Shown: positions 1 to 59,291 of the stretch, one piece after another
Numbering within the stretch: the stretch's first letter is position 1
How the letters are laid out: every line of letters starts with the position of its first letter
Assembly: GCA_027340875.1 (NCBI GenBank)
Contig: DAIENX010000091.1
Coordinates: 1-59,291, forward strand
Length of the DNA stretch: 59,291 bases
Direction: 5' to 3'
Origin: Elusimicrobiota bacterium
GTDB lineage: Bacteria; Elusimicrobiota; Elusimicrobia; Elusimicrobiales; UBA9959
The notes under the pieces: generated by a model
Databases searched by the model: none
Told to the model about the DNA's origin: nothing
Seen by the model: the letters and a program-made list of their open reading frames with translations, nothing else
Translations under genes and position numbers: made by a program

Positions 1-12
1 TGGTTCGGAGTG

Positions 13-80
13 CCTTCGCGGAGGCCGAGGCTTGCGTAGCGCCGAGGCCGAGTGAGGAGGGGCGGCCACGGTGTGGCCGA
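13..80. repeat. Structured intergenic repeat, family A, copy 1
   Basis: Closely matches the reverse complement of 29305-29371; contains hairpin GGCCAC-GGT-GTGGCC. Confidence 0.7.
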
Positions 81-129
81 CCCCGTGCCGACGGACCAGT
101 CCCCGTCGTCCCACTCACCTATGCGTGGA

Positions 130-522
130 TCAGGTCGCGGATATCTCGAACTCCGGCGGGTTGGCGATGGTGCGCTTGACCAGGCACTGCTCGGCGGCCT
201 TGATCACCGCGCCCTTGTACTTCTCGGGGAAGCCCTTCGGCAGGGTTATCCGGAAGGTGATCTTCTTCATCAGGTGCGCCTCCGGGTCCCAGTCCATCTC
301 CTGGACTATCTTAAGCCCCTCGGTGCTGAGCCCCCTGCTCTGGATGAAGCCCAGCACAAAGATGCCCGCGCAGGTGCCCAGCGAGGCCAGGAACAGGTCG
401 AAAGGGGCGGGCGCGGAGTTGTCTCCGCCGCCGCCCTTCGGCTGGTCGGTCGCTATCTCGAAGCCGTGCCACAGCGCGTTCACCTTCTTGCCGCCGGGGA
501 AAGTTATCTCCATTTCGCTCAT
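130..522 (-). CDS. OsmC/Ohr family protein
   Basis: TDQPxxxGG..APxPFDLFLASLGTC motif plus a second Cys in AAEQCLVKRTI. Confidence 0.9.
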   Translation of the reverse strand: MSEMEITFPGGKKVNALWHGFEIATDQPKGGGGDNSAPAPFDLFLASLGTCAGIFVLGFIQSRGLSTEGLKIVQEMDWDPEAHLMKKITFRITLPKGFPEKYKGAVIKAAEQCLVKRTIANPPEFEISAT

Positions 523-666
523 ACCGGTTCTCCTGTCGCAGGGAATATCCAGTTTTCTGGATCCCGGCTTTCGCCGGGGTGACGGAACAGCATGTGCCTG
601 TCACCTGCATATTTGATGCAAAAATGGCCTGAAAGTTTCAGGCCATTCTATCCTGCAGGTCCCCGC

Positions 667-1827
667 TCAGATCTCGTAGCGGTGCAGTTCTTTGGTGATG
701 CCCGGGATTATGGTGCTCTTGCCGTCGCCTATGGCGTGCAGCTTCAGTATCTCCCCGAAGATGCCGTCGAAAGCCTTGGTCACGTCGGGGTCGAAAGCCT
801 TGCCGCTTTCCTCCAGGATGTATTCCCGGGCCTTCTGCGGGTCCCATTTGGGCTTGTAGACCCGCTGGGCGCAGAGCGCGTCGAAGACGTCGGCCACGGA
901 GACGATCCTGGCATACACCGGGATCTGCTCGCCCTTGAGCCTGGCGGGGTAACCGGTGCCGTCGAATTTTTCGTGGTGGGAGGCCGCCACCTTGCAGGCT
1001 ATCTGCAGCAGGTGGCTCTCGGTGTTGGAGAGTATCTTGGCCCCGTAGATCGTGTGCTTCTTCATCTCCTCGAATTCCTCGGCGGTCAGTTTGCCGGGCT
1101 TGAGGAGTATGGAATCGGGGATGCCCACCTTGCCTATATCGTGCAGAGGGCTGGCGTAGCGCAGGTTCTCGGCTTCGCGCTCCGGCAGGCCCAGTCCCTG
1201 GGCTATCAGCGCGGAGTACTCGCTGATATGGCGCAGATGTACCGCCGTGTCCTGCTGGTCGCGGTATTCCGCGGTCACGGCGAGGCGGTAGATGGTCTCG
1301 AGCTGGGACCTGGAGAGGCTTTCGTAGAGCTGGGCGTTCTCGATGGCGGAGGCCGCCAACGAGCCGATGAGCTGCAGGATGCCCTCGTCGTCCGTGTTGA
1401 ACGCGCCGTTCATCTTGTTCACGGCCTCGAAGACGCCGATGATGTGACCGCTGACGTTCTTCAGCGGTACGGCCAGGATGCTGCGCGTGCGGTAGCCCGT
1501 CAGGCGGTCTATGTCGTGGTTGAACCTGCTGTCCTCGTAGGCGTCCCTGATGTTCAGGATGGTCCCGGTGGCCGCCACTTGCCCGGCTATACCCCTGCCG
1601 AACGGCACCCGGATCTCGGTGTGCTGCAGGCCCAGCGCCACCTTGGACCAGAGCTCGTTAGTTTGCCGGTCCAGTATGAACACGCTGCCGCGGTCGCAGC
1701 CGAGGATGGTCTTCACCTGCTCCGCTATGATATGGAGCAGGCGCGTCAGGTTGGTCTCCTTGGAAACAACGCCGCCGAAGTTAACAAGAAGTCTCAGCCG
1801 GTTCTCTAATTCCTCGGCCCGGGTCAT
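667..1827 (-). CDS. GAF + HD-GYP cyclic di-GMP phosphodiesterase
   Basis: N-terminal GAF (GIAGQVA, DSRFN, NKxxGAF); LHDIGK, HHEKFDGTGYP and ADVFDAL motifs. Confidence 0.92.
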   Translation of the reverse strand: MTRAEELENRLRLLVNFGGVVSKETNLTRLLHIIAEQVKTILGCDRGSVFILDRQTNELWSKVALGLQHTEIRVPFGRGIAGQVAATGTILNIRDAYEDSRFNHDIDRLTGYRTRSILAVPLKNVSGHIIGVFEAVNKMNGAFNTDDEGILQLIGSLAASAIENAQLYESLSRSQLETIYRLAVTAEYRDQQDTAVHLRHISEYSALIAQGLGLPEREAENLRYASPLHDIGKVGIPDSILLKPGKLTAEEFEEMKKHTIYGAKILSNTESHLLQIACKVAASHHEKFDGTGYPARLKGEQIPVYARIVSVADVFDALCAQRVYKPKWDPQKAREYILEESGKAFDPDVTKAFDGIFGEILKLHAIGDGKSTIIPGITKELHRYEI

Positions 1828-1862
1828 AGTGTTTATTTTACATTATACCGCTCAAGAAAAAG

Positions 1863-3286
1863 TCATTTATTTGAGGCTTCGTCCAGGAAGACGCTGTAGT
1901 GGACGGCCCTCGCCGACGGGTAACATTTCCGCAGGCCGGCCCCGATCTGCGCCAGGCACGAGGCAGCCCCTACCACCACGGTGGCAGCCTGCACGGAAGC
2001 GATGTTGCGCAGCTTGCGGTCCAGCACCCGCGCGGAAAGCTCTGGCTGGGTGAAGGCGAAAGCCCCGGCTCCGCCGCAGCACCAGTCGCTCTCCGGCAGC
2101 TCGCGGTAGCTCTTGCCGGCCAGTTTGCGGAGCACCTCGCGCGGCTGGCGGCGTATGCCCTGGCCGTGGCAGGCCCGGCAGGAATCGTGGTAGGTGACCG
2201 GGCCGGCGGAAGCGCCGCTGGCCGGCTCCCCGGCCTTGTCCGGCGGGATGAACTCAAGGACGTCGCTGACCGCCTCGGCGAAGGCCTTCGCGCGCGGCCG
2301 CCAGTCCGGGTCGGCCGTGAAGAGCTGTTCGTAGGACTTCATGAAGGCGGCGCACGAGGAGCAGTCCGCCACCACCCGGAAGGAGCCGAACTTCTCCTTC
2401 AGCTCCTCGTAGCGGACGATGTTCCTGCGCGCGAACTCCCGCGCGTCGGCGAGGCGACCGTAGTTGTGCGCGAGCAGGCCGCAGCACTGGTTGCCTATCA
2501 GGACTCCCTCTCCGGAATGGCGCTTCAGCACCCTTACCGTGGCCAGCGCCACATCGGTGAAGACGAAGTTGGGGCCGCAAGGGGCGAAGTACGCCCAGTC
2601 GATCTTCTTCTTGTCCGCGGGAGAAAGGTCCGGGTCTCCGGAGAGGATCTCGGAAGCGAAGCGCAGCGGAGCCTCCTTCACCGTCGTCTCGGCCTCGGCG
2701 AGCGCCGGCATGCCTATGAAATCGTAGAGTCCCATTTTGGCCGCCAGCGTGGGGAGGCCTGTTCTCTTGACCAGATAGGCCAGCCGCAGCCAGAAAGCGA
2801 AGAGCCTTGGCGCGTTCAGCAGGGTATTGACCGCGGCCCGCGCGAAGAAATTATCCCCGTAGCCGTCCAGCGAACGCCGTCCCTCCAGCACTATGTCCGG
2901 GGTCGGCACTCCGGCGTAGCAGGCGGAGGAGCAGGCGCCGCAGAGCAGGCAGGTGGAAAGGGATTCCTTGGCGTCTGCCGGGTCCTTCGCGCGGCCTTCC
3001 ACCAGCATGCGTACGAACTGGTTGCGTCCCCTGGCCGATATGGTTTCCCTGCCCGTCATCATGTAGGTGGGGCAGGAGGTTTCGCAGTAGCCGCAGCGGT
3101 TGCACTGCGCCGCGGCGTCGTAAAGGGTCTTCTCGCCGAGGAGGGTCAGCAGGGAGCCCAGGTGTGACGGCGCCTTCTCGTGCGGGTACAGCTCGTTCAC
3201 GTCGCTGTGGAAGCCGGTGTGCGGAGCTAAACCGTTCTCTCCGGCAGGGGCGCCGGCTTCTTTTATCTGGTGTTCTCGGTCTTTTC

Positions 3287-3290
<4 letters not shown>
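1863..3290 (-). CDS. glcF: GlcF-like Fe-S oxidoreductase subunit (two 4Fe-4S clusters, CCG domains)
   Basis: CNRCGYCETSCP and CLLCGACSSAC ferredoxin motifs; CCG, YHDSC and WCCGGAG. Start placed at ATG 3290, which overlaps the upstream stop (ATGA). Confidence 0.82.
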
Positions 3291-5365
<2,075 letters not shown>

Positions 5366-5405
5366 ATAATGGGCCCGAAAGCCGCGCGGCCGGCCGCGGC
5401 CGGAA

Positions 5406-6791
5406 CTACTTCGCCGGCCTGAGCTTGGCGGTGAAGTGGGGCAGTATAGGGGGGGCTTCCACGACCTCCAGTCCGGCTATCCGCCTCTTGTGCTTGGCCA
5501 GCCAGCCGAACACCTCTATTACGTAATCGATATGGCTCTGCGTGTAGACGCGGCGCGGCATCGCCAGGCGCACCAGCTCCATCGGGGCCGCCTGGTAGAC
5601 GCCGTTCTTGTCGCGTTTGCCGAACATCAGCGTGCCTATCTCCACGCCGCGTATGCCGCCCTCGAGGTACAGCGCGCAGGCCAGCGCCTGCGCCGGGAAG
5701 TTCTGCGGCTTGATGTGCGGCAGGAACTCCTTGGCGTTCACGTAGACGCCGTGGCCGCCGGGCGGATCGATTATCGGGACGCCGTGCTTCAGCAGGCCCT
5801 CGCCCAGGTAGGCCGAGGAGCGGATGCGGTATTGCAGATAGTTCTCGTCGAGCACCTCGCGCAGGCCTATCGCTATCGCCTCGAGGTCGCGGCCGGCCAG
5901 GCCGCCGTAGGTGTTGAAGCCCTCGGTCAGGATCAGCATCTGGCGGGCCTTGGCCGCCCAGTCGCGGTTGTTCATCGCCAGGAACCCGCCGATGTTGACC
6001 AGCGCGTCCTTCTTCGAGCTCATCCAGGTGCCGTCGGCCAGCTCGAACATCTCCTCGGCTATCTCCTTTACGGGGCACTGGGCGTAGCCTTTCTCCCGCA
6101 GCTTGATGAAATAGGCGTTCTCGGCGAAGCGGGCGCAGTCCAGGAACATCGGTATGCCGTACTTGGTGCAGAGCTCGCGCACGGCTTTCAGGTTCTCCAT
6201 CGAGACCGGCTGGCCGCCGAGCGAGTTGTTCGTGACCGTCATGATGCAGAGCGGGATGCTCTTGGCGCCCTTGTCCTTAATGAACTTCTCCATCGCCGCC
6301 ACGTCCGCGTTGCCCTTGAACGGCGCGGGCTTGCCGAAGTTGAGCGCCTCCTTGACCGGGAAGTCCACCGCTTCCGCCCCTGAGAACTCCACGTTGGCGC
6401 GCGTAGTGTCGAAATGGGAGTTGGAGATTATGCATTTGCCCTTGCCGCCGATGACCCCGAACAGGATCTTCTCCGCGGCGCGGCCCTGGTGCACCGGTAT
6501 CACCTCCGTGAAGCCGGTAAGGGAGCGGATCTCCCGCTCGAAGTTGTAGTAGCTGCGGGCCCCGGCGTACGACTCGTCGCCGTTCATGATGCCGCCCCAC
6601 TGCGCCGCGCTCATCGCGCCGGTGCCGGAATCGGTCAGCATGTCTATCAGCACCTTGTCGGCCTTGATGTTGAAGAGATTGTAGTGGGCCAGTCCCAGGG
6701 CTTCGAGGCGTTCCTCGCGGGTCGTGATGCCCAGAGGTTCTACGCTCTTTATCTTGAACGGCTCTATGATGGTCTTCCAGTTCCATTCCAT
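5406..6791 (-). CDS. tnaA: Tryptophanase (PLP beta-eliminating lyase)
   Basis: EPFKIK, LTDSGT, HQGRAAE and SSKKD (PLP lysine). HFDTT, VEIG and HFTAKL match tryptophanase rather than tyrosine phenol-lyase. Start could be 6815. Confidence 0.85.
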   Translation of the reverse strand: MEWNWKTIIEPFKIKSVEPLGITTREERLEALGLAHYNLFNIKADKVLIDMLTDSGTGAMSAAQWGGIMNGDESYAGARSYYNFEREIRSLTGFTEVIPVHQGRAAEKILFGVIGGKGKCIISNSHFDTTRANVEFSGAEAVDFPVKEALNFGKPAPFKGNADVAAMEKFIKDKGAKSIPLCIMTVTNNSLGGQPVSMENLKAVRELCTKYGIPMFLDCARFAENAYFIKLREKGYAQCPVKEIAEEMFELADGTWMSSKKDALVNIGGFLAMNNRDWAAKARQMLILTEGFNTYGGLAGRDLEAIAIGLREVLDENYLQYRIRSSAYLGEGLLKHGVPIIDPPGGHGVYVNAKEFLPHIKPQNFPAQALACALYLEGGIRGVEIGTLMFGKRDKNGVYQAAPMELVRLAMPRRVYTQSHIDYVIEVFGWLAKHKRRIAGLEVVEAPPILPHFTAKLRPAK

Positions 6792-6804
6792 AAGCGCGGC
6801 TCCT

Positions 6805-7857
6805 TTATCTGACAAGCAGCATCAGCAGAACGAAATAGGCCGTCATCAGCGCGGCGCCGAACGGCAGGGCGGCTTTGGCCCATTCCTTGGACTTGATGCC
6901 GAGCTTGGCGGAGCTGATGATGTTCGGTATGTTGCCCGGTATCAGCATCCCGCCGGAGATCAGCAGGCCCATCAGGATGAACGTCACCTGGCGGTCCGTC
7001 ATGGCCGGGGTTATCTCGGCCGCGGCCAGCGTGGCGTTGTCGAGTATGGCCGAGACGGAGTTCACCCAGTAAAGCAACCAGGTGGGCAGGCTTACCATGT
7101 AGCGCTCCGCCAGCGGCGTCAGGCCGGCCCCGAGGAAGATCAGCGCCATCACGAAGATGTAGACCTTGGCGGCGCGCGTCAGCACTACCTTCACGGAATC
7201 GTGCGCGTCCTCCTGCAGGCCGCCCGTGCTGGAATAAGCCGCCTTCGCGCCCCTGGCGGCGAGAGCGGCGCAGAGCAGGACGCCGGGTATTATCCATTCC
7301 CCGACTTCTCTCAGGAGATAAAAGAAGTCCGCGTTGTGCGGCGGGGCCTTCAGCTTGGCCACGACTATGGTGGAAAGAGGTTCTCCCAGGGGCGTCAGCG
7401 CGGCGCCAAGGCCTATGGCGTAGCAGGCCAGCACGGTGAGGCGGATCTCGTAGGAGCGGTTGAACTTCAGCAGCGAGATGACTTCCGCGAGTATGATCGC
7501 CGAGACGATGGCGGTCAGGAAGCTGGAGCCGAGACCCAGCGCGGCCACGATGACGAAGATGGTCGCCGTCACGCCTATCTTGCCGGTCAGGGCGTGCACC
7601 AAGTGGCGCAGGCGGGAGCGCACCTGGCGGAAGATGAGGCCCACCACGGCCACTGTTATCGTTATGGGTATGGGTTCCCGGAAAGCTTCCCCTATGAGGT
7701 GCATGCTCCAAAGGCCGGAGATGCTGACCGCGGAAAGGCCCATCACGAACAGGAAGGCTTCCAGGTCCTCCTCCACGCGCTTGACCGAGAACGGGAGTAC
7801 CAGCGTCATGCCCATGACCAGCGCGAGGCCTATCAGTACCAGGTAATCCGAGATCAT
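6805..7857 (-). CDS. DUF1646 family multi-pass membrane protein (putative transporter)
   Basis: LGAALTPLGEPLSTI, SAILDNATL and GGMLIPGNIPNII motifs; many hydrophobic segments; start at ATG 7857 (MISDY). Confidence 0.8.
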   Translation of the reverse strand: MISDYLVLIGLALVMGMTLVLPFSVKRVEEDLEAFLFVMGLSAVSISGLWSMHLIGEAFREPIPITITVAVVGLIFRQVRSRLRHLVHALTGKIGVTATIFVIVAALGLGSSFLTAIVSAIILAEVISLLKFNRSYEIRLTVLACYAIGLGAALTPLGEPLSTIVVAKLKAPPHNADFFYLLREVGEWIIPGVLLCAALAARGAKAAYSSTGGLQEDAHDSVKVVLTRAAKVYIFVMALIFLGAGLTPLAERYMVSLPTWLLYWVNSVSAILDNATLAAAEITPAMTDRQVTFILMGLLISGGMLIPGNIPNIISSAKLGIKSKEWAKAALPFGAALMTAYFVLLMLLVR

Positions 7858-7950
7858 TATGGTCCTCTTCAGAGTGCCGCCCGCCCGCCGGCGACCCTTT
7901 ATTGTGCTAAAATAATATTCTATTAATTTAATAGAGGCGATATAAAGGGC

Positions 7951-8883
7951 ATGTTCAAGTTCAGGAGGCCTGCGGGCCTTTTTCTCTGCGGCGGAGGGGC
8001 CCTCGGGGCCTGGCAATCCGGCGTTCTGGCGGAGCTGGTGAAGCAGGGGCTGCATTTCGACGTCCTGGCCGGCTTCAGCATAGGCTCGCTGAACGGCGCC
8101 GCTTACTGCTACAACAAGACTACCGAGCTGCGCGGCATCTGGGAGTCGCTGACCTCGGAAAAGATACTCAGCTTCAGGCCGCGCTACAGCAACATCCCGC
8201 TCGAACTCTACCAGCAGGACAGCGGCAGCATGGCCGCGAAGCTCAACTTCTTCATGCAGAACAGGCTGGCCAAACTGAGCCTGTTCTCCAACAAGTCCAT
8301 TTACGGCTTCCTGAACGGCTTCCTGGCCAGGAGCGGCCCCACCTTCCCGCGGAACATCAAGTTCTACGTGATCAGCCACGCGGTGGAGACCAAGCTGCCG
8401 TACATAGCCCGCTTCGACGGCTCCACCCAGGGGCACGGCTTGGCGTTCAACGACGCGCTGGTGGCCAGCTGCTCGATACCGATGATATTCCCGCCGGTGC
8501 CGGTGGAGGAGCACGGCCGCCGATACCATCTCGTGGACGGCGGGGTGATAGGCATAGCCACGATCAACCTGAGCATCTTCGAGGGCTGCCGCACGATAAT
8601 AATGATCGGCAACTCGCGCCCGGAGGACATGGATTTCCCGGCCTATGGGCCGTTCGGCTATTTCGAGCGTAAGGCGCGCCGCATGCTCGCGATACACACG
8701 CAGAAGGTCTACGAGTCCCGCGTCTTCATCAAGTCGGAGCCGGAAGTATACCTTATAAAGCCCCCGATAGACCTGGGCCTGAACCTGCTCGAGTTCGAAG
8801 GGACAAAGTGCACGAAAGCCTACGATATCGGCGCCGCCGAGGCCGTCAATTTCCTGCGCTACGCGGAACAAGCGGAGAGTTGA
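7951..8883 (+). CDS. Patatin-like phospholipase
   Basis: GGGALG oxyanion motif, GFSIG nucleophile and DGG catalytic Asp. Confidence 0.9.
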   Translation: MFKFRRPAGLFLCGGGALGAWQSGVLAELVKQGLHFDVLAGFSIGSLNGAAYCYNKTTELRGIWESLTSEKILSFRPRYSNIPLELYQQDSGSMAAKLNFFMQNRLAKLSLFSNKSIYGFLNGFLARSGPTFPRNIKFYVISHAVETKLPYIARFDGSTQGHGLAFNDALVASCSIPMIFPPVPVEEHGRRYHLVDGGVIGIATINLSIFEGCRTIIMIGNSRPEDMDFPAYGPFGYFERKARRMLAIHTQKVYESRVFIKSEPEVYLIKPPIDLGLNLLEFEGTKCTKAYDIGAAEAVNFLRYAEQAES

Positions 8884-8884
8884 G

Positions 8885-9736
8885 ATGATCGAATTCACGC
8901 TGCTCAACTTCCTGGCGCTGATAGCCTTCGGCGTCTTCATCGGTCTGCTGGGCTCGGCCCTGGGCGTAGGCGGCGGCATCTTCATGGTGCCTTTCCTGGT
9001 CCTCGCGCTCAAGGTCCCGATACACCAGGCCGTCGCGGCCTCGCTGGCGGCCATAGTGGCCACCTCCAGCGCCGTGGCCGCGGTCAACGTGGAGCGCGGC
9101 TTGACCAACATAAGACTGGGGATCACGTTCGAGGTCACCGCGGCGCTGGGGTCGCTGACCGGGGCCCTCGTGGCCAGCAGGCTGCCGTCGGGAGTGCTGC
9201 AGCTGTTGTTCGCGCTTATGCTCTTCCCCGTTTCCGGCCTGATGTTCATAAAGGTCCGCCGCGGGACGCGCAGGCAGAAGGTCGCCGAGCCGGCGCCTGC
9301 CGCGGCGGGCTCCGCTTTCGATTCCGCTTTCTTCGATCCGGCCGTCGGAGAGCATACTCCGTATGCGGTCAGGAACCTGGCCCCGGCCTCGTTCGCCGCT
9401 TTTTTCGCCGGCTCGCTGTCGGGCCTGCTGGGCATAGGCGGAGGCATAGTGCATGTCCCGCTGATGAACCTCGTCTGCGGGGTCCCCATGAAGGCCGCCG
9501 CGGCCACCAGCAACTTCATCATAGGCGTCTCGGCCGCCGCCAGCGCCTACGTATATTTCAGGAAGGGCATGATGCCGCTGGAACTCACCGGGGTCATCGT
9601 TACCGGAGTGCTTATAGGCTCCTTCGCCGGCATCCACGCCCTCTACAGGGCGAAGTCGGAGAAGCTGCAGCTGGTCTTCTCCGCGCTGACGCTGGCCGTG
9701 GCGGTCAAGATGTTGATGAAAGCGCTGGGAGGGTAA
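8885..9736 (+). CDS. TauE/SafE (TSUP) family membrane transporter
   Basis: LGVGGG and GLLGIGGG repeats, AAATSNF, about 8 TM segments. Confidence 0.9.
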   Translation: MIEFTLLNFLALIAFGVFIGLLGSALGVGGGIFMVPFLVLALKVPIHQAVAASLAAIVATSSAVAAVNVERGLTNIRLGITFEVTAALGSLTGALVASRLPSGVLQLLFALMLFPVSGLMFIKVRRGTRRQKVAEPAPAAAGSAFDSAFFDPAVGEHTPYAVRNLAPASFAAFFAGSLSGLLGIGGGIVHVPLMNLVCGVPMKAAAATSNFIIGVSAAASAYVYFRKGMMPLELTGVIVTGVLIGSFAGIHALYRAKSEKLQLVFSALTLAVAVKMLMKALGG

Positions 9737-9745
9737 CGGTCGGAT

Positions 9746-10033
9746 ATGGGAGAGACCTTCTCGCAGAAACATTTCGCGGCGCTGATACAGCGCACGCTGC
9801 TGGCCGGGGTCGTTCTCAGCATGACGCTCATCTTCGGAGGTTTCGCCTTCTCCGTCGCGGGCTTCGCGCACGCAGAGGCTGTCCTCAGAGCGGGCCTGCT
9901 GATACTCCTTCTCACCCCGGCCGCGCGCGTGATCATGCTGATCTACGGCTACTGGCGCGGAGGGGAGTACTATTTCGCGCTGGCCTCCTTCGTGGTGCTG
10001 TCGCTGCTGGGCGTCTCCCTGCTGATCGGATAA
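9746..10033 (+). CDS. DUF1634 family small membrane protein
   Basis: GLLILLLTPAARV motif; follows the TauE gene, the usual arrangement. Confidence 0.8.
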   Translation: MGETFSQKHFAALIQRTLLAGVVLSMTLIFGGFAFSVAGFAHAEAVLRAGLLILLLTPAARVIMLIYGYWRGGEYYFALASFVVLSLLGVSLLIG

Positions 10034-10036
10034 CCT

Positions 10037-11260
10037 ATGAAACGACTTCTGCTGCCAGTCCTCCTCGCGTTCCTGCCCTGCCGGGCCCTTGCCGCCTCCG
10101 ACGACGATCTCGGGCCGGCCCTGGTGGACCTCGGCGCCTCCACCCGGCCGTTCACGCTCAGCCCCGGCGCCGACGAGCGCTACGACATGGGCATAGCCTA
10201 CATGTACAGGCTGGAGTTCGACAAGGCCGAGGGGCAGTTCAGGCAGATAACCTCGCTGGCTCCGGAGAGCCCGGCCGGCTATTTCGCGCTGGCCGCGCTT
10301 TCCTGGTGGCGCTACTCGCAGAACTTTGACGTGCAGGACAGTTTCAAGAGCGTGGAGAAGGACTTCATCTCCAACGCGGAAAAGACCATAGACCTCGCGG
10401 AGAGGATGATCGGGGAGCAGAAGGACCTGGACCAAGCCTACTTCTTCATGGGTAGCGCCTATGGCCTGGAGGGCCGCTGGTACGCGGTGCAGCGCAGCTG
10501 GTGGAAGGCCTACACCCGCGGCAGGAAGGGCAGGAAATACCTGAAGAAATGCCTTGAGGTCAATCCCGCCGTCTACGACGCTTTTCTGGGCTTGGGCATC
10601 TTCGACTATTACGCCGCCACGCTGCCGGGCACTCTGGGCCTGGCCGCGAAGCTCTTCGTCGGAGGGGACAAAGAGCGCGGCATCGAGTACGTGAAGCTGG
10701 CCAAAGAGCGCGGGCGCTTCTTCAAGGTGGAGGCCCGCTTCTTCCTGATAGAGATCTATTCGATGCACGAGCACGATAACAAAGCCGCTTACGCCGAGAC
10801 CGACGCGCTGAAGGCCATAGACCCGACCAACATGCTGTTCCGGGTCGGGGAGATAATGACGCACATCCAGGCCGAGGACTGGGCCGGCGTGCTCGCGGAG
10901 AGCGAGGCCTTCCTGGGCGCCTGGCACGTGAGGCCGCAGCTTGGGCTGGAGCAGCAGCTAGCGATGATCTACCTCTCGGCCGGCGACGCGCTCATCGCGC
11001 TGAAGCGTTACGAGGAGGCCGTCGGCTGGCTGACCACCGGCATAGAGAAGACGGGCTTCCCCGACAAAGGCTGGGTCACCTACTGCTACCTGCGTAGGGC
11101 GGAGGCGCTGGACCTGCTCGGACGGCGCCTTGACGCGCTGGCCGACTACGGGACGGTGCTGAAGCGGCCGAATTTCTGGGACTCGAGGAAGTACGCGAAG
11201 GCGGGGCTGAAGCAGGCCCCGGACTACGCGGAGGTCTACAGGCAGATGACCGTGGACTGA
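10037..11260 (+). CDS. Exported TPR-repeat protein
   Basis: Signal peptide; TPR-like helices (AYFFMGSAYG, AFLGLG, YLSAGDAL, YLRRAEAL). Confidence 0.75.
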   Translation: MKRLLLPVLLAFLPCRALAASDDDLGPALVDLGASTRPFTLSPGADERYDMGIAYMYRLEFDKAEGQFRQITSLAPESPAGYFALAALSWWRYSQNFDVQDSFKSVEKDFISNAEKTIDLAERMIGEQKDLDQAYFFMGSAYGLEGRWYAVQRSWWKAYTRGRKGRKYLKKCLEVNPAVYDAFLGLGIFDYYAATLPGTLGLAAKLFVGGDKERGIEYVKLAKERGRFFKVEARFFLIEIYSMHEHDNKAAYAETDALKAIDPTNMLFRVGEIMTHIQAEDWAGVLAESEAFLGAWHVRPQLGLEQQLAMIYLSAGDALIALKRYEEAVGWLTTGIEKTGFPDKGWVTYCYLRRAEALDLLGRRLDALADYGTVLKRPNFWDSRKYAKAGLKQAPDYAEVYRQMTVD

Positions 11261-11296
11261 CGCGGATCCGATATTCCGGAGGCTGGAGAGGAACTT

Positions 11297-12301
11297 ATGG
11301 CAAAGAGCGAATTCACGGCGGTGGTACCGGTGGCGGGCGCCGGCACGCGCCTGCGTCCCCACACCTATACCTATCCCAAAGTGCTGCTGACGGTGGGCGA
11401 CAAGCCGATAATCGGGCATATTCTCGACGATCTGCAGGCCGCCGGTATCAGGAAGGTCTGTCTTGTCATCGGCTATCTGGGCGAGAAGATAAAGGAGTAC
11501 GTCTCCGCCGGCTACCCCGGGCTGCACGTGACCTACGTGGAGCAGCCCGAGCCGAAGGGGCTGGGCCACGCCATCTGGCTGACCAGGCGCAGCGTCGGCG
11601 GCCCGGTGCTGGTGATGCTGGGGGATACGATACTGGACGCTGACATCTCGAAGTTCCTGACCTCCAAGGACGACTGCATCGCGGTCAAGGAGGTCGCGGA
11701 CCCCCGGCGCTTCGGAGTGGTGGAGACCAGGGGCGGCTATATCTCCGCGATGGTGGAGAAGCCCGAGAAGCCGAAAACCAACCTGGCCATAGTGGGCATC
11801 TACTCCTTCCACAGCTCGCAGCTGCTTTACAACAGTCTGGAGAAGCTGGTCGCCTCCGGGGTGACCACGCGCGGCGAGGTGCAGTTCACCGACGCGCTGT
11901 CGCTGATGGTGAAGACCGGCCACAGGATAAAGCCTATGCCGATAGAAGGCTGGTACGATTGCGGCAAGCCGGAGACGTTGCTGGAGACCAACCGGCACAT
12001 ACTGGACCGCAAGAAGTTCTCGCCGAAGGCGAAGAACACGCAGATCATCCCGCCGGTCTATATAGCACCCACGGCAATGGTGGAGAACTCGATAGTCGGC
12101 CCTTATGTGTCGATAGGGGACGGGGCGAAGATAACGTCCTCCATCATCTCCGACTCTATAGTCAACGAGAACGCCGTCATCGCCGACATGAACCTTACCG
12201 GCTCGCTGGTGGGGCCCAGCGCCACCGTGGTCGGCATGAAGGACAGGCTGAACGTCGGTGAGAACTCGGAGATCAGGTTCGACAGCAACGCCTGCGAATA
12301 G
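11297..12301 (+). CDS. Sugar-1-phosphate nucleotidyltransferase with C-terminal left-handed beta-helix
   Basis: AGAGTRLRP..PK, Q..PKGLGHA, EKP and WYDCG motifs; hexapeptide-repeat tail. Confidence 0.9.
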   Translation: MAKSEFTAVVPVAGAGTRLRPHTYTYPKVLLTVGDKPIIGHILDDLQAAGIRKVCLVIGYLGEKIKEYVSAGYPGLHVTYVEQPEPKGLGHAIWLTRRSVGGPVLVMLGDTILDADISKFLTSKDDCIAVKEVADPRRFGVVETRGGYISAMVEKPEKPKTNLAIVGIYSFHSSQLLYNSLEKLVASGVTTRGEVQFTDALSLMVKTGHRIKPMPIEGWYDCGKPETLLETNRHILDRKKFSPKAKNTQIIPPVYIAPTAMVENSIVGPYVSIGDGAKITSSIISDSIVNENAVIADMNLTGSLVGPSATVVGMKDRLNVGENSEIRFDSNACE

Positions 12302-12350
12302 CCTCAGTGTGCCGGAGCGCAAAACGCGCTCGCCCATAAACGGGCGCGGT

Positions 12351-12622
12351 TCTGCAGTGTCGGGGCTGTCGGGGTGTGGAGCCCTCAGGCACGCGGTCGC
12401 GAACACCGTTCGCGCCGCTCGTCACACTGCGGTGTCGCTTCGCTCCACTCAGTCGTCGCGCTGCGCAAGCTCCTCCCTCCGTGACGGCCTTCGGTCCCCA
12501 CACCCCGCCGCGCCCCGCCAATCAACTGTGCCCTGCGCCCTGGGCTATGCCCGTGCCGTATCAGGAGCTTTGCTCATCAGACGGCCTGAAAATCGCTCGT
12601 GTGCGGCAGTCAGCGCTGCAGA
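12351..12622. repeat. Structured intergenic repeat, family B (REP/MITE-like)
   Basis: Short inverted ends TCTGCAG..CTGCAGA; internal hairpins; 12539-12586 matches the reverse complement of 36365-36412 at 43/48; 17-mer GTGTCGCTTCGCTCCAC shared with 36485-36501. Confidence 0.65.
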
Positions 12623-12624
12623 GT

Positions 12625-12661
12625 AAAAAAGAAAGCCCGGTTTTGCCGGGCTTCCTTTTTT
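12625..12661. terminator. Bidirectional intrinsic terminator
   Basis: A-tract, AAGCCCGG/CCGGGCTT stem and T-tract between convergent genes. Confidence 0.85.
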
Positions 12662-12673
12662 ACGGCAGTTCAA

Positions 12674-13849
12674 TCACTTTAGCGAGGACCAGTCCAGGGC
12701 CTTCAGCCGGCGCAGGACCTCGTTAAGGCGGGGGTCCGGCTCGGTGAGCGAGAAGCGGATATAGCCTTCGCCGTGCCTGCCGAAGCCTGAGCCGGGAGCC
12801 GTCAGCAGCGAGGCCTTCTCCAACATGAAATAGACAGCGTCCATGGAGGGGACGTCCGCCGGGGGGCGGGCCCAGACGAAGCAGCTGCCGCCAGGCGGGA
12901 TGAACCGCCAGCCCGAGGAGGCCAGCGCCCGGCAGAAACTGTCGGCCCGGCGCTTGAAATGCGCCCTGATCGGGGGCACTATGCTCTCGTGATTCTTCAG
13001 GCCGTAGGCCACGGCGTTCTGGATAGCGTTGAAGGGACCAGAGTCGATGTTCTCCTTCAACTGGTTCAGCGCGCAGACCAGCTTCGAGTTGCCGACCACC
13101 CAGCCTATGCGCCAGCCGGCCATGCAGTAGGTCTTCGAGGCCGAGTAGAACTCCACGGCCACGTCCCGCGCGCCGTCGACCTGCAGGATGCTCGGGGCCG
13201 GCTCGCCGAAATACATGTCGCAGTAGGCTGCGTCCTGCGCTATTATCACCCCGTGCTTCTTCGCCCATTTCACCAGGTCCCGGTAGAAGTCCAGCGTGGC
13301 GCAGGCCCCGGTGGGGTTGTTGGGATAATTGAGGAAGAAGAGCTTCGCGCGGGACAGGACCTTGGCGGGGATCTTCCCGAGGTCGGGCAGGAAGCCGTTC
13401 TTCTCCTCGAGCGGCACGTCGTGGATCCGGCCGCCGGCCAGCACCACGCCGGTGCGGTACGTCGGGTACGTCGGGTCGGGGATAAGGCAGCAGTCCCCTT
13501 CGTTCATTACCACCAGCGGCAGGTGGGCTATGCCCTCCTTCGAGCCTATAAGTATCGAGACCTCGTCGCTGTGGTGGAAGGTGAGGCCGTGGCGGCGCTT
13601 GTGCCAGGCCGAGATCTCCCGGCGCAGATTCTCGTTTCCCTTGGTGTTGGGGTAGCGGTGGTTGGCCCCTTTGCGCAGCTCGCTGACCGCGGCGGAGACT
13701 ATCCGGCGGTCGGTGGGAATGTCGGGGTCGCCTACCGCCAGGCTTATGATGTCCTTGCCCTTGGCGCGCTCGGCCCGCTCCTTGCGGTAAAGTTCCTCGA
13801 AGAGGAAAGGCTTGAAGGTCTTGAGCTTGTCGCTGAGTTCTATCTTCAT
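12674..13849 (-). CDS. Class I/II PLP aminotransferase, LL-diaminopimelate aminotransferase-like
   Basis: GSKEGIAH, NYPNNPTG, DAAY, SASKTY..GWRIG and PGSGFG..GEGYIRFSL motifs. Confidence 0.85.
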   Translation of the reverse strand: MKIELSDKLKTFKPFLFEELYRKERAERAKGKDIISLAVGDPDIPTDRRIVSAAVSELRKGANHRYPNTKGNENLRREISAWHKRRHGLTFHHSDEVSILIGSKEGIAHLPLVVMNEGDCCLIPDPTYPTYRTGVVLAGGRIHDVPLEEKNGFLPDLGKIPAKVLSRAKLFFLNYPNNPTGACATLDFYRDLVKWAKKHGVIIAQDAAYCDMYFGEPAPSILQVDGARDVAVEFYSASKTYCMAGWRIGWVVGNSKLVCALNQLKENIDSGPFNAIQNAVAYGLKNHESIVPPIRAHFKRRADSFCRALASSGWRFIPPGGSCFVWARPPADVPSMDAVYFMLEKASLLTAPGSGFGRHGEGYIRFSLTEPDPRLNEVLRRLKALDWSSLK

Positions 13850-13932
13850 GGTTTTAACGCCGCTCCGTCGGCAGATAAATTATAACACATCATCGGCGCC
13901 CGGCCTAAAATGGTAGAATCAGGACAGCAGCT

Positions 13933-14769
13933 ATGCCCGTGCTCCTCTTCACCGCCATCGTCGCGCTGGGCGCTTTCGCCGCCGGCTTCCTGGGTTCCCT
14001 TACTGGCCTGGGCGGCGGCGTGGTCATCATACCGCTGCTGACGGTGGGCTTCGGCGTGGACATCCGGTACGCGATCGGCGCCTCGCTCGTCTCGGTGATA
14101 GCCACCTCCTCCGGCGCCGCCGCGGCCTACGTGCGCGAGGGCTTCAGCAATATCCGCATCGGCATGTTCCTCGAGATAGCCACCACGCTGGGCGCGCTGC
14201 TGGGCGCTTTCCTCGCCCTTCGCCTGCCTACGGCGGCCATCTCGCTGATCTTCGGCCTGGTCCTCATACATTCCGCGTGGGTCTCCAGCCGCCCCCGGGA
14301 GGACGGGGCCGCCGTCTCCCGGCCCGACCCGCTGGCGACCCGCCTGCGCATGAACGGCTCCTACCCGACCAAGGACGGGACGAAACATTATAACGTCGCC
14401 TCGGTGCCTTCCGGCTTCGGCCTGATGTTCGTGGCCGGCACCCTCTCGGGGCTGCTGGGCATCGGCTCCGGCGCGGTAAAGGTGCTGGCTATGGACCAGG
14501 CGATGAGGCTGCCTTTCAAGGTCTCCACCGCCACCAGCAATTTCATGATAGGCGTGACCGCGGCCGCCAGCGCCGGCATCTACCTGCGCCAGGGCTACAT
14601 AGACCCCGGCCTCGCGATGCCGGTGATGCTGGGTGTGCTGGCCGGCTCCACCTTGGGCGCGCGCCGGCTCTACGCGGCCGATACCTCCACGCTGCGCAAG
14701 GTCTTCGGCGCGGTGATCTTCGTGCTGGCCCTCGAGATGATCTACACGGGCTTAAGGGGGCTGCTGTGA
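13933..14769 (+). CDS. TauE/SafE (TSUP) family membrane transporter, second paralog
   Basis: GLGGG, SVIATSSG, GLLGIGSG and STATSNFMIG motifs. Confidence 0.92.
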   Translation: MPVLLFTAIVALGAFAAGFLGSLTGLGGGVVIIPLLTVGFGVDIRYAIGASLVSVIATSSGAAAAYVREGFSNIRIGMFLEIATTLGALLGAFLALRLPTAAISLIFGLVLIHSAWVSSRPREDGAAVSRPDPLATRLRMNGSYPTKDGTKHYNVASVPSGFGLMFVAGTLSGLLGIGSGAVKVLAMDQAMRLPFKVSTATSNFMIGVTAAASAGIYLRQGYIDPGLAMPVMLGVLAGSTLGARRLYAADTSTLRKVFGAVIFVLALEMIYTGLRGLL

Positions 14770-15149
14770 GGCGCATGGCCCGAAAGCTGATGGACCAGGA
14801 GATAGAGGTCACGATAGGCCAGCTGCTGCGCGCCGGCGTTCTCTCGTCGGCGGCGGTGGTGGCGGCGGGCGGCGTCCTGTACCTGGCGCGCCACGGCCTG
14901 GCCACGGCCGAATACTCCGTTTTCACGCGCCAGCCGCCGGAGCTCTCCGGCGCCGCGGGGATATTCCGCTGCGCCTTCGCGCTGCACGGCAGGGGCCTGA
15001 TCCAGCTGGGCCTGCTGATGCTGATAGCCACGCCGATAGCGCGCGTGGTCTTCTCCGTCTTCGGCTTCCTCAAGGAAAGGGACTGGCTCTACGTGGCCGT
15101 CACCCTAGTAGTCCTCGCGATACTCCTCTATAGTCTTATTAACGGCTGA
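14766..15149 (+). CDS. DUF1634 family membrane protein, second paralog
   Basis: LLRAGV and GLLMLIATPIARV motifs; overlaps the TauE stop. Start may be ATG 14775. Confidence 0.85.
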   Translation: MRRMARKLMDQEIEVTIGQLLRAGVLSSAAVVAAGGVLYLARHGLATAEYSVFTRQPPELSGAAGIFRCAFALHGRGLIQLGLLMLIATPIARVVFSVFGFLKERDWLYVAVTLVVLAILLYSLING

Positions 15150-15173
15150 CGGCGGAAAGCCCGCCGCCCGCGC

Positions 15174-16433
15174 CTATTTCGCGCCGATCAGGCTTATTCC
15201 CGGCAGGTAGGTCACCAGCGCCAGCATGGCCAGCAGTATCAGCAGGAAGGGCCCGATGGCGCGGTAAAGCGTGGGCAGCTTGCGGTGGAACCGCGAGCTG
15301 GCCAGGAACAGGTTGAGGCCCAGCGGCGGCAGCATGTAGCCGATCTCCAGGTTCAGCAGGAAGATGATGCCCAGGTGCACCGGGTCTATGCCGTACTGCG
15401 CGGCCACCGGGACTATGATAGGAACGACGATGATTATCGCCGAGAAGATCTCTATCATGTTGATGACGAGCAGGAAGGCGTTGAGCAGCACCAGGAAGAC
15501 CAGCTTGCTGGAGACGTAGGCGTGCAGCCACGCGAAGATCTTGCCCGGTATCTGCGCGTCTATCAGGTAGTTCGTGAAGCCGAGGGCCGTGCCCAGCACC
15601 ATGAAGATCGCGCCTACGAGCAGCATGCTCTTTACCGCCACGCGCGGCACATCGCGCGTGATATGCAGGTCCTTGTAGACCAGGACTTCCGTGATGAGCA
15701 CGTAGAAGGCCATCACGGAGGCGGCCTCGCTCGCCGTGAAGAGGCCGCGGTAGATGCCGCCTATTATCAGGAAAGGCAGCGGGATCTCCCAGGCGGCGTT
15801 CCTGGCCGCCTTTCCGAGAGCGTGCCAGGAGAACGGTATGTGCTTCACTCCGGAGCTGCGCGCGGTGAAGAAGGCGTAGACGGACAGCGCCACCAGCAGC
15901 AGCGCGCCGGGCAGCAGGCCGGCCATGAATAGCCTGTCTATGTTTATCTTCGCCACCAGCGCGTAGAGGATGATCGGCAGGCTGGGAGGGAACAGCAGGC
16001 CCAGGCTGCCGGTGGTGGTCAGCAGCCCGAGAGTGAACTTCTCCGGATAGCCCTGCTTGCTCAGCATCGGGTAGAGCAGGCCGCCCAGAGCGATTATCGT
16101 GACTCCGGAGGCGCCGGTGAAGGCGGTGAAGAGGGCCGTGGTGAAGAGGGCCACTATGGCCAGGCCGCCGGGGAGGGCGCCGAAGAGCGCCTCGGCCAGC
16201 GCCAGCATGCGCTGCGGGGCCTTGCTCTCCGCCAGCAGGTAGCCGGAGAAGGTGAAGAGAGGTATCGCTATCAGCGCCGGCAGGGACGCCAGGCGCAGCA
16301 TCTCCACTATTACCGCGGAGGAGTCTATGTCCGCTCCGGCGAACAGGAAGATGGAGCCGCCGCCTATCAGCGTGAAGACGGGGGCGCCCAGGAAGGCGAG
16401 CAGCAGGATCAGCGGGGCTACCAGGATGGCCAT
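15174..16433 (-). CDS. dctM: TRAP transporter large permease (DctM)
   Basis: AIPLF, FTGASG, GSLGLLFPPS, FTASEA, DPVHLG and PPLGLNLF motifs. Confidence 0.92.
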   Translation of the reverse strand: MAILVAPLILLLAFLGAPVFTLIGGGSIFLFAGADIDSSAVIVEMLRLASLPALIAIPLFTFSGYLLAESKAPQRMLALAEALFGALPGGLAIVALFTTALFTAFTGASGVTIIALGGLLYPMLSKQGYPEKFTLGLLTTTGSLGLLFPPSLPIILYALVAKINIDRLFMAGLLPGALLLVALSVYAFFTARSSGVKHIPFSWHALGKAARNAAWEIPLPFLIIGGIYRGLFTASEAASVMAFYVLITEVLVYKDLHITRDVPRVAVKSMLLVGAIFMVLGTALGFTNYLIDAQIPGKIFAWLHAYVSSKLVFLVLLNAFLLVINMIEIFSAIIIVVPIIVPVAAQYGIDPVHLGIIFLLNLEIGYMLPPLGLNLFLASSRFHRKLPTLYRAIGPFLLILLAMLALVTYLPGISLIGAK

Positions 16434-16933
16434 CAGAAGGGGCCCTCCAGGTGGTCCTTAGGTCTGAAGATGCCTATCAGCGTGTGCAGTCCTATCAGCG
16501 CGAAGGCGGCGGGAATGATGATCTCGACCCAGCCGCCTTTAATGGGCAGGCGGTCTATGTAGAAGGCCACCGAGCCGGAGGCGAACTCGTCGCGTATGAA
16601 CTTCCAGGCGGCGTAGAAGAGCAGCGCCGACGCGGCCACGGTGAAGACGGACGCGAAGATCTCCAGCGGCCGGCGCAGGCCTTTCGGGGCCAGGTGCACG
16701 AAGGCCTCCAGCGCGAAATGATGGGCGTAGCGGGCGGCCAGCGCCGCGCCGAAAAGCCCCGCCCAGAGCACCATGTGGCGCAGCAGCGGGTCCAGCCAGA
16801 CTATGCCGGAGTGCAGGAAAAGACGCAGCAGCACCTGCATGAAGGAGAGGGCTACCATCGCGAAGATCAGGAGGATGACGGCGCCGCGTTCGGCCTTCAC
16901 CAGATACTCTTCCGCTCTGTATAGCGCGCGCAT
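16433..16933 (-). CDS. dctQ: TRAP transporter small permease (DctQ)
   Basis: Four TM segments; QVLLR, W..PLLRHMVLW..LFGA and HF motifs; translationally coupled to dctM. Confidence 0.88.
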   Translation of the reverse strand: MRALYRAEEYLVKAERGAVILLIFAMVALSFMQVLLRLFLHSGIVWLDPLLRHMVLWAGLFGAALAARYAHHFALEAFVHLAPKGLRRPLEIFASVFTVAASALLFYAAWKFIRDEFASGSVAFYIDRLPIKGGWVEIIIPAAFALIGLHTLIGIFRPKDHLEGPF

Positions 16934-17017
16934 ATCCCAATTATTCTAAATTCCGTCGGGGTCCGCAAGGCCGCGCACTTGCGGAAGCGGCCGGGGGGGG
17001 TTATAATATTGTGTCCT

Positions 17018-18367
17018 ATGGAGAACGCGGAACCGCTTGACCTGCTGCTGGTCGATGAGGAGGAAGGCAAACCCATCAAGGGAGGCCCGGCTTCCATAGA
17101 TAATCTCCTCTATATAGCCTTCAGGTGGGGTTTTGCGCCGCCGAAGCTCGCCGTCCCGCTGCTGGCCGTCCAATCCAGGGCCGCGGGCCACAGCGTGGCG
17201 TCCATCTATTGCCCTACGCTGCCGGGCAAAATAAAGGAGTTCATTCCGCTGCTGAAGCGCAGGCCGCTGGTGGCCGGTATTACAACGGTCGCCATGTTCG
17301 ATCCGAAACAGCTGGCCTACCTCATCGGCCTGATACGCTATTTCAGCCCCAGCACGGTCGTAGTGCTCGGCGGGCACGGCGCGGATAATTCCGCCGAAAT
17401 GCGCTCGCTAGGGGACATCTATGTCAGCTTCCACGGGGAGGGCGCGCTGGCCGACGTGGTGGCCGCGGTCAAGGCCGGCACGCCGCCGGATAAGATCCCC
17501 GGGGTGGAGAGGGACAGCGAAGGGGTGCTGCGCCTGCGGGGCAGCCTTCGTTACGAGGGGATAAGAAAAGTTCTTTACCCGGACTGGAGCGCCACCTCCA
17601 CCTCTTTTTTCTCCAGACGCTATCCTATCGAAGCTTCCCGGGGCTGCAATTTCAATTGCAGCTACTGCGGCTTCCCGGGGAAGGCCGGTCAGGTCTTCAG
17701 GCCGGCGGAGGACGTGATAGGGGAGATGCTCTATTCCTGGAAGGCCCGCGGGATAAGGCGCTTCGAGTTCATGGACTCGGCGCTCACCTCCAACACCGAG
17801 TTCATGGCGAAGTTCTGCGCCGGACTGAGGAAGACCGGCGTCCGTTTCAACTGGAACTGCTTCGCGAGGCCTGACGCCTTCGTCCGCAACCCCGAGCTGG
17901 CCGCGGACATGGCCTCGTCCGGCTGCAACAGGGTGCTGATCGGGGTCGAGTCCGTCCATGACCGCATACTTTCGGCCATGCGCCGCGGCATGAACAGGGA
18001 GACCGTGGAAAAGGCCCTCGACAGTCTCTTCAAGGCGAAGATCACGGTCTACGGCAATTTCATAATAGGCTTTCCCGGCGAGACGGAGGCCACCGTCAAG
18101 GAGACCGCCGACTTCATAATTAAGCGTCCGTTCGCCTTCACGTCGCTGTGCTCTTTCTGGGCTTCCGAGGACATGATGAGGCTGGCCGCCTCCAGGCCCG
18201 AGGAATACGCGCATCTCGCCGGCCTGCCCGGCAAAGGCTGGCGTCACGACGGCATGGACTACGCCGGATCACGCCTGCTGGCCAAGCGGGCCGTGCGCCG
18301 CATCAACCTGCATAAGTTCTGGATCAGGGCCTTCGCCGCGGAGGCCACCGGTCCGGAGCTGCCCTAG
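17018..18367 (+). CDS. Radical SAM protein with degenerate B12-binding-like N-terminus
   Basis: ASRGCNFNCSYC (CxxxCxxC), VVLGGHG, GVES and FIIGFPGET motifs. Confidence 0.85.
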   Translation: MENAEPLDLLLVDEEEGKPIKGGPASIDNLLYIAFRWGFAPPKLAVPLLAVQSRAAGHSVASIYCPTLPGKIKEFIPLLKRRPLVAGITTVAMFDPKQLAYLIGLIRYFSPSTVVVLGGHGADNSAEMRSLGDIYVSFHGEGALADVVAAVKAGTPPDKIPGVERDSEGVLRLRGSLRYEGIRKVLYPDWSATSTSFFSRRYPIEASRGCNFNCSYCGFPGKAGQVFRPAEDVIGEMLYSWKARGIRRFEFMDSALTSNTEFMAKFCAGLRKTGVRFNWNCFARPDAFVRNPELAADMASSGCNRVLIGVESVHDRILSAMRRGMNRETVEKALDSLFKAKITVYGNFIIGFPGETEATVKETADFIIKRPFAFTSLCSFWASEDMMRLAASRPEEYAHLAGLPGKGWRHDGMDYAGSRLLAKRAVRRINLHKFWIRAFAAEATGPELP

Positions 18368-18465
18368 CCGCGTTCCCGGGCCGCGGCCCCCTGCACAGCC
18401 TATAGTTGCTATAATATCCGTGAACGGGTCCTCCGCGTAAGGCCGGACCCGCCGGGAGGGGCGCT

Positions 18466-18996
18466 ATGCGCATAAACACTAAGATCGAGGAAGCCATAAA
18501 CAAGCAGATCAACGCGGAACTCTATTCCGCCTATCTTTATCTCGGAATGTCGTCCAAATGCACCGAGGTCAACCTTAAAGGCATAGCCAACTGGCTCTAT
18601 GTGCAGGCCCAGGAGGAGATGACCCACGCGATGAAGTTCTACCGCTTCGTGCTGGACCGCGGCGGTCATCCCGTCATGACCTCCATAGAGGGCGTGCGCA
18701 CCGACTGGAAGTCCCCGCTCGAGATGTTCGAGGCGGCCTATGCCCACGAGCAGAAGGTCACCGGGCTGATAAACGCCATAGCCGACCTTTCGCTGTCCGA
18801 GCGCGACCACGCCACCTCGAGCATGCTGAACTGGTTCGTGGACGAGCAGGTGGAGGAGGAGGCCAACTCCTCCGAGATAGCCGAGAAGCTCCGCCTTATA
18901 GGCGACTCCAAGGACGGCCTGCTGATGCTGGACAAGGAGCTTTCGACCCGAGTCTTCGTGGACCGCACCCAGCCGGCCGCCGGCGCGCAGGCTTAA
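18466..18996 (+). CDS. ftnA: Non-heme ferritin
   Basis: QINAELYSAYLY, EEMTHA, HEQKVT and WFVDEQVEEE motifs. Confidence 0.93.
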   Translation: MRINTKIEEAINKQINAELYSAYLYLGMSSKCTEVNLKGIANWLYVQAQEEMTHAMKFYRFVLDRGGHPVMTSIEGVRTDWKSPLEMFEAAYAHEQKVTGLINAIADLSLSERDHATSSMLNWFVDEQVEEEANSSEIAEKLRLIGDSKDGLLMLDKELSTRVFVDRTQPAAGAQA

Positions 18997-19057
18997 GCCG
19001 TCGCCGCGCTGGAGGGCCGGCTCGCGCCGGCCCTCCTTCTTTTCATCCGGGGGTCCC

Positions 19058-20731
19058 ATGCCTGCCGATATAGAGATAGCGCACAAGATCAAGCTGAAGC
19101 ATATCAGCGAGATAGCCGCCGGCCTCGGCGTGCCGGAGCAGGACCTGAACCTGTACGGCAAATACAAGGCCAAGCTGCCGCTCAAGCTGATAGACCTGGA
19201 GAAGGCCAAGCGCAGCAGGCTGGTCCTGGTGTCGGCCATCTCCCCGACCCCTGCCGGCGAAGGCAAGACCACTGTCTCCATCGGCCTGACGCTCGGCCTC
19301 AACAAGATAGGCAGGAAGACCACCGTGGTGCTGCGCGAGCCGTCGCTGGGCCCGGTGTTCGGCATAAAGGGCGGCGCCACCGGCGGAGGCTGGTCGCAGG
19401 TGCTGCCGATGGAGGACATCAACCTCCATTTCACCAACGATTTCGCCGCTATCGAGAAAGCCCACAACCTGCTGGCCGCGCTGATAGACAACAACGTGCA
19501 GAACAAGAAGAACAACCTGGGCATAGACCCGAGGACCGTGGCGTGGCGGCGGGTAATGGACATGAACGACAGGTCGCTGAGGAACATCATAGTCGGCCTG
19601 GGCGGTACGATGAGCGGCGTCCCGCGCGAGACCGGCTTCGACATAGTAGCGGCCTCCGAGGTCATGGCCATTTTCTGCCTGTCGAACGACCTGAGCCACC
19701 TGAAAGAGAAGCTGGGGAACATCTTCGTCGGTTACACCTACGACAGGAAGCCTGTCTACGCGCGCGACCTCAAGGCCAACGGGGCCATGGCCGCGCTGCT
19801 CAAGGACGCGATCATGCCCAACCTGGTGCAGACCACCGAGGGGACCCCTGCCATCATCCACGGCGGGCCTTTCGCCAACATCGCGCACGGCTGCAATTCC
19901 ATCATCGCCACCCGCATGGGCCTGAGCCTGTCCGACTACGTCGTCACCGAGGCCGGCTTCGCGTTCGAGCTGGGCGCCGAGAAGTTCCTGGACATCAAGT
20001 GCCGCTACGCCGGGCTCTGCCCGAGCGCGGCCGTGCTGGTGGCCACGGTGCGCGCGCTGAAATACCACGGCCACGTGCCGCTGAAGGAGCTGAACAACCC
20101 GGACCCGGCCGCCGTCAAGAAAGGCCTGGAGAACCTCGAGAAACACGTGGAGAACATGAAGCAGTTCGACCTGGTGCCGGTCGTGGCGCTGAACAGGTTC
20201 TCCTCCGACACCGAGGAGGAGATAGCCGTGATCAAGGCCAGGTGCGCCGAGCTCGGCGTGCCGGTGGCGGTGGCGGACGTCTGGGGCCGGGGCGGGGCGG
20301 GGGCCGTGGAGCTCGCCGAGCTCGTGGACAAGGCCGTGCAGAGCCGCGACCACTGCGGCTTCAAGCCGGTCTACGAGTGGGAGTGGCCGGTACAGAAGAA
20401 GATAGAGGCCATAGCCTCCAAGATGTACGGCGCCAGGCACATAGACTACACGCCCCGCGCGAAAAAGGACCTGGACAAGGTGAACAGCCTGGGCCTCGAC
20501 AAGCTGCCGGTCTGCATAGCCAAGACGCAGAAGTCGCTGTCGGATAACCCGGACCTGCTGGGGCGTCCGAAGGACTTCGTGGTTACCGTGCGGCAGATAG
20601 AGATAGCGGCCGGGGCCGGCTTCGTGATACCGATAACCGGCGACATCATGCGCATGCCGGGCCTGCCGGAGCACCCGGCGTCGGAGAACATAGACATAGA
20701 CGCCGAGGGGAATATCACCGGCCTGTTCTGA
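19058..20731 (+). CDS. fhs: Formate--tetrahydrofolate ligase
   Basis: PTPAGEGKTT, REPSLGP.FG.KGGA.GGG, HGGPFANIAHGCNS and MPGLP..GLF. Confidence 0.97.
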   Translation: MPADIEIAHKIKLKHISEIAAGLGVPEQDLNLYGKYKAKLPLKLIDLEKAKRSRLVLVSAISPTPAGEGKTTVSIGLTLGLNKIGRKTTVVLREPSLGPVFGIKGGATGGGWSQVLPMEDINLHFTNDFAAIEKAHNLLAALIDNNVQNKKNNLGIDPRTVAWRRVMDMNDRSLRNIIVGLGGTMSGVPRETGFDIVAASEVMAIFCLSNDLSHLKEKLGNIFVGYTYDRKPVYARDLKANGAMAALLKDAIMPNLVQTTEGTPAIIHGGPFANIAHGCNSIIATRMGLSLSDYVVTEAGFAFELGAEKFLDIKCRYAGLCPSAAVLVATVRALKYHGHVPLKELNNPDPAAVKKGLENLEKHVENMKQFDLVPVVALNRFSSDTEEEIAVIKARCAELGVPVAVADVWGRGGAGAVELAELVDKAVQSRDHCGFKPVYEWEWPVQKKIEAIASKMYGARHIDYTPRAKKDLDKVNSLGLDKLPVCIAKTQKSLSDNPDLLGRPKDFVVTVRQIEIAAGAGFVIPITGDIMRMPGLPEHPASENIDIDAEGNITGLF

Positions 20732-20743
20732 AGTCGGCAGGGT

Positions 20744-20781
20744 AAAAACAAAAGCCCGGGCGCTCCCGGGCTTTTGTTTTT
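20744..20781. terminator. Bidirectional intrinsic terminator
   Basis: Perfect AAAAACAAAAGCCCGGG / CCCGGGCTTTTGTTTTT inverted repeat between convergent genes. Confidence 0.9.
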
Positions 20782-20798
20782 GTTCCGGTCTTCTGCGT

Positions 20799-21968
20799 TC
20801 AGGCGGCCCGGGCGAAGAACTCCCGGGAGGCTTTCTCCCACTGCTCGTCGTTAAGACGCTCCAGTTCGCCTATATAGAGCTCACCGTCGCCCTGTCCTTC
20901 CTCCCCGCCGTCGCGGCCGGCAGCCGCGAGGAACTTGCGGAACAGCTCTATGTCGTCCTGGAAGAGCCCGACCGCGGCTTTGCCTATCCTCAGGGCCGGG
21001 GTGTCCGCCTCAAGGCTGTCGGAGTCTATGACGCATACCCAGTTGCCGGCGTACGGAGTCATGTCCAGCGCCCCGCAGTCCTCCTTGAGGGAGGAGTTGG
21101 TCCTGGTGACCTTGCCTCCGACCGGGGCAAGGAAGGAGATGCTCCTGTTCTTCTGGCGCACGCTGAACAGCGGCTGTCCCGCCTTGACCGTCATCCCGAC
21201 GTTGGGGAACTCGATGGCGCTGACCTTGCCTATCAGCTTCCTGGCGAAGTCGTCCATGCCGACCTTCACGGAGCCGTCCTGCGCCATCGCGGCCCAGCAG
21301 TGCCCCTTCGAGATGAAGACGCCTCCGGGTATGGTGAACTCCCGGGAGCTGACGCGGTCCGCGGCGGGCATGTGCACCACCTGTATCTGGGGCTTCAGCT
21401 GCTTCTGGATGCGGTCCTGCCTGCGTATCAGCGCCTTCTTGACGAAGGCCAGCAGCTCGCTTTCGGTGAAAGGCTTCTGTACGTAGTCCATCGCGCCGAA
21501 CTTCATGCATTCCACGGCCGTCTCCACCGTGGCGTAGCCGGTAATGATGACCACGTCGATATCCGGCCTGAGGTGCTTTACGGACTTCACCACGTCCACC
21601 CCGTCCATCTCCGGCATCTTCAGGTCGGTGAAGACGAAGTCGTAGTGATGGCTCTGGACCAGCCCCAGCGCCTCCTCGCCGGTCTGCACCGTGTCCACCG
21701 AGTAGCCGTCCATTACCAGTATCTTTCTGAAGCTGTCCAGCACCACTTCCTCGTCGTCCACGCACAGGATGCGCGCCGCCGGCGAGTCCACCTCCACCCG
21801 CTTGAGCGACCTGGCCTCGTGCGTGAAGTCCAGCTTCAGGCTGACGGAGAGCGCTTCCTCCCGCTCGCGGCGCTTCTTCTTCTCGACCAGCTTGCGTGTG
21901 AATTCCCGCACCCCCAGGTCCGCCAGTATGAACAGTATGACGGATACGAACAACAGGATTATCACCAT
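20799..21968 (-). CDS. Membrane-anchored receiver domain fused to a glycine-cleavage-H-like domain
   Basis: N-terminal TM; receiver (VDDE, TDLKMP.MDG, TG, KPF); GcvH-like tail (H.W, VKVGMDDFA, APVGGKV..N, PY..NW). Confidence 0.85.
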   Translation of the reverse strand: MVIILLFVSVILFILADLGVREFTRKLVEKKKRREREEALSVSLKLDFTHEARSLKRVEVDSPAARILCVDDEEVVLDSFRKILVMDGYSVDTVQTGEEALGLVQSHHYDFVFTDLKMPEMDGVDVVKSVKHLRPDIDVVIITGYATVETAVECMKFGAMDYVQKPFTESELLAFVKKALIRRQDRIQKQLKPQIQVVHMPAADRVSSREFTIPGGVFISKGHCWAAMAQDGSVKVGMDDFARKLIGKVSAIEFPNVGMTVKAGQPLFSVRQKNRSISFLAPVGGKVTRTNSSLKEDCGALDMTPYAGNWVCVIDSDSLEADTPALRIGKAAVGLFQDDIELFRKFLAAAGRDGGEEGQGDGELYIGELERLNDEQWEKASREFFARAA

Positions 21969-21995
21969 ACCAACCCTCCTTATACCGCTAGTTCG

Positions 21996-22799
21996 TCAAA
22001 ACTTCCCGCTGCTCCCGGCCAGCAGCCTCTGCAGGTCCCGCTCCAGGTCGGACGGGAGCAGCCGGTACATCCAGCCGGAGAAATACGGGTCCTTCTCCAG
22101 CAGCTCCGGCCCGGCCTCCGCTGCGGCGTTGCGCTCCAGCACCTTGCCGCTGACGGGGCACATGACGCCGTGCGCCATCCCGTCCGCGGACCGGATCTCG
22201 GCGCAGGAATTCCCCTGCGCTATCTCGCGTCCTGCTGGCAGCAGCGAGACGCCGGACACCTCGCCGAGGGAGCGCATGAAGAGGTCCGTAACCCCGGTCA
22301 GGACGGTCCCGGCGTCCTCCACCAGGGCCCAGCTGATATAGCCCATGCGGTAATAGCGCTGGGGGGGCGCCACGTGCACCAGGCAGGCCTGCGGCCCCGG
22401 CTCGCCGGAGGACGCCGGACCCAGCATGGCGCTCAGCCTCATCGTGCGGCGTATGACGGACAGGAGTTCGTCGGCCGTGAAAGGCTTCGGGATGAAGTCC
22501 ACCGCGCCGCAGGAGAGGGACTTCACGGTGTTCTCCAGCGTGGAGAAGCCCGTGGCCATCACCACCAGCGACGAAAGCTTGCGCCGGGCCGCTTCCTCGA
22601 GGAACTGGAAGCCGTCCAACTGCGGCATCATTATGTCGCAGACGACGATGCGGTAAGGGCGCAGCGAGAGCATGGCCAGCGCCGCGGCGCCGTTCTCCGC
22701 CATGTCAACGGACAGGCCGTCACCGGAACAGACCTTGGAGATGCCCTCCAGTATGACGGGTTCGTCGTCCACCACAAGTATGTCGCGCATTTCCTTCAT
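21996..22799 (-). CDS. Receiver domain fused to a glycine-cleavage-H-like domain
   Basis: VDDE, CDIMMP.LDG and KPF; tail CPVSGKV..N..LLEKDPY..GWMYRL. Start ATG 22799 overlaps the kinase stop. Confidence 0.83.
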   Translation of the reverse strand: MKEMRDILVVDDEPVILEGISKVCSGDGLSVDMAENGAAALAMLSLRPYRIVVCDIMMPQLDGFQFLEEAARRKLSSLVVMATGFSTLENTVKSLSCGAVDFIPKPFTADELLSVIRRTMRLSAMLGPASSGEPGPQACLVHVAPPQRYYRMGYISWALVEDAGTVLTGVTDLFMRSLGEVSGVSLLPAGREIAQGNSCAEIRSADGMAHGVMCPVSGKVLERNAAAEAGPELLEKDPYFSGWMYRLLPSDLERDLQRLLAGSSGKF

Positions 22800-24661
22800 G
22801 GCTTCACCGGTATCCGCACCGTGAACACGGTGCCTCGGCCCTCCTCGCTCTCCACTCCTATAGTGCCGTTGTGGTTGTCCAATATGCCCCAGATCACGGC
22901 CAGCCCGAGGCCGGTGCCTTTCTGGTCCTTGGTGGAATAGAAGGGCTCGAATATCCTGGCCAGGTCCTTTCCCGGTATGCCGCAGCCGGTGTCGCGCACC
23001 TTCACCTCCACGAATTCCATGGTGCCCGCGGCGTCCACGGCCTCCCAGCGCCGCCATTTGCAGCCTGGGCGGGTGCAGCCCTCAACCATGCCCTTGAAAG
23101 GGACCTCGAAAGCGTAGACGGCGGAGCCGCATTTCGGGCAGGTCGTTTTAGGAGCGATCAGGGAGGACGAGCATTCGGGGCACATGAAGGCAGCTCCGCT
23201 GCCGGCCTCGAACGGCAGCCCGCTGCCGGCTCGGTCCAGCCCGTAGACGGGGTCCAGGTGCAGGAAACCCTCCTCCGCGCCGCTGCGCACCTTGATCCTG
23301 ATCGACGGCATGCCGTCTATGCGGTATTCGCGGTCCAGCAGGTCGTGCCGTTTAGGGCACAGCGCTTTCTTGATCTGGGTCGTGCCTACCGGCGAGAGGC
23401 TCAGCTTGGAGGACGTTACGGTTATGACGCCGCCCGCCTGGCCTATAGCGTCCGCCGCGTTCACGAAAAGATTTATGAAGACCTGCTGTATCTGGTTGGA
23501 GTCTATGGTGACAGGCGGGATGTCCGGCGCGTATTCCTTGACCAACCGGACCTTGTTTATGGCCAGCTGGTTCTCCACCACGGCGGCCGCCAGATCTATC
23601 ACCCGGTGGATGTCTGCCTTCGTCCTGTTCGGCACGGATTGCCGCGCGAAGTCGAGCAGGCTTTTGACTATCTCCCTGCTGCGCATCGTTTCGCGCACTA
23701 TCACCTGCAGGTCCTTCTGCATCTCCGGCTGCCCGCCGGCGCGCTTCAGCAGGTAGCTGCTGTAGGTCAGCACTCCGGTCAGCGGGTTGTTGATCTCGTG
23801 CGCCACTCCGGCCGCCAGCCGGCCCAGCGAGGCCAGCTTGTCGGACTGGAACAGCTGCAGCCGTGCTTCCGAGAGTCTGTGCGTCATATTGTTGAAGGCC
23901 TCGGCCAGCATGCCCAGTTCGTCGTCGCGCGTGACCTTTATCATGTAACGCAGGTCCCCGTCGGCCACGCGGCGCGTCGCGGCCAGCAGCTCCTTTACCG
24001 GCGCGTCCACCCAGCGCTTCACGAACAGGCCTATTATCAGGCTGAGGGCCAGCACCGCGCCGCCCGCGAAGACCAGGATCTCCAGCTGGCTCTGCCGGAT
24101 GTCCTTGTCGACTTCGGTCAGCGGCATCGTCACGTCCAGCACTCCCAGCACCGCCTGCGACTTCGAGTGAACGTGACAGGCCGCCGTCCAGCAGGAGGGC
24201 ATGTTTTAGATCGGACTGATGATGCCGAGCGTGCGGGAGGCGTCGGGCCTGGCGCGGAATATTCTGGTGCGCTCCTTCATCTCGAGTCGCTTGAGCGGCT
24301 CGCCGTCGGAGTGGCAGATGTAGCAGCTCTCCGCCTTCTTGTCCACCATCCTGCCTATCTCGCCGCGGTCCGAGGAATAGATTATCTCGCCGGCCTTGTT
24401 CATCACGCGGATGCGCTGGATGCTGGGCTGGTTGCCCATACGCTGGATGCTCTGGCGTATCCTCTCCCGCTGGTTGAGGAGCATGTCGTACTCGGTGGCG
24501 GACTTGACCGCGTCGCTCAACTGGCTGGCGTGCCGCTCCACCTCGGCGAGCAGGTTCCGGCTGTCGGAGCGCGTGTTGAAGAAAGAGAATATCCCTATCG
24601 TCACCAGCGCGGTGACGCACGCTACCAGCGTAAGCTTGAAGCCGAGCTTTCTCATCATCAT
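22796..24661 (-). pseudogene. Sensor histidine kinase (heme-c-motif periplasmic sensor, HAMP, HisKA, HATPase with Cys-rich insert) interrupted by one in-frame TAA
   Basis: ORFs 24206-24661 and 22796-24202 are in one frame (ISPI-TAA-NMPSC). TM1, CYICH, CWTAACH, TM2, HAMP, AHEINNPL, NA.DA, DTG.GI and GTGLGL. May be an intact gene with a sequence error. Confidence 0.8.
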
Positions 24662-24665
24662 ACGG

Positions 24666-25772
24666 TCATCGTCCGGCCGCCGCCGCGGTCCCCGGCCTGT
24701 CCGCCGGATAGCGCTTGTCCTGGTGGCAAGCCGCGAAGGCCGGCGGCGCGGCGAAACGTCCGTCCGCGTGGCAGGCTTCGCAGCCCAGCGAGGCGTGGAC
24801 CTCGCTGAGCTTCAGGCCGGTCCGCGAATGGTCGAAGCCCTTCTGCCAGCCGGGGTGGCAGGAGTCGCAGCCGGAGGCCGGGACCTTGAAGGCCTCCCCG
24901 GCGCCGTGGCAGGCGGCGCAGGCCAGCCGCCGGTGGAAGCGGTTCAGCGGCCAGCCGGAGGACTTGCCGTGCGCGAAGCTGTCTTCGGGCCTGGAGGCGT
25001 GGCACGCAGCGCACTTGGCCGCCGCGTGGCATCCGAAGCAGGCCTTATGCCTGGCCTGCGCCGGGGCCGCCTTCCTGACGGCGCCGCGTTCCGCGGCGTA
25101 AGCCGAGTGGCAGCTTTCGCAGGTCTCCTGGCGGTGACAGTCGACGCATTTAAGGCCGAAGACCCGCGAGTGGTCCGCGTGGAAGAAAGTGACGTAGCGT
25201 CCTTTTTCGGAGGCCGTTTCGTATACCAGCCGGTCCGGGACCCGGACCTTGCCGGGGCCGCTTTTTCCGGTCCCCCGCGGTTCCGCTCGGCCTTTGTCCT
25301 CATGGCAGTCGCCGCAGGCCGCGGCCTTGTCCCACCTCAGGTGGCATTCCATGCAGAGGCGATGGCGCGCGCCGCGCAGGTCCGGCTTGCCGAGGTCCTC
25401 GCGCGCCCGCGACTTGGAGTGGCATTGATCGCACTTCATCGCGGTGCCGGGCCTGCCGTAATGGTGGCAGTCGCGGCAGCCGCCGCCCATGGCGGCCATC
25501 TCGGCGTGAGCCTTGTGCGGGAACGTCACGGGCCCGTACGGGCCTCCTTTCCCGCCGAAGCGGATCTCGGCGGGGCTCTTGCCGGCCGGGTAGCTGGAGG
25601 CGCCGGCCGAACGCGGGCAGCCGCGCAGGGAAGGGTCCAGCCTGGTAGGGGTGTCGGAAACGTGGCAGAAGGCGCAGGGCGCGTCGGCGGGGTTCATCCC
25701 GTGCGGCGGCTGTTCGCCGGAGCGGGCGCCGGCGGTCAGGAGGAGGGATGTCAGAAGAAGCAGGACCTTCAT
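24666..25772 (-). CDS. Periplasmic multiheme cytochrome c (c3/HmcA-like)
   Basis: Signal peptide; 12 CxxCH motifs plus a degenerate 13th (FAACH); FxHxxH distal-ligand motifs. Confidence 0.9.
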   Translation of the reverse strand: MKVLLLLTSLLLTAGARSGEQPPHGMNPADAPCAFCHVSDTPTRLDPSLRGCPRSAGASSYPAGKSPAEIRFGGKGGPYGPVTFPHKAHAEMAAMGGGCRDCHHYGRPGTAMKCDQCHSKSRAREDLGKPDLRGARHRLCMECHLRWDKAAACGDCHEDKGRAEPRGTGKSGPGKVRVPDRLVYETASEKGRYVTFFHADHSRVFGLKCVDCHRQETCESCHSAYAAERGAVRKAAPAQARHKACFGCHAAAKCAACHASRPEDSFAHGKSSGWPLNRFHRRLACAACHGAGEAFKVPASGCDSCHPGWQKGFDHSRTGLKLSEVHASLGCEACHADGRFAAPPAFAACHQDKRYPADRPGTAAAAGR

Positions 25773-25775
25773 GGG

Positions 25776-27017
25776 TCAGAACCTTACGGTATATTTCTCC
25801 CTGGGGTACAGCCCCCTGTCTGGCAGGCTGATGACCGGGAAATAGAGCACTATGGCGCGATAGAGCAGCATCAGGATGCAGGCGAAGCCTACCGTGACGG
25901 AGATCTCCCCTATGGACGGGAAGTAGCTCTTGAAAGAATACGGGGGGGTGTAAGCCACGAGGAAGTTGTTGATGCGGTTCAGCAGCACGCCGAGCACCAC
26001 CAGCAGCGAGGCCGTGAACAGCAGCGGGGGCGACTTCAGCACCTCGCGCGACAGGAACATCCTCAGCGGGACGACCACGCCTATCAGCACCTCCGCCATG
26101 AACATCACGCTCGCGGTGTTCAGCGTGGCCAGGTAGACGAAGGTCTCGCGGACGAACATGTCGCCGAGCTTGAAGCCCAGGTAGACGGCCAGCAGCGGGG
26201 CCGTGAGCCTGCCGAGCTTCGAGAGTATCTCCATTTCCGGCTTCAGGCCGAAGGAGCGGGCGGCGAGTATGGATTCCACGATCACCATAGGCAGGCCCAC
26301 CGAGATCGCCGACAGCAGGAACAGCAGCGGCAGTATCGGGGTCTGCCAGAGCGGGTGCATCTTCGGCCCGGCTATTACCATCAGAGTCCCCAGCGAGGAC
26401 TGGTGCAGCGTGGAGAGCACTATGCCGGAGATGATGAAGAAGAACATCGTGGCGGAGAGGCCGCGGTCCAGGAAGCCCAGCAGCTTCTCGGCCGCGGCGT
26501 TGAACCCGGCCAGCGGCCCGGGCAGGTTCACCCTTCCGAGGAACCTTTCCACGACCACCGGCAGGAACTCCACGTAGAGCACGTTGAGGTAGATGGTCAC
26601 GCAGATGCCCACCTCGAACAGCGCGGAGCTGCCGTTCCACATGAAGATCGGGTGCCAGATGTAGTAGTAGCGGCCGATGTCTATCGCGACGCCGATGGCC
26701 ACGAAGGTGTAGCCGAGCATCGCGGTCAGCAGCGCCGGCCTCACTATGGCGTGGTACTCCTCGCGGTTAAGCACGTGGCCCAGCGCCGCGGTGACGAAGC
26801 CGCCGGCCGCGAGCGCCACTCCGCCGGCGACGTCTATGGCTATCCAGATGCCCCACGGGTGCTGGTTGTCCAGGTTCGTCACGCCGCCTATGCCGAAGAG
26901 AAAGCGCCCCGCGAGGAACACCAGGCCGTTGGCGGCCAGGACCAGCAGCGCGATAACGCCGGGGGTCAGGAATTTCCTGTCCAGAGGGGCGGGCTTCATG
27001 TAGCGGGTCATGGTCAT
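25776..27017 (-). CDS. NrfD/HybB/HmcC family quinone-interacting membrane subunit
   Basis: TNL...PWG.WIA.DV, ALAAGGF, DIGR, SALFEV, STLHQSSLG and HPLW motifs. Confidence 0.9.
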   Translation of the reverse strand: MTMTRYMKPAPLDRKFLTPGVIALLVLAANGLVFLAGRFLFGIGGVTNLDNQHPWGIWIAIDVAGGVALAAGGFVTAALGHVLNREEYHAIVRPALLTAMLGYTFVAIGVAIDIGRYYYIWHPIFMWNGSSALFEVGICVTIYLNVLYVEFLPVVVERFLGRVNLPGPLAGFNAAAEKLLGFLDRGLSATMFFFIISGIVLSTLHQSSLGTLMVIAGPKMHPLWQTPILPLLFLLSAISVGLPMVIVESILAARSFGLKPEMEILSKLGRLTAPLLAVYLGFKLGDMFVRETFVYLATLNTASVMFMAEVLIGVVVPLRMFLSREVLKSPPLLFTASLLVVLGVLLNRINNFLVAYTPPYSFKSYFPSIGEISVTVGFACILMLLYRAIVLYFPVISLPDRGLYPREKYTVRF

Positions 27018-27916
27018 TCCTCGCCGTCAGGCCCCTGCCGGTTCTTGGAGATCCACATCAGCAGGCCGAGCAGCGCGTACAGCGAGACCGGCGGCACGAA
27101 ATAGGCGAAAATGCCGTGCTGGATGCTCTCGGAAACTCCGGGGGCCGGGTTGGGGCCCAGCTTGGGGAACTGGAGCTTCTCGAAGTCGACGCCGGCCAGG
27201 TACAGCCAGTCGGTGCCTCCCACCTCGTATTCGCCGAGCACGTGCTGAACGTACCGGTCCGGGTCGCGCCTGATCCGGTCTTTGGCCACGCGCACCAGCT
27301 CTTCCCTGGGCCCGAAGGTGAGCGCTTCCACCGGGCAGATGTCCACGCAGGCCGGCAGCTTGCCTTCCGTCCTGCGGGTTACGCACAGGTCGCATTTCCG
27401 GACCTGCGGCTGTATTGCCTTGTGGTATTCGAACGACGGGACCTGGAACGGGCAGGCCACCATGCAGTAGCGGCAGCCTATGCACTTCTTCGTATCCCAG
27501 ACCACCGCGCCGTCATCCCTCTTCGTCAGCGCCCCCACGATGCAGGCCGAGACGCAGGCGGGGTGGTCGCAGTGCATGCACTGCACCTTTACGGAGTAAG
27601 GCGGTTTGGAAGGGTCCGGGTTGTCGTAGCGGTTGACCACCGTGAGCGCCGCGTCGTCCGGGCGGCGCATCTGCCGGAAGACGGAGGCGTCCTGGTAGGT
27701 TTCCAGCGGCCGGGTAGGGATGCCGTGGGCGCTCTTGCAGCCCCATTCGCAGCTCCGGCAGCCGATGCAGACGGTGGTGTCGACCAGCACCCCGATCCGG
27801 TCCGGGGAGAGCGCTGCCTCCTCGCCGGCCTCGGCGGAGGCCGACGTCAGGCCTGTCAGTCCCGCGCCGATGACGGCGCATCTCTTCAGGAACGCGCGGC
27901 GGGTAATATCGGGCAT
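27014..27916 (-). CDS. HybA/HmcB-like Tat-exported 4Fe-4S protein with C-terminal TM anchor
   Basis: Twin-arginine TRRAFLK; CIGCRSCE..C, CMHCDHPACVSAC, CIGCRYCMVACP and KCDLC..PACVDICP. Confidence 0.92.
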   Translation of the reverse strand: MPDITRRAFLKRCAVIGAGLTGLTSASAEAGEEAALSPDRIGVLVDTTVCIGCRSCEWGCKSAHGIPTRPLETYQDASVFRQMRRPDDAALTVVNRYDNPDPSKPPYSVKVQCMHCDHPACVSACIVGALTKRDDGAVVWDTKKCIGCRYCMVACPFQVPSFEYHKAIQPQVRKCDLCVTRRTEGKLPACVDICPVEALTFGPREELVRVAKDRIRRDPDRYVQHVLGEYEVGGTDWLYLAGVDFEKLQFPKLGPNPAPGVSESIQHGIFAYFVPPVSLYALLGLLMWISKNRQGPDGEE

Positions 27917-28123
27917 ATATCCTGCTAGCTATACTGGCGAAGTATATGGGACAACACCCATGCTAGCAGAACACGGCCGGCACGGCATTGCGACAAATCA
28001 AAGGTCGCGTTGATTAATACTTTCGGCTGAACGGGCTAATGCTAACAGGCGAGTTGACCGGTCAATGGGGAGGGGCTTGCGTAGGGTCCGGGGATCGATC
28101 GCACGTCGAGGAGAGGGCAGGCT

Positions 28124-29257
28124 TCAGGCCAGGTCTTCGTCCTCCACGGGCATGAACCAGCGCTGCGCTATGAAGGTCGGTATGATGGCGCTGGCTATCA
28201 GCACGCCGGTCAGAACGGAATACTGCGCGCGGTCCAGGAAGCCGGCGTCCAGGCCGAACAGCGCTGCCATCAGGCCGAAGGTCAGGCCTGTGGACATCAG
28301 CAGCGTAAAATAACCGCGGTTCTCGGGGAAGTACCTGCCGGCCAGGAAATAGACGCCGGCCAGCTTCGAGAGCTGCTTGGCGGCGAACAGTCCCGCGAAC
28401 AGCGCGAAGGCTCCCCACAGCGCCGAGGGGGAGACCTTCATGCCGGCCACCAGGAAGAAGAAGGGCGTAATGAAGGCGTAGGAGACCGTGCGCAGGCGGG
28501 TCTTGACCGGGGCGGTAGCGCGCCCCTTCTTGAAATGCTTCCCCATCAGCAGGCCGAAGATGAAGGCCGGCAGCATGGCCTGGCTCGAGCCAAGGGAGGC
28601 GAGATATACGAAAGCGAGCAGCACGAAGAATATATATTTTATCTCAGGCTCTATCACCTTGCCGGCCAGCGCCGGGTGCCGGAGCAGGCCCAGCGTGAAG
28701 CGGCCGGCGAAGAGCAGGAACGCCCCGGAGACGGAGAGGAACAGCAGGGTATAGAGGTTGGGCCTCAGGAAAGCCACGCTCAGCGCCAGGGCCGTCAGCG
28801 TGTTGGTCAGGAACGTGCAGGCCATCAGTATCTTGCCGGTGCGCGTGCGGTTGAGGCCGGTTTCCGTCAGCACGGAGTATACTACGGCCAGCGAGGTTTC
28901 CGACAGGGCCACGGCGGCCACCAGCGAGGCCTTCAGCGGCCAGCCGGCCGCGTAGCGGCAGAAGAAGTAGCCGGCCGCGAAAGGCGCCAGGAACGAGAAG
29001 AAGCTGAGTATGCCGGCCGCCCTGAAGTTCTCCTTCAGCAGCTTTGCGTCCACCTCGGCCCCGGCCAGGAAGGTCAGCACTATGCCGCCGAAGCCGGCCA
29101 GGTATGTCATCCACGGTTCGGGGTTCAGCCCCAGCGCTCCGGCGCCCAGGCCCAGCAGCATCTCGAAGATGGCCACTGAGATCCCCAGTCTGAGGCTGAG
29201 CACGCTGGCCGCGAATATCAGCAGCCCCGCTATCAAAGGTATCTTGTCTGGTTCCAT
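28124..29257 (-). CDS. Cation:proton antiporter (CPA2-like)
   Basis: About 12 TM segments; FLAGAE, ALSETSLAVVY, PFFF..G and MSTGLTFG; start MEPDK after a GAGG RBS. Confidence 0.85.
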   Translation of the reverse strand: MEPDKIPLIAGLLIFAASVLSLRLGISVAIFEMLLGLGAGALGLNPEPWMTYLAGFGGIVLTFLAGAEVDAKLLKENFRAAGILSFFSFLAPFAAGYFFCRYAAGWPLKASLVAAVALSETSLAVVYSVLTETGLNRTRTGKILMACTFLTNTLTALALSVAFLRPNLYTLLFLSVSGAFLLFAGRFTLGLLRHPALAGKVIEPEIKYIFFVLLAFVYLASLGSSQAMLPAFIFGLLMGKHFKKGRATAPVKTRLRTVSYAFITPFFFLVAGMKVSPSALWGAFALFAGLFAAKQLSKLAGVYFLAGRYFPENRGYFTLLMSTGLTFGLMAALFGLDAGFLDRAQYSVLTGVLIASAIIPTFIAQRWFMPVEDEDLA

Positions 29258-29304
29258 TTCCGCCTCGCTTCGGACCGGCCGCCGGTCCGGAACGCAAAAC
29301 GCGT

Positions 29305-29371
29305 TCGGGCACACCGTGCCCTCACTCATCATTCAGGCCTCACGCTTACGCAAGCTCGGCCTTCACGAAGG
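29305..29371. repeat. Structured intergenic repeat, family A, copy 2
   Basis: Reverse complement resembles 13-80; hairpin GGGCAC-GGT-GTGCCC. Confidence 0.7.
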
Positions 29372-29418
29372 TTTTGCTTATCCGGATCCGGCGTCTGGTC
29401 CGTCGACACCCGTAAAAT

Positions 29419-29450
29419 AAAAAAACCTCCACCATATATCAAGGTAGAGG
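29419..29450 (-). terminator. Riboswitch expression-platform terminator
   Basis: Minus strand CCTCTACC-ttgatatat-GGTGGAGG-T7, overlapping the 3' end of the aptamer. Confidence 0.85.
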
Positions 29451-29523
29451 TCATCAGCCCGGGCTCCCGGGCGGTTCCCCCGGTTAGCGTAGAAAGCTCT
29501 CCGGGGCGGCGGACATCATCGCC
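29444..29523 (-). ncRNA. Fluoride (crcB-motif) riboswitch
   Basis: Minus strand GGCGATGATGTCCGCC...AACCGCCCGGG-AG-CCCGGGCTGATGACCTCTAC fits the crcB consensus, followed by a terminator and an antiporter gene. Confidence 0.85.
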
Positions 29524-29597
29524 GTTATATAAGGATATTATAGCAGTTCCGGCCTGTCGCGGGCGCTGGCGGCCGGTAAATTGATATTATTTCCGGC

Positions 29598-30515
29598 ATG
29601 AAGCGTTCCAGAGCCATTTTCCTTGCCGTTCTCGCCGCCGCCGTCCTGCAGGGCTGCGCTACCGAATACAGCCTGCTCAGCCCCGACCTTCGCGGCCTGC
29701 GCCGTTCGCCCATCTACCCGGCCAGCCTCAGGGTGAAGGAACTGGTGCGCGACAGGATAGCCGCCGGGGACGCCGACCATATCTCGGTATATTTCCACGC
29801 CCTGCAGACAGGCTACTGGTTCGGCGTGGACGAAAAGGAGAAGTTCATTCCCGCCAGCCTGCTGAAGATGTACCTGATGATAGGCGTGCTGAAGGAGGCG
29901 GAGAAGGACCCGTCCATCCTGAAGCGCAGGATAAAGCTGGCCGATCACGAGCGCGGTTATGACCCCGTCTTCCCGCCGTCGAAGAAGCTGGTCCCGGGCC
30001 GCCTCTATACCGTCGACGAGCTGCTGGGCGGCATGATAAGCTACTCCGACAACAACGCCGCCAACAACCTGTTCGCGGTCTTCAACGATTACTTGCAGGG
30101 GCAGGTCTACTCCGATTTCGGCATAGCCCCGGAGGGGGCCGCGGACCTGGCCGACCTGACCGTGAAGCAGTACATGATGGCCTTCCTGTCCCTGTATAAC
30201 TCCACCTACCTGAGCCTGCCTATGTCGCAAAAGGCCCTGGAATACCTGGCCCGTTCCGATTTCGGGGACGGCCTCGCGGCGGGCCTGCCTCACGGCGTGA
30301 CAGTTGCCCACAAGTTCGGGGAAAGGGCGTTCTCGGAGGGGGGCGACGGCATGGTGCAGTTGCACGACTGCGGCATAGTTTATCACCCCGAATTCCCGTA
30401 CATGCTCGGGGTCATGACGCGCGGCAAGGACATGAAGAAACTTGCCGGGATCATACGCGACGTTTCGAAGCTGGTCTACGAGGAAGTCAGTTCAAGGGAT
30501 CCCGGACGTCCCTGA
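29598..30515 (+). CDS. Class A beta-lactamase-like serine hydrolase, probable lipoprotein
   Basis: Lipobox LQGC; ASLLK (SxxK), SDN and HKFG (KTG position). Confidence 0.85.
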   Translation: MKRSRAIFLAVLAAAVLQGCATEYSLLSPDLRGLRRSPIYPASLRVKELVRDRIAAGDADHISVYFHALQTGYWFGVDEKEKFIPASLLKMYLMIGVLKEAEKDPSILKRRIKLADHERGYDPVFPPSKKLVPGRLYTVDELLGGMISYSDNNAANNLFAVFNDYLQGQVYSDFGIAPEGAADLADLTVKQYMMAFLSLYNSTYLSLPMSQKALEYLARSDFGDGLAAGLPHGVTVAHKFGERAFSEGGDGMVQLHDCGIVYHPEFPYMLGVMTRGKDMKKLAGIIRDVSKLVYEEVSSRDPGRP

Positions 30516-30523
30516 GAAGGAAA

Positions 30524-30555
30524 AAGAAAAAGCCCCGCTCCCGGGGCTTTTTCTT
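30524..30555. terminator. Bidirectional intrinsic terminator
   Basis: AAGAAAAAGCCCCG / CGGGGCTTTTTCTT inverted repeat between convergent genes. Confidence 0.85.
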
Positions 30556-30570
30556 AACGGTGGCGCAGGC

Positions 30571-31584
30571 TCAGTCCTTCTTGCCTGAGCGGAAGGCCTT
30601 GAGCGCTCCTTCCACCTTGTCCAGCAGCTCCTTGGGATAAAGCTTCCCGACCAGCGCCTGCCTCGCCTCCTCCCCGTCCTTCTCCAGCTCCTTCACCACC
30701 TCCGGCCCGGCGGGCTCGGTGAAGACCAGCTTCTTCTTCTTGAGTATGTTTATCGATTCCGCGTTGTCGCGGCGGCTCTGCAGCGTCAGCTTGCGGAAAT
30801 ATTTGTCGCCCAGCTCCAGCATGACCTTCTGGTCCTCCGGTGAGAGTCTGTCGAAGACCTTCTTGGAGATCAGCACGGCGCCGGAGGCGTTGGTGAGAGG
30901 CAGCGCGAAGACGTACTTCATGCGCGAGAACCACTGCAGGGCGATCACGGAGAGCGGCGAGCCGTAGACGCCGTCTATCATGCCCGTCTGCAGCGAGGTC
31001 ATGACGTCGGTTATCGAGAGAGGGATGGGGCTGACGCCGAGCGCTTTGAAGGTGGCCTCGGCTATCGGGTCCCCTTCCCAGATCCACATCTTGATGTTCT
31101 TCAGGTCCGCCACGCGGGTTACCGGCTTGGTGGAGAAGACGTTGACGTTGCCCACCTCGGCCCAGCCGAGCAGCACGTAGCCGCGCTCCTCGAAGATCTT
31201 CCGGAAATCCGGGTCCAGGGTCTTGTAGATGTGGTCTATCTCCCTGTCGTTCTTGAAGAGGAACGGGGTGTCCAGGAGGCGCGCCTCCGGGGCTATCTCG
31301 CCGATGCCCACTCCGGAGAAGCCGCCGGCCTGCAGCTGGCCCAGGCGGATCTTGCGGACCACGTCCTTCTCGTCGCCTGAGACGCCGCCGGCGTAGATCT
31401 TGAACTTCACGCGGCCGGCGGTGAGGGACGAGGCCTCTACGGTGAATTCCTTCATCGCCTTCATCCAGGTGGAGCCGTCGGGCGCCAGCGTGGCGAACTT
31501 CACCATTGTCTCCGCCCTCAGCGCGGACGGCAGCGTAAGCGCCGCGAACAGGACGGCCGCGGCTATCTTTCTAGAATAGTTCAT
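30571..31584 (-). CDS. dctP: TRAP substrate-binding protein DctP (TatP type)
   Basis: KFATLAPDGS.W, Y.GGV.GDE, GQLQ and SLQTGMID motifs; signal peptide. Confidence 0.9.
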   Translation of the reverse strand: MNYSRKIAAAVLFAALTLPSALRAETMVKFATLAPDGSTWMKAMKEFTVEASSLTAGRVKFKIYAGGVSGDEKDVVRKIRLGQLQAGGFSGVGIGEIAPEARLLDTPFLFKNDREIDHIYKTLDPDFRKIFEERGYVLLGWAEVGNVNVFSTKPVTRVADLKNIKMWIWEGDPIAEATFKALGVSPIPLSITDVMTSLQTGMIDGVYGSPLSVIALQWFSRMKYVFALPLTNASGAVLISKKVFDRLSPEDQKVMLELGDKYFRKLTLQSRRDNAESINILKKKKLVFTEPAGPEVVKELEKDGEEARQALVGKLYPKELLDKVEGALKAFRSGKKD

Positions 31585-32380
31585 CTTTTTTCTCCAGTAG
31601 CTTCTTGGCTTTGATGCGCGCCACCTCGTCGGGCAGGCGCGTGTCCCCGGCGCGGGGCTCGGCCTCTATGACCGAGTTCAGCAGCTTCCCGAAAAGCTCC
31701 TCGTCCTGCAGGGCCACCGCGGCCATGCGGGCGTACATGTAGCGGTTGAGCTGGAAGCCGCCCCCGTCGCCCAGAAGGGCCTGTTCGAAATGCTCCCGGG
31801 CCTTCTCGGGGTCGCCGCCGAGCATCCTGGGCCTTATGGAATAATAGGCCCCCAGCAGCGTGTGGGCGCCGTTGTAGTAGTAGGAGGGGGCGAGCCTCAG
31901 CACCGCGGAGGCGGCCGGCTCTATGGCAGGCAGCTCCGCTATGGCCTCGGGGTCGTCGCGGTTGATGTTGATGTGGGAGGCCCTGCAGAAGGTGCGCCAG
32001 AACAGCGCCGGGACATCCTTCTTCCGCGCGGTCATGGCGTCGGCCCCGCGCAGCGCCCGCGCGGCGTAGGCCTCGCCTTTCAGGTAGAAGGAAGAGGCGC
32101 GGGCGGGCTCCGAGTCCTCCAGGAACATGAACGCGTAGCCGCAGAAGCCCTGCGCGGCGTTGACCAGCAGCTTCCTGTTGTCCGGGTCGCTCTTCAGCAG
32201 TATCTCCATCAGTTGCAGGTTGGCGGGCAGGGCCTCTTTAACGTACTCGGGGTCGTCCTGGGCGAAGACGGCGGGCAGGCCGTTGTCTATCACGCCGGAG
32301 GTGACCCTGGCGGCGGTACGGTTGAGCGAGCAGGCGGAAAGCATCAGCGCCGCCAGCGGCAGGGACAGAAGGTTCTTCAT
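31571..32380 (-). CDS. TRAP-associated TatT (TPAT T component) lipoprotein
   Basis: Lipobox LSAC; DDP..VKEALPA.L..E.LL..DP, Y..G.AH..LG.YY..RP..LGGD..KAR.HF and DELF; adjacent to dctP. Confidence 0.82.
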   Translation of the reverse strand: MKNLLSLPLAALMLSACSLNRTAARVTSGVIDNGLPAVFAQDDPEYVKEALPANLQLMEILLKSDPDNRKLLVNAAQGFCGYAFMFLEDSEPARASSFYLKGEAYAARALRGADAMTARKKDVPALFWRTFCRASHININRDDPEAIAELPAIEPAASAVLRLAPSYYYNGAHTLLGAYYSIRPRMLGGDPEKAREHFEQALLGDGGGFQLNRYMYARMAAVALQDEELFGKLLNSVIEAEPRAGDTRLPDEVARIKAKKLLEKKDELF

Positions 32381-33942
32381 GCTCTCTTCTCCTTGACCAG
32401 CGCGGCGAAGGCCTCCGCGGCCGCGGAGCGCTTCTTCAGGAAGTCTTCCGCCGTGTCGTGGAAGCGCCAGGTCCAGTTGTGGTCGCCCAGCGTGCCCGGC
32501 GTGTTGACCCTGTCCTTGGAGCCCACGATGTCCTGTATCGGCAGCACCACGATGCGCGAGCCGGCACCGAGCAGGGAGGACAGCGCCCTGGCGTGCGCCT
32601 TCGAGTAGGCCGGCGGCGCGCTCTCCTCCCCGGAGACGAGCTTCCAGAAGAGCTTCTTTTCCGCGTGGTCCACGGTGTCCCACCAGTCGGCCAGCGGCTC
32701 GTTGTCGTGCGTGGAGGAAGTGGCCAGCGAGACCGGGATATAGTCCTTCGGGTCGGTGTAGTTCCCGTCGTGCCCCTTCTCCCAGCGCATCACCTTGTAG
32801 CCGGGGATGTTGAGTTCCCGCAGGACCTCGCGCACGTAGGGGGGGATGACGCCGAGGTCCTCGGCCACCGGCAGCATGGCGCTGGCGCCGGCCACCGCTT
32901 CCAGGAAGCGCTTGCCGCGGCCGCGCTGGCCGTGCTCGTCGCGGATGTCGAAGTCCGGCCGGCGGGAGACGTCTCGCGGGATCACCCAGGTGCGGAAGAA
33001 GCCGACCATGTGGTCTATCCTGAACAGGTCGTAGAAATCTGCTGCCTTGCGCACCTTGGAGCGCCACCAGTCGAAATTGTTCCCTTCCACCGCGGCCCAC
33101 CGGTAGGCTGGCAGACCCCAGCGCTGGCCGGTCTCGCTGAAGGCGTCCGGCGGGGCGCCTATCTCGCAGTCGATGTCGAACTCGCCCTGCCGGCTCCAGA
33201 CGTCGGCGCTCTCCTGGTTGACCATGAAGGGGAGGTCTCCGAGCAGGCTTATGCCCAGGCGGCCGGCGCGGGCCTTGGCCGCGGTCCACTGCCTGTGCAG
33301 GCACCACTGCAGGTACTTGAAGAATATTATCTGCGTTTCCTCGCGCTTGTGCAGGTCGGCCAGGGCGTCGCCGTGGCGCGAGCGCAGCGGGGATTCCCAG
33401 TGCGTCCAGGAGGTCCAGTCGTGGGTGTCCTTTAGCCGGCGGAAGACGGCGTAGTCGTCCAGCCAGGCGGAGTTGGCGCGGCAGAAGGAGCGGAACTCCC
33501 CGGCGAAGGCGGTGTCCTTGAGTATATGGTTCTGGTGGAACCAGGTATAGAGCTTCCAGAGGGCCGTGAACTTCAGGTGCCGCACCTCGTTGTAGAGCAC
33601 CGTGCCCGAGGAGCGCAGCTTCCTGACCTCGGCGCGGAAGCGGCGCGAATTCAGCCCGCTCCTGACCTCCGCCGCGTCCTTGAGCTCGGGCAGCTCGTCC
33701 ACCGCTATGTAGATAGGGTCGAGAGCGAAGGCCGAGAGCGCGGTGTAGGGGCAGGAGACGCCGGGGGGCATCTCGTTCATCGGCAGCACCTGCAGCAGGT
33801 TCAGGTTCAGCTCCTTCAGCGCGTCGAACCAGAGCGTCATCGAGCCTACGTCCCCGATGCCCCAGTCCTTGCGGTGGCGCATCGAGAACAGCGGGAACAG
33901 CGTCCCGGTGTGCTTCTTTTCCAGCAGCGGGTGCATGCTCAT
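32377..33942 (-). CDS. malQ: 4-alpha-glucanotransferase (amylomaltase, GH77)
   Basis: GDLP, GAPPD.FS..GQ.WG.P, RIDH, AEDLG, THDN and NTPGT..NW.W motifs. Confidence 0.93.
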   Translation of the reverse strand: MSMHPLLEKKHTGTLFPLFSMRHRKDWGIGDVGSMTLWFDALKELNLNLLQVLPMNEMPPGVSCPYTALSAFALDPIYIAVDELPELKDAAEVRSGLNSRRFRAEVRKLRSSGTVLYNEVRHLKFTALWKLYTWFHQNHILKDTAFAGEFRSFCRANSAWLDDYAVFRRLKDTHDWTSWTHWESPLRSRHGDALADLHKREETQIIFFKYLQWCLHRQWTAAKARAGRLGISLLGDLPFMVNQESADVWSRQGEFDIDCEIGAPPDAFSETGQRWGLPAYRWAAVEGNNFDWWRSKVRKAADFYDLFRIDHMVGFFRTWVIPRDVSRRPDFDIRDEHGQRGRGKRFLEAVAGASAMLPVAEDLGVIPPYVREVLRELNIPGYKVMRWEKGHDGNYTDPKDYIPVSLATSSTHDNEPLADWWDTVDHAEKKLFWKLVSGEESAPPAYSKAHARALSSLLGAGSRIVVLPIQDIVGSKDRVNTPGTLGDHNWTWRFHDTAEDFLKKRSAAAEAFAALVKEKRA

Positions 33943-34316
33943 TACCTGGCGGCTACTGCCTCTATCTCCACCAGCGCGCCCTTCGGCAGCGCCTTCACTT
34001 CCACGGTGGCCCTGGCCGGCGGGTTCTTGGAGAAGAAAGCGGCGTAGACCTCGTTCATCTTCGCGAACTGGCCGAGGTCGGTCATGAAGACGGTGGTCTT
34101 CAGCACGCTCTCCGGGGCGAGCCCGGCGGCGCGGAGTATCGCGCCCACGTTCTTCAGCGCGGCCTGCGTCTGGCCGGCTATGTCCGCCGGCATGGCGCCG
34201 GTGGCCGGGTCCACGGGCAGCTGGCCGGAGACGAAGACGAGCCCGGCGGCCTCCACGGCCTGCGAATAAGGGCAGATCGCGGCCGGAGCTTCATTGGTGG
34301 CGATGATCTTCTTCAT
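33942..34316 (-). CDS. ridA: RidA/YjgF enamine deaminase
   Basis: PYSQA, FVSGQLP, MNEVY..FF..PARA.V and LP.GALVEIE. Confidence 0.92.
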   Translation of the reverse strand: MKKIIATNEAPAAICPYSQAVEAAGLVFVSGQLPVDPATGAMPADIAGQTQAALKNVGAILRAAGLAPESVLKTTVFMTDLGQFAKMNEVYAAFFSKNPPARATVEVKALPKGALVEIEAVAAR

Positions 34317-34319
34317 GTT

Positions 34320-34514
34320 TCACCTCTTGGCAGTGCGGACGAAATTCTCCGCGGAACGATCGTACGTGCGCTCCGCTTCGGGGGAGAAAACGCACCCTGG
34401 CAGCTCGCCGGCCGCGCGGTGGTACGCCACGCAGTCGCAGCAGACGCCCTTGCGCGGGCAGGGCTCGTAGGTGCAGGTGCAGCGCTCCAGGTTGGTCTCT
34501 TTCTTGCAGTTCAT
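34320..34514 (-). CDS. Small Cys-rich protein (DUF6485-like)
   Basis: CTCTYEPCPRKG.CC.CV.YH...ELPGC.F..EAE.TYDRS pattern; GGAGG RBS. Confidence 0.75.
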   Translation of the reverse strand: MNCKKETNLERCTCTYEPCPRKGVCCDCVAYHRAAGELPGCVFSPEAERTYDRSAENFVRTAKR

Positions 34515-34691
34515 GGTCCCTCCGCCCGCCGGCGCTTTTATATTAAAGGATATCTTATCAAAAGCCTGGGGCGCAATTCAGGGGCGCGGCCCGGAAAAAA
34601 TCGCGGGGGGGGGGCTGGCGGAAACCGGAAAAAGCGTCTATACTATACACGTGGACGCGGCGACGGTTTTTTCAGGCAGCTGGCGGAAATT

Positions 34692-36320
34692 ATGGAAAGG
34701 AACTCTTCCGGTCCTCTGCGCTGGGTAATGCTCGGCCTGTTCATCCTCCTGATGGGCGGCTTCCTTTCCGCCGTCCATCTAAGCAGCCTCTCGCGCCAGC
34801 AGGGGATGATGAACGGCGGCTTCGGCTATCGCGGCACCGCGCCGGAAGCCTCGTCCGGAGCGCAGGCCACCGCCGGCGGCGTGGCGTCATCCTCCTCTTC
34901 TCCGGAACGCTCCAGGTCCTTCTCCGAAAAAGTATCGAACCTTGCCGACAGCCTGCTCTCCTGGCTCGGCGGCAAGCCGGGGCCCGGCGGCTCCGCCGCT
35001 GTCGCCCAGCGCCCGCCGGACGATGAGGGCGGCTCCGCTTCCGGAGAACGCGATCCTTTCGAGGAGTTCTACAGCAAATATTACGGCCATTCCTCGGCCG
35101 CGTCCTCGCCTCCCAGCGGCGGCTCATCCGCTTTCGGCGGCTTCTCCTCTGTTTCGGGGGCTTCCGCCTCCGCTCCTGCCGCGGCCTCCGCTCAGCATGC
35201 GTCCGCCGGCCCCGTCGCCGCGGCGGCTCCTGCACCGCAGGCGCAGCCGGGTAAGCCGCTTTTCGGAGGGCCGCTCGGTCGTTCCGGCGGCCGGCCTTCT
35301 CCGCTCCAGGCCTCTCTTCCTTCCGGCGGTCTTCCCAGGCCGCCGGCTTCGGTCTCGGGTTCCGGCGGCCTGCCTGGTCTTCCGTCCGAACAGCGCGACG
35401 GCCGCGGTTCCAGCGGCGGGTCCGTTTCGGGGATGCGCGGCAGCGTGGCCGCCGGGGACCTGAACGACGCTTCTTCCGCGCTGCGCGGCGGCGCGCAGAG
35501 CGAATATTCGGGCAAAATGTCGCAGGGCGCGGCCGCCGTGGCTTCCGGTTCCGGCGGTTCCGGCGGCGGCGGTTCCTCGGCTCCGGCGGCTGCCTCCGTG
35601 GGCGGCGGCTCTTCCGGAGACGGCTCCTCCTCCGGAACGCCTACTCCGTCCGCGGCTTCCGGCGGCGACAAGAAGCCCGGGGACGACAAGAAGTCCGGGG
35701 ACCAGAAGTCCTCTCCGGCCGGGGATGATTTCGGCGGATATAACGTCTATTCCACCGGGGCAGGGCCCGAGCAGAACTTCATGAAGTCCGTGGCCGTGGA
35801 GCGGCGCAACGGCGACGAGGCGAAATACCTCGCGGAGGCGGACTATAAAGGCATGCCCGAGAGGTCCCTGCTGAAGTCCGGCGGCATGCCGGCGGAGTAC
35901 GACGACAAGGACCAGAAGGCTTCCGACCAGCCGGCAGCCGACCGCGCAGGCGACATGAAGGACCTCTCTTTCGAGAAGAAGCGCGTTCCGCGCCCTCCCG
36001 ACCCCGAGAACTTCTCCGAGCTGACCGGCGAGCGAAAAGCCCAGTTGAAGCAGAGGATACACCGCTTCATCAGGCGCTTCGAGAACAAGTACGGGCCGAT
36101 GTCGGATATCTTCTTCACGCAGTGCCTGAACGATAAGGAGCTTTGCGAGAAGCATTCCCTGAAGGAAGGCTATCTCACCGAGGCCACGTCCACCGACGCC
36201 AAGCTGGTCCTGGGGCTCAAGTACTCCAGGAAGCGCTGGCGCCCCTACACCGTTTCCGTCACGCTGCCCGGCACGATGCTGGCGCAGGAGGAAGACGGCG
36301 ACGCTCCGCAGTCCCGATAG
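34692..36320 (+). CDS. Membrane-anchored Gly/Ser/Ala-rich hypothetical protein
   Basis: N-terminal TM (WVMLGLFILLMGGFL), long low-complexity linker, charged C-terminal domain. Confidence 0.75.
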   Translation: MERNSSGPLRWVMLGLFILLMGGFLSAVHLSSLSRQQGMMNGGFGYRGTAPEASSGAQATAGGVASSSSSPERSRSFSEKVSNLADSLLSWLGGKPGPGGSAAVAQRPPDDEGGSASGERDPFEEFYSKYYGHSSAASSPPSGGSSAFGGFSSVSGASASAPAAASAQHASAGPVAAAAPAPQAQPGKPLFGGPLGRSGGRPSPLQASLPSGGLPRPPASVSGSGGLPGLPSEQRDGRGSSGGSVSGMRGSVAAGDLNDASSALRGGAQSEYSGKMSQGAAAVASGSGGSGGGGSSAPAAASVGGGSSGDGSSSGTPTPSAASGGDKKPGDDKKSGDQKSSPAGDDFGGYNVYSTGAGPEQNFMKSVAVERRNGDEAKYLAEADYKGMPERSLLKSGGMPAEYDDKDQKASDQPAADRAGDMKDLSFEKKRVPRPPDPENFSELTGERKAQLKQRIHRFIRRFENKYGPMSDIFFTQCLNDKELCEKHSLKEGYLTEATSTDAKLVLGLKYSRKRWRPYTVSVTLPGTMLAQEEDGDAPQSR

Positions 36321-36555
36321 GAGCCTGTCCGGCATAAGCGATTTCGTCTGCAATTGCCGCTTTTGGCCGTCTGAAGAGCATAGCTCCTGTTACGGCACGG
36401 CCATAGACCAGGCCTGCGCCTTTGCGCCGCTCAGCTTACAGCCTCTAGTTGAGGATGCTCGCTTCGGCCTGTTTTTCCTGAATTGTGTCGCTTCGCTCCA
36501 CCCGTCAACAAAGCCGTCAATTTCGCCATGAAAGTCTTATGTCGGACAGGCTCCT
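36319..36555. mobile_element. MITE-like non-autonomous element (about 237 bp)
   Basis: 20-bp terminal inverted repeats AGGAGCCTGTCCGGCATAAG and CTTATGTCGGACAGGCTCCT (19/20 match); no ORF; internal segments shared with the 12.4-12.6 kb element. Confidence 0.7.
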
Positions 36556-36608
36556 GGCGCTTCCCGGCGCCTTGCCCTCTAACCTGTTAATTGGCGATAA
36601 TAGTATGG

Positions 36609-37961
36609 ATGCGTGATACCGTGCATTTCTCCGGCATAGGCGGCGTCGGCATGAGCGCGCTGGCCCAGGTGGCGGCCATGGAAGGCCGCAGGGTCAGCGG
36701 CTCGGACCGGGATTTCGACCGCGGCCGGAATCTCGCCGTCAAAGCGGCGCTGGAAAAGCTCGGCGTCAAGGTGCTGCCCCAGGACGGTTCCGCCATCAAC
36801 GGTTCCGTCTCCGAACTGGTGCTCTCCACCGCCATAGAGGACAGCAGCCCCGAGGTCAGGAAGGCCAGGGAGCTGGGCCTGCCCATAACTCACCGCTCCG
36901 AGCTGCTGGCCGCCAAGGTGGGCGAGGCCGATACCCTAGCCGTGGCCGGGACCAGCGGCAAATCGACCGTCGCCGCGATGATCTTCACCGTGCTCGAGGC
37001 CGCTGGCCTCGAGCCTTCCATAATAACCGGCGGAGCGCTGGGAGCTCTGAGGGAGCGAGGCTTTATAGGCAACGCCTGGCGGGGCCGGGGCAAGGTGCTG
37101 GTGGTGGAGGCCGACGAGTCAGACGGCACCATAGTCCGCTACCGTCCCCGCACCGGGGTGCTGCTCAACATCAGCAAGGACCACAAGGACGTGGAGGTGC
37201 TCAACGGCATCTTCGCCGAGTTCGCCGGCCATTGCGGCCGCCTGCTCGTCAACGCCGACGACCCGGCGGCCAGGTCGCTGCTGCCGTCCGCGCCGGCCTT
37301 CGGCTTCGATTCGCCCGGCTGGAAGGTCACGGATATAGCGCCCGGCCCCTTCTCTTCCGGGTTCCGGATAAACGGCGTCCCGTTCGAGCTGCCGTCCCCG
37401 GGACGCTACAATATCGAGAACGCGCTGGCGGCCTGCGCCGCGGCTTCTCTCTACGGCGTATCGCTGGACGCCTGTGCCGCCGCCCTCAGGGGCTACCGCG
37501 GCGTGGAGCGCCGCTTCGTGCTGGTGGGGGAGAGGAAAGGCGTTACCGTCATCGACGATTACGCCCACAACCCGGCCAAGGTGGCCGCCCTGCTGGCGGC
37601 CCTGCACCAGGCTCCCGGCCGCCGGGTGCTGGCGGTATACCAGCCGCACGGCTTCACGCCTACCCGGCACCTGAAGGACGAACTGATAGAGAGCTTCGCC
37701 TCCGGCCTCAACCCGGAGGATATGCTGATAATGCCGGAGATATATTATGCCGGCGGCACCGTCACGAAGAACATCTCCTCGAAGGACATCGCCGACGCGG
37801 TGGCCGGCCGGGGCCGGAAGACGGCCTTCTACGAGAACAGGGCCGACGTGCCAGCCGCGCTGGCGGGTCTTGCCAGGCCGGGAGATATAATAGCCGTGAT
37901 GGGCGCGCGCGACGCCACGCTGGCGGACTTCGCCCGCCAGATACTGGAGGCGCTGCCCTGA
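36609..37961 (+). CDS. murC: UDP-N-acetylmuramate--L-alanine ligase (MurC/Mpl family)
   Basis: GIGGVGMSALA, GTSGKST, EADESDG, GVERRF, DDYAHNP and QPH motifs. Confidence 0.85.
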   Translation: MRDTVHFSGIGGVGMSALAQVAAMEGRRVSGSDRDFDRGRNLAVKAALEKLGVKVLPQDGSAINGSVSELVLSTAIEDSSPEVRKARELGLPITHRSELLAAKVGEADTLAVAGTSGKSTVAAMIFTVLEAAGLEPSIITGGALGALRERGFIGNAWRGRGKVLVVEADESDGTIVRYRPRTGVLLNISKDHKDVEVLNGIFAEFAGHCGRLLVNADDPAARSLLPSAPAFGFDSPGWKVTDIAPGPFSSGFRINGVPFELPSPGRYNIENALAACAAASLYGVSLDACAAALRGYRGVERRFVLVGERKGVTVIDDYAHNPAKVAALLAALHQAPGRRVLAVYQPHGFTPTRHLKDELIESFASGLNPEDMLIMPEIYYAGGTVTKNISSKDIADAVAGRGRKTAFYENRADVPAALAGLARPGDIIAVMGARDATLADFARQILEALP

Positions 37962-38029
37962 CGCCGGGAGCGGCCTTCTTTACGTTTTCCCGCCGGATGC
38001 GGCGGCCAGACTAAGCAACGGAGACAGAT

Positions 38030-39223
38030 ATGAAACCAGCAAAGATTACCGACGGGGTCTACTCGCTGAGGGTCAACCATTTCAACCGGAAGCTGTTCGA
38101 CTCGCTGATACCGCTGCCGGAAGGGACCAGTTACAACGCCTATCTGGTGAAGGGCTCGGAGAAAACCGCCCTGCTGGACACCGCGGACCCGGAGAAGGCG
38201 GAAGTCCTCTTCGATTTCCTGCGGGACGAGGAGCGGGTCGACTATATAATCGCGCACCACGCGGAACAGGACCATTCGGGCTCCATACCGCTGCTGCTCC
38301 GGAAATATCCGGACGCCAAGATCGTGACCAATCCCAAGTGCCGCGAGTTCCTGATGACGCACCTGCACGCTCCTGCCGACAGGTTCGTGGAGGTCAAGGA
38401 CGGGGATACGCTGGACCTCGGCGGCAAGACGCTCGAGTTCGTCTACCTGCCGTGGGTGCACTGGCCCGAGACGATGGGCACCTACCTGCGCGAGGAAAAG
38501 GTGCTGTTCTCCTGCGACTTCTTCGGCTCCCACCTGGCCACCGGCGAGCTGTTCTCCGAGGAGCACCGCGTCTACGACCCGATGAAGCGCTATTTCGCGG
38601 AGATCATGATGCCGTTCCGCTCCAACATCAAGTCCCATCTGGAGAAGCTGGCCAAATACGAGATCAAGTTCATCTGCCCCAGCCACGGGCCGGTCCACTG
38701 CAACACCAAGTTCGTGATGGACATATACCGCGACTGGGCCGTAGGAGAGCCCCGCAGCAAGGTCGTGGTGGCCTATGTCTCCATGCACGGCAGCACCTAC
38801 ATGCTGGTCAACCGCCTGGTCAGCCGCCTGCAGGAGGCGGGGATATGCGTGGAGAAGCTGAACCTCGACCAGATGGACGAGGGACGCGTGGCCATGTCGC
38901 TGGTCGACGCCGCCACCATAGTTATAGGAACCCCCACCGTGCTGACCGGCCCCCACCCGAAGGTCGTCTACGCGACCTTCCTCGCGAACCTTATCAGGCC
39001 CAAGGCCAGGTTCGTCTCCATAGTAGGCTCTTTCGGCTGGGGTGGAAAGGCCGTGGAGACCATAGCCGGGATGATCCCCAACATAAAGGCGGAGGTCCTC
39101 AAGCCGGTGATGATAAAGGGCATGCCGACCGAGGCCGACCTGAAGCTGGTGGACGAGCTGGCCGCGCTGATAGCGCAGAAGCACGCCGGCCTGCCGGAAT
39201 GCGCCTGCGTTCCGGTCTGCTAG
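38030..39223 (+). CDS. fprA: Flavodiiron protein (FprA family)
   Basis: GTSYNAY, HAEQDHSG, HWPET, SCDFFG, PSHG and flavodoxin SMHGST..GSFGWGG. Confidence 0.92.
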   Translation: MKPAKITDGVYSLRVNHFNRKLFDSLIPLPEGTSYNAYLVKGSEKTALLDTADPEKAEVLFDFLRDEERVDYIIAHHAEQDHSGSIPLLLRKYPDAKIVTNPKCREFLMTHLHAPADRFVEVKDGDTLDLGGKTLEFVYLPWVHWPETMGTYLREEKVLFSCDFFGSHLATGELFSEEHRVYDPMKRYFAEIMMPFRSNIKSHLEKLAKYEIKFICPSHGPVHCNTKFVMDIYRDWAVGEPRSKVVVAYVSMHGSTYMLVNRLVSRLQEAGICVEKLNLDQMDEGRVAMSLVDAATIVIGTPTVLTGPHPKVVYATFLANLIRPKARFVSIVGSFGWGGKAVETIAGMIPNIKAEVLKPVMIKGMPTEADLKLVDELAALIAQKHAGLPECACVPVC

Positions 39224-39268
39224 GCGCCTGGGGGCGTGCCGTGGCGCCCGCCCCTGTCCATCTGGGTC

Positions 39269-39297
39269 TTGAAAATACCGGTTCCGTCTGCTAGACT
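39269..39297 (+). promoter_or_regulatory. Putative sigma70 promoter
   Basis: TTGAAA-N17-TAGACT with TG extension. Confidence 0.55.
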
Positions 39298-39388
39298 CTA
39301 TTTGTAAAAGTACCTGATTTTTCAGTTTCCCCCGCGGGGGGAAGGGTGAAAAGCGGGCATGCTTTTTTGTCAATGTCCGGGGGAGTCT

Positions 39389-40609
39389 ATGACGTACAAC
39401 TCTAACAGCAGGAAAAAGACCCTACTGATATCCATGCTGGCCTTCCTGCTGGTCGGCGGGTCGATATTCCTTTTCTTCGTGGTGCAGGGCGCCGATGAAC
39501 TGACCGGCAAGAACAAGAACAAGAGCTTCTCGTACGGCGACGCCGCCAGGGAGGGCGTCTCCTCCTTCTTCAAGTCGGTGGGGATATTGCCGGAAGAGGA
39601 GAAGAAGCTTTCCGACTCCGCGGTCAGCCGGCTGGATACGCGCGGTCTGCCGCTCAGCGATCTGGGCCTCGGCGGCGCAAAAACGGATATTTCCGACTGG
39701 ATGGCCAAGGACGGTTCCAGGACCTCGGCCTCGGCTTCCGCTTCGCGTCCGTCCGCCCCCGCCAATATCGCGAAAATGGCCCAGAAGCCGCTGTCCGGCG
39801 TCGGCGGCTCCGGCGGCGCCGGTTCCAAGTCCTCCGCGGGGCTGTCGCGCTTCGGCGAAGGTTCCGGGTCCGGAGAAGCCTCCGTGTCCGCTTCCGCGGG
39901 CGCAGGCAAGGCCGGTACTACGGACAAGGGCACCATGGCATCTCTCAAGAACGCCCGGGCGCTGCTGAGCCAGGGTCTGCAGTCCGGCTCGGCCATGACT
40001 GCCAAGGACAAATGGAACCAGAGCTTCGGCGCCGGCGGGGCGAAGACCGCCAATGGCGGGCAGCTGGCCTACAACAAGTCAGGTATGGTAAGCCTGGACA
40101 AGATAAAGAGCGGCGAGATCGAGAGCCTGAAGATGGACAAGGCCAACACCTTCGGCGCTCCCGACGTGCCCAAGATGGAGAAGGCCGCCGGCGCCAACGA
40201 GATAGACCAGGATACGAAGAAGAAAGAGGACATGAAGGCCGAGATGAACAAGCAGATAATGGAGGGCGCCATCAAATCCATGGGCGACGCCATGGAAAAA
40301 TCGATGAAGGATAGGCCTGGCGATCCTGCGGCCGATAGGGCCGATTCGTCCAGGCCTCCCGACGCCGTCATGAACGCCTCGGAGAATGTCACCTGCGAAA
40401 AGGGCTGTACCACCGGCTCGGGGGCGAAATACACGGATGCTGCCAGGGTCTTCACCCAGAACGGGGACGGCAACTGGGAATGCGACATCAACGGCACCCA
40501 GGTGGATCCCGGACCGCCGGAGACCACGATCTCTTATACTGATACCATCACTTACAAGCCAGACGGCACGGTGATGGACATTACGTCGATCGAGAATCCG
40601 GTGAAGTGA
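39389..40609 (+). CDS. Membrane-anchored Gly/Ser-rich array protein 1
   Basis: Basic N-terminus plus TM; low-complexity linker; small Cys-containing C-terminal domain; GGGAG RBS. Confidence 0.8.
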   Translation: MTYNSNSRKKTLLISMLAFLLVGGSIFLFFVVQGADELTGKNKNKSFSYGDAAREGVSSFFKSVGILPEEEKKLSDSAVSRLDTRGLPLSDLGLGGAKTDISDWMAKDGSRTSASASASRPSAPANIAKMAQKPLSGVGGSGGAGSKSSAGLSRFGEGSGSGEASVSASAGAGKAGTTDKGTMASLKNARALLSQGLQSGSAMTAKDKWNQSFGAGGAKTANGGQLAYNKSGMVSLDKIKSGEIESLKMDKANTFGAPDVPKMEKAAGANEIDQDTKKKEDMKAEMNKQIMEGAIKSMGDAMEKSMKDRPGDPAADRADSSRPPDAVMNASENVTCEKGCTTGSGAKYTDAARVFTQNGDGNWECDINGTQVDPGPPETTISYTDTITYKPDGTVMDITSIENPVK

Positions 40610-40632
40610 TAGAACGGGCCTGGGGGCGGCCC

Positions 40633-40661
40633 TTGACAAGTCAAATTCCGTCTGCTATAAC
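40633..40661 (+). promoter_or_regulatory. Putative sigma70 promoter
   Basis: TTGACA-N17-TATAAC with TG extension. Confidence 0.7.
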
Positions 40662-40760
40662 ATCATTGCGTCAACTTTGACCTGAACGCCCGAGGGGGCT
40701 GTGTCAGGAAAAGTTTAAAGTTATTTTTGCGGTCTCAGGCGGCAATAAAAGGGCGGGGTT

Positions 40761-41696
40761 ATGATAAACTTCCAGGCCAAGCAGAACAAGACCAAGCAGT
40801 ACGCCATAGGCGCTTCTGTGGCCGTGGTGATGATAGCCATGTGGATCTCGCTGCCGCTGATGAGCAACTCCTCGCTGGATTCTTCTGTTACTGCCGGAAA
40901 CCCCTTCAAGTCCAAGGTGGCCGACATCGGCCTGCTGGGCAGCGATATCTCTTCCGAGGCCGGCGCCCCCGGTTCCCCGCTTAGCGGCGAGATGATATAC
41001 AACCCCGCCACCTCCGGGGAGAACATAGCCTCTTCCCTTTTCCAGTCCGGTCCCGGCGGCGATGAGCCCACCGACGGCTCCGCGGCTTCTTCGGCTTCCG
41101 GCGTTTCCGCCTCGGCGGGGGTTTCCGCCCCGGCCCCCGGCGGCTCGGCTTCCGCCGGCGCCCCCGGCCCGGCCGGCAAGCTGCGGGCCGCCGCCTCCAT
41201 AACGGCGGGCAACTCCAATTCCATGACGGCGGGCGGCCTGCACAGCAAGTTCTTCGGCTCCGGCAACAATAAGGCGGAGTTCGCGCCCGTGGCCCCAGCC
41301 GACATGAAGAAGCCGCCTGTGGTCGACAAGAAGAATTCGCTCGCTTCCGTCCTGAACGACAGCTCCAAGAAGAGCGAGCTGGCCGCCAAGATGCCCTCCA
41401 TGGACGAGGCCAGGGGCGGCGCCAGCGCGGCTTTCGGTTCTGGCGGTACCGGAGCCAAGAGCATGGACCTGAACGGCGCCGCCGAGCAGGCGGCCGTTAT
41501 GTCCGGCCTGAAGATGGGGGAGGCGGCCCAGGACCTCAAGAGGAACGATCCCAACCTCAGCAAGAGCAAGGTGACACCTCCTACCCCTAAGGACGTCACC
41601 GATAAAGACGAGGAAATGAAGCAGCAGATGAAGATGATGATAATACAGATGGTCCTTAAAATGGTCCTCGGCGCTGTTTTCGGGGCAGTGGCGTAA
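40761..41696 (+). CDS. Membrane-anchored Gly/Ser-rich array protein 2
   Basis: N-terminal TM, Ser/Ala/Gly linker, LKRNDPNL..KDV and a Met-rich hydrophobic C-terminal helix. Confidence 0.82.
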   Translation: MINFQAKQNKTKQYAIGASVAVVMIAMWISLPLMSNSSLDSSVTAGNPFKSKVADIGLLGSDISSEAGAPGSPLSGEMIYNPATSGENIASSLFQSGPGGDEPTDGSAASSASGVSASAGVSAPAPGGSASAGAPGPAGKLRAAASITAGNSNSMTAGGLHSKFFGSGNNKAEFAPVAPADMKKPPVVDKKNSLASVLNDSSKKSELAAKMPSMDEARGGASAAFGSGGTGAKSMDLNGAAEQAAVMSGLKMGEAAQDLKRNDPNLSKSKVTPPTPKDVTDKDEEMKQQMKMMIIQMVLKMVLGAVFGAVA

Positions 41697-41721
41697 GTAG
41701 ATACTGGATTCTGGAGGAGTT

Positions 41722-43206
41722 ATGAACGACGATAACAAGAAGAAAGAGAAAAAGGGCGGGTTCCTCTCGTCTCTTTCCAACCTCTTCGGCGGCGGCGGCT
41801 CATCGGCGATGGGCGGCGCTTCCTCCGGCCTGGGCTCTGCCGGCGGACTCGGCGGGCTTTTCGCCACCAAGGCCGGAATAGTAGGCATGGTGCTGGGCGG
41901 AGCGACGTTGGCCGCCGGTGTCGGCGTTGTGTACAACTTCATCGGCCCCTCCTCCAAGCCAGTGTACAACCCCGACCTTTTCCAGAACAGCTACTACGAG
42001 GAAGAGGCCTCCAAGGCCGGCGAGCAGCGGGCCATGTCCCGCGACGCCTCGGCCGCGGCCTCGTCCACCCTGGACATGTTCCGCGAGCAGGCCAAGAAGG
42101 ACGGGCTTTCGCTGGGTAGCGAGGGCGGCGGCTCGTCCGGGGGCTCTTCGGACGGCTCCGCTCCGCAGGACGCCTCCGCTGACGCTTCGGCCGCGGCGCC
42201 TGATGCCGCGGGCGCTGCGGGCGGCGCCGACGGTGGCGTCGGTGCTGCCGGAGCTGGCGGCCCTAAGCTGCAGAAGCATGCCGGCTTCGGCGGCGGTTCC
42301 GGCGGCGGCTCCGGAACCTCTATACCGAGGATGCAGACCGGCGGCGGACTCAGCGGCGGCATAGGCGCCAAGTTCCAGCCCGTCTACAGGCCTCCGGTGC
42401 AGGCCAACGGCGGCAATCTCTCCGGTATGACCGCTTCCGCGGCCAGGCTGAAGAACGCTCCCAAGTACTCGGTCCCCAACGTCAACAGGAAGGGCGCGTA
42501 CGGCCAGGCCAAGTTCGCCAATAAGATGGGTTCAAAGGCCGCCTTCTCGGCCGACGCGGCGGGCGCCAGGACCAGCGCCGAGACCGCCTTCTCCGGCGAG
42601 ACCAGCGGCAGCGGCGACGTAGGCACCCCAGGCACCGGTGCGGGCCTCGGCGGAGCCGGCGTTACGGACGGGGCCGCGCTCAAGGGGAACGACCCCAGCC
42701 TTAACTCCAACGAGTCCACTCCTCCCAAGGTTCCGGAACATAAGGACGTGGACCCCTGGCAGGAATATGAAGACATGGCCATGGACAGCATGATGTGGGC
42801 TGCCGGTCTTATCCTCATCACCAAGCTGCTCGGGAAATTGGCTAAAACGGTCCCGTTCGTCTACTATCTGGCCGTTGCTACCGCTTTAGCGGCCATCTTC
42901 TACGCCTTGAAGGTAGTCTATGCCGGCTACAAGATGATGACGGAGTTCGGCCAGAAGATGATGGGCGGAATATATATGGCTGTCGGTCTGATGCTTGTTT
43001 ACCAGGCCTGGGAGGCCCTGTGCGGCCTGGAGCAGGGGGCGAGCGATGCCGACACGAAGAGCCTGAACGGAGAGAAGTACAATGCTGACAATCCGGCCAA
43101 GGCCGGCACTACCGGGAAAGTCGATGGCACGACATATACTGCGGACGGGAAGGGTGGCTGGACCACCAAGCCCATGGGCGACTATAGCATTGGGAAACTG
43201 TGGTAA
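41722..43206 (+). CDS. Membrane-anchored Gly/Ser-rich array protein 3
   Basis: KKKEKKGG, TM, STLDMFRE, KGAYGQAK, LKGNDPSL and KDVDPW, then about 3 hydrophobic helices; GGAGG RBS. Confidence 0.85.
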   Translation: MNDDNKKKEKKGGFLSSLSNLFGGGGSSAMGGASSGLGSAGGLGGLFATKAGIVGMVLGGATLAAGVGVVYNFIGPSSKPVYNPDLFQNSYYEEEASKAGEQRAMSRDASAAASSTLDMFREQAKKDGLSLGSEGGGSSGGSSDGSAPQDASADASAAAPDAAGAAGGADGGVGAAGAGGPKLQKHAGFGGGSGGGSGTSIPRMQTGGGLSGGIGAKFQPVYRPPVQANGGNLSGMTASAARLKNAPKYSVPNVNRKGAYGQAKFANKMGSKAAFSADAAGARTSAETAFSGETSGSGDVGTPGTGAGLGGAGVTDGAALKGNDPSLNSNESTPPKVPEHKDVDPWQEYEDMAMDSMMWAAGLILITKLLGKLAKTVPFVYYLAVATALAAIFYALKVVYAGYKMMTEFGQKMMGGIYMAVGLMLVYQAWEALCGLEQGASDADTKSLNGEKYNADNPAKAGTTGKVDGTTYTADGKGGWTTKPMGDYSIGKLW

Positions 43207-43235
43207 GGATATAAGAGGGGCTTTCGGGAGGCGTT

Positions 43236-44744
43236 ATGAGCGAGAATCTGCCTGAAATAGGTTTCAAGGAAAAGAAAGAGAAGAAGCGCGGCATTGGCGG
43301 CTGGCTCCGTCAGAGGCTGGGCTTCGGCTCCCGCGGCGGCGCGATGGGCGAGGCGGGGATCAATCCGTCGGCGATGAACGCCGCCAAGTTCGGCCGCGCC
43401 GCCTTCGGCGCCGGCAAGCTCGGGGCTTCTTCCGCCGGCGGCTTCGCCGGTCTGCTGGCCGGCAAGGCAGGCATGCTGATCACCGCGGCCCTGGTGGCCG
43501 TGGCCGGCGGCATGTACGTGGCCCGCAACTCTCCCACCGCTCCCAGTACCGGCTCCTCCGCCTTCAGCTCCGGCCAGTCCAAGGACAACTATGTCCCCGC
43601 TATACTGAGGAACCAGGCCGCCAACCAGGGCTCCTCGCTGGACATGTTCAAGGAGACCAACAAGGGCGCGGTCTCAATGGAAGAGGCCCCGGCCAAGCCT
43701 GCGGGGCCCCCCAAGGACGCCGCTCCCAAGGACGCCTCCGGGGAGGAACCCCAGACCGCCGAGCCGGCTCCCCCCGGCGGGGATAACATGGCCCAGGACA
43801 TGATGGCCAAGCTGCAGGGCGGCAACATGGCCTCGCTGACCAGCCAGCTGGGCGGCGGCTCCAACAACATGTCCAACTTCGGCGGCTTCTCGAACAAGTA
43901 CGGCCAGGGCTCTATGGGCCCCAAGACCGGCTTTACTTCCGGCATCGGCGCCGGCTTCTCCTCCATGCCCAAGTTCGACCAGCGCAAGAGCAAGATGCTG
44001 GCCATGAAGGGCGGCGCCCGCCCCGTGTTCGGCGGCGCCAAGGCCGGCAGCAAAGGCACCATAGGCAAGGGAGCTTTTAATCAGGCCAAGGGAATGCGGG
44101 CGATACAGAAGTCCTATACCGGTAACAGCATAGACGGCGCCCGCTCCACGCAGGACAAGGCCTGGGAGGGGACTACCGGGGAAGGCGACGCTTCGGGCGG
44201 CGCCGGCTTGAGCGACGGCGGCGCCGGCATAGTCACCTCGCCCTCGCTGGACAACGCGGACGGCATGCACGGCGGCGGCGCTCTCGGCAACGGCACGGAC
44301 CCGGGGACCCCTACCACTCCGGACGTCCCCAAGGATGTCAGCCCGTGGGCCGATCTGCTGGCACAGTCCATGCAGTCCCTGCTGATGGCGGCCCTGCTGG
44401 CCTATATAGGCGGCAAGCTCTGTAAGATCGGCCTCGACGGCATGAAGAAGTCGAGCTTCTGGCCCTTCATCGGCTACCTGATCGTCTACATCATCGGCGC
44501 CGTCATGTGCCTCTATGCGCTCAAACTGAGCGTAGACGCTCTTAATAACGGCATGTCGCTGATAAACGATTATGGCCAGAAGCTGCTGGGCACGGCGTAC
44601 GTGATAGGCGGCGTCATGGGCATTATCAATTCGATAATGGGCTTGATGGGCCAGACGCAGGGCGTGGCCGGCTTCACGATGGGCTGGATGAGCGCCGTCA
44701 TGGCCATGATAGGCGCGGTGGGAGGCATGATGGGCGGCAAATAA
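43236..44744 (+). CDS. Membrane-anchored Gly/Ser-rich array protein 4
   Basis: KEKKEKKRG, TM, SSLDMFKE, KGAFNQAK and KDVSPW, then about 4 hydrophobic helices; GGAGG RBS. Confidence 0.85.
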   Translation: MSENLPEIGFKEKKEKKRGIGGWLRQRLGFGSRGGAMGEAGINPSAMNAAKFGRAAFGAGKLGASSAGGFAGLLAGKAGMLITAALVAVAGGMYVARNSPTAPSTGSSAFSSGQSKDNYVPAILRNQAANQGSSLDMFKETNKGAVSMEEAPAKPAGPPKDAAPKDASGEEPQTAEPAPPGGDNMAQDMMAKLQGGNMASLTSQLGGGSNNMSNFGGFSNKYGQGSMGPKTGFTSGIGAGFSSMPKFDQRKSKMLAMKGGARPVFGGAKAGSKGTIGKGAFNQAKGMRAIQKSYTGNSIDGARSTQDKAWEGTTGEGDASGGAGLSDGGAGIVTSPSLDNADGMHGGGALGNGTDPGTPTTPDVPKDVSPWADLLAQSMQSLLMAALLAYIGGKLCKIGLDGMKKSSFWPFIGYLIVYIIGAVMCLYALKLSVDALNNGMSLINDYGQKLLGTAYVIGGVMGIINSIMGLMGQTQGVAGFTMGWMSAVMAMIGAVGGMMGGK

Positions 44745-44863
44745 GCTCCGGGACGTACGGAGGCCGTCGCGGACCGGCGGCCCCGGATATGCCGCTGAAG
44801 TTTTTGGTAAGGGTGTCTAGGATATTCTATTTCCATGGGCCGGTCAGGCCATATGGAGGTTAT

Positions 44864-46390
44864 ATGGGTAGCAAGTTCATATAGAAACACAAACGCAAGT
44901 CGGTACTGGCGGCGCTGCTGTTCATTTTCCAGGGCAAGGCCAAGTACATCACCATACTGCTGACCGTCACCGTGTTTTCCATCCCCTTCGTGATCTCCGG
45001 AGAGACCTTCGACCGGATGGTGACCTTCGCTCCCGTGGCCTCCGCGCTCCGGGCCCTGGGCATGGACAGCGTGGTCTCGTCCCTGAACCCCAAATACTCC
45101 AACGACCTTCTGAAGGCCGCGCTGAACAAGGCGGCCGAGGACAGCAAGCAGGATTCTTTCTGGCAGAAATTCCTCAAAAGCATGAACGCCTCCCTGCCTC
45201 CGGGCGGAGGCCCCTCCTCCATAGCCATGGTGAAGGGCGGGGGGGACGACCTGTTCGGCCCCCCTGAGGTGAAGGACGCCAAGGGTGAGAAGGCCAGGGG
45301 CCCGGGCGAGGTCAAGGGCGCCGTTAACGAGGAGGAGCGCGAGCGCGGCGATACCGGCGACGGCGTGGACCTGCAGGGGATGCTGGCCGGCAGTGCCGAC
45401 GGCATGTCTGGCCTTTATGATTCCATGGGCCAGAACCTGGCGGCCAGCTTCTCCGGCGGCTCCGGCATGAGCGCCGGCCCCTACATGAACCGCACTATGT
45501 TCACCAGCCGCAACGGCGCGGACGCCGGCGGCGGCGCGGCCATCTACGACAAGGCCGTTAAGCACTCCTCCGTCGGAGAGGTCCCCGTCCCGAACGCCGT
45601 GGGCAAGCCCCGCTCCAAGAAGATGGGGCGCGTCTCCGGCTTCGCCTGGAAGAACGTCGGCTATAACCGCAACCAGAGCGCGGCGCTCACCAAGATCGGC
45701 TCCAAGCGGCCCATGTTCCAGCTGGCCGAAACCTTCACTATGACCGGCGCCGCGGCGAAATCGCATGATTCCGCCTACGAGTACCAGAAATCTTACGTCG
45801 GCAGCACCTACGACGGTAACGATACCGGCGCCGACGCCATGGAAACGGACGCCGACTCGCCTACCGTGCCTCCGGACGCCGGGTTCACCGACGGCCTGAT
45901 GCTGGGGGCCGGCGACCTGCAGAAGCAGGCGGATCAGTGCTCGGCAGCGGAGGGCACCAACGGCGCCAAGATGTCAGAGGACGGCGACAAGATGTCCAAG
46001 ATCAAGGACAGCATGGGCAGCCCGCCTTCGTGCTGCAGCGGCGGCGTGGGCGCCTGGAACGCCAAGGTGGACCAGCTCGTCAGCCTCTGCCACGACTATA
46101 ACGCCAACGACGCCATCCTGGCTGGCAAATGCCAGACCAGCACCAAGCCGCAGAACTGCGGGTCTTACGCCGGCATGCACATAAATCCGTGCTCATGGTG
46201 GTCATGTTTCCTGGCCATAATCCTGATGATCATCCTGGGCGGCATCTTCGGCGTGTTCGGCTCGATAGCCGTGGCCGCCGTGATCGGCGGCTCTTCAATG
46301 GGACTTTTCGGAGATAAGATGAACAGTTTCGTGGAGAACATGATCGGTTATATCGCTTCTGGAGGCAAGAGCGATCAGGGCGGCCAGTGA
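44864..46390 (+). pseudogene. Array protein 5 with an in-frame TAG at codon 7
   Basis: GGAGG RBS then ATG 44864: MGSKFI-TAG-KHKRKSVLAALLFIF, in frame with ORF 44972-46390; Cys-rich region and hydrophobic C-terminal hairpin. May be an intact gene with a sequence error. Confidence 0.72.
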
Positions 46391-46465
46391 GGCTAGGCCC
46401 GGCGCCGGAGGCGCGGCAGTTCTCCGGTGGGGAACACAGATCTTAAGCCCGCGGTAAGAGCCAGT

Positions 46466-46546
46466 CCGGAATAAGGTTCCGGTGTCGCAACTGAGCTTGG
46501 CTGCGAGCGACCGTCGAGGAGTATGGTGCGTGGAACTTTATTCCGG
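46466..46546. repeat. Intergenic inverted-repeat element
   Basis: CCGGAATAAGGTTCC and GGAACTTTATTCCGG (14/15 inverted match) flank about 50 bp; followed by hairpin CCGCC-CGAAA-GGCGG. Confidence 0.55.
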
Positions 46547-46746
46547 GACCGCCCGAAAGGCGGACGGCTTTGCCGGGGGTTTTTTTGGGCCCCGCCGGAG
46601 GGGCCAAAGGGCCCAGCAGTATAGGGGACCATTGACACTTGGCCCGGGACGGAGTTTAAGGTAGAGTATAGTCGGAGAAATATGCCGGGGCCCGAGCCCC
46701 ATATATCAGTAGGCGGAATTACAAACCAGGTATTCGGAGGCAGTAT

Positions 46747-49700
46747 ATGAGCTTCTACAATAAGGACGAAAAAAAGGCTGGCGGTCCGGCGTTGCCGGGG
46801 TCGCCGTTCAAGAAAGCTTCCGCCTTCGGCAAGACGCCGATGTTCTCCCGCGCCGCGGGCGGCTTGATCGACAGGCTCAAGAACCTCTCCAAGAGGGACA
46901 TGGCCTTCGTCGGCATTGGCCTCAGCGTGCTCGTGATGGCGCCCGTCGCCGAATACATGATGTCGCAGCCGGTGCAGGACCCGATGCTGACCGCCAGCGG
47001 CTTCGGCAGCCGCGAGGGTTCCGCCAACGGCCTCTACGAGCCCGGCATCAACGGGCTGAGCACCGGCTCGCCCGACGGCGCCGGCGAGGTCATAACCCCT
47101 CTCAGCTCGCGCGACCCGGCCTCCCTGATACTCGGCGCCGAGCCGGCCCAGGCGCCGGTCCCGTCGGCCGCCCCGGCCGCCCCGCCCAGCGGCAGCTGGC
47201 GCGACGCTATGGCCGATTCCGGCCGCGCCGCCTTCAGCGCCGCCGCCAAGTCCGCCGGCGCGCCTACCCCGATCAACAGGATGCAGGGCATGCTGCGCAC
47301 CGTCTCCTCGTTCACTGACGGCGGCGGCAGCAGCAGCCGCACCACCGGCACGCTCGGCGGCGGCAACATAATCGAAAAGGCCAAGTCCGCCTCCTCCAAG
47401 GCCGCCGCCCGCTCCATGGTGGGCCCGGTAGCTATGGCCGGCTACAAGGGCGTGGCCTCCAATACCCCGAACAGCGCCTCCAAGGGCGCGTTCGAGAAGC
47501 TCCGCTCCGCTGCCGACAAGTCCGCGAGCAACTTCTCCGGCGGCTCCGCGATGAACTCGCTGGACAAGGCCGCGGCCGACGCCGTGGAGATAGGCAAGGG
47601 CGCGGGCGGGATAGGCGCCCTGGGCAACGGCGATGAAATAAAGGGCGGCAAGGATTACGACAACAAGTACACCCACCAGCGCTCCGGCGAGTCCCTCGCC
47701 GAGATGGCGCAGAAGCAGCGCCTGAACAAGGCGCTCGAGTGGGAGTTCTTCAAGAAGTACGAGATCCCCAAGCAGATCATCAACGCCGTGGTGGGCGCCA
47801 TAGCCAAGGAACTGGGCGACGCCGTGGGCGGCGCGGTGCACGGCGTGCTGAACCCCAGCGGCCCGGCGGCCCCGAAGCTCTACTGCTGGAAGAGGGAGGC
47901 GACTGGCTGGACCAATACGCATCTGCTGAAGTCCGATTGTTTCGACAAGGACGGGAAACTTTCCGCAGCCTGCTCGGACTGCCACTTCCTGACCGCTGAC
48001 TGCAATCCCGGCACGAACGGGGAGTGCTCCGGCGGCGGGACTCCTCCCCCTGCCGGCGGCGGTCAGCAGGGCGGCGCTCATGGCGACCCCTACCATTCCC
48101 CGGCCCCGACCTGGCCCACTGAGGATATCTCCAAATTCGACGGCTATCTGAAACAGTTCAGGCTGGATATCAAGGCTGCGGCCGACAAGCACAACCGCCC
48201 CGGAGAGTTCACCGAGGCCGGTTACGCCCTCAGTAAGGAATTCAATGACATGACCGGGCGGAGTTCCAAGGACAATTCCTTCGCAGTGGTCCTGAATAAC
48301 CTGCAGAAAAAAGCCGGTGAGTTCGATAAAGCGCAGGGGCTCTACGCAGGGGAAGTGGACTCGGCTTCCTCCTACCGGGACCAGGTGAAGCAGAGCAATT
48401 CGGCCTTGAGGGAAACGATACAGAAAAAGATCGACAGCCCCGAAGAGCTGGCAAAGATAGCCGCCCGCATGAATACGGGCAATGGCAAAGACGCCACTAT
48501 CCCTCAAGGTAAGGCTGTCGAGACCAAGGGCGCCGACCTCAGCGGTCCTACGCAGGCCCTGACGAAGCTCCGCGACGAGCTGGATGATAACGCCAAGGCT
48601 ATGGATATATTCAAGCCTAAGCTGGAGTTCCTGGACCGTTCCAAGGCGTTCTTCGCCGACCAGGCCAAGCAGATGTCGGCCGCTGTTGGAGAACTGCAGA
48701 CCGGTAACGGCAAGTTCGAATCGGAACTCTCCGGAGGCCCGGTCCCCGGCGCCGAAGGCGGTCCGCTATCGATATTCAAAACCTATAATGACGAGTTCAG
48801 CAAGCCGGACTCGAAATTCAAGCCCACCGAAGAGGACCTGAAGAAGCTGGCCAACGCCTTCAACACCCTCACCGGCTTCCCGGTGGAGGTGGACGGCGCC
48901 GCTCCCGCGGATCAGAAAACAGAGGAAACCATGACGGGGCGGCTGCTCGTGATGCGCGGAGCCGATTCCGAAGCCTATTACAAGAAGTCCGCTATCGACG
49001 ACACCAAGTTCAGGGACGAGAAGAGCGACCTGTCGGAGGCGGCCGTCTGGCCTCCGGTCAGCGTCAAGAAGAAGTACTTCCTGAACAAGATGGAAGGCGA
49101 ACCGACGCTGGCGCCGCAGCTGACGCAAGAGCGCAAGGTAACGCCGGTGCTGAACATCCGCATCGCCGATGAACTGACGGACGAAGTGGAGGCGATGAAG
49201 AACCAGATCAAGGAGCTAAAGGAGCAGGACATCCATGGCGCGGAGAACAAGGTCGCGGATGTAAAGAAGAGGCTGGATGCCCTCACCGGCGAGGGGACTC
49301 AGCCTGCCAACAATCCGCCGACCAACAATCCGCCGACTAACAACCCGCCGACGAATAATCCGCCGGTCGACAACGGCAACGGGAATAACGCCGCGGGCGC
49401 CGGCAATACCGCCATAACCAAGGCCGACACTGTGCTGCAGTCCGCCGATCCGATGATCAGCGACAACCAGCGCATCTATGATGGTCTTATCGCGAATAAG
49501 CACAACTGCACTTCCCAGGTCTGCAAGACCCAACTGGGTATTGCGGAAACTGAAATGGCGAACATGAAGAAGCTCCGGAGCGAGATAGCGACGCTGAGAG
49601 ATGATGCCGCCAAACCCGGCGCCGATATCGCCGCCATAGAGAGGCAGATAGGCGACAAACAGCGCGCGCTGGCCGCGTCAGACGAGAGGTTCGACGCCGC

Positions 49701-50547
49701 TGCCGCTATCGTGGCAAAACGCGAAGGCATTCCCAGCTCTACCGGCAACAACCATAACGGGAATAACGGGAATAATGGGAATAACGGCAACGGGCATAAC
49801 AACCCCCCGCCGCAGAACAACCATGCCAAGCCCACGCCTCCGCCCAACGTGATAAACACCGTGGTCCTCTATAACGGCCCGGCCACCATAAAGGCCTGGG
49901 ACAAGAAGGGCCGGGCCATCATGTACTGGGCCTGCCCCAACGGCAAGATCACGAAGAAGCCGTTCTATCAGAGGGCCGGTCAGTACGCCCTCAGCATGGT
50001 AGGCGGCCCGCTGGTCTCCACGTTCTACGGCGGCTACGTGCTCTTCGGCGACGACCCGCGCGTCGACAACAACTGCTCCACCGGCTGGAAGCAGCAGCAG
50101 GCCACCATCAAGGTGGAGGACTTCTCCCTGGCACCGCTCGGCAAGGTCCCCAGCCCCGCGCAGAGGAAACTCGGCAATATCCCCGTCTATCAGGAACAGG
50201 TTTGGATAGGGGATACCCAGAAGCTGCCGCAGACCGTCGGCACCGAGGCGCGCTGGGCCAGGGAGAACTGGAGCGTGCTGAAGCGCGGCCATTACGAGAT
50301 GGACATCGACGTGGTCTGCGAATGGAACGAGACCCGCAAGCGCTGGGAGTTCAAAGAGGTCGGCATGACCCACGGCACGGCTGAATCCTCCGACGCCTAC
50401 GGCGTGGAAGCCGGCGTGAGCGCCGGCATCAAGGTGGTGGACGTGGACGTCAAGGCCAGCTACCACCACGAGCAGCGGCAGTTCAACTACGGCGTGAAGA
50501 CGGACTACACCAGGCCGGCCGGCTTCGCCGGAATGGAATGTAAGTAA
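46747..50547 (+). CDS. Large (1266 aa) membrane-anchored array protein 6
   Basis: KDEKKAGG, TM, Gly/Ser linker, KGAFEKLRSA, Cys-rich module, helical regions, NNPPT and NNG repeats, beta-rich C-terminus; GGAGG RBS. Confidence 0.88.
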   Translation: MSFYNKDEKKAGGPALPGSPFKKASAFGKTPMFSRAAGGLIDRLKNLSKRDMAFVGIGLSVLVMAPVAEYMMSQPVQDPMLTASGFGSREGSANGLYEPGINGLSTGSPDGAGEVITPLSSRDPASLILGAEPAQAPVPSAAPAAPPSGSWRDAMADSGRAAFSAAAKSAGAPTPINRMQGMLRTVSSFTDGGGSSSRTTGTLGGGNIIEKAKSASSKAAARSMVGPVAMAGYKGVASNTPNSASKGAFEKLRSAADKSASNFSGGSAMNSLDKAAADAVEIGKGAGGIGALGNGDEIKGGKDYDNKYTHQRSGESLAEMAQKQRLNKALEWEFFKKYEIPKQIINAVVGAIAKELGDAVGGAVHGVLNPSGPAAPKLYCWKREATGWTNTHLLKSDCFDKDGKLSAACSDCHFLTADCNPGTNGECSGGGTPPPAGGGQQGGAHGDPYHSPAPTWPTEDISKFDGYLKQFRLDIKAAADKHNRPGEFTEAGYALSKEFNDMTGRSSKDNSFAVVLNNLQKKAGEFDKAQGLYAGEVDSASSYRDQVKQSNSALRETIQKKIDSPEELAKIAARMNTGNGKDATIPQGKAVETKGADLSGPTQALTKLRDELDDNAKAMDIFKPKLEFLDRSKAFFADQAKQMSAAVGELQTGNGKFESELSGGPVPGAEGGPLSIFKTYNDEFSKPDSKFKPTEEDLKKLANAFNTLTGFPVEVDGAAPADQKTEETMTGRLLVMRGADSEAYYKKSAIDDTKFRDEKSDLSEAAVWPPVSVKKKYFLNKMEGEPTLAPQLTQERKVTPVLNIRIADELTDEVEAMKNQIKELKEQDIHGAENKVADVKKRLDALTGEGTQPANNPPTNNPPTNNPPTNNPPVDNGNGNNAAGAGNTAITKADTVLQSADPMISDNQRIYDGLIANKHNCTSQVCKTQLGIAETEMANMKKLRSEIATLRDDAAKPGADIAAIERQIGDKQRALAASDERFDAAAAIVAKREGIPSSTGNNHNGNNGNNGNNGNGHNNPPPQNNHAKPTPPPNVINTVVLYNGPATIKAWDKKGRAIMYWACPNGKITKKPFYQRAGQYALSMVGGPLVSTFYGGYVLFGDDPRVDNNCSTGWKQQQATIKVEDFSLAPLGKVPSPAQRKLGNIPVYQEQVWIGDTQKLPQTVGTEARWARENWSVLKRGHYEMDIDVVCEWNETRKRWEFKEVGMTHGTAESSDAYGVEAGVSAGIKVVDVDVKASYHHEQRQFNYGVKTDYTRPAGFAGMECK
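49309..49368 (+). repeat. Coding tandem repeat, 4 x 15 bp (NNPPT)
   Basis: AAYAAYCCGCCGACN units; last unit ends in GTC. Confidence 0.9.
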
Positions 50548-50563
50548 GAGGGTATCCCGCCCC

Positions 50564-50603
50564 AAAAAGAACGCCCCCGGTAACCCCGGGGGCGTTTTTA
50601 TTT
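50564..50603 (+). terminator. Intrinsic terminator closing the array
   Basis: AACGCCCCCGG / CCGGGGGCGTT stem with T-tract. Confidence 0.85.
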
Positions 50604-50740
50604 GATGCGGATCATGGGTCTTAAGGCCTATTAAATATATGGACCTATGGCCCTATTTGAAAAGCCGCAGTTCTGGTAGTATTAAAGATACTGTAGCCGC
50701 AAATTTGATGATTTGCGGCATGTTTTAAGGGGGGGAAACA

Positions 50741-51313
50741 ATGAATAAACGAACGACACTGTCCGCGGGGCTGATAGTGGTATTCCTGTTCTCGTACGCT
50801 AAAGCCGCTGATACGAACGCATCCGCTAAGCCGGCTGAACAGGCCGGAACTTCCAAGTCTGAAGCCACGGAAATCCCTTCCCGCGTGGACCTGATGAAAG
50901 GAACGGATACATCCCCTGAAGATGTGCAGAGATGTAAGGACAGGTGTGACAGGCACTATTCTTCTTGTACGGACAGTGTCCGTGATAAGTTCCTTAAAGC
51001 AGAGGATGATTGTAGGTCTGATTACGACAGTTCTTATGATAAATGTGAAGATACCCGTCAGGATGATATGGGTACTTGCCGCGACAAATTAGATAAGTGC
51101 GAGAGTAACTGCGACAAAGACGATGTGAAATGCCGCAACCAGTGCACCGATGATGACGCCGACTGTAAAAGTGATGCATATCGTACCTTTGATTCCTGCA
51201 AGAGTGACGCTCAAAGCGACAAGAAGAGCTGCTTGGATGATGCCAAGGATTCCAAGGATGATGGGGATTCTGACTGCAAACGGGATAAGGATGATTGTGA
51301 GGCCGATTGCTGA
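50741..51313 (+). CDS. Secreted Asp/Cys-rich protein with 16 Cys in mirror-symmetric spacing
   Basis: Signal peptide (..SYAKA); visibly lower GC than its flanks. Confidence 0.82.
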   Translation: MNKRTTLSAGLIVVFLFSYAKAADTNASAKPAEQAGTSKSEATEIPSRVDLMKGTDTSPEDVQRCKDRCDRHYSSCTDSVRDKFLKAEDDCRSDYDSSYDKCEDTRQDDMGTCRDKLDKCESNCDKDDVKCRNQCTDDDADCKSDAYRTFDSCKSDAQSDKKSCLDDAKDSKDDGDSDCKRDKDDCEADC

Positions 51314-51462
51314 CAGATCGATCTAGCGCGCCGTTTCTGCAGTAGAAGGCCGCTAATCCGCCCCCCGTGTTCCTTGCGCGGGGGGCGCTTCATTGCCGCG
51401 GCAAAAATCGTATAATATAGGCTGGATCCGGGCGCCGATTGCCCGGGGAAAAGGGGAAAATA

Positions 51463-52344
51463 ATGAAGAAACTGTTTATCACGATCGCTATGATATCGGC
51501 CCTCGGGCTGAACGCGGCGGCCTGGTTCGACGGCGGCCTCAGCGCCACCACCGGCCCCAGCGGCTACAGCAGGACGGACGCCTACATAACCATTGGCGGG
51601 GAGTCCATCTGGGTGAAACCCGCCCTGATGCGGCAGGATTCCGACACCCTGAGCAAGGCTTTCAACACCTACTCGGTGCGCGTGGGCAAGGAGTCGGCGG
51701 TCTACACGGTGGCCGGCGAGGTCGGCACCACGCCCTCCACTAAGTACAGCTCCACCTCCAAGTATTCCAGCACCTTCTTCGGCGGCGACATCACCTTCTC
51801 GCTGACCCCCGGCAAGGGCGGCCACGGCCGCATGGCCGGTCCCAACGCCAGGGCCGCCTCCGGCGGCGGCGAGGGCGTGACCGGCGTGGACGTGGGCGCG
51901 GGCATCAAGCATACCGACCACAAGGTGGATTCCACCGTAGCTGCCTCCGACGGCAAGACCGGCCAGAACGAGCTCTCCATCTTCGCGGGCGCCAAGATCC
52001 TGATGGCCCGCCTGGGCGCCTCCTGGTCCGGCTTCTCCTACGGCAGCGAGAAGGCGATGGCGATGGTGGACCCGGTCTCCGGCCTGTCCTACGCCCTGCT
52101 CGGAGTGCTGCCCAAGTCCAGCGTGAACGTGCGCCTGGACATACCGGCCACCGTGCCGATGATAGCCCCGTACGTCACCTACACCACCACCAAGTACAAG
52201 GGCGGCGTGGACGACTCCAACGCCTACGCCTTCGGCGCCTACATCGACCTGAACATGATCGGCGCCAACGTGATGTACCAGATATTCGACAACGGCAGCC
52301 ATAAGAACAGCTACGTGACCCTGAACGCCGGCGTGAAGTTCTAA
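51463..52344 (+). CDS. Putative outer-membrane beta-barrel protein
   Basis: Signal peptide, alternating amphipathic strands and C-terminal YVTLNAGVKF signature. Confidence 0.78.
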   Translation: MKKLFITIAMISALGLNAAAWFDGGLSATTGPSGYSRTDAYITIGGESIWVKPALMRQDSDTLSKAFNTYSVRVGKESAVYTVAGEVGTTPSTKYSSTSKYSSTFFGGDITFSLTPGKGGHGRMAGPNARAASGGGEGVTGVDVGAGIKHTDHKVDSTVAASDGKTGQNELSIFAGAKILMARLGASWSGFSYGSEKAMAMVDPVSGLSYALLGVLPKSSVNVRLDIPATVPMIAPYVTYTTTKYKGGVDDSNAYAFGAYIDLNMIGANVMYQIFDNGSHKNSYVTLNAGVKF

Positions 52345-52424
52345 GCCGGCCCGCGGCCCCCGGCCCGGGAGCGCCCGCTCCCGGCCGGAGGGACGCCCAG
52401 TCCAGTCAGCACAGCGGGAACATA

Positions 52425-54119
52425 ATGTACGAAAATCTTGCCACCAAGTACCGCCCCGGCGACCTCTCCGAGGTCATGGGGCAGGAGACCATCAAGGTTA
52501 CCCTGCAGAACGCCGTGAAGCTGGGCCGCGTCGCCCATTCCTACGTCTTCTACGGCCCCAGGGGCTGCGGCAAGACCACGATAGCCCGCATCCTGGCCAA
52601 GACCCTCAACTGCCACAAGCCCGGCAAGGACGGCGCCCCCTGCGGCAAGTGCCCCTCCTGCCTGGAGATAGCCGAAAGCAAGTCCCTCGACGTGATAGAG
52701 ATAGACGCGGCCTCCAATACCGGCGTGGACAAGGTCCGCAGCGTCATCATCGAGCAGGTGGACTTCGCCCCTTCGCGCGACAAGTACAAGATCTACATCC
52801 TCGACGAGGTGCACATGCTCTCCACCGGCGCGTTCAACGCGCTCCTGAAGACCGTGGAGGAGCCGCCCTCGCACGTGGTCTTCATCATGGCCACCACCGA
52901 GCAGAACAAGGTGCCGGCCACCATCCTTTCCCGCTCGCAGTGCTTCCGCTTCCGCCCGATACCCGAAGCGGAGATCGTTTCCAGGCTCAAGGAAGTGGCG
53001 GCCGCCGAGAAGCTGAAGGCCGAGCCCGAGGCCCTGCGCCTGATAGCCCGCTCCGCCGGCGGCGCGCTGCGCGACGCGCTCACTATGCTCGACCGCGCGG
53101 CCTCTTTCGCTCACGGCGACATCAAGGCGGACCTGATAGCCGAACTGCTGGGCTTCCCCGGCGGCGAGGTCGTCAATTCCATGGCCCTGTCGCTGGTCAA
53201 CCGCGACGCCAAGGCCCTGCACGCCGCCTTCGACAAGCTTAACGCCGAGGGCTACGACGCCCTTGCCGCGCTGCGCGAGCTGCGCAATTCCATGGCGGAG
53301 GCCTTCCTGGCCGCGCAGGGTTTCCTGGAGGGCGAGCCGGTGAAGGGCCTGCCCAAGGACCTGCAGGCCGGCACGCTGGCCCGCCTGTCCCGCAAGCTCA
53401 ACGTCATCGTGGAGGAAGTGAAGTTCTCCGACTCCCCGGCGCTCGCCGCCGAGGTGGCCCTTTTCACGCTGATAGAGGTGCCGCAGGACCTGGAAGGGCT
53501 GGTCCGGAGGCTGGAAGGCCTCGAAGGCCGCCTCTCTTCCGGGGCTCCAGCTCCCGCGCCGGCCGCACCGGCCGCGCAAAAAAAAAATCAGGATATAGCG
53601 CCGGCTCCGGCCGCTGAGGAGACTCCCGAGGAGGAGCCCGAGGAGCCGGCCGGCTCTGCCGCCCCGGACCAGGCCTCCGGCGCCGCCGCCTGGAAAAAGC
53701 TGCTAGGCTACGTCAATTCCCGCAAGCCTGCCCTCTACAACATGATGCTTTCCGTTAAGCTGGTGCCGGTGAGCGCCTCGGCCTGGCGCCTGCTTACCTC
53801 CAACAAGTTCGGCGTCAGCATGATCGAGAACTCCCGCGCCGAGCTGGAGGAGGCCCTGGCCAGGTTCGCCGGGACCCGTATAACCCTTAAACCGGAGTTC
53901 TCCGCTTCGGCGCCGGCGCAGGCGGCGGAGCCGGCCCTGCAGGAGTCCGACGATACCGATATGCCGGCCGAGCCCACCGAGGAGGAGGAGGCCATGGAGT
54001 CGCGGCCCGCCCGCTCCCCGCAGGCCGCCAAGCCGGTGTCGGCCGAGACCGAGCCGGAACTGAAGCACCTTAACAAGGTCTTCCACGGCCGCATCACCCG
54101 CATCAACAAGGTGAAATGA
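52425..54119 (+). CDS. dnaX: DNA polymerase III subunit gamma/tau
   Basis: KYRP, GPRGCGKTT, Zn module, EIDAAS, DEVHMLS..AFNALLKT.EEPP and TILSR. Confidence 0.97.
   Translation: MYENLATKYRPGDLSEVMGQETIKVTLQNAVKLGRVAHSYVFYGPRGCGKTTIARILAKTLNCHKPGKDGAPCGKCPSCLEIAESKSLDVIEIDAASNTGVDKVRSVIIEQVDFAPSRDKYKIYILDEVHMLSTGAFNALLKTVEEPPSHVVFIMATTEQNKVPATILSRSQCFRFRPIPEAEIVSRLKEVAAAEKLKAEPEALRLIARSAGGALRDALTMLDRAASFAHGDIKADLIAELLGFPGGEVVNSMALSLVNRDAKALHAAFDKLNAEGYDALAALRELRNSMAEAFLAAQGFLEGEPVKGLPKDLQAGTLARLSRKLNVIVEEVKFSDSPALAAEVALFTLIEVPQDLEGLVRRLEGLEGRLSSGAPAPAPAAPAAQKKNQDIAPAPAAEETPEEEPEEPAGSAAPDQASGAAAWKKLLGYVNSRKPALYNMMLSVKLVPVSASAWRLLTSNKFGVSMIENSRAELEEALARFAGTRITLKPEFSASAPAQAAEPALQESDDTDMPAEPTEEEEAMESRPARSPQAAKPVSAETEPELKHLNKVFHGRITRINKVK
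53578..53587 (+). other. A10 slippage/frameshift site in dnaX
   Basis: Run of 10 A at about codon 385; both shifted frames stop within 10 codons of the run. Confidence 0.75.
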
Positions 54120-54709
54120 AAGCCCTTGAAAAGATAATTGGCATCTTCCGCCGGTTCCCCGGCGTCGGCCCCAAGCAGGCCGAGCGCTTCGCCATGTACG
54201 TGGTGCGCGCCTCAGCCCCGGAGATAGAGAACCTGGTGGAGGCTCTGCGCGAGGTGAAGTCCTCGGTGAAGTACTGCGGGGAATGCTTCAACTACGCCGA
54301 GGGCGGGCTCTGCTCCGTCTGCGCCGACTCCGGCCGCGACCGCTCCTCCATCTGCGTGGTGGAGCGCCCGCAGGACCTGGCGGCCATAGAGAAGGCCAAG
54401 AGCTTCTCCGGCGTCTACCACGTCCTGCACGGCGCGGTCTCCCCGGCCGAAGGCGTCATGCCGGAGAACATCAAGCTCAAGGAACTGGTGGACCGCGTGC
54501 GCGCCTCCGACGGCGCGGTGAAGGAACTTATAATAGCCACCAACCCCGACGCCGACGGGGAGGCCACCGCCATGTACGTCACCAGGCTGCTCAAGCCGTA
54601 CGTGCCTAAGATAACCCGCATAGCCTACGGGGTGCCGCTGGGCGGGGACATCGACTACATGGACGAGGTCACGCTGGGCTACGCCCTGAAGGGCAGGGTA
54701 AATATCTAG
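54116..54709 (+). CDS. recR: Recombination mediator RecR
   Basis: PGVGPK.A.R, C4 Zn finger, YHVLHG, Toprim and GVPLGGDIDY.DEVTL..AL.GR. Confidence 0.96.
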   Translation: MKALEKIIGIFRRFPGVGPKQAERFAMYVVRASAPEIENLVEALREVKSSVKYCGECFNYAEGGLCSVCADSGRDRSSICVVERPQDLAAIEKAKSFSGVYHVLHGAVSPAEGVMPENIKLKELVDRVRASDGAVKELIIATNPDADGEATAMYVTRLLKPYVPKITRIAYGVPLGGDIDYMDEVTLGYALKGRVNI

Positions 54710-54788
54710 TAAGTTTTGAGGGGGACCGGGCGGGGGCCCGGAAGCGGACAACTTGTAACGCAGCATCGCGGCGCTAGTCCCGCGCGCT

Positions 54789-56711
54789 ATGCTTCTATCC
54801 CATTACCGCAGGCCGCTTTTCCTGCTGCTGCTGGCTTACGCCGGGACGCTGCTGCTTTTCCGCGGCCGGCTGCTGGAACCGGAGCCTTTGCCTTTCCCTC
54901 TGCCCAGGAGCGGCGTCCCCGTAGTCGGACGCCTAACCGAATACCCGGCCGCCGCGCCCGGCGGCGTACGTTTTTCACTGAGGACGGAGAGCGTGTACGG
55001 CCGTCCTCTGGAGGCCGGGCTGATGGTCTACGCCGCCGGAAGCCCTGGGGTTTCCTACGGCGATACCGTCGAGCTGCTGGCCGACCTTTCGCTGCCGCGC
55101 GGGGCCGAGTCCCCCGGCGGCCTGGACTGGGCGGAGTACCTTTCCGGGCGCGGCATAACTGCGGAGGCCAGGGCGCGGGAACTGCTGACCGCGCGGCCGG
55201 CGGGGCCGTTGCTGCGGCTGGCCAGGCGCTTCAGGGAATCAGCGCTGGCCGCCTTCAGGAAAGGACTCTCTGGCGAAGCCGCGGCCGTGTTCGGAGGGAT
55301 AGTGCTGGGGGAAAAGCGGAGCGTTCCGGCGGAGCTGAAGGCCGCCTTTCAGGATTCCGGGGCGATGCACCTGCTGGTGGCCTCCGGTTCCAATGTCGGT
55401 TTCGTAGTGGCGGTGGTTTACTTCCTCTGTTCCAGGCTTGGCCTGGGGCGCCGGCGAGCCGGCCTGGCCGCGCTGGCGCTGGCCGGCTTCTATGTTCTGG
55501 CCGCCGGCCTTGACGCGCCGCTGGTGCGGGCCTACCTGATGTTCTCGGCCGGGCTGCTGGCCTGCCTGCTGCGTCGCGAGAGCGGGACCTTCCAGGCGCT
55601 CTGCGCCGCCGCGCTGCTGATACTGCTGGCCGACCCGCGCTCGCTCTTCGCCGCCGGTTTCCAGATGTCCTTCCTGGCCGCCTACGGCCTTACAGTGGGG
55701 ATGGCGGCCTGGGGCCGCCACCTGGAGGCCGGGGGCCCCGCCTTGTCGCTGCCGGCCGTCAGTTTCTTCGCTCAGCTCTGTCTTTATCCTCTGCTGGCGG
55801 TCTACTTCCACAGGGTGTCCATGGTCTCGCTGCTTTCCAATCTGGTCCTGGTGCCGGCCTCCGGCGTGGCCATGGGATTGGGCTTCGGCCTGGCGTTGTC
55901 TGGCGGGATGGTCTTCATGGCGCTGGCGTGGACCGGCGGCGTGTTCATGGCCGCCTTTCTGTGGCTGGTGCGTTTCTTCGCCGGGCTGCCGTTCGCGGCG
56001 GTCAGCGTGCCGGAACCGTCACCGCTGGCCGTGGGCGGGGCTCTGGCCCTGGCGCTGACCGTTCTCCACGCCCCGCTGCTGGGCTTCAGGCGGCCCAGGT
56101 TTTACGCCGCCGGAGCCGCGGCGGCAGCATTGTTCCTGGCCGGGCTCTTTACCGGCGGAAGGGAGGCTTCGCGCGGGACTGCCGTCAGCCTGTTCGGGGA
56201 CCGGGAGACCTCCTGCGCGCTGGTTTCCCTGCCGTCGGGCCTCTACCTCGTGAACCCGGGGCTTTCCGGCCCGAAGCTCGCGGCCGCGGTGCTGACCTTG
56301 GGGGCCTCGGGGTTGGAGGGGGTGATCCTGACCTCGCTGGAGCGGCGCAACTACTCCGGCCTGAAGGCGCTGGCCGGCAAGGTGAGGATAAAGAGCGTGC
56401 TCCTGCCTCCCGGGCCCCGGCCTCCGTCGCTGCGCGCCGCCCTCGCGGGGGCCGAGGCGGCGGGGGCCGGAGTCAGGGTGCTATGGCCGGGCGAGGAAGC
56501 CGCGGGCGCGGCGCCGGACTGGGACGGAAGGGGACGCGGTTATACCGGGCGCGATGAATCGTATTCCTGGAGGATAGGTCCCGTCAGGCTGAGCGGCGGC
56601 GGCGGGCTGGCGGAATGGGACTGCGGCGGGCGGCGGGCCGAGCTGAAGACGGAGAGGGGGAAGGTCGTCACCGGCGGCATAGGGGAAGCCGGCGACGGCT
56701 GCGGCGGCTGA
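54789..56711 (+). CDS. comEC: ComEC/Rec2 competence protein
   Basis: OB-like region, F..SG..HLL.ASG.NV, RA..M, GFQMSF and NL..VP; degenerate metallo-beta-lactamase-like tail. Confidence 0.88.
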   Translation: MLLSHYRRPLFLLLLAYAGTLLLFRGRLLEPEPLPFPLPRSGVPVVGRLTEYPAAAPGGVRFSLRTESVYGRPLEAGLMVYAAGSPGVSYGDTVELLADLSLPRGAESPGGLDWAEYLSGRGITAEARARELLTARPAGPLLRLARRFRESALAAFRKGLSGEAAAVFGGIVLGEKRSVPAELKAAFQDSGAMHLLVASGSNVGFVVAVVYFLCSRLGLGRRRAGLAALALAGFYVLAAGLDAPLVRAYLMFSAGLLACLLRRESGTFQALCAAALLILLADPRSLFAAGFQMSFLAAYGLTVGMAAWGRHLEAGGPALSLPAVSFFAQLCLYPLLAVYFHRVSMVSLLSNLVLVPASGVAMGLGFGLALSGGMVFMALAWTGGVFMAAFLWLVRFFAGLPFAAVSVPEPSPLAVGGALALALTVLHAPLLGFRRPRFYAAGAAAAALFLAGLFTGGREASRGTAVSLFGDRETSCALVSLPSGLYLVNPGLSGPKLAAAVLTLGASGLEGVILTSLERRNYSGLKALAGKVRIKSVLLPPGPRPPSLRAALAGAEAAGAGVRVLWPGEEAAGAAPDWDGRGRGYTGRDESYSWRIGPVRLSGGGGLAEWDCGGRRAELKTERGKVVTGGIGEAGDGCGG

Positions 56712-56714
56712 GCG

Positions 56715-57284
56715 TCAGGAGCCGGGGTAGGCTTCGCGCAGCCTGGACAGGTGCGAGCGTTCCTCCTCTACCAGCCGGCGCAGGCGGGCCTGCTTCCAGG
56801 CTTCGGGGAAAGAGGTCTCCAGCGCGGCGTAGAACTCCGCCGATTTCATCTCCTGCCTGATCGCGAAAGCGACCAGCTCTTTTTCCGTAGCTTCCGGCGG
56901 CGGCGGCGCGGAGAAGAAGCCCTCGCTTTCCACTTTGCGCAGGAACTCGGGCCACTCCGTCAGGTGCGGATGGAGAGGCCTCCACCTGTCCAGGGTGTCC
57001 TGGATCAAACGCCTGTGTTGCGTTTCCTGCTCGGCCAGCCAGGCGCACAGCTTCTTGGCGTCCGGGTCCGAGGCCGCTTTTTCCATCCTAAGATACAGGT
57101 CCGTTCCCTTTTCCTCCAGCATCACGGCCAGGCGGAAGACGTCGCGCAGGCGCACGTTGGGGCCGTACTTGGCGAAGGCGCTGCCCGCGGCCGCGGAAGT
57201 ATCGGCCGGGCCGCGCCGGCGCAGCAGGAAATACGCCAAGGCGCCCGTGAAGGCCGCTAAGATACTATAGATATAATGTTCCAT
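56715..57284 (-). CDS. Rubrerythrin/ferritin-like protein with N-terminal membrane anchor
   Basis: A..LEEKG..LY, EQETQH, AI.QE..S.EFY and EEERSH di-iron pattern. Confidence 0.8.
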   Translation of the reverse strand: MEHYIYSILAAFTGALAYFLLRRRGPADTSAAAGSAFAKYGPNVRLRDVFRLAVMLEEKGTDLYLRMEKAASDPDAKKLCAWLAEQETQHRRLIQDTLDRWRPLHPHLTEWPEFLRKVESEGFFSAPPPPEATEKELVAFAIRQEMKSAEFYAALETSFPEAWKQARLRRLVEEERSHLSRLREAYPGS

Positions 57285-57311
57285 ATTATCGTTTTGCACC
57301 TGCACTGACCG

Positions 57312-57716
57312 CTAATCGAAATCCCTGCGCCGGGAATCCTTCAGGTCCGAGCGGCGCTTCTTCCCGTCCAGCCTGCGCAGCCTGGAGCCGTAGGAGGGCT
57401 TGGTGGGCCTCCTGCGTTTAGGCGGGCGCAGGGCGCGCATCACCAGCTCGGACAGACGCGCGCGCGCGGCGGCGCGGTTCTGCTCCTGCGTGCGGTATTC
57501 GCTGGCGACTATCACGATGTCGCCCTCCGTGGTCAGTTTCGAGCCGGCCAGCCCGCGCAGCCGCCCGACGGCGGCCTCCGGGAGCCCGGAGAGCGCGGGG
57601 GAGAACCTCAGCTGCACCGTGGTGGCCACCTTGTTGACGTTCTGGCCGCCGTGGCCGCCGCTCCTGACGAATTTCTCCTCGTAAGAGCCGGGCGGGGGAA
57701 AATACCTTCCTTCCAT
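57312..57716 (-). CDS. arfB: Alternative ribosome-rescue factor ArfB
   Basis: RSGG.GGQNVNKV.T.V.LR, RTQ..NR and basic tail RRPTKP..RRL..KK.RS..K. Confidence 0.92.
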   Translation of the reverse strand: MEGRYFPPPGSYEEKFVRSGGHGGQNVNKVATTVQLRFSPALSGLPEAAVGRLRGLAGSKLTTEGDIVIVASEYRTQEQNRAAARARLSELVMRALRPPKRRRPTKPSYGSRLRRLDGKKRRSDLKDSRRRDFD

Positions 57717-57752
57717 GCCCCCTATGTTACCAAATTTTCTAAAATTGGCAAT

Positions 57753-58571
57753 ATGAAGAAGATCGTCCTTATTACCGGAGCGTCCGCAGGCATCGGCTAC
57801 GCCGCGGCCGAACTGCTGCTCAAGCGCGGCTACAGGGTCTACGCCGGGGCCAGGCGCGTGGAGAAGATGCGGGGCCTGGAGTACCTGGGCGCCGTGGTGT
57901 TCCGGCTCGACGTGACCGAGGACGCCTCGCTGCGGGAGGCCGTCGAGCGCGTGATAAAGGCGGAAGGCCGGCTGGATATACTGGTGAACAACGCCGGCTA
58001 CGGCGCGCACGGGGCGCTGGAGGACGTGCCGCCGGAGGAAGCCAGGAGGCAGTTCGAGGTGAACGTCTTCGCTCCCGCGCGGCTGGCGCAGCTGGCGCTG
58101 CCGCATATGCGCGCCGCGGGCGCCGGGACCATAGTCAATATTTCCTCCATCGCGGGCAAGATCACGGTGCCGGCGGCCGGCTGGTACCATGCCAGCAAGC
58201 ACGCGCTCGAGTCCTTGTCGGACGCGCTCAGGCTGGAGGTCTCCGGCTTCGGCGTGAGGGTCGTGCTCGTAGAGCCCGGCCCGATACGGACCGAGTGGGA
58301 CGATACCGCGATGGTCAACATGGAGAAGTATTCCGGCTCCGGTCCCTACGCCCCGATGGTGCGGCGCATAACCGAGAGGTTCCGGGCCGGCTACCGCTCA
58401 GGGGCCCCCGGGCCGGAGGCGGTGGCCAGCGTGATACTGAAGGCCGTAGAGTCCGCCAGTCCGGCCGCGAGGTATCCGGTTCCGTTCACGGCGTCGGTGA
58501 TCCTGTTCCTGAAATGGCTGCTCCCGGACCGCGCGTTGGACTGGGCCATCGGCCGCGCCCTTAAAGGCTGA
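57753..58571 (+). CDS. Short-chain dehydrogenase/reductase
   Basis: TGASAGIG, NNAG, SS and YHASK motifs. Confidence 0.93.
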   Translation: MKKIVLITGASAGIGYAAAELLLKRGYRVYAGARRVEKMRGLEYLGAVVFRLDVTEDASLREAVERVIKAEGRLDILVNNAGYGAHGALEDVPPEEARRQFEVNVFAPARLAQLALPHMRAAGAGTIVNISSIAGKITVPAAGWYHASKHALESLSDALRLEVSGFGVRVVLVEPGPIRTEWDDTAMVNMEKYSGSGPYAPMVRRITERFRAGYRSGAPGPEAVASVILKAVESASPAARYPVPFTASVILFLKWLLPDRALDWAIGRALKG

Positions 58572-58793
58572 TCCGGGCGGCGGTCGCGAGACACGGAGCC
58601 TGGACCGCCTGGAATAGACGGGACATGGCTCCACGCTCCTGGCTTATGGGGGCAGTCGCGCGGTTCCTTCCCGCAGGGGAGATGAAGGCTCGGCCTTGTG
58701 CATATTTTTTGCGGGGTCAGGATTGATTGCAGAAATTGTGGTACGATGAATCTCAACGGCCTGATGCTTGCCTGGAGTGGTTTTGGAGGGGGA

Positions 58794-59291
58794 ATGATCA
58801 TTATAAAGCTTTTGCCTTTTTTATTGCTTCAGCCGGGCTATGCGGAGGTTGCGGTGTCTACCTCTGTTGTTGTCCCTGTGGAGATGGATTCCCGGGACGC
58901 AAAGTTCGAATCGGATATCGCAGAGGCAGAAAAGCGTATTAACGAGTTGGCACGTAAGAATAGGCTGTCCAACATCGAGAAAGCCGCTCTCTATCGGAAA
59001 GAAGCGCAGAAGGCGTTGGCCCGTCGGGATAGCAAGCAAATTAATAAGTTCGCGAAACTGATGTCCTCGCAGGAAAAGGCGATAGCTTTCTTCACAAAAG
59101 AGATCGAGCTTAATCCGAACTCTCAGGCTTATCACCTGCGCGGGGTCGCTTATAAGCAACTCCGCCAATACGAGAACGCCATAAAAGACTTCACGGTGGC
59201 GATAGATTTCAAGAATCAGAAAGCGGAATATCCCTTTGAATATTCCAAGGCGGAAGCATATCGCTTGCGCGGATCGGTCTATAAAGTCAAG
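58794..59291 (+). CDS. Exported TPR-repeat protein, truncated by the window end
   Basis: Manual translation from ATG 58794 (after GGAGG) is open to the end: MIIIKLLPFLLLQPGYA..AYHLRGVAYKQLRQYENAIKDFTVAI. Confidence 0.75.
   Translation, partial: MIIIKLLPFLLLQPGYAEVAVSTSVVVPVEMDSRDAKFESDIAEAEKRINELARKNRLSNIEKAALYRKEAQKALARRDSKQINKFAKLMSSQEKAIAFFTKEIELNPNSQAYHLRGVAYKQLRQYENAIKDFTVAIDFKNQKAEYPFEYSKAEAYRLRGSVYKVK

Follow-up and report, generated by a model that had tools for sequence, protein, structure and literature searches.

Six co-oriented genes stand in tandem at positions 39389..50547, on the plus strand, of a 59,291-nt stretch of Elusimicrobiota DNA (hereafter, the window), and they raise the question of what envelope structure, if any, their products build. 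An earlier note, made from the sequence alone, had proposed the array as a candidate new trans-envelope or contact apparatus. We find that the array is the tail end, displaced here, of a Tad-pilus gene cluster that is kept across most of one class. On the strength of this position in a conserved cluster, it probably belongs, as an accessory module specific to this lineage, to the Tad (type IVc) pilus–secretin machine of Elusimicrobia, rather than being a free-standing apparatus.

All six open reading frames (g1–g6) lie where the earlier note had placed them, and the common layout that it described is seen in each: a basic N-terminal tail and one hydrophobic helix, followed by a long stretch (family median 140–230 residues, 38–52% Gly/Ser/Ala) that leads to a short shared block. 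g1 (39389..40609, 406 amino acids) comprises a signal anchor (residues 12–33), a Gly/Ser linker, the block (residues 179–213; 39923..40027) and a variable C terminus; it occurs in the window's family, and its nearest kin are g2 and g0, a seventh paralogue in the Tad locus of the same genome. g2 (40761..41696, 311 amino acids), which opens the array in most other families, has a signal anchor, a linker, the block (residues 191–226; 41331..41438), an LKxNDP motif and a Met-rich, marginally hydrophobic C-terminal helix. g3 (41722..43206, 494 amino acids) begins with a Gly-rich N-tail, a transmembrane helix (residues 50–71) and a disordered linker; its AlphaFold2 model places a helical hairpin at residues 260–290 (block 42487..42597, pLDDT about 75–80) and a confident hydrophobic three-helix bundle at residues 347–445. 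g4 (43236..44744, 502 amino acids; block 44064..44171) is a paralogue of g3 over its full length and ends in up to four hydrophobic helices; genes of the g3/g4 type number 2 to 5 among loci. g5 (44864..46390, 508 amino acids) carries an anchor, the longest linker, the block, again modelled as a helical hairpin (45701..45817, pLDDT about 55–65), and a long, Cys-containing helical hairpin, with three invariant and two near-invariant cysteines among 42 sequences and, in the window's family, a C-terminal transmembrane helix. g6 (46747..50547, 1,266 amino acids) consists of an N-terminal part of 360 amino acids with the anchor and block (residues 245–281; 47479..47589), a poorly conserved stalk (11–14%) with Asn/Pro linkers, and a swappable, Cys-containing C-terminal tip (residues about 1041–1266; 49867..50547). 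Median identity to orthologues is 68% for the N-terminal part (30 orthologues) and 4% for the tip, the type found in the window being common to three other loci. By eye alone, the beta-rich end of the tip resembles a pore-forming hairpin.

Four members, g2–g5, have hydrophobic C-terminal helices, as had been noticed before, with a polar tail behind those of g3. The earlier proposal that such tips insert into a second membrane is weakened by their composition: C-terminal helices 1 and 2 of g3 and g4 equal the transmembrane helices of ComEC in hydrophobicity, and the loop between these helices in g3 is rich in Lys and Arg, a combination in keeping with insertion into the inner membrane itself. 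Basic N-tails, the conserved cysteines of g5 and the charged loop of g3, together with the models, suggest that all the array proteins have an inner-membrane anchor with the N terminus inside and a disordered linker of 140–230 residues that extends into the periplasm, with a small helical hairpin at its end, and that g3, g4 and g5 re-enter the inner membrane through their C-terminal helices, forming anchored loops. The inner-membrane anchors and long, disordered extracytoplasmic linkers proposed earlier are thus supported.

By profile comparison, g1–g6 form one superfamily, joined mostly through the shared block. We aligned class-wide alignments of the six genes with hhalign in 15 pairs, eight of which join all six: g3–g4 (E = 3.6e-49), g2–g3 (2.5e-10), g1–g2 (1.8e-8), g4–g5 (9e-8), g2–g6 (2.6e-6), g1–g6 (4.3e-6), g2–g4 (6.5e-6) and g3–g5 (1.3e-4); the other seven pairs gave E values of 1e-3 or worse. 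When the eight pairs other than g3–g4 were set against controls, they scored 44–82, compared with maxima of 25 among 15 block-shuffled alignments and of 22 among reversed ones, in line with the paralogy claimed before. The block is in register in six of these seven re-run pairs, the g2–g6 alignment lying upstream of it. Only g3 and g4 are alike from end to end, and with near relatives only, clear similarity appears just for g3–g4 and g2–g3; the pairwise motifs reported previously are present (LDMFxE and KDVxPW in g3/g4, LKxNDPxL in g2/g3). The block is weak by itself, reaching E < 1e-3 in 7 of 15 block-against-block comparisons. The search with a block HMM that the earlier note had suggested had a divided outcome: a pooled profile ranked five of the six window proteins top among the 7,942 open reading frames of the genome, a circular result as these were in the training set, and recovered none of the held-out members among 721 open reading frames. 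A similar-looking gene at 34692–36320 showed no tie to the array family (best E = 0.005).

None of the six proteins matched a Pfam, NCBIfam or PHROGs family over cut-off, in agreement with the earlier view that they belong to no catalogued family, and none matched any Tad family of Pfam or NCBIfam over cut-off. S-layer domains were likewise without a Pfam match in g1–g6. Fold searches that started from the models of g3 and g5 led to helical bundles or hairpins of a generic kind and to no informative fold; for the hydrophobic g3 bundle, whose likeness to translocators and to colicin- or ClyA-type pore formers was at issue, the matches were generic three-helix bundles, the best being plakin (Z = 13.0, r.m.s.d. 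1.8, 96 aligned residues), and Foldseek gave nothing at E ≤ 0.001 for the g3 model. In the ESM Atlas, g3 led to unnamed Elusimicrobiota clusters only and residues 40–370 of g6 gave no usable match; the g6 tip had no significant sequence match in the PDB. Among the best 120–150 matches listed, all named ones were from Elusimicrobiota (10 of 150 representatives were looked up, two with a taxon), with no Omnitrophota homologue among them. We did not find the array described in the literature searched, of which supplementary protein-family tables could list the genes.

The conservation of gene order, which had been put forward as a check, is evident: the order g1–g6 is kept in 22 of 31 related Elusimicrobia loci, and g2, g3/g4, g5, g6 is fixed across families, with a g5–g6 spacer of 9–24 nt in most loci of families f6/f8. 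g6 occurs in 138 of 301 genomes of the phylum; within six families it was found in 137 of the 142 genomes sampled, in organisms of 1.2 Mb to 4.6 Mb. Loss of the array in small-genome relatives, considered on the basis of a first g6 profile (3 of 88 genomes of family f2) and of g4 alone (0 of 14), was rejected: a broader g6 profile finds the gene in 86 of the 88, so the earlier absence reflected a lack of sensitivity. Aligned separately, the f2 array genes match g2, g3/g4 and g5 of the window position by position (E = 1.3e-6 for g2, 8.6e-6 and 4.1e-6 for g3/g4, 5e-8 for g5; reversed scores ≤27). The array proteins of f2 and f6/f8 have diverged to about 20% identity, and the linkage to Tad is still kept.

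In families other than that of the window, the array comes immediately after a complete Tad locus with the order PorV-like gene, two Flp genes, TadE, RcpC, secretin, TadZ–TadA fusion, TadB, TadC and TPR gene, then sensor kinases and a regulator, (Flp), TadG-like, TadE-like, (FtsH paralogue) and array. This cluster is contiguous and co-directional in four genomes of two families (G027, G096, G116 and G300). Of 301 genomes of the phylum, 145 carry the last TadE-like gene, and 137 carry both this gene and g6; where both are on one contig, g6 lies at most 26 kb downstream on the same strand in 72 of 76 genomes. In the window's genome, contig C109 bears Flp, TadG-like and TadE-like genes and the FtsH paralogue, followed directly by g0 (E = 4.7e-8 to g1 and 4.9e-9 to g2), and contigs C60 and C90 bear the remaining genes of the Tad core. 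The earlier statement that no ATPase or secretin is present thus holds within the window; both are present in the genome. Four simpler Tad loci in other families, with no secretin match in the DNA examined, have no array nearby, which speaks for a tie to this Tad machine. The linked genomes all come from a single clade; linkage and co-occurrence could therefore reflect one inherited arrangement and not independent events.

Most of the standard Tad parts are recognised in the linked locus by Pfam and NCBIfam. Flp matches PF04021 at 24.5 bits (cut-off 23.7) in locus L186 (gene 1308), the C109 copy being below cut-off; RcpC matches PF16976 (57 bits), the secretin PF00263 (141–146 bits), and L186 and L195 each contain two PF00482 genes (TadB and TadC). 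The 738–739-residue TadZ–TadA fusion of L186 and the window's genome joins a ParA-like N terminus to PF00437 (214–217 bits), its top NCBIfam match being the TadA family, under cut-off. With 37 bits, the first TadE of the locus passes the cut-off; the TadE-like gene that adjoins the array stays under it (E = 2e-4 to 6e-3), and the TadG-like gene matches PF13400 at E = 0.013–0.25 in three of seven cases. Compared with other Tad systems, which an earlier study already notes in Elusimicrobia (PMC6668835), the locus differs in its TadZ–TadA fusion, an N-terminally extended TadB and a short secretin of 240–260 amino acids across loci (in one of 247 amino acids the Pfam domain spans 86–247), and adds the PorV-like gene, an embedded two-component set and the FtsH paralogue. 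The gene for this paralogue, outside the window, lies between the pseudopilins and the array in many loci; its product lacks a periplasmic domain, matches PF00004 and PF01434 over cut-off (5 of 5) and has an intact HEAGH motif (7 of 7 copies). Open reading frames of 2,100–4,000 amino acids, among large secreted-looking and giant genes, follow the Tad tail.

Several observations count against a Tad module. In the window's family the array has moved to a site flanked by fprA on one side and, ahead of dnaX, by an outer-membrane-like gene on the other, and array and TadE are on different contigs in 21 of 21 genomes; in G092 and G289, g5 and g6 are far apart and far from Tad. Genome G308 has this Tad subtype and the FtsH paralogue, yet no array was detectable in 40 kb, two 740-residue proteins near its Tad locus having no match to the array (best E = 0.016). 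No g6 match was found in family f9, though the pseudopilin is present in three of four genomes; genes downstream of it match g5 weakly (E = 1e-3). The FtsH paralogue was not found in any of five genomes tested, all with g6.

Weighing these points, we consider some role of the array in the Tad machine likely, and give an even chance to a more specific arrangement, in which it would form an inner-membrane-anchored periplasmic scaffold that displays the swappable tip of g6. The hairpins of the array proteins may co-assemble into a mixed collar or scaffold round the pilus base, which could replace the periplasmic domains missing from the short secretin. Such a collar would position g6, whose long stalk would bear the exchangeable Cys-containing tip for contact with a surface, a host or another cell. 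The FtsH paralogue could turn the array subunits over from their cytoplasmic tails, a function that would be dispensable in some lineages.

Alternatively, though we think it unlikely, the array proteins could be membrane-inserting cargo of the Tad pilus, an idea that joins the translocator of the earlier note to the Tad machine. They would be held in the inner membrane until the FtsH paralogue or a nearby S41 protease released them, and would then be exported with the hairpin as recognition signal, to refold in a target-cell membrane as a translocon or feeding conduit, the g6 tip being a polymorphic effector or receptor-binding domain. AAA+ proteases can process substrates partially at Gly/Ala-rich stretches, and the location, intact HEAGH motif and missing periplasmic domain of the FtsH paralogue, the marginally hydrophobic, Gly/Ala-rich helices (the g2 C terminus, g3/g4 helices 3–4 and the g6 anchor), the variable g3/g4 copy number, the swapped g6 tips and the giant genes behind the cluster are all in keeping with this proposal. 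By analogy, the Tad-like pilus of Myxococcus is described as killing prey on contact (PMC12075869), and in Omnitrophota rcpC/secretin loci lie ahead of giant genes (10.1101/2023.11.21.568195). However, by eye we noticed no class III prepilin motif in the six N termini, C-terminal helices 1–2 of g3/g4 would be expected to halt export at the inner membrane, the genomes tested for the FtsH paralogue keep g6 without it, and the f2 genomes that retain g6 are mostly of 1.2–2.2 Mb, from inferred gut fermenters.

It is also improbable, in our estimate, that the array is an independent envelope structure that merely happened to stand next to the Tad locus in the ancestor of the class, such as a TolA/TonB-like tether between membranes or a polar or division scaffold. 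TolA/TonB, GspC, PilN/O/P and VirB10-type connectors share an inner-membrane anchor, a long flexible linker and a small distal module, and the likeness to the TolA/TonB layout, the movement of the array as a unit in the window's family, its dispersal in G092 and G289 and its near-universal retention in the clade, which suits a housekeeping role, speak for such a structure. Against it, g1–g6 have no TonB_C or TolA match in Pfam (the g3 and g5 models are all-helical), g0 remained in the Tad locus after the array had moved, close relatives exchange the g6 tip, and Tad linkage has outlasted divergence to about 20% identity. No ExbBD/TolQR motor was seen beside the array in gene labels (BLAST, HMM), and the array further differs from such connectors in its six or seven ordered paralogues with C-terminal membrane helices. 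VirB6/TrbL arrays of type IV secretion are tandem polytopic inner-membrane paralogues with Gly/Ser/Ala-rich regions; in contrast, g1–g6 match no TrbL/VirB6 or TrbI (VirB10) family, and the VirB4 ATPase was not found in five of five genomes that are 92–100% complete.

Less probable still is a Tad-derived contact machine in which an FtsH-type protease would degrade the tail and anchor and slip on the Gly/Ser/Ala linker, releasing largely unfolded subunits that would leave through the minimal secretin on a pseudopilin tip and assemble, in the membrane of another cell, into a conduit whose polymorphic tip would be g6; if true, this would be a new secretion and contact system, none having been found described for the phylum in the literature searched. 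We regard as very unlikely that the genes encode separate membrane-anchored surface or periplasmic adhesins with an ancestral stalk module, pilus-co-regulated and forming no single complex: f9 members and g6 do carry large Cys-containing C-terminal domains behind the common layout, and full-length similarity is confined to g3/g4, but the fixed gene order and short g5–g6 spacers suggest a fixed stoichiometry, and g2–g4 are without a candidate binding domain.

As a probable accessory module of the Tad machine, the array invites comparison with known systems. Tad pili act in adhesion and, in myxobacteria, in prey killing. The Myxococcus Kil system, compared here by description, resembles the linked locus in combining a Tad core with extra minor pilins, lineage-specific accessory genes and variable distal parts, and differs in that its tips are minor pilins and it works with a needleless type III secretion system (PMC12075869); in the window's genome (G000, 92% complete) no FlhA/SctV family member (PF00771) was found. 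The Omnitrophota loci similarly place rcpC, secretin, ATPase, platform and class III-signal genes before very large genes, and the passages of that description that were compared contain no paralogous Gly/Ser-rich array (10.1101/2023.11.21.568195). The array is genetically tied to the Tad locus, which the earlier note had named among the findings that would speak against a new apparatus, and that part of its proposal is correspondingly reduced; g1–g6 are not known Tad components, and its claim of new parts therefore stands. Through this link, what was an orphan cluster becomes a machine open to testing, its partners being the secretin, RcpC, pseudopilins and protease. The array and Tad locus count among the envelope features conserved in a large clade of mostly uncultured bacteria, for which a class-wide module with swappable tips, if real, would offer a first handle on surface, host or prey contact.

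One irregularity in the window concerns g5, whose codon 7 reads TAG in frame (44882..44884, plus strand). The same position is open in 32 of 32 orthologues, and base 44882 is G at full depth in the contigs of four of four runs from one study, which may itself be the source of this DNA; the TAG is therefore an assembly error, and these data rule out stop-codon recoding and a pseudogene.

The six open reading frames of the array (g1–g6, window 39389–50547) lie where the earlier note had placed them, and each encodes the layout it described: a basic tail, a hydrophobic helix, a Gly/Ser/Ala-rich stretch (family medians of 140–230 residues, 38–52% Gly/Ser/Ala) and a short helical block. g5 apparently lacks a start, with a TAG at codon 7. 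This TAG is an assembly error, because the position is open in 32 of 32 orthologues and contigs from four of four runs (all of one study, which may be the window's source) show a full-depth G at 44882. Among 31 loci fetched with g4 as the query, 22 carry g1–g6 in order, eight are truncated at a contig end but otherwise keep the order, and one has no g1 match; each locus contains two to five genes of the g3/g4 type. In four relatives (L041, L048, L061 and L068), a 450-aa gene between g4 and g5 resembles, by eye, B12-binding radical-SAM proteins. Most of the 31 loci have a Mur-ligase and flavodiiron pair on one side of the array and an outer-membrane-like gene, then dnaX, recR and comEC, on the other. 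The outer-membrane-barrel-like gene (by eye; window 51466–52344, +) lacks a family match; in the window's family it is a conserved gene that separates the array from dnaX. Just upstream of the array in 13 distinct relatives, and at window 34692–36320 (+), lies a gene for an anchored 542-aa Gly/Ser-rich protein whose C-terminal domain is conserved; its kinship to the array was not demonstrable.

We find that g1–g6 are a real, class-wide, uncharacterised protein superfamily. With alignments of near relatives only, hhalign joined g3–g4 (E 2e-40) and g2–g3 (7e-6) clearly, and g1–g6 weakly. With class-wide alignments (20–61 sequences), eight of the 15 pairs reached E values of 1.3e-4 or better, and these pairs join all six genes; seven of them scored 44–82, against at most 25 for shuffled and 22 for reversed alignments. 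The shared block noted from the sequence alone is borne out in part: it aligns in register in six of these seven control-tested pairs (the g2–g6 alignment lies upstream of it), but by itself it is a weak signal, with seven of 15 block-only pairs at E < 1e-3. A pooled block HMM did not recover held-out members. In AlphaFold2 models of g3 and g5 the block forms a two-helix hairpin (pLDDT about 75–80 and 55–65, respectively) and the linker is mostly disordered. Two regions are modelled confidently, a hydrophobic three-helix bundle (g3) and a long helical hairpin containing Cys (g5); the overall confidence of each model is low (pTM 0.39). No match that would name g1–g6 emerged from family libraries or from fold searches with the g3 and g5 models.

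Most likely, the array belongs to an unusual Tad (type IVc pilus) system as an accessory module. In two related families (f6 and f8), a TadG-like gene, a TadE-like gene, an FtsH paralogue and the array directly adjoin in that order. The Tad locus upstream encodes a PorV-like protein, two Flp pilins, TadE, RcpC, a secretin, a TadZ–TadA fusion, TadB, TadC, a TPR protein and a two-component set, and the run from the pilins to g6 is contiguous and nearly all co-directional in four genomes (G027, G096, G116 and G300). The subtype is marked by a 240–260-aa secretin, the TadZ–TadA fusion and an N-terminally extended TadB (L186:2877–5844; L143, L196). Distinct from the genome's ordinary FtsH, the FtsH paralogue spans the membrane with two helices, lacks a periplasmic domain and keeps the HEAGH motif intact; it is embedded in Tad loci in the window's genome (L142:11164–12837, contig C109) and in G308. 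In f2, probably a gut lineage with genomes mostly of 1.2–2.2 Mb, the array follows pseudopilins without the FtsH paralogue; its separately aligned members match g2, g3/g4 and g5 by position, and g6 aligns directly. The window's family has the array relocated away from the Tad locus, but the window's own genome retains a seventh paralogue, g0, at the end of its Tad tail on C109; beyond g0 come an S41 protease gene and giant genes. L173, L174 and L195 likewise have g0 behind the Tad tail.

Across 301 genomes of the phylum, the TadE-like gene of the Tad tail was found in 145, g6 in 138 and both in 137; by best match per genome, 72 of 76 pairs on one contig lie no more than 26 kb apart, and 61 genomes carry the two on separate contigs, counts that are not independent because the genomes form one clade. 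Neither gene was found in the 89 genomes of f15 or in any other small family sampled, where distant RcpC genes are common and four simpler Tad loci show no array nearby. The association also has exceptions: G092 and G289 have g5 and g6 at scattered positions, f9 has no g6 match and weak array resemblance, and the FtsH paralogue was found in none of five tested genomes that retain g6. G308 carries the Tad subtype together with the FtsH paralogue but no detectable array; downstream of its Tad locus, a tandem pair of 740-aa paralogues that contain Gly-rich hydrophobic helices (L209:11366–15807) shows no match to the array.

The genes of the array are homologous, conserved in order and linked to Tad. 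We favour, at an even chance, a model in which their products, anchored in the inner membrane by their predicted topology, would be joined through their hairpins into a periplasmic scaffold of the Tad machine that presents g6. The earlier proposal of tips able to enter a second membrane fared poorly. On a summed hydrophobicity scale, a crude measure rather than a topology predictor, C-terminal helices one and two of g3/g4 score 0.1–1.2, like ComEC membrane helices (−0.4 to 4.0), and the loop between them is Lys/Arg-rich in g3 (mean 2.2 Lys/Arg versus 0.4 Asp/Glu; in g4, 0.8 versus 0.3), which fits the inner membrane better. The simplest reading is that g3/g4 are polytopic inner-membrane proteins with a large periplasmic loop. 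The later g3/g4 helices, the g2 C terminus and the g6 anchor are marginal (2.6–4.9) and therefore leave room for the array proteins to be exported, membrane-inserting cargo, which we consider unlikely. That the array works as a tether independent of Tad seems equally improbable, and separate adhesins are the least probable reading.

In the scaffold model, g6 would be the displayed component. Its identity to orthologues falls from 68% over the first 360 residues to 11–14% in the middle and 4% over the last 226, and the last 230 residues form several unrelated groups, many with Cys near the end. This division between a conserved N-terminal part and unrelated tips suggests that the tip may be under diversifying pressure. 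The position behind g6 is occupied by differing genes among loci; in the window, a secreted-looking 190-aa protein with 16 Cys (50741–51313, +) lies directly 3′ of g6 and was not found in any of the related loci. The g5–g6 spacer, mostly 300–400 nt in the window's family and 9–24 nt in most f6/f8 loci, holds a long hairpin with a run of T at its end (window 46445–46582; −70 kcal/mol, z −3.7 relative to 200 shuffles in two-base blocks); a promoter-like stretch that is conserved comes after it (TTGACA 46632–46637, TATAGT 46667–46672). The spacer has no Rfam match, and 31 spacers gave no consensus fold.

Tad systems in Elusimicrobia are already mentioned in the accessible part of PMC6668835, and that of PMC11257099 notes solely pilins, in Endomicrobiaceae. 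Literature searches, with supplements and two E. minutum papers outside their coverage, found no paper on the array: the whole text of PMC9476967 leaves the cluster unmentioned, and a term search of the main text of 10.1101/765248 found no pili, pilin, Tad or secretion. As far as the excerpts go, Kil tips (PMC12075869) and the locus ahead of Omnitrophota giant genes (10.1101/2023.11.21.568195) resemble the array–Tad locus by analogy only.

The window's whole genome has ten type II/IV secretion ATPase family matches and therefore, in addition to Tad, several other type IV filament systems. Elsewhere in the window, a fluoride riboswitch (29438–29532, −) precedes a Na+/H+ exchanger-family gene, and 20802–27916 (−) encodes cytochrome c3, NrfD and ferredoxin, then a kinase and two response regulators fused to glycine-cleavage H domains.

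Follow-up and report, generated by a model that had tools for sequence, protein, structure and literature searches.

Within the window analysed here, a 59,291-nucleotide stretch of genomic DNA from a bacterium of the phylum Elusimicrobiota, a forward-strand gene encodes a 190-residue protein whose 16 cysteines are spaced in an exact mirror pattern. The mirrored arrangement is real and non-random. The fold that it points to, a long antiparallel helical hairpin closed by eight nested disulfides, is very probable, given a structure prediction, an idealised geometric model and two homologues. A fuller reading, in which the protein is exported by the Sec pathway as a protease-resistant, eight-disulfide rod whose variable acidic tip would bind a target outside the cytoplasm, leans on modelling, and we regard it as finely balanced between right and wrong. 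The features of the locus, in window coordinates, are:

50563..50604, strand not assigned: terminator-like hairpin ending the upstream gene array, with A and T tails (-28.4 kcal/mol, z -5.95)
50600..51398, strand not assigned: putative inserted cassette, 799 bp, GC 0.49, lying between the array terminator and the next gene's promoter region
50696..50719, strand not assigned: inverted repeat, possible operator or 5' hairpin (z -4.03), a single copy in the genome
50741..51313, forward strand: gene for the 16-cysteine protein, 190 residues, an open reading frame kept in homologues P0001 and P0002
50741..50806, forward strand: likely Sec signal peptide, residues 1-22, with basic start, hydrophobic core and AxA site, assigned by eye
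50807..50914, forward strand: linker, residues 23-58, predicted to be disordered (pLDDT <50 for residues 1-50)
50915..51106, forward strand: helix 1, residues 59-122, with C65, C69, C76, C91, C102, C113 and C120 (AlphaFold2)
51107..51124, forward strand: turn, residues 123-128, with C124 (AlphaFold2), three residues shorter in the homologues
51125..51310, forward strand: helix 2, residues 129-190, with C131, C135, C142, C153, C164, C179, C186 and C190 (AlphaFold2)
51359..51387, forward strand: downstream G+C hairpin, terminator-like, without a long T run (z -3.46)

The cysteines occupy positions 65, 69, 76, 91, 102, 113, 120 and 124 and then 131, 135, 142, 153, 164, 179, 186 and 190. The gaps between them (X3,6,14,10,10,6,3,[6],3,6,10,10,14,6,3) form the exact palindrome that a preliminary description of this DNA had claimed, corresponding to distances of 4,7,15,11,11,7,4,[7],4,7,11,11,15,7,4, and the positions of each of the eight mirror pairs sum to 255. 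When the same gaps are reshuffled, 630 of 9,459,450 orderings (6.7e-5) are palindromic; 20,000 random placements of 16 cysteines in 126 positions never gave more than six mirror pairs; and a mirror match is still a 1 in 495 event when the cysteines are restricted to 12 grid sites per arm. Among the genome's 857 open reading frames with at least six cysteines, this is the longest palindrome of cysteine gaps, the next longest (11 gaps) belonging to what looks, by its CXXCH repeats, like a multihaem cytochrome. Several large multihaem c-type cytochromes, recognised by such repeats, are encoded at G000:C13, C86 and positions 24666-25772 of the window. The proposal that all cysteines lie on one helix face depends on the helical pitch: on an 11/3 hendecad wheel (98.2° per residue) they fall at 0 or 33°, but at the canonical 100° they spread over 260°, a drift which means that the proposal requires hendecad, nearly untwisted packing. 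Residues 65-190 contain 40 D/E and 25 K/R, a net charge of -15 that bears out the strongly acidic character noted earlier. By eye, the leader contains neither a twin-arginine motif nor a lipobox cysteine, and the linker, which has no other copy of its motif in the genome, includes a short conserved helix at residues 48-53 in the AlphaFold2 model.

The antiparallel hairpin anticipated from the spacing, with the first cysteine stapled to the sixteenth and so on inwards to the eighth and ninth, is supported by AlphaFold2, by an ideal-geometry model and by the homologues. From a two-sequence alignment, AlphaFold2 predicts helices at 59-122 and 129-189 with pLDDT of 92-98 per block, and the five models of the 190-residue protein scored 76.9-79.3. 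Folded alone, as a single-sequence prediction in which one of five models was confident, P0001 gave helices at 60-123 and 126-191 in that best model, the other four scoring below 49. In ideal helices, the Cβ atoms of cysteines on the same helix lie 6.3 Å (i+4), 10.7 Å (i+7) and 16.6 Å (i+11) apart, distances which exclude sequential disulfides. With antiparallel packing at 8.5 Å in the register that sums to 255, all eight mirror pairs approach to 3.8-4.1 Å, whereas six alternative registers bring at most six pairs within 5 Å; C124 and C131 are joinable at 6.5 Å in register 255, as against 7.7-20 Å in registers with at least four close pairs. Since this model presupposes the hendecad pitch, it speaks for feasibility only, as does the rod length of 89 Å from C65 to C124 that it yields.

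In the predicted register the cysteine rungs are 65-190, 69-186, 76-179, 91-164, 102-153, 113-142, 120-135 and 124-131, and nowhere does a cysteine face a residue of another kind. Four further rungs, V80-G175, A87-A168, S98-A157 and D109-A146, hold mostly small residues, the helix 2 partner being Ala or Gly in all three proteins. Helix 1 carries an aromatic stripe (Y73, F84 and Y95) that is opposed on one flank by K183, K172 and K161, helix 2 bears an Asp at every eleventh residue (D145, 156, 167, 178 and 189), invariant in all three sequences, and the surface beyond the seam is nearly all D, K, S and R. With almost no other hydrophobic core, the disulfides would stand in for one. Two elaborations of this picture failed: an Arg-Asp salt-bridge ladder (R70-D189, R92-D167 and R114-D145) is unsupported, the partners being 14 Å apart in the ideal model, and, cysteines aside, neither arm is a reversed copy of its partner (p 0.62). 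The 11-residue self-similarity within the arms is only weak, and a homodimer prediction returned an uninformative score of 0.00. Together, the mirror spacing, the AlphaFold2 hairpin, the ideal model, the small residues at the non-cysteine rungs and the conserved arms of the homologues make nested disulfides likely. For the last 130 residues, the prediction is of a straight hairpin of two helices, some 9 nm in length, which the eight bonds would lock.

Homologues of the protein are few. P0001 and P0002, JGI proteins from one 90% cluster, align over the full length at 55-56% identity and are nearly identical to each other. One of 29 candidates from the homologue search was accepted, a profile search over 1.84 billion representatives returned P0001 together with P0003, an unrelated repeat protein, and peptide-pattern scans confirmed none of 194 stretches of metagenome contigs and none of 46 of genome contigs. 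A search for longer forms, itself a weak one, gave 0 from 51 candidates. Both arms are kept in P0001 and P0002, shortening is confined to the turn, and the number of rungs is equal in all three sequences. The homologues retain the symmetry in part: seven pairs shift jointly to a sum of 252, as a three-residue deletion in the turn entails, but the innermost pair, C124/C129, sums to 253 and so lies one off the mirror register, the tip pattern now being CX3C-X4-CX2C. At two non-cysteine positions bulk is swapped across the hairpin, L117/D139 becoming Q/W or Q/Y and R106/F150 becoming Y/V or Y/L. Identity extends to the signal peptide (15 of 22 residues in both homologues) and the end of the linker (eight of 14 at 45-58). 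Outside the cysteines, identity to P0001 falls from 44 of 72 residues in the base half to 10 of 35 in the half with the tip, where the length differs as well; this contrast comes from one independent comparison with boundaries set post hoc, and relaxed constraint may explain it.

Searches for known families and folds returned nothing specific. Neither Pfam nor NCBIfam has a family matching the protein at E<=1, profile A2 found no PDB sequence at E<=10, Foldseek gave generic hairpins and no match at E<=0.001, the best VIA Z of 11.4 (7n6g_1T, rmsd 2.4 over 111) falls below the level that is meaningful for long helices, and the ESM Atlas offered unnamed structural rows and no feature match. Among eukaryotic proteins, the small Tim and CHCH families of mitochondria, marked by twin CX3C and twin CX9C motifs respectively, are antiparallel helix pairs with nested disulfides, two in number, and are imported by MIA40. 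On the usual family definition, the 16-cysteine protein, with its cysteine count and no Pfam match, is not one of them. α-Hairpinins are helix-loop-helix peptides with nested disulfides and a 4C motif, CX3CX4-20CX3C (PMC11591084), and antimicrobial or protease-inhibitor activity is a further mark of that family. Like them, the present protein is apparently secreted, and its tip, C120-X3-C124-X6-C131-X3-C135, has the commonest form of that motif (n = 6), which P0001 and P0002 lack because their second motif is CX2C. Unlike these short plant peptides with two or three pairs, it is an acidic bacterial ladder of 126 residues with eight pairs on an 11-residue grid, within a mature protein of 168 residues from an Elusimicrobiota genome, and its 12 extra cysteines, eight of them single at distances of 7-15, fall under the rule of the same source that excludes proteins with at least three cysteines lying beyond the 4C/6C motifs (PMC11591084). 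A further likeness concerns the mosquito 30-kDa salivary family, secreted proteins in which an acidic low-complexity N-terminal part precedes two loop-joined, disulfide-linked helices, the collagen-binding C-terminal domain of aegyptin and AAPP (PMC5307786). In Foldseek, AAPP (PDB 4OKV, 4okv_E) is the best small-hairpin row, at E 2.3 with a TM by target of 0.80 (62 columns, rmsd 1.9), a score that any hairpin can reach; with two disulfides over ~65 residues, a non-significant E and neither a PDB sequence at E<=10 nor a Pfam match to suggest homology, it serves as an analogy only. The 16-cysteine protein is outside all of the families tested; it is likely that a design already known, the helical hairpin stapled by disulfides, occurs here in a long, bacterial form. 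A search of the literature, mostly at the level of titles and abstracts and short of most subscription papers, listed no description of a bacterial protein of such design.

Shorter secreted proteins in other phyla appear to use the same cysteine grid. A scan of genome contigs with the inner cysteine pattern gave at least 121 loci with 60 open frames, mostly antisense or of low complexity. Six among the matches listed (L115, L151, L140, L147, L097 and L077) look by eye like plausible secreted proteins with cysteine distances that alternate between 4 and 7 in mirror pairing; they come from Binatia, Deltaproteobacteria, Alphaproteobacteria (two), Bryobacteraceae and Polyangiaceae, and none matches a Pfam family over the cut-off. 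Related sequences are P0027-P0032 for L115 and L151, in an Alphaproteobacteria-like group, P0033-34 for L140 and P0035 for L147, and a profile including four of the six found ten more. Such hairpins share with the 16-cysteine protein a signal-like N-terminus (for L147, via P0035) and mirror pairing about a CX3C-X6-CX3C turn, but they are shorter, have five or six consecutive rungs with every rung filled, and are often basic (net +6 in L115 and L151). They were absent from homologue searches with the 16-cysteine protein, match a profile only as members of it, and lie out of register at the turn in a MAFFT alignment (A3) of that protein with the short analogues. In P0028, from one of these short and apparently unrelated families, both cysteines of one rung have been lost together (gaps 4,7,4,11,7,11,4,7,4), and, judging from this sequence, the 11- and 15-residue gaps of the 16-cysteine protein can arise by paired rung loss of the same kind. 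Cysteine-codon scans matched 17 of 400 other genomes of the phylum, the matches listed being low-complexity runs read as DNA, and at least 119 loci on metagenome contigs, whose 49 open frames yielded one more plausible protein, L204; none of these contig loci has a tblastn match to the 16-cysteine protein.

Several further cysteine-rich proteins came to light. L077:1219-2232, from Binatia, has 27 cysteines mostly on a 4/7/11 grid with two equally good mirror registers; it may be a bundle of several hairpins, after which comes another domain. At L002:783-1389 (G000:C2), a small open reading frame with a mirror cysteine hairpin (4,11,14,11,4) and one additional cysteine overlaps the end of a gene of the peptidyl-arginine-deiminase family (PF04371) and is followed by an 83-residue frame; neither frame has a Pfam match, and the two give the impression of an orphan toxin tip with its immunity gene. 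A different architecture is seen at L003:5405-7237 (G000:C69), which encodes a secreted-looking protein of 610 residues, its N-terminal half coiled-coil, in which a cysteine-rich repeat with 4/11 spacing occurs twice.

The gene itself differs in composition from its surroundings, as had been suggested: GC is 0.487 and GC3 0.51, against GC3 of 0.80-0.93 in the nine neighbouring genes measured, and the interval 50600-51398 ranks in the lowest-GC 1.3% of 6,846 genome windows of 800 bp. Upstream lies an array at 39359-50547 (and 34419-36320) of six Gly/Ser/Ala-rich genes, each encoding an N-terminal hydrophobic segment; no Pfam family scored over the cut-off in a scan of these genes that excluded the one at 34419. 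The C-terminal part of the last array protein (1266 residues) differs between relatives in the manner of polymorphic surface proteins. By position, the 16-cysteine gene does directly follow this array, as described earlier, but the strong hairpin at 50563-50604, whose stability was equalled in 0 of 200 shuffles, lies between them. On the other side of that hairpin, a ribosome-binding G run (50729-50735) sits just 3' of the inverted repeat. The hairpins flanking the cassette (50572-50598 and 51359-51388) have a common arm motif, CGCCCCC...GGGGGCG, which occurs five times in the genome, and recombination at them could bring in or remove the cassette.

Downstream of the cassette are a gene labelled by eye as outer-membrane-type, dnaX and recR. 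The phylum assignment agrees with the Elusimicrobiota label borne by a member of the RecR cluster and by proteins of related genomes. Of 24 genus genomes sampled, 22 have the outer-membrane-type gene, all 22 without the 16-cysteine gene. Among the 22 relatives' loci anchored on the outer-membrane-type gene, 12 have a long open reading frame that ends 121-264 bases upstream and so leaves no room for an insert (three of these 12 matched the 1266-residue protein within 1.5 kb, so that the orthology of the 12 is partly assumed), eight have other genes in the slot and two end too soon. What we take to be deoxyhypusine-synthase-like genes occupy the slot in four relatives (L014, L015, L019 and L021), and that of L016 holds two small, presumably toxin-antitoxin-like, frames. 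Unrelated secreted proteins containing cysteine are encoded there at L017:464-1336 and L024:387-1106. The 16-cysteine gene was found in none of 79 family genomes, where the sole match (one of 79, E 0.084) covered the signal peptide alone, in none of 300 phylum genomes and in none of 42 genus genomes. In sequencing runs X1, X2 and X4, possibly the source samples, one contig each covers the DNA of the gene with zero differing letters; no RNA is listed among the runs that carry this DNA. In X5 and X6, which belong to a different study, 50592-51398 is left uncovered and no contig bridges it. There, in the first 41 letters of a close relative's contig, the last 30 start with the 17 bases of 50583-50599 and continue at 51399, placing the 3' arm of the terminator beside 51399; no single contig spans the site, and we infer an empty site. 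The low GC, the variable slot and the failure to find the gene in 79 family genomes all support the earlier suggestion of acquisition. Given the terminator between the genes, the variable slot, its absence from the genomes searched and relatives of the C-terminal domain that lack it, the 16-cysteine gene is a rare accessory single-gene cassette and not a fixed partner of the array.

Disulfides are supported by the Sec-type leader, the exact pairing, the isolation of the central rungs and an excess of even cysteine counts in exported proteins: 127 of the 257 cysteine-bearing members (0.494 against 0.412 +/- 0.03) of a crude exported set of 340, defined by a rough signal-peptide heuristic, have an even number, and the genome's 1,043 other proteins show no such excess. 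An alternative is that the thiols stay reduced and bind Cu(I) or Zn, in linear Cys-metal-Cys rungs, in four-cysteine sites at the ends or in a bundle of four helices made by two hairpins. Its appeal lies in the copper storage (Csp) proteins, which hold 16-19 reduced cysteines within four-helix bundles; the count here is within the range of the Csp3s, the cysteines are likewise on helices and the proteins are of similar size (PMC10155185). The CX3C pairs at both ends of the ideal model also bring four cysteines within 4-8 Å, and no match to the canonical oxidases PF13462, DsbB (PF02600) or VKOR (PF07884) was found in the 92%-complete genome. All that the genome showed besides were three DsbD-type domains and one exported DSBA-like protein of 476 residues at L186:382-1812 (G000:C67); its DSBA/GILT-like domain is weak, scoring just under or at the cut-off, and has one active-site cysteine, and the protein is a candidate for non-canonical disulfide handling. 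Metal binding by the thiols is nevertheless improbable, since two long helices, not four, are modelled in both predictions, with mirror pairs along them; rungs 91-164 and 102-153 lie at least 15 Å from any other cysteine in the ideal model; the ladder has a single His; and the outward faces are nearly all D, K, S and R. Moreover, Csp1-3 are exported by the Tat route or cytosolic, whereas the leader is, by eye, of Sec type without a twin arginine in all three sequences, and PF03860 (DUF326) repeats are absent from both the protein, which has no Pfam match at E<=1, and the genome, in a search that did match Bacillus subtilis.

As to what a disulfide-locked rod would do, the suggestion that the gene is a partner or immunity factor of the array draws on its position directly downstream of the gene for the 1266-residue protein, on the variable C-terminus of that protein and on its own low GC. 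Polymorphic-toxin immunity genes are co-transcribed and co-occur with their cognate C-terminal domain; here the strong terminator-like hairpin separates the genes, the related domain occurs in five of 42 genus genomes and the 16-cysteine gene in none, and the next gene is something else in four of the five domain loci, the four where it is visible. Runs X5 and X6, moreover, include a contig that differs by 54 letters over 767 bases of the DNA for the C-terminal domain, in addition to the contig end that suggests an empty site. The suggestion is thus not supported, and an immunity or chaperone role for this domain is highly improbable. A role as molecular ruler or spacer of set length within the envelope, such as next to the outer-membrane-type protein of the neighbouring gene, would suit a rigid 9-nm rod (by the ideal model) with the same rung number in all three sequences, but the protein has neither an anchor nor a second domain, the weak search for fused longer forms gave none, and the neighbour persists in relatives that lack the gene, all of which leaves this role quite improbable. 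The same rod might instead do an electrostatic job, its Asp stripes (every 11 residues, ~16.5 Å) binding Ca2+, other cations, mineral surfaces or cationic peptides in the periplasm or matrix. The net charge of the ladder, the 38 D/E against 19-21 K/R of the homologues, the invariant Asp column of helix 2 and the mine drainage metagenome label of four runs holding this DNA are consistent with such binding; against it, the 25 Lys and Arg residues cancel much of the charge, the helices offer no EF-hand or loop site, the basic L115 and L151 on the same grid mean that acidity is no part of the design, and the habitat label comes from a single study, which may itself be the source. We therefore consider an electrostatic role unlikely.

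In the favoured reading, the protease-resistant, rigid stalk would present its variable tip to a periplasmic or extracellular target. It is suggested by the surface composition, the difference in identity between tip and base and the analogy with aegyptin/AAPP and the α-hairpinins; the tip-binding role in particular, as a binding or decoy surface, is plausible by that analogy, with the chances somewhat against it. More doubtfully, secreted bacterial proteins may include a modular class, so far undescribed, of which this protein is the long extreme, characterised by hendecad hairpins, a disulfide ladder in place of a core, rung changes in mirror pairs, a fast-changing tip, swapped cassettes and oxidation without canonical DsbA/DsbB. 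If that class exists, its members would represent a natural binding scaffold, resembling the stalk of an antibody, that is moved between genomes as single-gene cassettes. With a gene that is rare and accessory and has no known target, the finding carries limited biological weight for the present. If the fold is confirmed, it would supply a natural rule set, useful for protein design, by which 126 residues build a very stable 9-nm rod: two positions in each 11-residue repeat are given to cysteine or small residues, which pair up between the antiparallel arms of the hairpin. It also raises the question of how eight correct disulfides would be made, searches of the genome having turned up neither DsbB nor VKOR. 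Confirmation would, in addition, carry the disulfide-stapled hairpin, a design familiar from short peptides of plants, insects and mitochondria, over to long proteins of bacteria.
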